Assembly: GCA_029288315.1 (NCBI GenBank)
Contig: JARIHL010000085.1
Span: 14,333-38,332, forward strand
Direction: 5' to 3'
Length of the DNA: 24,000 bases
Source: Candidatus Saccharimonadota bacterium
GTDB taxonomy: Bacteria > Patescibacteriota > Saccharimonadia > Saccharimonadales > EFPC-124
Part shown: positions 1-24,000 of the stretch, in pieces
Layout of the letters: each line of letters begins with the position of its first letter
Position numbering within the stretch: position 1 is the stretch's first letter
Translations under genes and position numbers: made by a program
The notes under the pieces: generated by a model
Told to the model about the DNA's origin: nothing
Database searches by the model: none
Seen by the model: the letters and a program-made list of their open reading frames with translations, nothing else

Positions 1-170
1 CAGATGACCCATTATTACTTCAGAGGATAAAATTGCTTCTCTACGTGCATCAATTCTCGTTTGCGCCCACACTCATCAAAGAAAAGCCGGAAACAGCTCT
101 ACACATATTGTTGAACGCCATTTCTGACTATTCGACATTCACCGAAGGAGGTAGATTTAGTCTTACATAA
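1..170 (+). CDS. 3' end of an unidentified CDS entering from the left window edge (partial)
   Basis: Reading frame 3 is open from the edge to TAA at 168-170 (...STFTEGGRFSLT*). A strong hairpin terminator follows 12 nt later. No family recognised. Confidence 0.3.
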   Translation, partial: DDPLLLQRIKLLLYVHQFSFAPTLIKEKPETALHILLNAISDYSTFTEGGRFSLT

Positions 171-181
171 ATCTCCATAAC

Positions 182-216
182 AAAGTGCCGCGATAAAAAT
201 CGCGGCACTTTGTTTG
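182..216. terminator. Rho-independent-type hairpin between convergent genes
   Basis: Perfect 13-bp stem: aaagtgccgcgat (182-194) pairs with atcgcggcacttt (199-211), loop aaaa, followed by gtttg. It sits between the + strand partial CDS ending at 170 and the - strand Nudix gene ending at 226. Confidence 0.65.
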
Positions 217-225
217 ATTTGTTAT

Positions 226-825
226 TTACAAGTATTTCTTCAAGTGTTCTAATGCCGGATCTGAAGATGCACGTATGAAGTTCATAGCGTGGAATAGCGC
301 AGCGATATAGATAGCCGGATAAACGGAATCTGGTTTGCTCATCTCCTCAATTACTGTCTTGAATGGAATTTTCTCAACATGGATCGTTTCACCAACCTCA
401 AGGTTTTGGTCTTGACTGATCTTTCCGCTAACAGCAAGGAAGGTATGTACTTGGTTAGTGTGATTGGCTGGGTTTGGGTAGCTCGTGCCTACATGGTAGA
501 GGGTACCTCCGGTGTAGCCCGTTTCTTCTTCAAGTTCACGCTTGGCGGCCACTTCAGGTGATTCACCTTCTTCCATGCCACCGCCGATGAATTCCATAAG
601 ATATTTCTGGACACCGTGACGGTAGTGCCGGAGCATCATTACGTTGTCATCTTCATCAATAGCAATACAGTTTACCCAGTCACCCAGTTCAAGAACGTAG
701 TACCTGCCAACTTTGCCACCCTGTGGAGTGGTACATGAGTCGGCGCGAAGCTTTAAAAACCTGTCATTAACGACGTATTCTGAGCTGTCTATCGTCCAGA
801 TTGGTAAGTCTTTGTCTGGATTCAT
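226..825 (-). CDS. Nudix hydrolase (ADP-ribose/NDP-sugar pyrophosphatase-like)
   Basis: Complete Nudix box GX5EX7REUXEEXGU is visible as GGMEEGESPEVAAKRELEEETGY. AGGAGG-type SD (rc of ccctcct at 831-837) lies upstream of the ATG. Confidence 0.85.
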   Translation of the reverse strand: MNPDKDLPIWTIDSSEYVVNDRFLKLRADSCTTPQGGKVGRYYVLELGDWVNCIAIDEDDNVMMLRHYRHGVQKYLMEFIGGGMEEGESPEVAAKRELEEETGYTGGTLYHVGTSYPNPANHTNQVHTFLAVSGKISQDQNLEVGETIHVEKIPFKTVIEEMSKPDSVYPAIYIAALFHAMNFIRASSDPALEHLKKYL

Positions 826-883
826 CTTGTCCCTCCTAGTTCTATATGTTACATGCCATTATACGACACATATATAGCTTACC

Positions 884-1753
884 TTAGTCTTCGGTAGGTT
901 GTCGACTATTTATAGTGCGCCAGTTTGCTTGACCGTAGTAAATTGTATCGGGTGTGCCCATATCTACTACTTCAGCTTCTGTTTCAAATGCATGCAAAGC
1001 CGTATTGCCCATATGTATTACCCATGGCCCTAGCGTATCCCTCATCCCAATATTTTTATTCTGATGTGGGTTTGCTTCTAGGAATTGATCGCAAAGATCC
1101 TTGAAGTAGTCGATATCAATAATATCCACGCCTATTCGAGTTGTATTTGCCGTACCCGGCACACCCGTAACAGGTTCTTCGGTTCGATCGAACATCCACA
1201 ATAGTCGATTCGTCCCTTCTTCAATAACCATTTTGTTTACATCACCAGTTCGTTCCGTGATGTTCCTCGTTGTCCCCATAGTAATTCCAGCACCCGAATC
1301 TTTATGAGCACGATTAAGTTCAACGAGAGCATCCATATCATGCAACATATCACCTGGAACAATCATAGCTTGACCCTTCAAATCAAGGGTTTCAATAGCG
1401 TTCAGTACAGCACCTTCAACTCCTGACAAGTCTTCCTCTTCTGAAAACCGATAGTCTACTCCGTCTGCATTAATCCAATCCTCAGCCGAAAGATGGTCAA
1501 TGACTTGCTCTTTGTGGTGTCCTACGCAAAATACAAAGTGGCGAAAACCCGCCTCTTGTAGTTGCTCGCAGATTCTATCAAGTACCGTTTTTCCTCCCTC
1601 AAGCTCAATGAGAGTTTTAGGAATAGCATCTTTTGTAACCTCTCTGGCTCGCATACCTAAGCCTGCAAGCGGCATTATAACTGTCACATCACTCATATCG
1701 AGCTCTTCGCCAGACTTGGCACGCTCAAATTTAGGGGCTTCTAATTCTCTCAT
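884..1753 (-). CDS. Sugar-phosphate nucleotidyltransferase (NTP_transferase family, RmlA/GlgC-like)
   Basis: N-terminal motif VIMPLAGLGMRAR...IPKTLIELEGGKTVLD matches the (L)AGGxGTRL...PKxL signature. VPGDM and DMGTP motifs occur downstream. I moved the start to the ATG at 1751-1753 (MRELEAP...) because AAGGAG precedes it. The ORF-track start at 1780 has no SD. Confidence 0.8.
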   Translation of the reverse strand: MRELEAPKFERAKSGEELDMSDVTVIMPLAGLGMRAREVTKDAIPKTLIELEGGKTVLDRICEQLQEAGFRHFVFCVGHHKEQVIDHLSAEDWINADGVDYRFSEEEDLSGVEGAVLNAIETLDLKGQAMIVPGDMLHDMDALVELNRAHKDSGAGITMGTTRNITERTGDVNKMVIEEGTNRLLWMFDRTEEPVTGVPGTANTTRIGVDIIDIDYFKDLCDQFLEANPHQNKNIGMRDTLGPWVIHMGNTALHAFETEAEVVDMGTPDTIYYGQANWRTINSRQPTED

Positions 1754-1881
1754 GGCTCTCCTTTGTAAACATAGTAGCAACCAATCTTCTCTGTAGCAAC
1801 ATATGTTCCCTTAAAAAAAGAACACATTTGATGTATCATTAAAGCAATAGCACTATAGAATCCCAGCAAGGAGATCGTTAA

Positions 1882-2931
1882 GTGAAAGATTCTAATATAG
1901 CCGTTTTTGACATTGGTGGTACATGGTTTCGAAGCGGTGTTTACATTAAGGGTTCGGATTTAGCTGAATTATCAAAGGCTCCCGCATATAACTACAAGAA
2001 TACGCCGTATGATAAAGTCGTAGAATTGCAACTTAAGCTTGTGGATTATCTCGTCGAACAGGTGCAATCTTATCAAAGCAAGGGCATCGACATCCAAGGA
2101 GCTTCAATTTCTATGGGGGCGGCCTTGAATGGTCATACTGGTGAGATTCTAAACTCCGGACCTTTATGGGGGCCTGAGTGCGAGCCCTTCGATTTGCTTG
2201 AGCAACTTCAGAAACGAATGCCTGAAATAAATTGGCTGGTAATTAATGATGTCAGTGCCGCCTTGCTGCGCCATGTAAACGATCCTGAATATCAAAAAGC
2301 GAAACGAGTTAATCTAATTACTGTTAGCTCGGGCATAGCTTGCCGTACATATGATCAAAAAGGTCATTATGTACCTCTAAATAAAGATGGAATTCAAGGC
2401 GAAATCGGTCATATTCCTATTCATTTCTCTCTTTTTGGAGAAATTATTACAGAAGATTGTGACTGTGGAGGTGCAAATCACTTAAATGCATTCGTTTCAG
2501 GACGTGGAATAACAAAGATTCTTCGCCGTCTATTGAATTCGAAAACGTCACCTATTAGTGATACTCATCTATTTAATAAGTTACAGAACTTGGAAGAAAC
2601 GGAATTGAATAAAGCTTTTTTCGATGTGCTCAACGAAGATGATCCGGAGGCAGTGAAGGTACTAGATCAAGTGACCTTTCCAATAGCCGAGATGATTATT
2701 AACACGTTCACGATAGACGCAGAGGTTGAGAAAGTGATTATGACTGGTGGTGTAGTCCATGCCGCCGAAGATCGTTACATGAAGAGTCTGTTGGTAAACC
2801 TTGAAAAAATCGGATTATATCAAACAACAGACCAAACTGCATTCTTTAAAGACGCGGTACGACTTGGTGTGAATGATGACAATTCAGGACTATTAGGTGC
2901 AGCCATTGCTTTTGAAAATAAGGAAAGATAA
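1882..2931 (+). CDS. ROK-family sugar (or cyclitol) kinase
   Basis: DIGGT phosphate-1 motif, INDVSAALL, GEIGH, and the ROK zinc motif CDCGGANHLNAFVSGRG (about 2458-2510). GTG start is preceded by AAGGAG. Confidence 0.85.
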   Translation: MKDSNIAVFDIGGTWFRSGVYIKGSDLAELSKAPAYNYKNTPYDKVVELQLKLVDYLVEQVQSYQSKGIDIQGASISMGAALNGHTGEILNSGPLWGPECEPFDLLEQLQKRMPEINWLVINDVSAALLRHVNDPEYQKAKRVNLITVSSGIACRTYDQKGHYVPLNKDGIQGEIGHIPIHFSLFGEIITEDCDCGGANHLNAFVSGRGITKILRRLLNSKTSPISDTHLFNKLQNLEETELNKAFFDVLNEDDPEAVKVLDQVTFPIAEMIINTFTIDAEVEKVIMTGGVVHAAEDRYMKSLLVNLEKIGLYQTTDQTAFFKDAVRLGVNDDNSGLLGAAIAFENKER

Positions 2932-2932
2932 G

Positions 2933-4069
2933 GTGTTTGACGCAAATAGTAGCACATGGAAGGTCTCTTCCTCACTTCCCATAGAGTATGCAGTTGTTGA
3001 GAGGAGCGGTTTTTTCTTTCAACCCGACTACGATGAAAGTATCTTTGGTCAAAAGTCAGATGACGGCATGACCCGCCGTCTTATTGTAATTGACCATATT
3101 GTCGCCAAATACTTTGGAGATACAATAAAAAGTTACTTCTCGCGTAATGATATACATGTAGAATTTCTAACTTTGACTGCTGATGAAGAGCTAAAAGTTG
3201 CAGATACGGTGTTTTCCGTACTCAATAAGATTATCGACTTAAAGCTCCAAAGACGAAGTGAACCTATCATTGCAATTGGAGGAGGCGTACTGCTAGATAT
3301 TGTGGGCTTAGCCGCAAGTTTGTATCGTCGTGGTACACCTTATGTTCGCGTACCGACAACACTTGTTGGACTTATTGACGCAGGCATAGGAATTAAGACA
3401 GGAGTTAATTATGATACCCATAAAAACCGCATAGGTACATACTACTCCCCTAAATCCGTTCTGCTTGACGCGACCTTCTTATCTACACTTGACGAGCGCC
3501 ATCTTCGAAATGGCATGGCTGAAATTCTAAAAATGGCTCTGATTAAAGATGCTGATCTGTTTTCGCTTCTCGAAGAGAGTGCGCATCAAATCGTTGATGA
3601 TAAATTGCAAAGCCACCCCCACTCTCAGGCAATAATGCGCCACTCTATACAGAGTATGCTTGAAGAGCTTGAGAAAAACTTGTGGGAGAAGGATTTAGAG
3701 AGGCTTGTAGATTTTGGACATACCTTCAGTCCCACTATCGAAATGAAGGCCCTGCCCGAGCTACTTCACGGCGAAGCAGTCGCGATCGACATGGCCATAT
3801 GCATCATAATTGCGCATGGCCGTAAACTCCTTACCAATGATGAAATGGATCGTATATTCCAAGTGTATAAAGCTCTTGGACTTCCCATATTCCATTCATC
3901 GTGCGAAATAAAAGTATTGTGTGATGCGCTAGATGACGCGACGAGTCATAGAGACGGTCTCCAGAGAGTTCCTCTGCCTAAAGGTATAGGAGAAGGTATT
4001 TTCGTACACGATATCTCGGAACAAGAAATTAAAGATGCCGTTATGGTTTTGAAGGAGAAAGCTTTATGA
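2933..4069 (+). CDS. Sugar-phosphate cyclase of the 3-dehydroquinate-synthase superfamily (non-canonical DHQS; EEVS/EVS/DDGS/DOIS-like)
   Basis: GGGVLLDIVGLAA, RVPTTLVGLIDAGIGIKTGVNY...KNRIGTYYSP (about 3347-3440), AEILKMAL, DFGHTFSP and LHGEAVAIDM align to the DHQS nucleotide and metal-binding motifs. Start is ambiguous. GTG 2933 has an AGGA SD at 2921-2924 and sits 1 nt after the ROK stop. In-frame GTG 2897 is the ORF-track start. Confidence 0.8.
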   Translation: MFDANSSTWKVSSSLPIEYAVVERSGFFFQPDYDESIFGQKSDDGMTRRLIVIDHIVAKYFGDTIKSYFSRNDIHVEFLTLTADEELKVADTVFSVLNKIIDLKLQRRSEPIIAIGGGVLLDIVGLAASLYRRGTPYVRVPTTLVGLIDAGIGIKTGVNYDTHKNRIGTYYSPKSVLLDATFLSTLDERHLRNGMAEILKMALIKDADLFSLLEESAHQIVDDKLQSHPHSQAIMRHSIQSMLEELEKNLWEKDLERLVDFGHTFSPTIEMKALPELLHGEAVAIDMAICIIIAHGRKLLTNDEMDRIFQVYKALGLPIFHSSCEIKVLCDALDDATSHRDGLQRVPLPKGIGEGIFVHDISEQEIKDAVMVLKEKAL

Positions 4070-5199
4070 TCAAAGCACTGAAGACTATCGATAAGAATAC
4101 TTCGCTGAGTGAAGTAGATACTCCAACTATAGAAGATGGTCAAATGATCACACAGCCACTTTTTGTTGGTGTTTGCGGAACGGATCTTCAGATAATTCGT
4201 CGCCAACGCCCTGACCCCGCGACAATACTTGGACATGAAGGTATCGCGCGAATACTCGAAAGTAAAAGTAGCAAGAAAGGCATGCAGCCCGGAGAGAATG
4301 TGGTTTTCAACCCTGTTGACCCTACAGATCAAAATCAGATACTTGGCCACAATATTCCCGGTCTTTTGCAGGAGCGATATCTGGTTACGGAACATGCGAT
4401 AGATCAAGATTTAGTCGTTCCTTTTCCTAAAGCTATCGATCCTATGCTAGGGGCGCTCGTTGAGCCACTTGGCACCGTCGTTTATGGTCATAGTCTCGTA
4501 TCAAAAGCCGTTAATCAATCTTCGATTGCAATTGTTGGAGCCGGGGCAATCGGAATCATGAACGCCTTGTATGCGAAAGCTCAAGGATATAAGCAAGTCC
4601 TTCTAATAAATGCCTCCCGGGATCATCTGGATTGGTGCATTCAGAGAGGAATCATCGAAGAAGAAAATACTTTTATAGACTCAGACAATCTCGCAGATGA
4701 GATACTTGCCGCAACACAGGGTGCAGGAGTTGACGCGGTATATATGTGTACCAGCAGGCCGAATGCGCTGGCCGCCTTAAGCCAGGCGTTGCATTATATA
4801 AAAGCGAACGGGTGTATTGATCTTGTCGGAGGAATTAAGGACGGTGATAAGATCGAAGACCTTCCAAGTGTCGAAGATCTCAATGCGGTGCGGCGGGCAA
4901 ACTTTTGTGGCATTCCATCAGACGGCTACATTGAGACAACAACGACCGCTGAAGGTAAGCAGATAAATCTTACCGGGCATCGTGGTACATCCTTAAAACA
5001 TTTCGAAGGGGTAATTGAGAACTTAAGAAGTCATGGAGACACATTTAGTAAAGTTATCTCACATATTGTCTCGCTTGAGGCGTGCGCCGGTTTATTTAAC
5101 GAATTAGCCGAAGGTCAAGTGAAAGAATTTAATGGGTCGCCCTATATAAAAGCCGTGGTTGATTTAAGCCTAACTGGTCACAGTATAAGGAATGTCTAA
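4066..5199 (+). CDS. Zn-dependent medium-chain dehydrogenase/reductase (ADH/threonine-DH-like) 1
   Basis: GVCGTDLQ...GHEG catalytic-zinc region and Rossmann motif IVGAGAIG. The ATGA start/stop overlap with the cyclase gene indicates translational coupling. Confidence 0.8.
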   Translation: MIKALKTIDKNTSLSEVDTPTIEDGQMITQPLFVGVCGTDLQIIRRQRPDPATILGHEGIARILESKSSKKGMQPGENVVFNPVDPTDQNQILGHNIPGLLQERYLVTEHAIDQDLVVPFPKAIDPMLGALVEPLGTVVYGHSLVSKAVNQSSIAIVGAGAIGIMNALYAKAQGYKQVLLINASRDHLDWCIQRGIIEEENTFIDSDNLADEILAATQGAGVDAVYMCTSRPNALAALSQALHYIKANGCIDLVGGIKDGDKIEDLPSVEDLNAVRRANFCGIPSDGYIETTTTAEGKQINLTGHRGTSLKHFEGVIENLRSHGDTFSKVISHIVSLEACAGLFNELAEGQVKEFNGSPYIKAVVDLSLTGHSIRNV

Positions 5200-5200
5200 T

Positions 5201-6238
5201 ATGAGTGCGTCTCAGACATACAGAACATTGAAGTTATCAGAAAATAAATTAGAGATAGTGAATGAACAAGTCGGTGAGTCGAATGATGCGCAGCTTGTCA
5301 TGAAACCTATACTTGCAGGAATATGCCGTTCAGATGTAAAAGAGTTCTTAGGAACACGCACCGTAAGGCATGATTTTGGGCATGAAATCTTAGCTGAAAT
5401 AAAATCGCGAAGCATAAACAACTCCCTTCTACCTAAAGTTGGAGATCTTGTCGTACTCGATCCCCACGTTGAGATTGATAGAAGTTCGGGATTTGGAGAA
5501 CTCATTGTTGCTTCGGGGAGTACGGAGAGTCTCGCCAAGGCATTCGTAAAGGTTCCTGCTTCGGTAAGTCCCGAACGGCTTGTATTCATCGAGCCGTTAG
5601 CATGCGCACATCACTGCGTCGCTAATTTATTGAAATTCGAGCAAAAGCAAGACCTTCAGAGTCTGTCTGTTGCTGTAGTTGGAGCAGGTATGACAGGAAT
5701 TCTTATCGGGCTCTTATGTAGGCATTATGGAGCTAAGGTCACGATAATTAACCGAAGCGAAGACAGACTAGGCTTCCTTAGAAGGACGTCTATTTTTAGC
5801 GACGACGAATTAAGCTTATTCGGTGATATAGAGCAAGAATTCGATGCAGTAATCCCCACCACAACATTCCTATTTCCTGAAGTCCTTGAGTTCAGCAGAG
5901 AAATAGTTAAGGATTCTGGCCTCATTTTACTTTATGGCGGTACAAAATCCGGCGACAAGTTTCCCAATATAAATAATATTGCTATCGATGATATTCGCAG
6001 AAATCAACGAGAGAGTACGATCACTTCAAAAGGAAAGAGCTTTAAATTATGCGGTACGCATGGTGCAACGACTGACGATTTCAAATCAGTAATAAAATTA
6101 TTGGAAAATTCATCACAGGATTTTGCAGTCGAAAAGCTTATAGGTCGTAGGATCACTTTAGATGGTGTGCCAAAGACTATTTCTGAGATGACTAAAAAAG
6201 AAATTCTAGGAAAAACGATAGTGGAGTTTGATTTATAA
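5201..6238 (+). CDS. Zn-dependent medium-chain dehydrogenase/reductase 2
   Basis: GICRSDVKEF...FGHE and Rossmann VVGAGMTG. ATG 5201 lies 10 nt after AAGG (5187-5190). The ORF-track ATG 5192 abuts the SD and is less likely. Confidence 0.75.
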   Translation: MSASQTYRTLKLSENKLEIVNEQVGESNDAQLVMKPILAGICRSDVKEFLGTRTVRHDFGHEILAEIKSRSINNSLLPKVGDLVVLDPHVEIDRSSGFGELIVASGSTESLAKAFVKVPASVSPERLVFIEPLACAHHCVANLLKFEQKQDLQSLSVAVVGAGMTGILIGLLCRHYGAKVTIINRSEDRLGFLRRTSIFSDDELSLFGDIEQEFDAVIPTTTFLFPEVLEFSREIVKDSGLILLYGGTKSGDKFPNINNIAIDDIRRNQRESTITSKGKSFKLCGTHGATTDDFKSVIKLLENSSQDFAVEKLIGRRITLDGVPKTISEMTKKEILGKTIVEFDL

Positions 6239-6244
6239 AGGGTT

Positions 6245-7120
6245 ATGAAAAAAGTTGTCTTAACAGGAGCGAGCGGCTTCACTGGCACAAAATTCATTGA
6301 ACTGTATAGTTCAAAGTATGAAATTATACCCATCTCTAGGGAGAGCAAATTAAACCCTATAGATCTAAAAGATCACGAAAAATTAACAGAGCTCTTTGAT
6401 CGTACAAAACCCGATGTGATCGTGCATTTAGCGGCAACGATTGGACGTGAGGCCGACAGAGCAGATGTGTTCTCTGTTGACACGGCGACTACAAAGTTTC
6501 TCGTTGATCTGGCGAAAAAACATAAGCTACCTTTTATATATAACAGCTCAGAGATTGTTTACGAAGGTCGTCCCGATGGAATGTACGAAGAAACGGACGA
6601 ATACCATCAACGCAGTGATTATGGGCGAGCAAAGGTAGTAAATGAGAAGTATATTAAAGCATCTGGTCTTCCATACCTCATCACGAGGGCGCATAGATAC
6701 ATAGGCTATCCAAGCGATAGTTTTGACCGCACTCGATCAAAGAAGTTCACTATCACTATGATGGATCTAATAGCCGGCAAAGAAGTTCACCTGGATGCAA
6801 AAAGAAATATATCACTTCCTTTAATTGACGACATCTGTGATGTAATTGATCATTACATTGAGCACGATCAGGATAAGCAGATAGTATTAAATGTTGGCAT
6901 GGAGAAGATTACTACATATTACAATTTATGGTGCGACATTGGCCGTGCAGCAGGTATTAATACTTCTCTTATAAAAGACGATGGTGACGAACCTAAGTGG
7001 CTTCCAGATAATACACTGTCGACTGAAAAATTACGTCGCTTGAACTATCCTCGTAGAAGCTATGAAGAAATAGTTGAACTCATTGCAGCGGGCATTAAAT
7101 CTGAAATTACGGATTATTGA
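6245..7120 (+). CDS. NAD(P)-dependent epimerase/dehydratase/reductase (extended SDR, RmlD/GalE-like)
   Basis: N-terminal VLTGASGFTGTKF (GxxGxxG) and catalytic YGRAK (YxxxK). Confidence 0.8.
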   Translation: MKKVVLTGASGFTGTKFIELYSSKYEIIPISRESKLNPIDLKDHEKLTELFDRTKPDVIVHLAATIGREADRADVFSVDTATTKFLVDLAKKHKLPFIYNSSEIVYEGRPDGMYEETDEYHQRSDYGRAKVVNEKYIKASGLPYLITRAHRYIGYPSDSFDRTRSKKFTITMMDLIAGKEVHLDAKRNISLPLIDDICDVIDHYIEHDQDKQIVLNVGMEKITTYYNLWCDIGRAAGINTSLIKDDGDEPKWLPDNTLSTEKLRRLNYPRRSYEEIVELIAAGIKSEITDY

Positions 7121-7775
7121 TGCCAAGGTGCCTAAATACGATCTTACTAATTTTTCCATAAACAAACTGACTTCCAGTTTCATTTGGGTGTACAGCATCC
7201 TCAGCTAACATAGTAGCGCTATCAAAGTCTTCACGAAGATCAATGTAATCTGCTCCCGTTTCTACTGCATGAGCCCTTACAGCCTCATCGTATTCTTCGA
7301 AACGTGCATTATTAAAGATATTATCAGTCCAGTATTCTCTTGCTCTTTCTTCATCTACCGGAACGGCACTCAGATAAATAGGCGTAAAAGGAGAGTCCTC
7401 CCTGCCTTCATTTAAATCATCGATAACACCTTTTAGATCCGATAGATCGCGCTGAAAATCTGAAAGTAAGCGTCTAGGTGTCGGTACGCCGTCAGGATAA
7501 AGAACACAGGCTTCACAGGCTCCTATTGCGAAGATACCAAGCTGCCTACCTCGACGGTGACACTCAATATTAGCTGTAATTTGTTTAGAGTCAAGAGAGT
7601 GAACGAGCATATTGCCCGGTCCGGCGTGGTTTGCTACTGCAACATACGGCGGCTCCTGATTAAAGCGCCGTTCATCCGCCTCGTGTTTAAGTCGGGTTGT
7701 CCAATCTGACTCACGGCCATATATACCATAGGCTAAACTGTTCCCAAAGATATGTACTGTTGCCATCGGCAGCAT
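7107..7775 (-). CDS. SGNH/GDSL-family hydrolase (esterase/acyl-hydrolase-like)
   Basis: Block I VHIFGNSLAYG (GDS(L) variant with Ser), a central GxN-type block (GPGNML), and block V DAVHPN (DxxH) near the C-terminus. The 3' end overlaps the convergent SDR gene by 14 nt. Confidence 0.65.
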   Translation of the reverse strand: MLPMATVHIFGNSLAYGIYGRESDWTTRLKHEADERRFNQEPPYVAVANHAGPGNMLVHSLDSKQITANIECHRRGRQLGIFAIGACEACVLYPDGVPTPRRLLSDFQRDLSDLKGVIDDLNEGREDSPFTPIYLSAVPVDEERAREYWTDNIFNNARFEEYDEAVRAHAVETGADYIDLREDFDSATMLAEDAVHPNETGSQFVYGKISKIVFRHLGINNP

Positions 7776-7975
7776 TTTATATCATTAGTATAAGTCTGTC
7801 CAGAAAGCGAATTTCTAAGATACTTATGGTATTATCAGCTTAGGTAGAGTGAGGAACATACCAAAACGGGAGTTGTTGTGGTGGACAATCGTAGTTTATT
7901 GAGTCATTTCCTCATCTACCGCCGTGGACGCATATCGCGTCTCTTTTTATTTGAAGGATTTGCTAAGATAGTTTT

Positions 7976-8230
7976 ATGGCACCAATAGTAGAGGCATATT
8001 TTAAGCTTATTAAGTTGATGGAAGACATCGACTACTATAATAAATACCCTTCTCGAAAATACCTTCAAGAATTTATTGATCGTGAAGATACCATCGAAGG
8101 AAAGGTTCGCGCCATACTCCAAGATAGTCTAATCCAACGTGAGATTTTCCCCGATTGGCTTTCAAGAAGTCACAGCATCGATAATACCTTAGAACATTAT
8201 CTAAAATTAAACGAAAATAAGATATCATAG
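7976..8230 (+). CDS. Hypothetical small protein (84 aa)
   Basis: Charged, helix-like composition. Co-directional with the next gene and 17 nt upstream of it. No clear SD and no family recognised. Two antisense ORFs overlap it. Confidence 0.35.
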   Translation: MAPIVEAYFKLIKLMEDIDYYNKYPSRKYLQEFIDREDTIEGKVRAILQDSLIQREIFPDWLSRSHSIDNTLEHYLKLNENKIS

Positions 8231-8247
8231 TCAATCGGAGACCCCTA

Positions 8248-8640
8248 ATGGAAAACAAGTCTAGTACAAAAAGAAATGCATTATTTTCATCCAAGAAGCG
8301 TGTGTGGATCATTCTCGCTGCAATACTTGTTCTTGTCGCTGTGATAATTGGGCTATATCTTGCCGTTCAACCTCAACGAACAGTTGCGAATTTCTGCCAG
8401 TCCGCTAAAGCGGAGAAGAGCAACTTTAAAGCTAATACAAGTTATGACATACTGTTAGGTTCATTTAGAAAACTAGATGCTGTAGCCCCTAATGATATCC
8501 ACCCCGACACTACACTAATTGTTAAAGGTTACGAATCAATAGTCAACGATCCATCAAAGGCAATAGCATCCGAACTTGGAATTAGCAGTCCTCAAATGAG
8601 AGTTAATGATTACATCTCTAAAAATTGCCCGAATTATTAA
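8248..8640 (+). CDS. Membrane-anchored hypothetical protein (130 aa)
   Basis: GGAG SD upstream. Basic N-terminus, then one TM helix (VWIILAAILVLVAVIIGLYLAV), then a roughly 85-aa extracytoplasmic domain with two Cys. No family recognised. Confidence 0.6.
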   Translation: MENKSSTKRNALFSSKKRVWIILAAILVLVAVIIGLYLAVQPQRTVANFCQSAKAEKSNFKANTSYDILLGSFRKLDAVAPNDIHPDTTLIVKGYESIVNDPSKAIASELGISSPQMRVNDYISKNCPNY

Positions 8641-8693
8641 AATTTTTACTTAAGATTAACATAAGCTTATTAAAAAATATATTTCCTTTCTCG

Positions 8694-8699
8694 TATAAT
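8694..8699 (+). promoter_or_regulatory. Candidate -10 box (TATAAT) for the T4SS operon
   Basis: Consensus TATAAT lies 45 nt upstream of ATG 8745 in a 104-bp AT-rich gap, with AGGAG SD at 8731-8735. No convincing -35 found. Confidence 0.3.
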
Positions 8700-8744
8700 C
8701 TGTTACGATATATGTAATAGGTTTCACACGAGGAGAGTACAGAG

Positions 8745-9083
8745 ATGAAATATATTAGGAACTTTATCCTAATTGCTAGCATTGTTGGCACGATAGCAAC
8801 TTTATTAAACACGGATGTAGCATTTGCTGCCGATGGAGTTGCGCAAGCTGAAAATGCCTTAAAGGGATATATTAAGATCGGTATTTTACTTGCTGGCATC
8901 GTAGGGGTTGGCTTTGTAGTCATAGGTGCAATTAAGTATGCATCTGCATCTGGACACCCTGATAGGATGGAAAAAGCAAAAGACACAATCATTCATGCTC
9001 TTATCGGAGTAGCAATTGCGCTTGGTGCCTATGCATTAGTTGATATTGTCGCAAGTGTTGCGAAATCTGCCTTCGGAAGTTAA
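8745..9083 (+). CDS. T4SS pilin-like protein (VirB2/TrbC-like, Gram-positive/CPR 'T4SS_pilin' type)
   Basis: Signal peptide ending ...DVAFA|ADG, followed by two hydrophobic helices separated by a charged loop (ASASGHPDRMEKAKDT). First gene of the T4SS operon. Confidence 0.65.
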   Translation: MKYIRNFILIASIVGTIATLLNTDVAFAADGVAQAENALKGYIKIGILLAGIVGVGFVVIGAIKYASASGHPDRMEKAKDTIIHALIGVAIALGAYALVDIVASVAKSAFGS

Positions 9084-9087
9084 TACC

Positions 9088-10539
9088 GTGTTCAACAGCT
9101 TAAGTATCTTCGCGGACGCACAGGCCGCTTCTGAGGCGTTGAGATCAAATATTTCTCCAATGTTCTCAAATATGATTATAATAGCCGCTATTCTATGCGT
9201 GTTATTTGTAGTCTTTGGCGGCATCTATTATGCAACAAGTGGAGGCAATCCTGAAAAGCTTGAGCGTGCAAAGAAAACACTGCGAAATGCTTTCATTGGT
9301 TTTGTGGTGATACTCGGAGCAGGAACATTGGTTGCGATTATGCAGAACGCATATTCACAAAAAGCCGTGCAACCTACGCCAATTACACAGACACAAATTA
9401 AAGAAACAAAAAATGACTGTCCCCTGTGTGAGGTAATCAACCAGAGTGTTACAGGGTTTATTAATGGTATCGTCCAATCTATAGGAAAGCCAATCATTGA
9501 TGCCTTAAAACAGTTTACTACTGCAACTCCTCTTATGGCTCAGAATAGCGCGGTATTCAACTTATGGGCAGTTATTGTAGCAATTGCAGATGTACTTTTT
9601 TTACTTGTTATTGGGTTGATTGGATTCAGAATAATGAGCGCTTCTGTCATTGGATTTGAAGATGTGGATATCAGATCACTTCTGCCTCAAATTATTCTGA
9701 CCTTTATACTCGCCAACCTGTCTATATTTGCAATTGATGCAATAATTACAGTTTCTAATGCTATGATTCAAGCCTTGTTGATCGGTATGTCGAACGAGAT
9801 TATCTGGACGGCACTAGGTGGACTTATCGCGACAGCCGCTACTGTGAACATTGGTGTGCTAATCTTTATAGCAATTGCCATCATTCTAGCTGTCATGCTT
9901 CTCATCTATTATCTTAAACGTCTTATTATTCTCTACATTGGTGCGGTACTCTCACCTCTAATTGCTCTTCTTTGGCTACTACCGAGTTTCCGTGACTTTG
10001 CTATCTCATCGGCGAAGATGTACATTACTACAATATTCGTATTGTTTGTACAAGTTGTTGTGCTGATGCTTGCTGTTTCGTTATTCTCAGGGCTAATTCA
10101 AGGCGAAGGCAATCAGTTTATGACGGCTTTGCTTGCAATCGCTACGTTATCCGTGCTGCTCTCAACTAATAGAACAATGAACCAGTTAACGATGATGAGC
10201 GCTGGAGGTCAAGGAATGCGAAAGCTCGGCAATACCTTTGTGCGAGGTGTCAGTCATGTAGCAAGTTCTGTTAAACAGGCTGGAGCCGCCAAGCCAGAAG
10301 TTTCAGTATCCCGTAATAGTAGTCCAGCAGTCTCAAGTGCTCGACCAATAATGCCAGCCAGTACCGCACTTGCAACCGGAGAAACCCGCCAGGTATCACC
10401 GCGTAAAGCTGCCTCAGCTTTAACCGATAAAAAATCGTCACGCGAAGTTATGGTAACTGGTGGTGCTTCAAAACCAAATGTCACTATGACCGAAGCCCCT
10501 ATTAAAAAGACGCCTCGTATTCCGAAGGGAGGAAAATAA
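9088..10539 (+). CDS. Polytopic T4SS membrane protein: N-terminal pilin-like module fused to a VirB6/TrbL-like multi-TM domain with a disordered basic tail
   Basis: The N-terminus repeats the upstream pilin motif (FGGIYYATSGGNPEKLERAKKTLRNAFIGFVVILGAG). At least 5 further TM helices follow. The Ser/Pro/Lys-rich C-terminus is not hydrophobic. Start is uncertain: GTG 9088 just after the upstream stop, ATG 9040 (ORF track) or ATG 9160. Confidence 0.6.
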   Translation: MFNSLSIFADAQAASEALRSNISPMFSNMIIIAAILCVLFVVFGGIYYATSGGNPEKLERAKKTLRNAFIGFVVILGAGTLVAIMQNAYSQKAVQPTPITQTQIKETKNDCPLCEVINQSVTGFINGIVQSIGKPIIDALKQFTTATPLMAQNSAVFNLWAVIVAIADVLFLLVIGLIGFRIMSASVIGFEDVDIRSLLPQIILTFILANLSIFAIDAIITVSNAMIQALLIGMSNEIIWTALGGLIATAATVNIGVLIFIAIAIILAVMLLIYYLKRLIILYIGAVLSPLIALLWLLPSFRDFAISSAKMYITTIFVLFVQVVVLMLAVSLFSGLIQGEGNQFMTALLAIATLSVLLSTNRTMNQLTMMSAGGQGMRKLGNTFVRGVSHVASSVKQAGAAKPEVSVSRNSSPAVSSARPIMPASTALATGETRQVSPRKAASALTDKKSSREVMVTGGASKPNVTMTEAPIKKTPRIPKGGK

Positions 10540-11045
10540 TGAGAATTTCAATTGTTCCGGCCCAAATAACTACCGTTGAAGATAAGATTATCGGCAACAT
10601 CACCGTACAACAGGCAATGCTTCTTGGAGTTCCCATTCTAGTTGGATTTATTATTGCGATAGTGTTTCCACCTGCGGGTCAATTTGTTACATATAAAATT
10701 GCTATCGTGTTAGGGCTATTTGCAATTTGCGGTTCACTTGCTATCCGCATTAAAGACAGAATAATAGCGAAATGGATCAAGTTATTTGTCGTTTATTCTG
10801 CTCGCCCTCTTTACTATGTTTTCGATAAAAACTCGACATACTTGCGTAACCATGAAGAGTCGGAGGTTGTTGCAGAAACCACAGAAGATGTGAAACCAAT
10901 CAAGAAACCAGTTACTTTGACAAATAATATTTCGCCTAAAGAATTCGTCAGACTTGAGCAGTTCGCTACCGATGCTAGAGCGGGCATGAAATTTGAGGTT
11001 GGCAAGAAAGGAGAATTGAATGTTCATATTACCGAAGTTAAATAA
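10539..11045 (+). CDS. PrgI-like / VirB3-like small T4SS membrane protein
   Basis: N-terminal pattern ...EDKIIGNITVQQAMLLGVPILVGFIIAIVF plus a second TM helix. Positioned immediately upstream of VirB4, as VirB3/PrgI genes are. Start overlaps the upstream stop (TAATG), with a GGAGG SD. Confidence 0.55.
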   Translation: MRISIVPAQITTVEDKIIGNITVQQAMLLGVPILVGFIIAIVFPPAGQFVTYKIAIVLGLFAICGSLAIRIKDRIIAKWIKLFVVYSARPLYYVFDKNSTYLRNHEESEVVAETTEDVKPIKKPVTLTNNISPKEFVRLEQFATDARAGMKFEVGKKGELNVHITEVK

Positions 11046-11634
11046 AAAAGGCTCGTCGCGTCATCAGATTGCAATTAAGGGCGTTGAGGATAGCGTACTT
11101 ATTCTCCCGAATAATGAGTACCGAGTTATCATTGAAACATCTTCTATCAACTTTCATCTTATGAGTGAGGACGAGCAGGACGCGGTTGTCGATATCTACC
11201 AGGCATTTCTTAACTCGCTCTCTTTTCCAATCCAAATCGTGCAGAAAGTTCGTGCGCTCGACCTTGACGATTATCTTCAAGGCTTTGAAGCTAAGAAAGA
11301 AAAAGAATCTCTCGATGTCTATAAAAACCAAATCGATAGCTACACTAAATACGTCAAATCGCTCGTAAAAACAAATAAGATTCTTTCTCGCCAATTCTAT
11401 ATAGTTATTCCTTACCAAACAAAAGGCAAAGAAGGAGTAGAGGTAGCGAGAGAACAATTAGCAAACCGTCTCGCTATTGCCGAAAAGGGGCTTGGCAATG
11501 TTGGTATTAAGACACGTTTACTAAATAGCTTAGAGTTACTCGATCTATTCTATAACTCATACAATGCAACAGATGCGAAACAGCAACCCCTTACACAACA
11601 GACGATAGATTTATTGCAGAAGAATTATTTTTAA
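11020..11634 (+). CDS. VirB4 N-terminal-domain protein (separate ORF, in frame with the downstream VirB4 ATPase)
   Basis: IKGVEDSVLILPNNEYRVIIETSSINFHLMSEDEQDAVVDIYQAFLNSLSFPIQIV matches the conserved start of Gram-positive VirB4/TcpF/PrgJ-type proteins. AGGAG lies 6 nt before the ATG. Ends at TAA 11632-11634. Confidence 0.6.
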   Translation: MFILPKLNKKGSSRHQIAIKGVEDSVLILPNNEYRVIIETSSINFHLMSEDEQDAVVDIYQAFLNSLSFPIQIVQKVRALDLDDYLQGFEAKKEKESLDVYKNQIDSYTKYVKSLVKTNKILSRQFYIVIPYQTKGKEGVEVAREQLANRLAIAEKGLGNVGIKTRLLNSLELLDLFYNSYNATDAKQQPLTQQTIDLLQKNYF

Positions 11635-11643
11635 GGACACACC

Positions 11644-13389
11644 ATGAATTTAGTAAATCCAATTACAAAAATCAAAGAGATCCAAAAAGAGCGTGAAATG
11701 CGGCCAAAGCAGCATACTCTCTCATTCGGCGAACAGGATCCAATGGACATTATTTCTTATGCAGGAATGATGGAACAACCCGATCACCTTATCATTGATG
11801 GACAGTTCCGCCGCACCATTTTCATATCCGGCTATCCACACACGGCAGAAGTGGGATGGCTCGATTCGCTCACTCACCTTAATCATGATATAGATGTGTC
11901 ATATCATGTCGAGCAGGCTGACTCTAATGAAGCGCTAAAGAAGCTTGAGAAAAAGATTACACAACTCGAATCAATGCGCCGCGCGAAACTACGAGACGGC
12001 GGAATTATTGGTTCCGAAATTACCGATCCTCTCGATTCAGCTATGAATTTGCGGGATGCAATTCGACGAGGCCAACAGAAACTTTTTCATGTTTCTATCT
12101 ATGCGACTCTCGTAGCAGAATCACTAGAAGAACTAAATGATATCACTAACAGTTTAAAGTCTTCCCTCAGTGCCCGGCTGTTCTATATTAAGACCGCTCA
12201 GTATCAACAGGTCGAAGGATTACAGTCTACCTTGCCCCGTGGAGAGAATGCGCTCGCTCAGCGTCGCAACCTTGATAGTGAAACAGCGGCTTTAACATTT
12301 CCGTTTGTATCCTCTGAGCTAGTACAGCCAGGAGGTATTCTTTACGGAGTAAATAATTCAAATAACTCTTTGGTAATCATTGATCGCTTTAGTCTACATA
12401 ACGCCAACAGCATTACTTTTGCTCAATCAGGAAGTGGTAAGAGCTACACGACGAAAGTTGAAATTCTTCGTCAACTTATGCAAGGCACAAAAGTTATCGT
12501 GATTGACCCGGAGCGTGAGTATCAGAATCTCGCAAGTTCTGTCGGCGGTGCGTACATTAAGCTCTCTGCGCAGTCTGACCAAAAACTCAATCCGTTTGAT
12601 ATGGCGACAACCTCACGAAGTTCGGAGCAGCTGTCTTCTCATGCGCAAGACCTAACAGATGTCATCTCTCTGATGGTAGATGGCCTAAGCGCGCCAGAAA
12701 AAGCAGCACTTGATAAAGCAATCCTCGCAGTTTATTCAGCAAAGAAGAAAAGCTCTCCGATTCTTGAAGACCTATTCAAGCAGCTTAAGAAGATGAAGGA
12801 AGCAGAACTTTGTAAGCGACTCGAAAAGTATATCTCAGGCTCGCTTGCTAATGTATTTAATCACCAAACGAACATTAATTTGGATAATCGGCTTGTGGTC
12901 TTCGACATCAAAGACCTGCCTGAATCAATCCGGCAAATCATGATGATGATCGTCGCCAACTTTGTACAAAACACTGTAAAGCTTCATCCACAAAAACGAA
13001 TGCTTGTCATTGACGAAGGTTGGCTGCTGCTTGAACACGAAGAGACCGCACGCTTCGTTGCCGGGCTTGTCCGACGTGCTCGCAAGTATGGTCTTGGCGT
13101 ATCCATTATTACCCAACAGGCTAATGACTTCCTTTCCGACAAATATGGCCGTGCTATAGCATCACAAAGTTCGCTCCGTATTCTCATGCGCCAGGACACG
13201 ACTACTATTGAGCAGGTGACTCGCGAATTTCGGCTAAGTGATTACGAAAAGTCTTATCTTCTTACGAGTGATCGGGGTGATGCCCTGATCATCGCCGATC
13301 AACAACACGTATCCTTACACGTTACCGCCTCAGAAGAAGAGCATCCGCTCATTACTACCAACCCATTAGAGACGCTAAAAGACGAATAG
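11644..13389 (+). CDS. virB4: VirB4-family T4SS ATPase (central and C-terminal ATPase part)
   Basis: Walker A AQSGSGKSYT (about 12421-12450), Walker B MLVIDEGW, and the conserved ...GYPHTAEVGWLDSL... region upstream. Size and operon position fit. Confidence 0.9.
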   Translation: MNLVNPITKIKEIQKEREMRPKQHTLSFGEQDPMDIISYAGMMEQPDHLIIDGQFRRTIFISGYPHTAEVGWLDSLTHLNHDIDVSYHVEQADSNEALKKLEKKITQLESMRRAKLRDGGIIGSEITDPLDSAMNLRDAIRRGQQKLFHVSIYATLVAESLEELNDITNSLKSSLSARLFYIKTAQYQQVEGLQSTLPRGENALAQRRNLDSETAALTFPFVSSELVQPGGILYGVNNSNNSLVIIDRFSLHNANSITFAQSGSGKSYTTKVEILRQLMQGTKVIVIDPEREYQNLASSVGGAYIKLSAQSDQKLNPFDMATTSRSSEQLSSHAQDLTDVISLMVDGLSAPEKAALDKAILAVYSAKKKSSPILEDLFKQLKKMKEAELCKRLEKYISGSLANVFNHQTNINLDNRLVVFDIKDLPESIRQIMMMIVANFVQNTVKLHPQKRMLVIDEGWLLLEHEETARFVAGLVRRARKYGLGVSIITQQANDFLSDKYGRAIASQSSLRILMRQDTTTIEQVTREFRLSDYEKSYLLTSDRGDALIIADQQHVSLHVTASEEEHPLITTNPLETLKDE

Positions 13390-13391
13390 AT

Positions 13392-14018
13392 ATGCAGTAT
13401 ATCAGGATAGCTACCACTCTTTATTCATTCCGAAGAGAGATCGGTATTGTTCTTGGTGTGCTTGCAGCACTTATTATCCTTCCTATATTCGCCGTCATTG
13501 GCTTACTGAACAACGGCGTTCAGGGAGCCTCAGACGCTTTAGTATCTGTAGACCCAGTGACGCACAAGGTGGAAGTACGGGATGCTAAAGGTGGCCTTAT
13601 AACAACGCTGGATGCAACGACGACCTGGCCTATCAGAGGAGTTGTGACACAAGAATTCGGCCACCCCAACCCACCATACCAGACGACACACTCAGGAATA
13701 GACATTGACGGAGGATTTGGCTCCCCTGTGACTGTCTTTATGCAAGGAAAGGTTATTAAAGCAGGCGACAATGTGCTTGCTGGGTGTGGCTCGCACTGTG
13801 TCATCGTAGATCACGGTTTCGGAATTACCTCGATATACGCCCATATGTCAGCGCATAACGTGCAGGTTGGACAAACAGTCAAGCCAGGTGAGGTTATTGG
13901 ACGAGAAGGTGCCGAGGGGTGGGCAGAAGGCGCACACTTACACTTTGAGATACAAATTGCTCACATCCCCGTTAATCCACGCACATTCATGATAGGAAAC
14001 CCGCCACCAAGGAGCTAG
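13392..14018 (+). CDS. M23 (LytM-type) peptidoglycan endopeptidase, membrane anchored (VirB1-analogous wall hydrolase)
   Basis: N-terminal TM helix. HSGIDI (HxxxD, about 13690) and HLHFEI (HxH, about 13935) zinc motifs. Confidence 0.9.
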   Translation: MQYIRIATTLYSFRREIGIVLGVLAALIILPIFAVIGLLNNGVQGASDALVSVDPVTHKVEVRDAKGGLITTLDATTTWPIRGVVTQEFGHPNPPYQTTHSGIDIDGGFGSPVTVFMQGKVIKAGDNVLAGCGSHCVIVDHGFGITSIYAHMSAHNVQVGQTVKPGEVIGREGAEGWAEGAHLHFEIQIAHIPVNPRTFMIGNPPPRS

Positions 14019-14021
14019 ATT

Positions 14022-16379
14022 ATGGAGCATATTTTACAGCTCGGAAACAACGGCCTCATGATTACTTACTTAGTAATCGGTCTTAGTGTGCTTATTGGCG
14101 TATTCATTTTCATGGTCTTTTTACGTTTCACCGACCTAAAGAGAGTTTATAGCCAAAAGAAAGTATTTATTGAGGTAACACCTCCGCACGAAAGCAGCAA
14201 AACTCCCGAGGCAATGGAGCAGCTTTTCAATATTCTTTATAGCGCAGGTGCAACCCAAAAGTTCAGACACAAGCTCTTTCGCCGCAACAATGTATTCTCG
14301 CTTGAGGTCGTATCATCACGTCGGGAAGGAGTGAGGTATATTCTTGGAACGAGCGAGCGCGAAGCCGATTCTATTAAACGCAACATCGCTGCTTTCCTGA
14401 GTGATTCGAGGGTTAAAAGAATTGATGACCCGTTATTTAAACGGGACGTCTTCACAAAGGTAAAAGAATTCAAGCAGACGAAGCACTTTGCACTTCCTAT
14501 TCGTACCTTTCCTACATTTGAGCAACATGATCCAATAGCCTACATTACAGGGGCTATGAACAGGCTTGCTGACGAAGAGCAGGTTACGCTCCAACTTGTT
14601 ATCTCTCCTGCCCGTGTGCGCAATATGGCGGCAATCGTCGATCGCTACCATGAATTTTATAAAGTATCTGACGCAACACATAACAAAGGCTACGGGCATC
14701 TTTTTCGTACTGAATTGCGCGTCCGCGTTGTTGCTAACAACTCAAAAAATAAAGAAGAACGCTTGCATGGTATTGAATCGGCAATTGCTTCATTTAGTAT
14801 TCCGAAAGTACAAGTACTTAAAGCACGTTATAATTTCCCGCAGGCTCTACGAGGACGCTTTAGAGAGTGGGCGTTCATTCACCGCATGCCGTCCTTAATG
14901 ACACGCAATTCCAATGTATTCTCGTCACTAGAACTCGCTAACTTATATCACTTTCCGGCAAACCATACTAAAGCAGACAATCTGGTTGTGTCATTAAGTC
15001 GCACCCTCGCACCTCCGCTCTCAATCGTGAATAACACAGACTACGATATTGTTTTGGGACGAAACTTTCACAGAGGAATTTACACGGATATTGGCCTAAC
15101 CGCCAAAGAACGCGAGAAGCACCTCTTTATCATTGGTGGTACAGGGAACGGTAAAACTACGATGCTTGAATATACGCTTGTTCAAGACATAAAGAATGGC
15201 AAAGGCGTGGCTATTGTTGATCCGCATGGAGACTTGGCGGAATCGCTGCTTTCTTCGATACCAAAAGATCGAGAAAAGGATGTTATTTACTTTAATCCCG
15301 ATGACCTATCGTACCCAATTGGATTAAATCTACTCGAATTAACGCCTGGCTTAGATGAAGAGGGCTCATTACGCGAGCGTGACCTTGTGACCGAATCCGT
15401 TGTCTCAATTTTTCGTAAGATATTCTCTGAAGATGACAGTGGCGGCCACCGTATAGAATATGTACTTCGTAACGCCATCCACACCGCTCTCACCGTAGTT
15501 AACCCTACGCTATTCACTATTTACGATCTCCTCAATGATCCAAGCTATCGAAAGAAAGTAGTTGCCAATCTTGAGAATAAAGACTTAAAGAACTTCTGGC
15601 GGAATGAGATGGGCAAAGCCGGCGGCATGCAGCAGGTGAAAATGGTCGCCGGAATCACCTCAAAAATTGGACGCTTCCTATTCTCGGCCTCAGCAAAACG
15701 GATTCTTGAGCAACCCAAGTCAACAATCAATTTCGACGAGATTCTCAACGGCAAGATATTAATCTGTAACTTCTCAAAAGGCTTAGTGGGAGAAGATACC
15801 TCTGAACTATTTGGCATCGCTGTCCTTGCAAAACTACAACTTGCCGCCCTGCGTCGAGCACGGCTACCGCAAAGTGAGCGTGTTCCATTTTATCTTTATG
15901 TTGATGAGTTCCAAAACTTTGCGACTCCTTCGTTTAAGCAAATGCTATCTGAGGCTCGAAAATACAAACTATTTCTCACAATGGCTGAACAAAGTACCTC
16001 GCAACAAGAAGACTACCAAATGGTGGATGTTATTCTTGCGAATGTCGGCACGGTTATAAGCTTCCGATCTGGCAACCCTTCGGACGAAAAGAAACTATTG
16101 CCTTACTTCAAACCATATTTAGAAGAAGGTGATATTGCCAGCCTTCCTTCATTCAACTTTTATATAAGAATTTCGGCGGTTAAGATTCAGGAAGCATTTT
16201 CTGGGGAAACAATACTACCTAACCGTAGTTCAAACACAAATAACAACAGGGTTATTGAACTTTCAAGAAAGAATTACACTGTTAAATTTGAAGCTTCAAA
16301 TTCAAAGCCAGCCGTTAAAAGGGTCAAGAAAGCCGCTACTCAATCGAAACCTAAAGCCACCCTAAAAAGGCCGGAATAA
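14022..16379 (+). CDS. virD4: Type IV coupling protein (VirD4/TraG/TraD-like ATPase) with a long N-terminal extension
   Basis: N-terminal TM helix. Walker A IIGGTGNGKTT (about 15131-15165, near aa 370), Walker B YLYVDEFQNF, and the C-terminal ...MAEQSTSQ... block typical of T4CPs. AAGGAG SD. Confidence 0.85.
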   Translation: MEHILQLGNNGLMITYLVIGLSVLIGVFIFMVFLRFTDLKRVYSQKKVFIEVTPPHESSKTPEAMEQLFNILYSAGATQKFRHKLFRRNNVFSLEVVSSRREGVRYILGTSEREADSIKRNIAAFLSDSRVKRIDDPLFKRDVFTKVKEFKQTKHFALPIRTFPTFEQHDPIAYITGAMNRLADEEQVTLQLVISPARVRNMAAIVDRYHEFYKVSDATHNKGYGHLFRTELRVRVVANNSKNKEERLHGIESAIASFSIPKVQVLKARYNFPQALRGRFREWAFIHRMPSLMTRNSNVFSSLELANLYHFPANHTKADNLVVSLSRTLAPPLSIVNNTDYDIVLGRNFHRGIYTDIGLTAKEREKHLFIIGGTGNGKTTMLEYTLVQDIKNGKGVAIVDPHGDLAESLLSSIPKDREKDVIYFNPDDLSYPIGLNLLELTPGLDEEGSLRERDLVTESVVSIFRKIFSEDDSGGHRIEYVLRNAIHTALTVVNPTLFTIYDLLNDPSYRKKVVANLENKDLKNFWRNEMGKAGGMQQVKMVAGITSKIGRFLFSASAKRILEQPKSTINFDEILNGKILICNFSKGLVGEDTSELFGIAVLAKLQLAALRRARLPQSERVPFYLYVDEFQNFATPSFKQMLSEARKYKLFLTMAEQSTSQQEDYQMVDVILANVGTVISFRSGNPSDEKKLLPYFKPYLEEGDIASLPSFNFYIRISAVKIQEAFSGETILPNRSSNTNNNRVIELSRKNYTVKFEASNSKPAVKRVKKAATQSKPKATLKRPE

Positions 16380-16430
16380 ATCTGTTTTTAAAAAACAGAT
16401 CAACTTGCACTTGTAAACAAGATGCAAGTT
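16380..16430. terminator. Two adjacent hairpins between convergent operons (bidirectional terminator region)
   Basis: Hairpin 1: atctgttttt (16380-16389) pairs with aaaaacagat (16391-16400), a perfect palindrome. Hairpin 2: aacttgcacttgt (16402-16414) pairs with acaag-a-tgcaagtt (16417-16430), with one bulge. Confidence 0.6.
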
Positions 16431-16452
16431 ACTAATATAATAGTTTCTATAG

Positions 16453-17154
16453 TTAATCTTGAGAATCTGTGGAGTATAGCTTTTTATTAACTAATTCTAT
16501 TTTGCGAATATCTAAGTCTAAGCCCATGACGGCCAAAACTCTAACTATGTCCATCATGTGCACTAAAGCTGCTTTCCGAATATTAAACCTTAGAGTTTCG
16601 CCCAACTGTTTTTCGACTAAATATACATAGTAAGCAGGATTCGCATGGGTGAATGCACTAAAATAATCATATATCTGAACTGTCCCTGGGCCACGCGCAG
16701 CGATCCTATCTTGTATGGTCGAGGAAGTCCAAGGATTTGGATACTTTAAAGAATACTCTTCATTCGCCAGCATTTTTGTCGCCATACGTTTCATGGAATC
16801 CACATAAGTATCGACACTATCTTTATACGATTGAGCACGATCATCGACTTTTTCGGGATCAACTACTATGTGATGAATATCTGCTCCGACTTCCATAAGG
16901 GCACGTACAAGACTTGCGGCACTTAGCGTTAGGCTTACTTTGTCAATCTTGGTTAAAGCGATTGCGGTCAAATAATATTCAAGACCCATTCGATATGCCA
17001 GGCGCATTGAAGTCTGGAGTGGAGTCTCTTGAGCGAAATTACCCTTTGAATAGTGCAGATTTACCTTATCTATAAGCTCAGCCATGTCACCATGAATTTC
17101 TGCCAGTAAATCAAAATTAAGCTGCGTCATCGTAATTCCGCTATTCTTTCTCAC
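16453..17154 (-). CDS. Hypothetical all-helical protein (233 aa), weak resemblance to DUF5677/AbiV-like proteins
   Basis: Third gene of a co-directional trio with 44-48 nt gaps. Motifs AASLVRALMEVGADIHHIV and IYDYFSAFTHANP recall DUF5677-type helical proteins, from memory only. GTG start at 17154; alternative ATG at 17130. Confidence 0.55.
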   Translation of the reverse strand: MRKNSGITMTQLNFDLLAEIHGDMAELIDKVNLHYSKGNFAQETPLQTSMRLAYRMGLEYYLTAIALTKIDKVSLTLSAASLVRALMEVGADIHHIVVDPEKVDDRAQSYKDSVDTYVDSMKRMATKMLANEEYSLKYPNPWTSSTIQDRIAARGPGTVQIYDYFSAFTHANPAYYVYLVEKQLGETLRFNIRKAALVHMMDIVRVLAVMGLDLDIRKIELVNKKLYSTDSQD

Positions 17155-17198
17155 TCATACAGCCATTATAACTTTAACTCAAGTTTTCTGATGAAGTT

Positions 17199-18620
17199 CT
17201 ATATCATCTCTATCTTTTGACGCTGAGAAGCTATATCGTCCTTCGTTTTAATACCTTCTGATGCGAACATTGAGGCCATACTACCGTCAGGCCAGCCGGT
17301 AACGCTTCTTTGGATATGTGCCCAAGCTTGATCTTTAAACCCGTCGAATGTTTTATGGTCACTAGCCTTAAAGAGATTGTTTACAAAAGAATACTTCTTG
17401 AACAGCTTGATAAAGTGTGGCTGGTACTGCTGACCGTAGTCATCACCTACTAAAAGGTAGATCATCCAAGCGGGGCTATCAACCAAGAACCACATTAAAA
17501 TTGAACCATCTATGTATGTTTGAAGTAAATCATCATCGTTAGAATGGCGCTTTATAATAAACTTGCTAATTGACCCGACATCGTTTTTCTTTATATAGTT
17601 AGCGACACCTTGCGGGAAATGTCGTAGTCTATCTAATCCGACTAACTTATCATACTTATTTGGCCTTTTAAATTTCTGTTCCGTAAGCGTTGCAAGGAAC
17701 GACCACCAATTTTCCTTCGCTACGCAACCGATTATTAGCGCCGCAAGCTCGTATACGATAAGTCCATGATATTCTTTCGAGGCTTCACTTAATCCGCCTA
17801 TGTCTTCGGGAAGGACATCAAAGTATTTAGATAGATTCCCCAGTTTCTTATACGCAGCAATTAAGACGTCTTCTTTCTTGTGCTCAGCCGCCATACTAAC
17901 AACGTCATAGCACTCTTGTATTAGAGGTAGGGATTTTTCATAGGCATCTGCAACTTTGCCAAAATATTCGCTACCATCCTCGCTATGCTTGTATCTTCCT
18001 GGATACAGCTTGTTAATCTCGTCATATAAGTTAGTGAAGTAGGCTTCCGCCAAACGTCGGGCTGGCTTGTCGTCCTCAATTGCCTGAGTCAATTTGTCTT
18101 TGGCAGATTCGGTCTGGACTATCTCTAACTTGGCCTGGATATCTTGCAGATGTGCCGCAAGGATTTCCTCAAGCTCTTTCATCAATGCCACGCCCCTTTT
18201 GTCATCATTAAGCGAAAAATCGACGACCCGATTTTGGGCTATATCAAAGGGCAGCAATCCCTTATCACCTAGGTCAGAGTTGAGAAGTACGACTGTCGCT
18301 TCATCGCCCAACTTTCCGGTGGCATAGCCTAGCTCATACATAACATTTTGATTGACCATTGCTCGCCCAGACTCACCCTTATCCACTAAGGTCAAGTCCG
18401 CTACAAAAACGTCAGCTAAATCAATTTTCTTTCGGATGGTCGTTGGTATATTGATCGACCCAACTTTACCTTGTGTATCCTTGTCGAAGCGGGGCGCAAG
18501 CTCGATATCTGGATTCTCGGCAAGGTTGTCAATCGCAGCTCGAAGCGCCTTCTCGATAAAGTGTCTAGTTTTAGTATGATCCGATTGCCATGAATAGAAA
18601 ATAACAGGATTGGGATTCAT
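17199..18620 (-). CDS. TIR-like / nucleoside 2-deoxyribosyltransferase-like domain protein with a roughly 300-aa helical C-terminal domain
   Basis: N-terminal strand VIFYSWQSD, ADVFVADLT, and VNQNVMYELGYATGKLG (18321-18356 on the plus strand) containing the conserved Glu of the E(L/I)GYA motif of this fold. The remainder is helical with no recognised domain. Confidence 0.65.
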   Translation of the reverse strand: MNPNPVIFYSWQSDHTKTRHFIEKALRAAIDNLAENPDIELAPRFDKDTQGKVGSINIPTTIRKKIDLADVFVADLTLVDKGESGRAMVNQNVMYELGYATGKLGDEATVVLLNSDLGDKGLLPFDIAQNRVVDFSLNDDKRGVALMKELEEILAAHLQDIQAKLEIVQTESAKDKLTQAIEDDKPARRLAEAYFTNLYDEINKLYPGRYKHSEDGSEYFGKVADAYEKSLPLIQECYDVVSMAAEHKKEDVLIAAYKKLGNLSKYFDVLPEDIGGLSEASKEYHGLIVYELAALIIGCVAKENWWSFLATLTEQKFKRPNKYDKLVGLDRLRHFPQGVANYIKKNDVGSISKFIIKRHSNDDDLLQTYIDGSILMWFLVDSPAWMIYLLVGDDYGQQYQPHFIKLFKKYSFVNNLFKASDHKTFDGFKDQAWAHIQRSVTGWPDGSMASMFASEGIKTKDDIASQRQKIEMI

Positions 18621-18668
18621 TATTACTTTGCCTTTTATATATTGCTACTTCTATAGTATCAGGTAATG

Positions 18669-19898
18669 TTATTCGGGCAGCCTTAATCGCCCCTGTTCAA
18701 TCATTGTCTGATGATAAGTATCTGAATCTCTTTCGTCATCCAAAGTCGCCATCTCAAAAGATCGTCCACGTCTGTACGGCCCGTGCATTAACGCGAATTC
18801 GGCTTTAAACCTTAACAACATATTCATATTACTACCGCCGTCAGGATCGTAGCCTTCCTGCCATGGTCTCCTTTCGTCTGCGTCAAATGCCTCTGTTCTA
18901 CCATCTGAATAGCCGAAATAGATTTGTCCTCCACCCGACAAAGGTCGTGGATCGGGCATGAATAGATAGCCGCTACCGAATTGTCCCCATTCCTCACCGT
19001 TTACATATCTTTCGGGATACAACCAGTCTTTGTTACCTGCGGCAACATAACGCAATGCTCTCTTCTTAATCACATAGTTGATTTGTCTTACCTCATGTTC
19101 GCTAAGATGCCTTTGGGTTTGGATAGACAAAAAATTAAATACAGCATCTCTAAAGAAACTGGAGTTTGGCCTTAGCTGAAGCGCGTTCTGATACGGATTC
19201 TTTGCCCACGATTTATTAGTTAATATAAGCACCTTCTCGCGAGACAGCGGGAAGATGGTGTGAGATGCGTTATATCGTATATCGGGATCATTAAAGCCCC
19301 GATTCTCGTGACTTCTGGGTAGTAGTCTTCTGTTATATACAGTTACAGGGTGGTCTGAGAAAATAAACTTTGTATCGGATTGACTAGCATCTGCAATCTG
19401 CCAAATGCATCCAGTCCACACGGCTGAATACAAATTTTTCAACTGCATCATTCGAGTAAGCAATATATTTCGATCATCAGTTCCTACGAGCTGGGATAGC
19501 CAACCTAGACCCTTAGGGGTGCGCAGTTTCTGAGCACTCATGTAAGTGACCATGTTACGAGCAGCTTTCGCATCGATTGATGGATGCTCGAAATTCGTAA
19601 AGTAATCCACGGCATTCTTTCCAAAGCCATCAATACCACCAAAAAACTTCTGCTCGATAATGGTCGACCTTCGAGTTCCGTTTTGTAAGGTATACAAATC
19701 ATCTTCTTTAAATGATTTTTCGATAGAATGCGTCCGTAACTCATTAGCTGGGTGCGCCACGCCCGAACGATCAAAGAAGACAGGTGGGGTTAAATCCAGC
19801 AGTTGAATTGTTCCATTTGTCTGCCCGTCTTCTAAAAACCTCCGTTGATACCATTGAGGAACGTAGTGGTTATTTGTATATTCTCTATTATCGAACAT
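18669..19898 (-). CDS. DUF4238-family protein (409 aa)
   Basis: The N-terminal signature NNHYVPQWYQRRFLEDG matches the hallmark HYVPQFYLRxF start of DUF4238. AGGA SD lies 8 nt upstream. First gene of the trio. Confidence 0.65.
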   Translation of the reverse strand: MFDNREYTNNHYVPQWYQRRFLEDGQTNGTIQLLDLTPPVFFDRSGVAHPANELRTHSIEKSFKEDDLYTLQNGTRRSTIIEQKFFGGIDGFGKNAVDYFTNFEHPSIDAKAARNMVTYMSAQKLRTPKGLGWLSQLVGTDDRNILLTRMMQLKNLYSAVWTGCIWQIADASQSDTKFIFSDHPVTVYNRRLLPRSHENRGFNDPDIRYNASHTIFPLSREKVLILTNKSWAKNPYQNALQLRPNSSFFRDAVFNFLSIQTQRHLSEHEVRQINYVIKKRALRYVAAGNKDWLYPERYVNGEEWGQFGSGYLFMPDPRPLSGGGQIYFGYSDGRTEAFDADERRPWQEGYDPDGGSNMNMLLRFKAEFALMHGPYRRGRSFEMATLDDERDSDTYHQTMIEQGRLRLPE

Positions 19899-20124
19899 TC
19901 ATAGAATCCTGATATATTTCTACTTCTATTTTACTTCTTTTCTACGAAAGTATGACCTCCGAGTGGCTTGAAGAAGAGGTGTTGTGGGCGTTAAGCAAGC
20001 AAACAGGTAGTGCATGCCTTTGGAGTGATTTGCTCAATCTGTCGATTGGCCGTGTAAACTGGCTAGAGGTTATCGAGAATAATAAACAGTAGCCAAGAAC
20101 GTCCTGGGCATGACGATAAACTGC

Positions 20125-20934
20125 CTATATAGTATTCAATAACTTTAATTCTTCGAGGGAGAAAGCTTTATCCGGATTGTCAGCACTACGCCACGACTTC
20201 TTATCGCCGTTCAAAATATCACTCTTCAATGCCGTATATCCTATCAGACCATCCTTGTCGCCAATAATCTTGTGGAGGCGCTTCTCGATATTCGGACTGT
20301 CTACGGCGAATAATAATATCGGAAAATTCGTACCCGTGTCATCCCATACGCCACTCTCAAAGTAGTCCATGTATTTCTTAACTGCCCTTGTCGCAACGAA
20401 GAAGGGTTGATGAGCATGGTGTACTTGTAGGAAATACTGTTTATCACTTCCGAGTCTTATATACGCATCTGGAAGTGGCTGAGGGAAGTATTCGTAGTCT
20501 TCATGTTTTAGATCTACTTTAGTAAAAAACTTGAGGTCAGAATTGTGTGATCGTAACGCTAGAAAGATATTAAATAAGTCGAAACAATCTTGGATGAACT
20601 GTTCGGATACGCTCTTGTCTTTATATATGACGCTTACTCTTACTCGTATATTCAGTGTTGGTTTATTTCGTTGGAGCCTACGTATCCCCTCGGGTAATAA
20701 ATGGTATGCGACTGGCTTATGAAGAAGTCTGTAATTATCAAAGTACCTTTTTGCTATGAGTCCTTGTTGCTCAAGTGTCTCAAGCCTTCTAAACACATTC
20801 ATACCTGGATTCGACTTAACAAAATACATTTTTAATGACGCTGACGATACAAATCGAAACTTATACAGTAATTCTAATATCTGTAGTTGTTCGGTATTTA
20901 GTGGGCGTCTGTATTTTGGTTCTGTATTATTCAT
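20125..20934 (-). CDS. Replication-relaxation family protein (winged-helix N-terminus; putative atypical relaxase/replication initiator)
   Basis: LNTEQLQILELLYKFRFVSSASLKMYF...VFRRLETLEQQGLIAKRYF...YHLLPEGIRRL follows the Replic_Relax wHTH pattern (family recalled from memory). Located between the T4SS/cargo and the recombinase. Confidence 0.5.
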   Translation of the reverse strand: MNNTEPKYRRPLNTEQLQILELLYKFRFVSSASLKMYFVKSNPGMNVFRRLETLEQQGLIAKRYFDNYRLLHKPVAYHLLPEGIRRLQRNKPTLNIRVRVSVIYKDKSVSEQFIQDCFDLFNIFLALRSHNSDLKFFTKVDLKHEDYEYFPQPLPDAYIRLGSDKQYFLQVHHAHQPFFVATRAVKKYMDYFESGVWDDTGTNFPILLFAVDSPNIEKRLHKIIGDKDGLIGYTALKSDILNGDKKSWRSADNPDKAFSLEELKLLNTI

Positions 20935-21135
20935 GTCTGTAGCTATGCTCTATATATTTATATATTAAAGAGAGAGAAATATAAAGGTGTATATAAGGAG
21001 TTAGTGTAGTTAGATAGGTGCAATTCGGGGAGTGCAGCTATATTGTGCATAAAACAGCAGTCTAGTACTTCCTTACTAGGACTACTAATACTATAATATA
21101 ACTATGACTAGTAGTACTACAAGGGGGCTATAAAA

Positions 21136-21306
21136 ATGAGCAAGAAAGATGCGGAAGCTGAGGATCTAGCTATTCAGGATACACTTGCCATGGATGTGCA
21201 AGATCGCCTAAAACTTCTCGCAGCATTAATCGTGGACAAAATAGAAGAAGATCAACGTAATGAACACACCTTATTTAAAACAATCTCAGAGGCTCAAAAT
21301 GCCTAG
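21136..21306 (+). CDS. Small acidic hypothetical protein (56 aa), possible recombination directionality factor or regulator
   Basis: Absent from the supplied ORF track. AGGGGG SD lies 9 nt upstream of ATG 21136. Its stop overlaps the probable recombinase start (ATGCCTAG). Sequence: MSKKDAEAEDLAIQDTLAMDVQDRLKLLAALIVDKIEEDQRNEHTLFKTISEAQNA. Confidence 0.4.
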   Translation: MSKKDAEAEDLAIQDTLAMDVQDRLKLLAALIVDKIEEDQRNEHTLFKTISEAQNA

Positions 21307-23104
21307 TAATCAAACTGCGGTCGGCAATGTTGTTGGTGCCATTAGAGTATCGACTGTTAAGCAAGGAATTGATGGAGATTCACCCGACGACCAGCAAAGA
21401 CTTATCGAGCAGTACGCAGCTGGACGCAACTTAAATGTCGCACGCTACTTCGTTTTTTTGGAGTCAGGCTCAAAAGAGCTACAGCCAATGCAAGAAGTTG
21501 TAGATTACTGTAAAGACCCTAAGAACAATGTCAAACAAGTTATCATTAAGTCGATTGATCGTTTTACGCGTGGTGGCTCAGAGTTTTATAGTATGCTCAA
21601 GAATCAGCTCGATGATTGTGGCGTTGCTCTTGTTGATGTGTATGGTATCATTGGTAACCAAAAAATAAATACGCTCGAACATCTCGGCGTAAAGTACAAA
21701 TGGAGCGAGTATTCACCGACCAAGAAAGCTGAGATGCTTGAGGCTGAACGCGCAAAAGACGAGGTGCGAGATATTCAAACTCGTATGATTGGTGCGCAGA
21801 TTCGCTACGCACGCATGGGTTATTGGGTACGCCGGGCATTACATGGTTTTGATAATGTCCATGTGGAAACGCGAGACGGCAAGCGATGCATATTGAAACC
21901 AAATGAGATTGAAGCTCCTCAGGTCATTAAAATGTTTGAGTTGCGAGCACGCGGCACAATGGAGGACATTGAAATTGTTGAAGAGATAAATAAGTTTGGC
22001 TTCCGCACGCGAGAGCGCGTTATTAGAGATAAAGAGGATCGAACTAAAATTATTCAAGTAATCGGCGGTGAACCACTTACTCTTAAGCAGCTATGGCGTA
22101 TGATTGAAAATCCAGTTTATGCTGGGGTAAATCCTGAAAAGTGGACGCAAGGCAACCCTGTTAAATGTAAGTTCGACGGACTCGTATCATATGAGCTTTT
22201 CAATGCCGCCAATAGAGGAAAAATTATTATCACAGAAGACGGTGATGGCGTACATATTTATCGCCGTAAACCCGCAGACCATCTCGTCAAGAAAGGTGTT
22301 AAGAATTCTGAGTTTCCATTTAAACGAATAGTCATGTGCCCTGGTTGCAAGAAGCCGTTATATGGCAGCTCATCGCGCGGTAGGCACGGTAAGTACTTTC
22401 CTGCTTATCACTGTAATCAACGTGGCGATCATTACTTTCGAAAATCTAAAAAAGAATTTGATAATACAATCGAAGAGTTTGTGAAGCATTTAGCCGTATC
22501 CGATGAATATATTGCTGAATTAATGGAATATGTCGGTGAGGCATTCGATAAGCAGCAAATGGAAGCTCATAAAGACTCTGTAGCGATTGACCTGCGCCTT
22601 ACGCAGCTCCGCAGCCAAATACGCGTGAACGTGGACAAGATTAAGCTTGTAAGCTCCGAGACGACGATTAAGTACCTCGAAGAAGATATCGCTAAATTGG
22701 AGGTTGAGATAGCCGAACTAACGTCACAACGTCAGACAGAAGAAGAGCAGAAACCTGTTGATATGGAGAAAATGAAAGCATATGTCGAATACTTCCTGGC
22801 ACACCTCGAAGAACTACTGTTGCACCACAGTAACCCAGTACTTCAAGCCAAGTATTTCGGCGTGATATTTAATAGTGCGCCAACCTACGATGATATCGTA
22901 TCTGGCACCCCTGATTGTTCAAAAATAACAGGGGTGAATACGGTGTTTATACCGAAAAAATTAAATAATGAACTCATGGCAGGGGTGGAGGGATTCGAAC
23001 CCCCGGCCCTTGGTTTTGGAGACCAATGCTCTACCACTGAGCTACACCCCTTCATACCGAATGTTTCGGCTCGGCTGCATCATTATAGCAAATATACGTG
23101 GTAA
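21299..23104 (+). CDS. Large serine recombinase (resolvase catalytic domain + recombinase domain + zinc ribbon + coiled coil)
   Basis: Catalytic GAIRVSTVKQ (about 21341-21361) and DRFTRG. Zinc ribbon CPGCKKPLYGSS...YHCNQRG (about 22336-22420). Coiled-coil LRSQIRVNVDKIKL...IAKLEVEIAELT. Probable start is ATG 21299 (GAGG SD); the ORF-track ATG is 21260. The last ~43 codons (22977-23104) are antisense to tRNA-Trp and its upstream region. Confidence 0.9.
   Translation: MPSNQTAVGNVVGAIRVSTVKQGIDGDSPDDQQRLIEQYAAGRNLNVARYFVFLESGSKELQPMQEVVDYCKDPKNNVKQVIIKSIDRFTRGGSEFYSMLKNQLDDCGVALVDVYGIIGNQKINTLEHLGVKYKWSEYSPTKKAEMLEAERAKDEVRDIQTRMIGAQIRYARMGYWVRRALHGFDNVHVETRDGKRCILKPNEIEAPQVIKMFELRARGTMEDIEIVEEINKFGFRTRERVIRDKEDRTKIIQVIGGEPLTLKQLWRMIENPVYAGVNPEKWTQGNPVKCKFDGLVSYELFNAANRGKIIITEDGDGVHIYRRKPADHLVKKGVKNSEFPFKRIVMCPGCKKPLYGSSSRGRHGKYFPAYHCNQRGDHYFRKSKKEFDNTIEEFVKHLAVSDEYIAELMEYVGEAFDKQQMEAHKDSVAIDLRLTQLRSQIRVNVDKIKLVSSETTIKYLEEDIAKLEVEIAELTSQRQTEEEQKPVDMEKMKAYVEYFLAHLEELLLHHSNPVLQAKYFGVIFNSAPTYDDIVSGTPDCSKITGVNTVFIPKKLNNELMAGVEGFEPPALGFGDQCSTTELHPFIPNVSARLHHYSKYTW
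22977..23051 (-). tRNA. tRNA-Trp: tRNA-Trp (anticodon CCA), CCA end encoded
   Basis: The reverse complement folds by hand into a 75-nt cloverleaf: AGGGGTG-TA-GCTC-AGTGGTA-GAGC-A-TTGGT-CTCCAAA-ACCAA-GGGCC-GGGGG-TTCGAAT-CCCTC-CACCCCT-G-CCA. Strong resemblance to E. coli tRNA-Trp. Confidence 0.95.
23082..23090 (-). promoter_or_regulatory. Extended -10 promoter (TGcTATAAT) for tRNA-Trp
   Basis: The reverse complement of 23082-23090 is TGCTATAAT, 30 nt upstream of the mature tRNA 5' end. A second copy (TGCTATACT) is at 23145-23153. Confidence 0.45.
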
Positions 23105-23156
23105 AATAAGTAGTATTACTGCTTAAGCCCGTAGCAAATCTGATAGTATAGCAAAT

Positions 23157-23798
23157 ATGAAAGCACTTAACCTGGCGCAGCCGCTTGTAGTGATGATGAT
23201 TGGCATACCCGGAGCTGGTAAAAGCTTCTTTGCCAGACGTTTCTCAGATACATTTGGCGCGCCAGTGGTCAGTGAAGATCGTATTCGCTATGAACTGTTT
23301 TCGCAATCACAATTTACTTCTGAAGAAAACGACATTGTCAAGCGATTAACCGAGTACCAAATTCAAGAGCTTCTAAAAACAAAGCGCACATTCATTGTTG
23401 ATGGTGGCTGCAATGTCAAAACTGAACGGCTCCATATGAAACAGTTAGCAAAACAGGCCGGTTATAACTTATTAAGCGTCTGGGTTCAAACACATGAGCC
23501 GACGGCTCAAGGCCGGGCGATGAAACGTAGTTCGCGCCGTGAAGATGATAAATATACCCTCAGTCTGAGCGCTGAACAATTTGCTTATTTTGCTCGCCGC
23601 TTAACCGCACCTCATCGCGAAAACTATGTGGTGATAAGCGGCATGCAGACATATAGCACTCAGGCAAAAGCGGTGCTCAGGCGCATTGCCGCCACTCGCG
23701 AAGCCCAGGCCCATGAAGCTCATAAATTAGAAAATGAGGCGACTTTTCAGCAGGCTCGAGGCATCCATACAACACGCAGAAGTATTATCCTTAGATAA
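23157..23798 (+). CDS. P-loop NTPase, kinase-like (AAA_33 / zeta-toxin / polynucleotide-kinase-like ATP-binding protein)
   Basis: Walker A at the N-terminus (MIGIPGAGKSFF), followed by ...SEDRIR.. and ...IVDGG... typical of small P-loop kinases. Basic C-terminal tail. Confidence 0.7.
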   Translation: MKALNLAQPLVVMMIGIPGAGKSFFARRFSDTFGAPVVSEDRIRYELFSQSQFTSEENDIVKRLTEYQIQELLKTKRTFIVDGGCNVKTERLHMKQLAKQAGYNLLSVWVQTHEPTAQGRAMKRSSRREDDKYTLSLSAEQFAYFARRLTAPHRENYVVISGMQTYSTQAKAVLRRIAATREAQAHEAHKLENEATFQQARGIHTTRRSIILR

Positions 23799-23804
23799 CA
23801 TGGC

Positions 23805-24000
23805 ATGGCAGCTTTTAAAGATTCAGAATTTGGCAGCATCACCCTCCGCCGCTCTCGTTTGGCGCGTTATGTTCGTTTGAAGCTTGATTCAAGAGGGGTT
23901 ATTTCTATTTCACTTCCACCGCGAACCCCATTATTTGTTGCGAAACAGCTTATCAACGAATCGCGCACGAATCTACGGCACACGCTGGCACGTATAAAGG
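23805..24000 (+). CDS. DUF45/YgjP-like (M48-family metallopeptidase-like) protein, N-terminal part (partial at window edge)
   Basis: Absent from the ORF track because it is open at the edge. MAAFKDSEFGSITLRRSRLARYVRLKLDSRGVISISLPPRTP... matches the typical DUF45 N-terminus (i.v.Rs.Ra....l.v...g.v.v..P). The HExxH motif would lie outside the window. Confidence 0.45.
   Translation, partial: MAAFKDSEFGSITLRRSRLARYVRLKLDSRGVISISLPPRTPLFVAKQLINESRTNLRHTLARIK

Follow-up and report, generated by a model that had tools for sequence, protein, structure and literature searches.

The validamycin (val/vld) and acarbose (acb) clusters of actinomycetes start from sedoheptulose 7-phosphate (S7P), on which an EEVS acts as first enzyme. 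Their ROK-family cyclitol kinases are AcbM and ValC (PMC9200736); Zn-dependent medium-chain dehydrogenases (AcbL/ValN) and SDRs (AcbN/ValK) belong to the same pathways, and a second kinase together with a sugar-1-phosphate nucleotidyltransferase yields the NDP-cyclitol (the logic of AcbU with AcbR/VldB). EEVS clusters are also found in Burkholderia leaf-nodule symbionts (kirkamide / streptol-glucoside), represented here by locus L010 of Ca. Paraburkholderia kirkii.

Here, we analyzed a 24,000-nucleotide stretch of a contig (hereafter, the window) whose left part encodes enzymes that, compared by class, match those of the val and acb clusters from the first cyclization of S7P to the putative NDP-activation. 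The host is a CPR bacterium of the Saccharimonadales rather than an actinomycete, in agreement with the small, reduced genome assumed in the original prediction; the assignment is based on the neighboring VirB4, which shares 93% identity with proteins of named MAGs. Unlike val and acb, the locus is devoid of an AcbO/ValD epimerase, an aminotransferase, a HAD phosphatase, a GT20/GT5 pseudoglycosyltransferase and deoxysugar genes; its nucleotidyltransferase belongs to a short (about 270-290 aa), distinct subfamily that is not GlgC-like, its second kinase has an APH fold, and it adds a second DHQS-like enzyme (SPC2), a TPP enzyme, an aldolase and a Nudix hydrolase. With Ca. P. kirkii L010 it shares ROK, EEVS, RmlD-like SDR, MDR2-family and NTP-transferase genes, and in both cases a genome-reduced symbiont gained the EEVS cluster by horizontal transfer, with mobile-element genes flanking it. 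L010, in contrast, lacks MDR1, SPC2, APH, Nudix, TPP enzyme and aldolase genes, carries in addition a GT20 pseudoglycosyltransferase, a class-III aminotransferase, an MFS exporter and a ROK-cupin fusion, and encodes an EEVS only about 39% identical to the window cyclase (tblastn).

With a probability of roughly 0.65, we propose that the region represents the right-hand two-thirds of a ~13-15 kb accessory island that would convert S7P to a tailored, nucleotide-activated C7 cyclitol (carbasugar). Activated C7 carbasugars have not been reported for the group to which this ultrasmall, genome-reduced Saccharibacterium belongs.

Gene content and organization of the window

The following features were identified at the left end of the window:

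1-170, plus strand: 3' end of an APH-like (aminoglycoside-phosphotransferase-fold) kinase gene (frame-3 translation DPLLLQRIKLLLYVHQFSFAPTLIKEKPETALHILLNAISDY)
179-214, no strand: perfect 16-bp hairpin in the gap where the APH and Nudix genes converge
226-825, minus strand: Nudix hydrolase of the NDP-sugar / ADP-compound pyrophosphatase type (Pfam NUDIX, 1.4e-15)
884-1780, minus strand: sugar-1-phosphate-type nucleotidyltransferase (Pfam NTP_transf_3 and NTP_transferase)
1781-1881, no strand: divergent intergenic (promoter) region between the nucleotidyltransferase gene and the ROK operon
1882-2931, plus strand: ROK-family kinase (Pfam ROK, 2.3e-19; DIGGT ATP motif)
2897-4069, plus strand: cyclase with DHQ_synthase and DHQS_C domains, EEVS-type by sequence
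4066-5199, plus strand: Zn-dependent medium-chain dehydrogenase MDR1 (Pfam ADH_N and ADH_zinc_N)
5192-6238, plus strand: divergent MDR paralogue MDR2 (motifs ICRSD, GHE, EPLA)
6245-7120, plus strand: extended SDR of the RmlD/GalE type (Pfam RmlD_sub_bind, 1.8e-23; Epimerase, 2.6e-23)
7107-7775, minus strand: GDSL/SGNH hydrolase (Pfam Lipase_GDSL_2, 4.1e-8), at the right edge of the island

The coordinates, domains and tight coupling that had been predicted were confirmed for all eight genes. An ATGA overlap at 4066-4069, read from the sequence, indicates that MDR1 is translationally coupled to the cyclase. The ROK and cyclase genes overlap by 35 nt or, if the cyclase starts at GTG 2933, which has the better ribosome-binding site (AAGGAAAG), are separated by 1 nt; similarly, MDR1 and MDR2 overlap by 8 nt or, with a start at ATG 5201, are 1 nt apart, and 6 nt separate MDR2 from the SDR gene. 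The AT-rich, 101-bp divergent region contains a ribosome-binding site (AAGGAG) 7 nt before GTG 1882, and promoter-like hexamers at 1811-1839 (plus strand) and 1881-1852 (minus strand) that are no more numerous than matches in shuffled sequence. The hairpin (16 pairs, of which 8 are G-C, followed by a T-rich tail) is likely to be a bidirectional terminator.

Among the individual proteins, the Nudix hydrolase displays the Nudix box GGGMEEGESPEVAAKRELEEETGY, and its best NCBIfam matches, all under cut-off, are NudE and the YffH/AdpP family. The nucleotidyltransferase likely starts at the ATG at about 1753, the start kept in relatives. It carries a G-x-G-x-R...PK motif, and the best solved relatives of its family profile are 7whr, the heptose-1-phosphate guanylyltransferase HddC, mannose-1-phosphate guanylyltransferases and ADP-glucose pyrophosphorylases, the nearest of which form GDP or ADP derivatives. 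MDR1 (ligand motifs VCGTD, GHEG and EPLG), whose solved relatives are generic MDRs only, and MDR2 are 26% identical (E=8e-19), both keeping the Cys...His-Glu...Glu catalytic-zinc motifs. No solved relative of MDR2 was found by sequence; over 320 aa the protein shares 33% identity (E=2e-46) with an MDR-like gene product encoded at the EEVS locus of Ca. P. kirkii, and 30-33% with the products of genes in Noviherbaspirillum and Caballeronia EEVS loci, similarities that place it in a family associated with EEVS clusters. The SDR (motifs GASGFTG and YGRAK), predicted to be an NDP-linked ketoreductase or epimerase, likewise has an RmlD-like counterpart adjoining the EEVS gene in Ca. P. kirkii.

A domain search of the window revealed no shikimate-pathway, aminotransferase, glycosyltransferase, methyltransferase or ATP-grasp domains, as the original prediction had claimed. 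In the window and related loci combined, AcbO/ValD-type epimerases, HAD phosphatases, aminotransferases and (pseudo)glycosyltransferases were all missing, so there is no complete route to a known C7N product. Conversely, the actinomycete EEVS loci examined contained no homologues of the window's accessory genes.

Identity of the cyclase

Pfam and NCBIfam label the cyclase a DHQ synthase, and some of its database homologues are annotated as 3-dehydroquinate synthase. That it is an ordinary AroB surrounded by unrelated sugar-metabolism genes is nonetheless hardly conceivable. Its aroB model score (232.8) falls under the cut-off of 305, and it is 24-28% identical to DHQS references as opposed to 44-48% to characterized EEVS (45-48% to ValA, AcbC, SalQ, CetA and PrlA); identity is 34% to DDGS and 24-29% to EVS, DHQS, aDHQS and DOIS references taken together. 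ValA (4p53) is matched at E=1e-113, compared to 2e-69 for DDGS and about 1e-40 for DHQS. The EEVS motifs YRR, KNRxG, VDFGHTFSP and SH-RDG are present, the DHQS motif LN-GH--GH being replaced by VDFGHTFSP and KNL-G by KNRIG, and the fingerprint residues are those of EEVS (D/H), not of DDGS (A/T). In a neighbor-joining tree with references from across the sugar phosphate cyclase superfamily (DHQS, aDHQS, DOIS, EVS, DDGS, EEVS), a check proposed alongside the original prediction, the protein fell inside the EEVS/DDGS clade in 200/200 bootstraps and not among AroB; EEVS-only monophyly was recovered in 128/200 (64%). Also against AroB are the lack of shikimate genes in the window and a neighbor order kept under purifying selection (see below). 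Sequence comparison thus identifies the cyclase as an S7P cyclase of the EEVS branch, the earlier view that it is unlikely to be AroB being borne out by the ValA match, the motifs, the tree and the aroB score alike.

Leftward extension and conservation of the block

The original prediction had left room for further genes beyond the left edge of the window. The cluster does continue past this edge, since an APH-like kinase gene ends in bases 1-170: their translation matches the C-terminus of a 368-aa APH protein in L026, and L001, L038 and L039 conserve this gene at 70-71%. On these four related contigs, genes for an aldolase, a TPP enzyme, SPC2 and an aldehyde reductase follow to the left, and SPC2 (P0262) and the window cyclase (P0001), each found on a contig of 47,689 bp, very probably lie on the same contig. 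L026, L038 and L039 also carry a Methyltransf_33 methyltransferase gene to the left of the block.

SPC2 is DHQS-like and has retained the metal ligands of the sugar phosphate cyclase superfamily together with most of its catalytic residues. It differs in branching as a separate clade (200/200 bootstraps), apart from each of the six named classes (DHQS, aDHQS, DOIS, EVS, DDGS and EEVS), and in its signature RLTHLGH-TGK, in which His replaces DHQS Asn268 and Lys replaces His275. Its named members are from CPR only, and by sequence SPC2 appears to be a second, novel, CPR-specific DHQS-like protein.

The block recurs on five contigs (the window, L026, L001, L038 and L039) in two different genomic neighborhoods, that of L001 being the divergent one. 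L026 and L001 show the full order, Ahr-SPC2-TPP-aldolase-APH / Nudix-NTPtr / ROK-EEVS-MDR1-MDR2-SDR, from end to end; the sequence of L038 and L039 ends inside MDR1 and the window begins inside APH, each carrying the block parts that it covers. The Nudix gene is 87-91% conserved in the four relatives, and the SDR gene is 75-80% conserved in L026 and L001, where it is inverted in the latter. Between the window and L026, synonymous divergence has reached saturation (dS above 1), and the block is under strong purifying selection, with dN/dS values of 0.02-0.08 per gene across the genes with estimable dS (SDR and GDSL left out). That gene order is kept on five independent contigs despite saturated dS indicates more than chance. 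The block was absent upstream of the same T4SS operon in Saccharimonadales contigs whose VirB4 is 93-94% identical, and is thus an accessory island.

At greater distance, L027, L028 and L029 still keep ROK-EEVS-MDR1, with identities as low as 62-69%, and have SPC2 directly after EEVS-MDR1 in all three cases. ROK is always directly upstream of EEVS, overlapping or abutting it (62-82% identity in L026, L001, L027, L029, L038 and L039), and MDR1 directly follows EEVS in every relative (66-81%). The conserved core is ROK-EEVS-MDR1(-SPC2).

Proposed pathway and alternatives

Based on these assignments, the EEVS-type cyclase would convert S7P to 2-epi-5-epi-valiolone, and the translationally coupled ROK kinase, a predicted cyclitol (EEV) kinase like AcbM and ValC, would phosphorylate the cyclitol. 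By analogy with AcbL/AcbN and ValN/ValK, the two Zn-MDRs and the RmlD-like SDR might then carry out dehydration, ketoreduction or epimerization. The APH-like kinase could provide the 1-phosphate, as AcbU does, and the divergently transcribed nucleotidyltransferase the NDP-cyclitol, as do AcbR/VldB; the Nudix enzyme may hydrolyze or proof-read NDP-linked species. Each step has precedent in acarbose chemistry (PMC9200736; PMC7081202). The C7-cyclitol logic put forward in the original prediction is supported in that the enzyme classes (ROK, Zn-MDR, RmlD-like SDR, sugar-1-phosphate nucleotidyltransferase) parallel EEVS clusters of both the validamycin/acarbose and the Burkholderia kirkii type, and the cluster probably makes an activated C7 carbasugar. 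The window holds no genes for the acceptor or the final product, be it a surface glycoconjugate or a secreted pseudo-sugar.

The distribution of SPC2 bears on how many products are made. Across EEVS-less CPR lineages, the nucleotidyltransferase, Nudix and APH genes follow SPC2, often beside glycosyltransferases: nucleotidyltransferase orthologues (34-44% identity) lie within a few kb of SPC2 in L035, L040, L041, L042 and L043, a Nudix gene adjoins SPC2 in L036 and L037, a GT28/EryCIII-like glycosyltransferase is encoded in L035, L037, L041, L042 and L043, and a small transaldolase gene directly precedes SPC2 in L037, L040, L043 and L044. The EEVS core of L027 and L029, on the other hand, has SPC2 and is devoid of nucleotidyltransferase, Nudix and APH genes. 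The nucleotidyltransferase/Nudix pair thus tracks SPC2 at least as closely as EEVS, and the two enzymes, together with APH, may contribute to the product of SPC2 instead of that of the EEVS. Two pathways might accordingly run side by side, ROK-EEVS-MDR1-MDR2-SDR leading to a free or phosphorylated cyclitol (e.g., valienol/streptol-like), and APH, nucleotidyltransferase, Nudix and SPC2 to a different NDP-cyclitol for a cell-surface glycoconjugate. We regard this as an unlikely, if serious, possibility, as the composite block moves as one unit on five contigs in two genomic contexts, and the position of SPC2 directly after EEVS-MDR1 in L027, L028 and L029 links the two cyclases functionally. Moreover, the SDR of the EEVS operon is RmlD-like, a type that usually needs an NDP-linked substrate. 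A single activated carbasugar remains our preferred reading, from a block of probably composite origin, in which a ROK-EEVS-MDR1 cassette is combined with an older CPR module built on SPC2 (with APH, nucleotidyltransferase and Nudix).

The best single-sequence solved relative of the nucleotidyltransferase is HddC, with which (as with other sugar-1-phosphate nucleotidyltransferases) it shares the fold and the N-terminal G-x-G-x-R/PK motif, and RmlD-like SDRs act in deoxysugar pathways. An NDP-heptose or other ordinary surface sugar, made from S7P with no carbocycle formed, is nevertheless very improbable: the similarity to HddC-type enzymes is weak (E of 1e-8 to 1e-11), other heptose-pathway genes, such as those for the isomerase GmhA, a GHMP heptose kinase and the phosphatase GmhB, are missing, and the genomic partner of the nucleotidyltransferase is not an isomerase but an EEVS-type cyclase, the central and best-conserved gene.

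EEVS and DDGS enzymes also begin gadusol and mycosporine pathways (PMC4426668). We give a UV sunscreen of this type equally little credence, as the cyclase has the D/H fingerprint and neither the window nor the conserved block encodes an MT-Ox, an O-methyltransferase, an ATP-grasp enzyme or an NRPS-like protein; the Methyltransf_33 protein mentioned above is EgtD-like, without an oxidoreductase domain, and its gene is absent in L001.

Finally, the GDSL hydrolase gene, which lies within the range covered by the original prediction and was not named there, is of uncertain membership in the cluster. L026 has a counterpart with 85% conservation and L001 has none, and a distantly similar gene is found in L035 beside Nudix, nucleotidyltransferase and glycosyltransferase genes.

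A compact gene set of probable cyclitol type at the left end of the window

The original prediction, made from the sequence alone, placed a cyclitol- or carbasugar-type biosynthetic cluster around a dehydroquinate synthase (DHQS)-like sugar-phosphate cyclase. An ORF list, combined with the Pfam profile scans that had been proposed as a check and with NCBIfam scans, recovered every gene that it named, as well as a GDSL hydrolase that it had left unnamed; the end of a further kinase gene was also seen.

Features of the cluster within the window
1-170: C-terminus of an APH-like kinase, encoded by a gene entering from the left of the window
179-214: perfect hairpin between the APH-like kinase gene and the convergent Nudix gene
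226-825, minus strand: Nudix hydrolase (ORF list, Pfam/NCBIfam)
884-1780, minus strand: nucleotidyltransferase of the sugar-1-phosphate type (ORF list, Pfam/NCBIfam)
1882-2931, plus strand: ROK kinase (ORF list, Pfam/NCBIfam)
2897-4069, plus strand: cyclase, a DHQ_synthase/DHQS_C protein (Pfam DHQ_synthase 9.9e-35, DHQS_C 1.4e-28)
4066-5199, plus strand: Zn-MDR protein, MDR1 (Pfam ADH_N and ADH_zinc_N)
5192-6238, plus strand: divergent second MDR protein, MDR2 (paralogy to MDR1)
6245-7120, plus strand: extended SDR of the RmlD/GalE type (Pfam/NCBIfam)
7107-7775, minus strand: GDSL hydrolase

The junctions, read from the sequence, agreed with the tight coupling claimed for the plus-strand genes. 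The cyclase and MDR1 genes share an ATGA overlap at 4066-4069; the ROK and cyclase genes overlap by 35 nt, or are separated by 1 nt if translation starts at GTG 2933, a candidate cyclase start with the better ribosome-binding site; MDR1 and MDR2 overlap by 8 nt, or are 1 nt apart with ATG 5201; and 6 nt separate MDR2 from the SDR gene. Shikimate-pathway, aminotransferase, glycosyltransferase, methyltransferase and ATP-grasp domains, all said to be absent from the window, yielded 0 matches in whole-window domain scans. MDR2 scored below the Pfam ADH_N/ADH_zinc_N thresholds and was recognized as a paralogue of MDR1 by 26% identity (E=8e-19). C-x-x-D, GHE and EP motifs, the predicted catalytic-zinc ligands (Cys, His-Glu and Glu), are common to both proteins, which are predicted to be Zn-dependent MDR enzymes, a family with GroES-like and Rossmann domains. 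The Nudix protein (226-825, minus strand) also matched the PADLOC candidate-defence family PDC-S07 (2.1e-9), probably reflecting generic Nudix similarity.

The cyclase is of the EEVS type

The top solved-structure match of the cyclase was ValA, the EEVS (synthase of 2-epi-5-epi-valiolone) in validamycin biosynthesis (4p53, E=1e-113), followed by desmethyl-4-deoxygadusol synthase (5tpr, 2e-69), dehydroquinate synthases (~1e-40) and 2-deoxy-scyllo-inosose synthase (8e-29). Against reference cyclases taken from the supplement of PMC4426668, its identity was 44-48% to ValA, AcbC, SalQ, CetA, PrlA and two further EEVS, 34% to DDGS, 28-29% to EVS, and 23-28% to DHQS, aDHQS and DOIS. The protein has the DHQS-like two-domain architecture (DHQ_synthase plus DHQS_C), with the three metal ligands Glu, His and His in NGMAEILK (E), DFGH (H) and LLHGEAV (H) aligning with those of ValA and DHQS.

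Of the 14 fingerprint residues reportedly listed by Kean et al. in 2014, the two that tell EEVS from DDGS were applied to the cyclase, together with those motifs that are visible. The two discriminators are ValA Asp281 and His360 (PMC4426668, citing Kean 2014). At the discriminating motifs, the cyclase carries the EEVS versions YRR, KNRIG, VDFGHTFSP (ValA Asp281) and SH-RDG (ValA His360); at the two discriminator sites, DDGS has Ala (IAYGH) and Thr (RT-RDG); EVS and DHQS have LN-GH--GH. The cyclase had been thought unlikely to be AroB, the 3-dehydroquinate synthase of the shikimate pathway. Consistent with this view, it scored 232.8 against TIGR01357, the curated aroB equivalog model, below the cut-off of 305, and the AroB active-site motifs R--LN-GH--GH and KNL-G are replaced by RLVDFGHTFSP and KNRIG. 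In the phylogeny that had been called for, a bootstrapped neighbor-joining (NJ) tree, the cyclase grouped with the characterized EEVS ValA, AcbC, SalQ, CetA and PrlA, the EEVS-plus-DDGS clade being recovered in 200/200 replicates and the EEVS-only clade containing the window cyclase in 128/200. Thus, structure matches, aroB score, identities, motifs and tree together show that the cyclase is, at the level of sequence, a predicted EEVS-type enzyme and not AroB.

The genes form a conserved but strain-variable island

The cluster genes of the window recur on four related contigs (L026, L001, L038 and L039) at 65-96% protein identity. Between the window and L026, dS is saturated (1-4), dN lies between 0.05 and 0.20, and dN/dS, for the genes with estimable dS only, between 0.02 and 0.08; despite the saturated dS, gene order and orientation are kept. 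That synteny in relatives might expose the genes as unrelated neighbors was thus not borne out, order being maintained under purifying selection, and the cluster is a functional unit rather than a chance association.

The block lies directly upstream of a type IV secretion system (T4SS) operon in both the window and L026. In L001 its neighbors are Replic_Relax/recombinase genes on one side and a region with pyruvate kinase and phosphoglycerate kinase on the other, and the SDR gene is inverted. At the T4SS site of three Saccharimonadales contigs with VirB4 proteins 93-94% identical (L031, L032 and L033), the block was not found and quite different genes occupy the upstream position. Given this presence and absence at a conserved T4SS site, and more than one genomic context, the block is a strain-variable accessory island. 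It is also rare: at 76% identity or more, the cyclase has only nine 90%-identity clusters. A scan of species-representative genomes returned no close relative, the best hits being in Streptomyces, Kitasatospora and Amycolatopsis (48-50% identity), and no homologue of the accessory genes, even at E<0.01, was found in these actinobacterial EEVS loci. As a side observation, L026 carries at 14211-15476 (plus strand), between the SDR and GDSL genes, a 421-aa protein without Pfam or NCBIfam match that is absent from the window and L001; it is a variable, uncharacterized member of the island.

The island extends to the left and very probably includes a second cyclase-like protein

That further genes might lie to the left of the window proved correct: the C-terminus of the APH-like kinase at 1-170 is the end of one of them, and more are found in the four related contigs. 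There, the Nudix gene is followed leftward by genes for the APH-like kinase, an aldolase resembling 4-hydroxy-2-oxovalerate aldolase (HMGL-like), a TPP enzyme resembling acetolactate synthase, a second DHQS-like protein (SPC2) and an Ahr-like aldehyde reductase. Content to the left of the window was deduced from these contigs and from P0262, an SPC2 protein 89% identical to SPC2 of L026. P0262 lies on an NCBI contig of 47,689 bp, equal in length to the one that bears the exact cyclase of the window, and it is therefore very probable that the source genome has the left arm as well. Just outside the island on its left, three of the related contigs carry a conserved gene for a 407-aa SAM-dependent Methyltransf_33 (EgtD-like) protein (minus strand; L026:1-778, L038:4145-5368 and L039:5032-6255), which is absent in L001. 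L038 further encodes a second nucleotidyltransferase paralogue (42% identity) at 3208-4053.

Positions of SPC2 genes
L026:2562-3671
L001:2555-3664
L038:7123-8229
L039:8001-9107
L027:12315-13406
L029:12314-13396
Also present in L034-L037 and L040-L048

The SPC2 family is sharply bounded, its members matching at E of 1e-70 or lower before a jump to ordinary DHQS at 1e-45, and its named members come from CPR only (Ca. Daviesbacteria and Ca. Microgenomates); several further members lie on contigs of 0.8-1.1 Mb. In the NJ tree, SPC2 formed its own clade (200/200) outside every named cyclase class. The metal ligands and most catalytic residues are kept, with His and Lys replacing DHQS Asn268 and His275, giving the signature RLTHLGH-TGK.

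Other CPR loci with SPC2 and no EEVS share several genes with the island. No more than a few kb separate SPC2 from an orthologue of the nucleotidyltransferase (34-44% identity) in L035, L040, L041, L042 and L043, a Nudix gene adjoins SPC2 in L036 and L037, and L035, L037 and L043 have an APH-like kinase gene. L035, L037, L041, L042 and L043 also encode a GT28/EryCIII-like glycosyltransferase, and L037, L040, L043 and L044 a small transaldolase directly upstream of SPC2. Since the nucleotidyltransferase, Nudix hydrolase and APH-like kinase accompany SPC2 where EEVS is missing, those of the island are part of an older, SPC2-linked CPR module. In three more distant contigs (L027, L028 and L029; cyclase 63-70% identity), only ROK-EEVS-MDR1 are kept, with SPC2 directly after them and a divergently transcribed SDR gene. 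The island is thus a ROK-EEVS-MDR1 cassette joined onto the older SPC2 module. SPC2 itself may represent a new class of sugar-phosphate cyclase that supplies an NDP-cyclitol/glycoconjugate pathway. Across Saccharibacteria, Daviesbacteria and other CPR, its neighbors also include GT4 glycosyltransferases.

Relation to known C7-cyclitol pathways and proposed product

The original prediction likened the gene set to the acarbose and validamycin pathways. Acarbose biosynthesis offers a precedent at the level of each enzyme class: AcbC is the EEVS; AcbM a ROK-family 7-kinase of EEV (2-epi-5-epi-valiolone); AcbL, assayed with Zn2+, catalyzes dehydration to valienone 7-phosphate; AcbN is the SDR converting this to valienol 7-phosphate; AcbU is a 1-kinase; and AcbR/VldB is the nucleotidyltransferase forming GDP-valienol (PMC9200736; PMC7081202). 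As in the acarbose/validamycin type, the EEVS gene neighbors a gene of the ROK family, with overlapping or abutting ends, both in the window and in six relatives. In contrast to that type, neither an aminotransferase (ValM/AcbV type) nor a pseudoglycosyltransferase (VldE/AcbS type), GT20 or other glycosyltransferase was found in the window or the conserved block of the four related contigs, and the window and related loci hold no VOC/glyoxalase or cupin candidate for the EEV-7-phosphate 2-epimerase (AcbO/ValD). A HAD phosphatase of known C7 pathways is also missing, whereas four enzymes are extra: the second cyclase-like enzyme, the TPP enzyme, the aldolase and the Nudix hydrolase.

In the EEVS locus of Ca. 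Paraburkholderia kirkii (L010), EEVS is accompanied by a ROK-cupin fusion, an RmlD-like SDR, a GlgC-like nucleotidyltransferase, a class-III aminotransferase, GT20, an MFS transporter and a protein of the MDR2 family. This last protein shares 33% identity with MDR2 of the window (E=2e-46); the SDR and nucleotidyltransferase of the locus show only weak similarity to their window counterparts. The window nucleotidyltransferase belongs to a short, distinct subfamily (20% identity over 243 aa to the kirkii enzyme), with sugar-1-phosphate guanylyl- and adenylyltransferases, including the heptose-1-phosphate enzyme HddC, as its best solved relatives. No solved relative of MDR2 was found by sequence, and MDR1 matched generic alcohol, threonine and polyol dehydrogenases only, so that a dehydratase and a reductase role are not separable. 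Cyclitol catabolism was considered and rejected: a biosynthetic cyclase stands at the center of the set, and an IolD-type model is not among the matches listed for the TPP enzyme.

Judging from the enzyme families, the cyclase would convert sedoheptulose 7-phosphate (S7P) to EEV, which the ROK kinase would phosphorylate; MDR1, MDR2 and the SDR would then dehydrate, reduce or epimerize the phosphorylated cyclitol. The APH-like kinase could supply the 1-phosphate, the nucleotidyltransferase would form an NDP-cyclitol, and the Nudix protein may hydrolyze an NDP-linked species. The pairing of transaldolase and SPC2 elsewhere suggests that SPC2 also cyclizes S7P or a related ketose phosphate, and in this lineage its substrate may come from the TPP enzyme and aldolase, or these two may introduce a branch. 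No glycosyltransferase is encoded in the island, but relatives of the module adjoin glycosyltransferases in other CPR, which favors a glycoconjugate or pseudo-saccharide as the fate of the product. What is shown here comprises the families of the enzymes, the coupling and conservation of the genes, the accessory status of the island and the host; the pathway steps are inferred. A bolder reading, with a probability of roughly one in five, is a previously unrecognized, CPR-wide cyclitol pathway built on a new cyclase class (SPC2) and fused here with a horizontally acquired EEVS cassette. Its product would be a pseudo-saccharide with one or two C7 carbasugar units, and could be a cyclitol-bearing glycoconjugate of the cell surface or else an inhibitor of glycosidase or trehalase, resembling valienol or validoxylamine, that the epibiont uses on its actinobacterial host.

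Saccharibacteria and other CPR are considered epibionts with minimal metabolic capacity and hardly any specialized metabolism, and the literature searched yielded no account of an EEVS or cyclitol cluster from CPR, Saccharibacteria or Patescibacteria. Sugar-phosphate-cyclase clusters are well known; the gene set described here is unprecedented, and occurs in a phylum considered nearly devoid of specialized metabolism. An island of 12 or more genes, conserved under purifying selection and diverting S7P to a carbasugar, would stand out in CPR as a rare pathway dedicated to a small molecule or glycan. C7 cyclitols include acarbose (an α-glucosidase inhibitor), validamycin (a trehalase inhibitor) and compounds from Burkholderia leaf symbionts that act on plants and insects; in view of these activities, the product could mediate the epibiont-host interaction. 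The linkage of SPC2 to transaldolase, kinase, nucleotidyltransferase and glycosyltransferases is a lead to a new cyclase class and to cyclitol-containing CPR envelopes. Genetic manipulation of Saccharibacteria is now possible (PMC10633639), which makes the prediction testable.

Host and flanking region

The rest of the window encodes a T4SS with two pilins, a PrgI-like protein, VirB4, an M23 peptidase and a VirD4-like coupling protein, together with a Replic_Relax protein and a large serine recombinase.

Features to the right of the cluster
8745-16379, plus strand: complete Saccharibacteria-type T4SS operon, with a TraC-like protein; the second VirB2/T4SS_pilin protein is a 499-aa TrbL-like fusion
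20125-20934, minus strand: Replic_Relax protein, just upstream of the recombinase
21260-23104, plus strand: large serine recombinase, 614 aa

VirB4 shares 90-98% identity with many metagenomic proteins and 93% with proteins named by NCBI as Candidatus Saccharimonadales bacterium, some of them on contigs of 0.9-1.0 Mb; the latter value of identity places the host in Saccharimonadales, in keeping with the small, reduced genome that had been guessed. The T4SS might be taken as the mark of an integrative conjugative element bearing the cluster. This reading was rejected, T4SS and Replic_Relax genes occurring also in cluster-free relatives; it is further disfavored by a report that the T4SS, widespread in Patescibacteria, is essential to a cultured Saccharibacterium for its epibiotic growth (bioRxiv 10.1101/2025.01.22.634366). 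Immediately upstream of the T4SS lies a stretch that is hypervariable between strains. A tRNA-Trp gene (CCA anticodon; Rfam 75.5 bits) lies at 22980-23051 (minus strand), within the last ~40 codons of the recombinase ORF, and the site may be an integration site or mobile-element boundary. Between the T4SS and Replic_Relax genes, three minus-strand genes (16453-19898) encode a weak DUF5677 match, a 473-aa protein and a DUF4238 protein, the 473-aa protein having a weak CAP12/Pycsar-type TIR domain and weak matches to PADLOC PDC-S35 and TIR effectors. This stretch resembles a small defence or variable region; restriction-modification and Kiwa-like (KwaA/KwaB) genes stand at the corresponding position of L031 and L032.

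Follow-up and report, generated by a model that had tools for sequence, protein, structure and literature searches.

The window, by which we mean the whole 24,000-nucleotide stretch of DNA analysed here, encodes on its minus strand (17199..18620) a 473-residue protein that, judged by profile and fold comparison, combines a CAP12/Pycsar-type TIR head with a helical tail of the type present in bSEFIR. The latter is a validated single-protein anti-phage system that depletes NAD+ (10.1101/2022.05.11.491447; 10.1101/2024.02.11.579819). We consider it reasonably likely that the window protein is built along the same lines, as a self-contained, single-gene abortive-infection protein directed against phages or other mobile genetic elements, with Glu96 cleaving NAD+. 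The features referred to below are as follows.

17199..18620, minus strand: complete gene, 473 amino acids plus stop codon, ATG start (open reading frame listing)
18621..18668, minus strand: 48-nt spacer 5' of the start codon (direct sequence reading)
18201..18620, minus strand: N-terminal domain, residues 1–140, predicted NAD+ glycohydrolase effector (Pfam, Foldseek, PADLOC)
18333..18335, minus strand: codon of Glu96, predicted catalytic glutamate in the motif N-Q-N-V-M-Y-E-L-G-Y-A (translation and alignments)
18111..18191, minus strand: long helix linking head to tail, residues 144–170 (DSSP on the AF2 model)
17202..18110, minus strand: C-terminal all-helical domain, residues 171–473, predicted sensor/regulatory module (AF2, hhalign)

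Gene and upstream region

That 17199..18620 is a real gene rather than a chance open reading frame follows from its homologues, its substitution pattern and a confident structural model. A sequence search returned 203 homologues at E≤1e-3, and the identity of full-length relatives ranges from 88% down to about 23%. Compared with a gene of 84% identity, dN is 0.087 and dS is saturated (>2); the gene is under strong purifying selection. The AF2 model of the full-length protein has a pLDDT of 85.4 and a pTM of 0.64. The family comprises hundreds of clusters at 50% identity, with members in Saccharibacteria, Paceibacterota, cyanobacteria, Acidobacteria, Planctomycetes, Chloroflexi and other taxa. 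Hosts of orthologues that can be cultivated include Mucilaginibacter conchicola, Anabaena sp., Ktedonospora formicarum and [Phormidium] sp. The first-pass annotation had called a 473-residue protein at this position; the open reading frame is confirmed, its strand, which had not been given, is minus, and every motif string quoted from the protein was found in the order reported. The spacer upstream of the start codon contains a Shine–Dalgarno-like AAAGG motif ∼10 nt before the ATG together with AT-rich −10-like hexamers seen by direct reading, and a promoter and terminator scan around the gene gave nothing over background.

N-terminal domain and Glu96

The head adopts a five-stranded α/β TIR-like fold in the AF2 model, with strands at residues 6–10, 44–47, 71–75, 109–114 and 131–135. 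The motifs PVIFYSWQSD (residues 5–14), ADVFVADLT (70–78), VVLLNS (110–115) and LPFDI (123–127) are distributed along it, and the order of secondary structure elements that had been deduced from the letters (strand, helix, strand and, further on, a Glu-bearing helix followed by two strands) agrees with the model. Foldseek comparison with the PDB places residues 1–140 in the TIR/NDT fold group, not in an unrelated fold, the matches being TIR-STING/Cap12 (9lmq and 7un8), MilB (4jel), NDT (8qc0) and DNPH1 (8qhq), all with a probability of about 1.0. When normalised to the target, the TM-scores of MilB (4jel/4jem, 0.58–0.60) and DNPH1 (8qhq, 0.59), which are small targets, lie above that of TIR-STING. 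Comparison with BFVD returned a CAP12/Pycsar TIR protein (E 2e-5) and also a phage CMP/hmCMP hydrolase.

The Pfam family PF10137 is matched by all 38 aligned relatives at E≤0.05 (best 4e-7), and many orthologues carry precomputed PF10137 annotations. PF05014, the NDT family, matches weakly in 8 of the 38 relatives (best E 1.1e-3) and gave no match in the window protein at E≤0.1. No match to PF08937 (DUF1863/ThsB) was obtained with the window protein or any of the 38 relatives, nor did the window protein match the SEFIR family PF08357, while PADLOC gave weak TIR-effector matches with it. The assignment best suited to these family and fold matches is that residues 1–140 are a predicted CAP12/Pycsar-type TIR domain of the PF10137 clade and not of the ThsB/DUF1863 type. 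The earlier reading of the N-terminus as a TIR-like or NDT-like module is thereby retained, and its DUF1863/ThsB component is dropped. Against the proposed NAD+-cleaving TIR stand the PF10137 score of the window protein itself, 23.6 bits compared with a gathering threshold of 24.7, and the identity of the best PDB sequence match obtained with an N-domain profile, which is an NDT (6qai). With the same profile Cap12 and PycTIR were not significant on their own (E 0.1–0.25). The LPxD and xNVxxE(F/L)G motifs of the head align with both. PDB sequence searches with the single 473-residue protein and with the full-length profile yielded nothing significant.

Glu96 lies in the helix formed by residues 91–104 of the model, which comes after the third strand, within the stretch NQNVMYELGYATGKLG (residues 90–105; 18306–18353, minus strand). 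It is invariant in alignments of 38 (A1) and 22 (A4) sequences, as is the full NxNVxxELGY/LPFD signature among homologues. The residue is also Glu in 295 of 295 ungapped homologues, a count with some circularity in it, since the FYSWQSD and NxNVxxELG motifs of a full-length alignment served to recruit the loci. The proposal that the glutamate of the E(L)GYA motif is conserved thus withstood an attempt at refutation. In profile alignments Glu96 (YELGYA) falls on the Glu of NDT 6qai (FELGYA), of PycTIR 8jsj (LEFG) and of Cap12 7un8 (FEFG), and in the latter two enzymes the aligned residue is the catalytic one. We propose that Glu96 has the same function and that NAD+ is its probable substrate.

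The head could instead be an N-glycosidase of the NDT/DNPH1/MilB type, with the same architecture and defence logic, whose targets for depletion or damage would be not NAD+ but (deoxy)nucleotides, perhaps modified ones of phages. A nucleotide substrate has to be considered because the best PDB sequence match is an NDT and because MilB and DNPH1 give TM-scores above TIR-STING, and the E-x-G motif carrying the nucleophilic Glu of the NDT/DNPH1 class is present, the family's Glu-Leu-Gly-Tyr-Ala being nearly identical to its counterpart in 6qai within a similar flavodoxin-like fold. The weak PF05014 matches and the phage CMP/hmCMP hydrolase are in keeping with this. However, PF10137 is matched by all 38 relatives and with better E-values than PF05014, for which the window protein gave no match at E≤0.1; Cap12 and PycTIR can be aligned to the head over the LPxD motif and the region of the Glu; and the TIR_2, SIR2 and SEFIR domains that replace the head in related proteins (see below) are all NAD+ enzymes. 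We therefore regard a nucleotide-cleaving head as unlikely. NDT, DNPH1 and MilB themselves are small, stand-alone metabolic proteins devoid of a sensor tail.

Linker and C-terminal domain

Head and tail are connected by a single long predicted helix (residues 144–170), at the end of which, at residues 168–170, the pLDDT falls; the stretch LQDIQAKLEIVQTESAKDKL (residues 158–177) spans this point. The helix bears out one half of the earlier description of a coiled-coil-like linker, and for a coiled coil as such no evidence was obtained. Since the pTM is 0.64 for the full-length model and 0.90 for the tail modelled alone (pLDDT 88.2), the arrangement of head and tail is suggested to be flexible. 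Residues 173–455 are all-helical in the full-length model and no membrane-like features were noted in sequence or model, as had been anticipated for the remaining ∼300 residues. Conserved positions of the tail are P207, E291, W306, R358 and P401, and the two polar residues E291 and R358 occur in bSEFIR tails too.

Neither Pfam nor PADLOC gave a match for residues 171–473, and no fold could be assigned to the tail because Foldseek yielded nothing credible with either the full or the tail-only model. The tail-only model retrieved from the PDB only designed armadillo/helical repeats with rmsd above 13 Å; dynamin, TRAPP and MxB, listed with the full model, were rejected at rmsd above 20 Å. A GGA1 match to the linker and first helices, obtained with the full-length profile against the PDB, was not significant and was discarded as low-complexity helical noise. 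No likeness to an enzyme was detected for the tail by PDB profile search or by Foldseek with the tail model, and inspection by eye of the region near R358 revealed no HEPN-like Rx4–6H motif.

The relationship of the tail to bSEFIR was established by profile comparison. The PADLOC bSEFIR model (PDLC03957) is matched by neither the window protein nor its tail, nor was it matched by any of 15 tail sequences submitted to PADLOC, and the connection surfaced only through one family member (P0153) that does match it (E 1.4e-6), followed by tblastn and then hhalign. In tblastn the tail of P0153 matches plasmid-encoded proteins with SEFIR, SIR2 and TIR annotations, and PADLOC identifies two of the plasmid SEFIR proteins as full-length bSEFIR (E 1e-105 and 1e-122). 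Alignment of A1 with these two proteins by hhalign gave probabilities of 97.9% and 98.2% (E 7e-13 and 3e-14) over about 270–280 columns covering window residues 173–471, compared with about 0.1% for two unrelated neighbour proteins that served as negative controls. By this profile evidence residues 171–473 and the bSEFIR C-terminal domain are homologues, so that the large helical domain of the first-pass annotation stands and the label 'unassigned' no longer applies. The homology is confined to the tail, a profile of the N-domain aligning with the SEFIR head of bSEFIR at a probability of only about 1% (1.1%). The two negative controls were the DUF5677-like and DUF4238 proteins encoded beside the gene in the window, and a kinship of the tail with them is rejected by the same comparison.

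The tail family is large (1351 representative clusters at E≤1e-3), and alternative heads are attached to it. These include TIR_2 in 5 proteins, SIR2_2 in 3 (P0189, P0228 and P0232), Pkinase in 5, PIN_4 in 1 and nSTAND1 with an HTH in 1, in addition to the SEFIR heads of the bSEFIR proteins. Three of these head types (TIR, SIR2 and SEFIR) are NAD+-consuming immune effectors. Because kinase and PIN heads occur as well, use of the tail is not limited to NAD+ chemistry. From these domain combinations the tail appears to be a swappable module, which lends support to the earlier guess that it has a sensor or oligomerisation role.

The roles of the two domains could in principle be reversed, the TIR-like head being a non-catalytic ligand-binding or interaction module (SLOG-like or an adaptor TIR) and the helical tail carrying the activity. 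The tail is indeed the more widespread unit, and its conserved polar residues E291 and R358 would be compatible with such a role. Nevertheless, an invariant NxNVxxELGY/LPFD signature is what an active site typically shows; other heads joined to the tail, such as SIR2, kinase and PIN, are clearly enzymes; and in the PDB searches the tail itself resembles no enzyme in fold or sequence. A non-catalytic head is consequently highly improbable.

Genomic context

The 87 neighbours recorded at 24 full-length loci include no Pfam family with more than 3 occurrences, and flanking genes differ even among relatives of 76–84% identity; the protein is accordingly encoded by a single gene with no conserved partner. 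The downstream gene of ∼233 residues was considered as such a partner and rejected, the 237-residue product encoded after P0023 and the 232-residue product encoded after P0016 being unrelated to it. No cyclase gene was found near the 473-residue gene in the window or among the neighbours of the 24 loci.

In this Saccharibacteria-like genome the gene is carried as cargo by a conjugative element, and it shares with P0016 the slot between relaxase and coupling-protein genes of related conjugative elements. Several homologues adjoin defence genes. P0033 is inserted in a type I restriction–modification (R-M) operon, where it separates hsdM from hsdS and the gene ends overlap, P0007 adjoins a PLD-SNF2 helicase, an MmeI-like methyltransferase and a SIR2 gene, and P0023 adjoins an MmeI-like R-M gene. 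Defence enrichment around the homologues is only moderate, with many housekeeping genes and genes of unknown type among the neighbours. In the window the gene is flanked by a DUF4238 gene and a DUF5677-like gene, and it belongs to three co-directional genes separated by gaps of only 44–48 nt. The DUF4238 family includes a member that protects against T7 (10.1101/2021.01.21.427644).

The cargo slot and the tight spacing of the three window genes would also suit a protein that serves the conjugative element itself, as an addiction or stabilisation toxin or as an exclusion factor against competing plasmids and ICEs, with the neighbouring DUF4238 or DUF5677-like gene as a possible antidote. Such a role is improbable given that the flanks are not conserved even among close relatives, that more distant relatives reside in chromosomal R-M operons without conjugation genes, and that a validated anti-phage protein has a homologous tail. 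The lack of a conserved adjacent gene, both in the 24 loci and among close relatives, likewise argues against a signal-making TIR like Thoeris ThsB, whose cADPR-type messenger would activate an effector encoded elsewhere. Bacterial defence TIR domains often synthesise signals (10.64898/2025.12.03.692087), and the invariant Glu would suit such chemistry equally well. However, the family matches PF10137, which comprises the effector-type TIRs of CBASS and Pycsar, and not PF08937, no neighbour such as a ThsA-like effector gene is conserved, and the SIR2, PIN and kinase domains in the equivalent position are terminal effectors. We consider a messenger-producing head very unlikely.

Discussion

We propose that the window protein acts by itself as an NAD+-depleting effector. 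The C-terminal domain of ∼300 residues would keep the protein inactive and sense infection through a cue that is probably either a protein of the phage or a nucleic-acid or nucleotide signal. Detection would lead to self-association, bringing the N-terminal CAP12/Pycsar-type TIR domains together into active sites, where Glu96 would cut the nicotinamide–ribose bond of NAD+, and the resulting depletion of NAD+ would stop growth of the infected cell, giving the anti-phage phenotype that we infer.

The closest known system is bSEFIR (Millman et al. 2022; PADLOC PDLC03957). The two plasmid proteins have 473–479 residues compared with 473 here, each is predicted to consist of a ∼150-residue STIR-clan head, a linker and a ∼300-residue helical tail, the tails are homologous (98% by hhalign), and both are encoded by single genes on mobile elements. 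NAD+ depletion through the head has been reported for bSEFIR (10.1101/2024.02.11.579819). Unlike bSEFIR, the window protein comes from a Saccharibacteria-like lineage and its head is not SEFIR, matching neither PF08357 nor the PADLOC bSEFIR model. The literature searched on bSEFIR and on SEFIR escape mutants yielded no mechanism or trigger.

The head is most similar to those of CAP12 (TIR-STING) and PycTIR, the TIR effectors of CBASS and Pycsar (7un8, 9lmq, 8jsj), with which it shares the Pfam sub-clade, the best fold matches, common motifs and presumably an assembly-activated NAD+ glycohydrolase chemistry. In contrast to these, the window protein lacks a STING, SAVED or cyclic-nucleotide-binding domain, its head is N-terminal, its predicted regulatory domain is the bSEFIR-type tail, and no cyclase gene is nearby. 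DSR1/DSR2 and other one-protein NADase defences offer a further parallel in that a single gene specifies an NAD+-consuming N-terminal head and a C-terminal phage-sensing region (10.1101/2024.02.11.579819), an organisation predicted here as well, and SIR2 heads occur on the same tail. However, a PADLOC Dsr1 match was marginal and confined to the SIR2 head of P0189, and the tail described here is much smaller (300 residues) and unrelated by the searches run.

If these proposals are correct, an unannotated protein family is linked to validated bSEFIR through a shared tail that is described in no database, and bSEFIR, until now a system standing by itself, becomes a branch of a modular superfamily with TIR, SEFIR, SIR2, kinase and PIN heads. 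The tail would be nominated as the sensing element, and its trigger could be sought once for all branches. A conjugative element that carries an immune-type cargo gene would also be documented in an ultra-small epibiotic (CPR) bacterium. More speculatively, and with considerable doubt, the tail might be a previously undescribed module for sensing infection, very widespread and with a new all-alpha fold, that couples to six or more effector chemistries (CAP12-TIR, TIR_2, SEFIR, SIR2, Ser/Thr kinase and PIN). The proteins concerned, bSEFIR among them, would then make up one superfamily of single-protein immune sensors with a common class of trigger, in which the head of the CAP12 branch might cleave nucleotides instead of NAD+.

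A last parallel concerns PrrC/RloC-type genes of type I R-M operons. There is no sequence or fold relationship to these, and an embedded gene was observed in just one lineage and not in the window, but the position of P0033 between hsdM and hsdS is the classic site of an R-M-guarding suicide effector.

The gene and its predicted domains

An open reading frame with an ATG start lies at window positions 17199-18620 on the minus strand and encodes 473 residues, exactly where the first-pass annotation had placed it, and the motif strings quoted there were all found in the translation in the order given. The segment NQNVMYELGYATGKLG is encoded at 18306-18353 (minus strand), and Glu96, the predicted catalytic glutamate within the motif NxNVxxELGY, at 18333-18335. 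The protein has 203 homologues at E<=1e-3, the closest from Candidatus Saccharibacteria/Saccharimonadales; full-length relatives have 464-483 residues and identities from 88% down to ~23%, and comparison with an 84%-identical gene gave a dN of 0.087 with saturated dS. The reading frame is a real gene. An AlphaFold2 model, with a 38-sequence alignment as input, contains the following parts.

Residues 6-10, 44-47, 71-75, 109-114 and 131-135: strands of a five-stranded alpha/beta domain
Residues 144-170: single long helix
Residues 173 to ~455: all-helical domain

Glu96 sits in helix 91-104 of the model. Because the full-length model has a pLDDT of 85.4 and a pTM of 0.64, whereas the tail (residues 171-473) modelled by itself gave 88.2 and 0.90, the predictions indicate two well-defined domains of uncertain mutual orientation.

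The head is a CAP12-type TIR domain by predicted structure and motif

The sole Pfam match of the protein is PF10137 (CAP12/Pycsar effector TIR), at 23.6 bits against a threshold of 24.7. This family is matched by all 38 aligned relatives, 8 of which also match PF05014 (NDT) weakly, and PADLOC returned weak TIR-effector and PDC-S35 matches. Foldseek matches of the full model in the PDB were restricted to the head (residues 1-140) and comprised TIR-STING/Cap12 (9lmq, 7un8), MilB, NDT and DNPH1 (probability ~1.0, E ~1e-2 to 1e-1), while BFVD gave a CAP12/Pycsar TIR protein (E 2e-5). With a 22-sequence head profile, the top three PDB sequences were NDT 6qai, PycTIR 8jsj and Cap12 7un8, each non-significant alone (E 0.075-0.25); NxNVxxELGY aligns onto FELGYA, LEFG or FEFG in these proteins, and LPFD onto LPSD or LPTD. 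The TIR/NDT-like fold proposed from the sequence is upheld by these matches; the sub-family that fits is CAP12/Pycsar TIR, not ThsB/DUF1863. Borderline by score, the predicted structure and motif make a convincing case for a member of the PF10137 TIR clade. An NDT/DNPH1-like nucleotide glycosidase, a reading to which the PF05014, MilB, NDT and DNPH1 matches would point, is unlikely.

The glutamate is conserved among homologues, in line with the role first suggested for it: Glu96 is invariant in the 38- and 22-sequence alignments and is Glu in 295 of the 295 ungapped sequences among 300 unique head homologues, with the caveat that the genomic loci were themselves recruited through the head motifs. 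A head that is non-catalytic is highly improbable.

The tail is a large family that exchanges heads

The tail matched nothing in Pfam, NCBIfam or PADLOC, nor any PDB sequence in single-protein and profile searches, and its confident stand-alone model gave no fold match (best Foldseek E 0.026, TM <=0.30, rmsd >13 A). Searching 1.84 billion representative proteins with a profile built from 15 tail sequences retrieved 1351 clusters at E<=1e-3, of which 291 reach E<=1e-30. The majority of the 150 best matches are proteins of 465-490 residues with a focal-type head, and head and tail occur together in 171 collected proteins. Other homologues (P-numbers) carry the tail in different combinations.

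TIR_2 (canonical) head: P0139, P0161, P0176, P0183, P0214
SIR2_2 head: P0189, P0228, P0232
Ser/Thr kinase head: P0134, P0188, P0220, P0225, P0258
PIN_4 head: P0168
nSTAND1 and LuxR-type HTH: P0153

The focal-type head is likewise found with NACHT and HEAT in P0095 (815 aa) and with a Cpn60/TCP1-like domain in P0118 (709 aa). Since the tail occurs on other heads and the head with other partners, both are independently mobile modules, the pattern expected for an effector head and a regulatory or sensor tail in conflict systems. Effector swapping on a sensor is already familiar. Pfam, NCBIfam and PADLOC v2 record neither this pairing of head and tail nor the tail as a large module, without a solved fold, that changes heads, and neither turned up in the papers searched.

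Further focal-head architectures among P0055-P0066 and P0085-P0091 include Saccharibacteria proteins of ~270 residues with a different C-terminus of ~100 residues, and proteins with a 115-residue N-terminal extension. Apparent stand-alone tails of 276-313 residues were also seen (P0126, P0132, P0137, P0147, P0159, P0160, P0203); some, starting at profile position 2-30, could be fragments from short contigs, and others, with 10-20 additional residues, could truly lack a head.

Genomic context

The gene is one of three cargo genes of a conjugative (ICE-like) element at window 9040-23104.

9040-10539: T4SS pilin
11644-13389: TraG/VirB4-like ATPase
13392-14018: M23 peptidase
14022-16379: coupling protein
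16453-17154, minus: cargo gene, DUF5677-like (sub-threshold match, 22.4 against 27.1 bits)
17199-18620, minus: cargo gene, the focal gene
18669-19898, minus: cargo gene, DUF4238, 409 aa (E 6e-21)
20125-20934: Replic_Relax relaxase
21260-23104, plus: large serine recombinase, 614-aa ORF
22977-23051, minus: tRNA-Trp

The end of the recombinase ORF reads through the tRNA-Trp on the opposite strand, which is therefore the likely integration site; the recombinase itself may end earlier than the 614-aa ORF. The DUF4238 gene lies directly upstream of the focal gene, co-directional and 48 nt apart. Its product has no PADLOC match, and the gene is not kept beside relatives of the focal gene. Because a DUF4238 protein from a P2 hotspot guards against T7 (10.1101/2021.01.21.427644), the cargo region looks, by analogy, like a small defence islet. 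That the focal protein, as cargo of this element, serves in element maintenance or exclusion is improbable.

The DUF5677-like protein (233 aa, helical) is encoded 44 nt downstream of the focal gene, co-directionally, with an uncertain start codon (GTG in the ORF listing, ATG codons close by); it is related neither to the focal tail nor to the genes found downstream at homologous loci. Just past the tRNA-Trp, outside the element, is an AAA_33/zeta-toxin-like kinase (213 aa, 23157-23798, plus strand). Left of the element, at 884-7775, is a sugar/cyclitol-type biosynthetic cluster encoding a nucleotidyl transferase, a ROK kinase, a DHQ-synthase-like enzyme, two zinc/NAD dehydrogenase-like proteins, an RmlD/epimerase-like reductase and a GDSL hydrolase.

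The gene for P0016 (76% identical, locus L094) occupies the same slot in the same conjugative backbone with different flanking genes. That for P0007 (84% identical, locus L092, 8558-15425) adjoins genes for a PLD-SNF2 helicase (1173 aa), an MmeI-like methyltransferase (1052 aa) and SIR2_2; these make up a dense defence cluster, with a relaxase and a serine recombinase alongside. P0023 comes after an MmeI-like R-M gene, P0070 abuts a serine recombinase, and P0033 (37% identity, locus L005, 4488-11813) is inserted into a complete type I R-M operon, where it separates hsdM from hsdS and the gene ends overlap or abut, a position like that of PrrC. YgjP-like, HNH and MauJ genes follow that operon. 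A census of 87 neighbouring genes at 24 full-length loci, drawn from many phyla, met no Pfam family more than three times; the focal gene is therefore a self-contained unit, often, not exclusively, in mobile or defence contexts. The absence of a conserved partner gene at these loci makes a Thoeris-like signalling TIR a very unlikely reading of the head.

Relation to bSEFIR and a proposed mechanism

The tail of P0153 matches the PADLOC model (E 1.4e-6) of bSEFIR, a single-protein system validated as protecting against phage phi29 (10.1101/2022.05.11.491447). In 72,556 plasmids, tblastn with this tail found proteins with the annotations SEFIR domain-containing (Bacillus velezensis, Pseudomonas luteola, Clostridium botulinum, Leptospira), SIR2 family (Azospirillum) and TIR (Acinetobacter, Burkholderia, Bacillus, Deinococcus). 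Two of the SEFIR proteins, from B. velezensis (473 aa) and P. luteola (479 aa), fit the bSEFIR model end to end (E 1e-105 and 1e-122). When these two were compared with the focal family alignment by hhalign, residues 173-471 of the window protein paired with residues 178-473 at probabilities of 97.9% (E 7e-13) and 98.2% (E 3e-14), against ~0.1% for two unrelated neighbouring proteins; the heads showed no detectable relation at this level (1%). A motif around E291 (x-H/Y-E-hydrophobic) and the residue R358 are common to both families. Large and with no solved fold, the tail family is linked through bSEFIR to a validated defence system. The focal protein itself is not a bSEFIR, because it has no SEFIR head and no match to the PADLOC profile.

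NAD+ depletion by bSEFIR is attributed to the SEFIR domain at its N-terminus, and the system is defeated by NARP1, a phage pathway that rebuilds NAD+ (10.1101/2024.02.11.579819); the papers searched did not reveal what triggers bSEFIR. Building on the domain identities, modularity, autonomy and context shown here for the focal gene, we propose that its product is probably a single-protein abortive-infection switch, the best supported reading, which may work like bSEFIR, DSR-type NADases and Cap12. The tail would sense infection and drive assembly, and the assembled CAP12-type TIR heads would hydrolyse NAD+ via Glu96; substrate, oligomerisation, sensing and phenotype are inferred by analogy with Cap12/PycTIR and bSEFIR.

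Both comparison bSEFIR genes sit in phage-like plasmid regions (loci L090 and L091), that of B. velezensis among YopX/YoqO SPbeta-type genes and adjoining a DUF262 gene, and that of P. luteola between HicAB and HigA modules, near terminase and portal genes and a reverse transcriptase.
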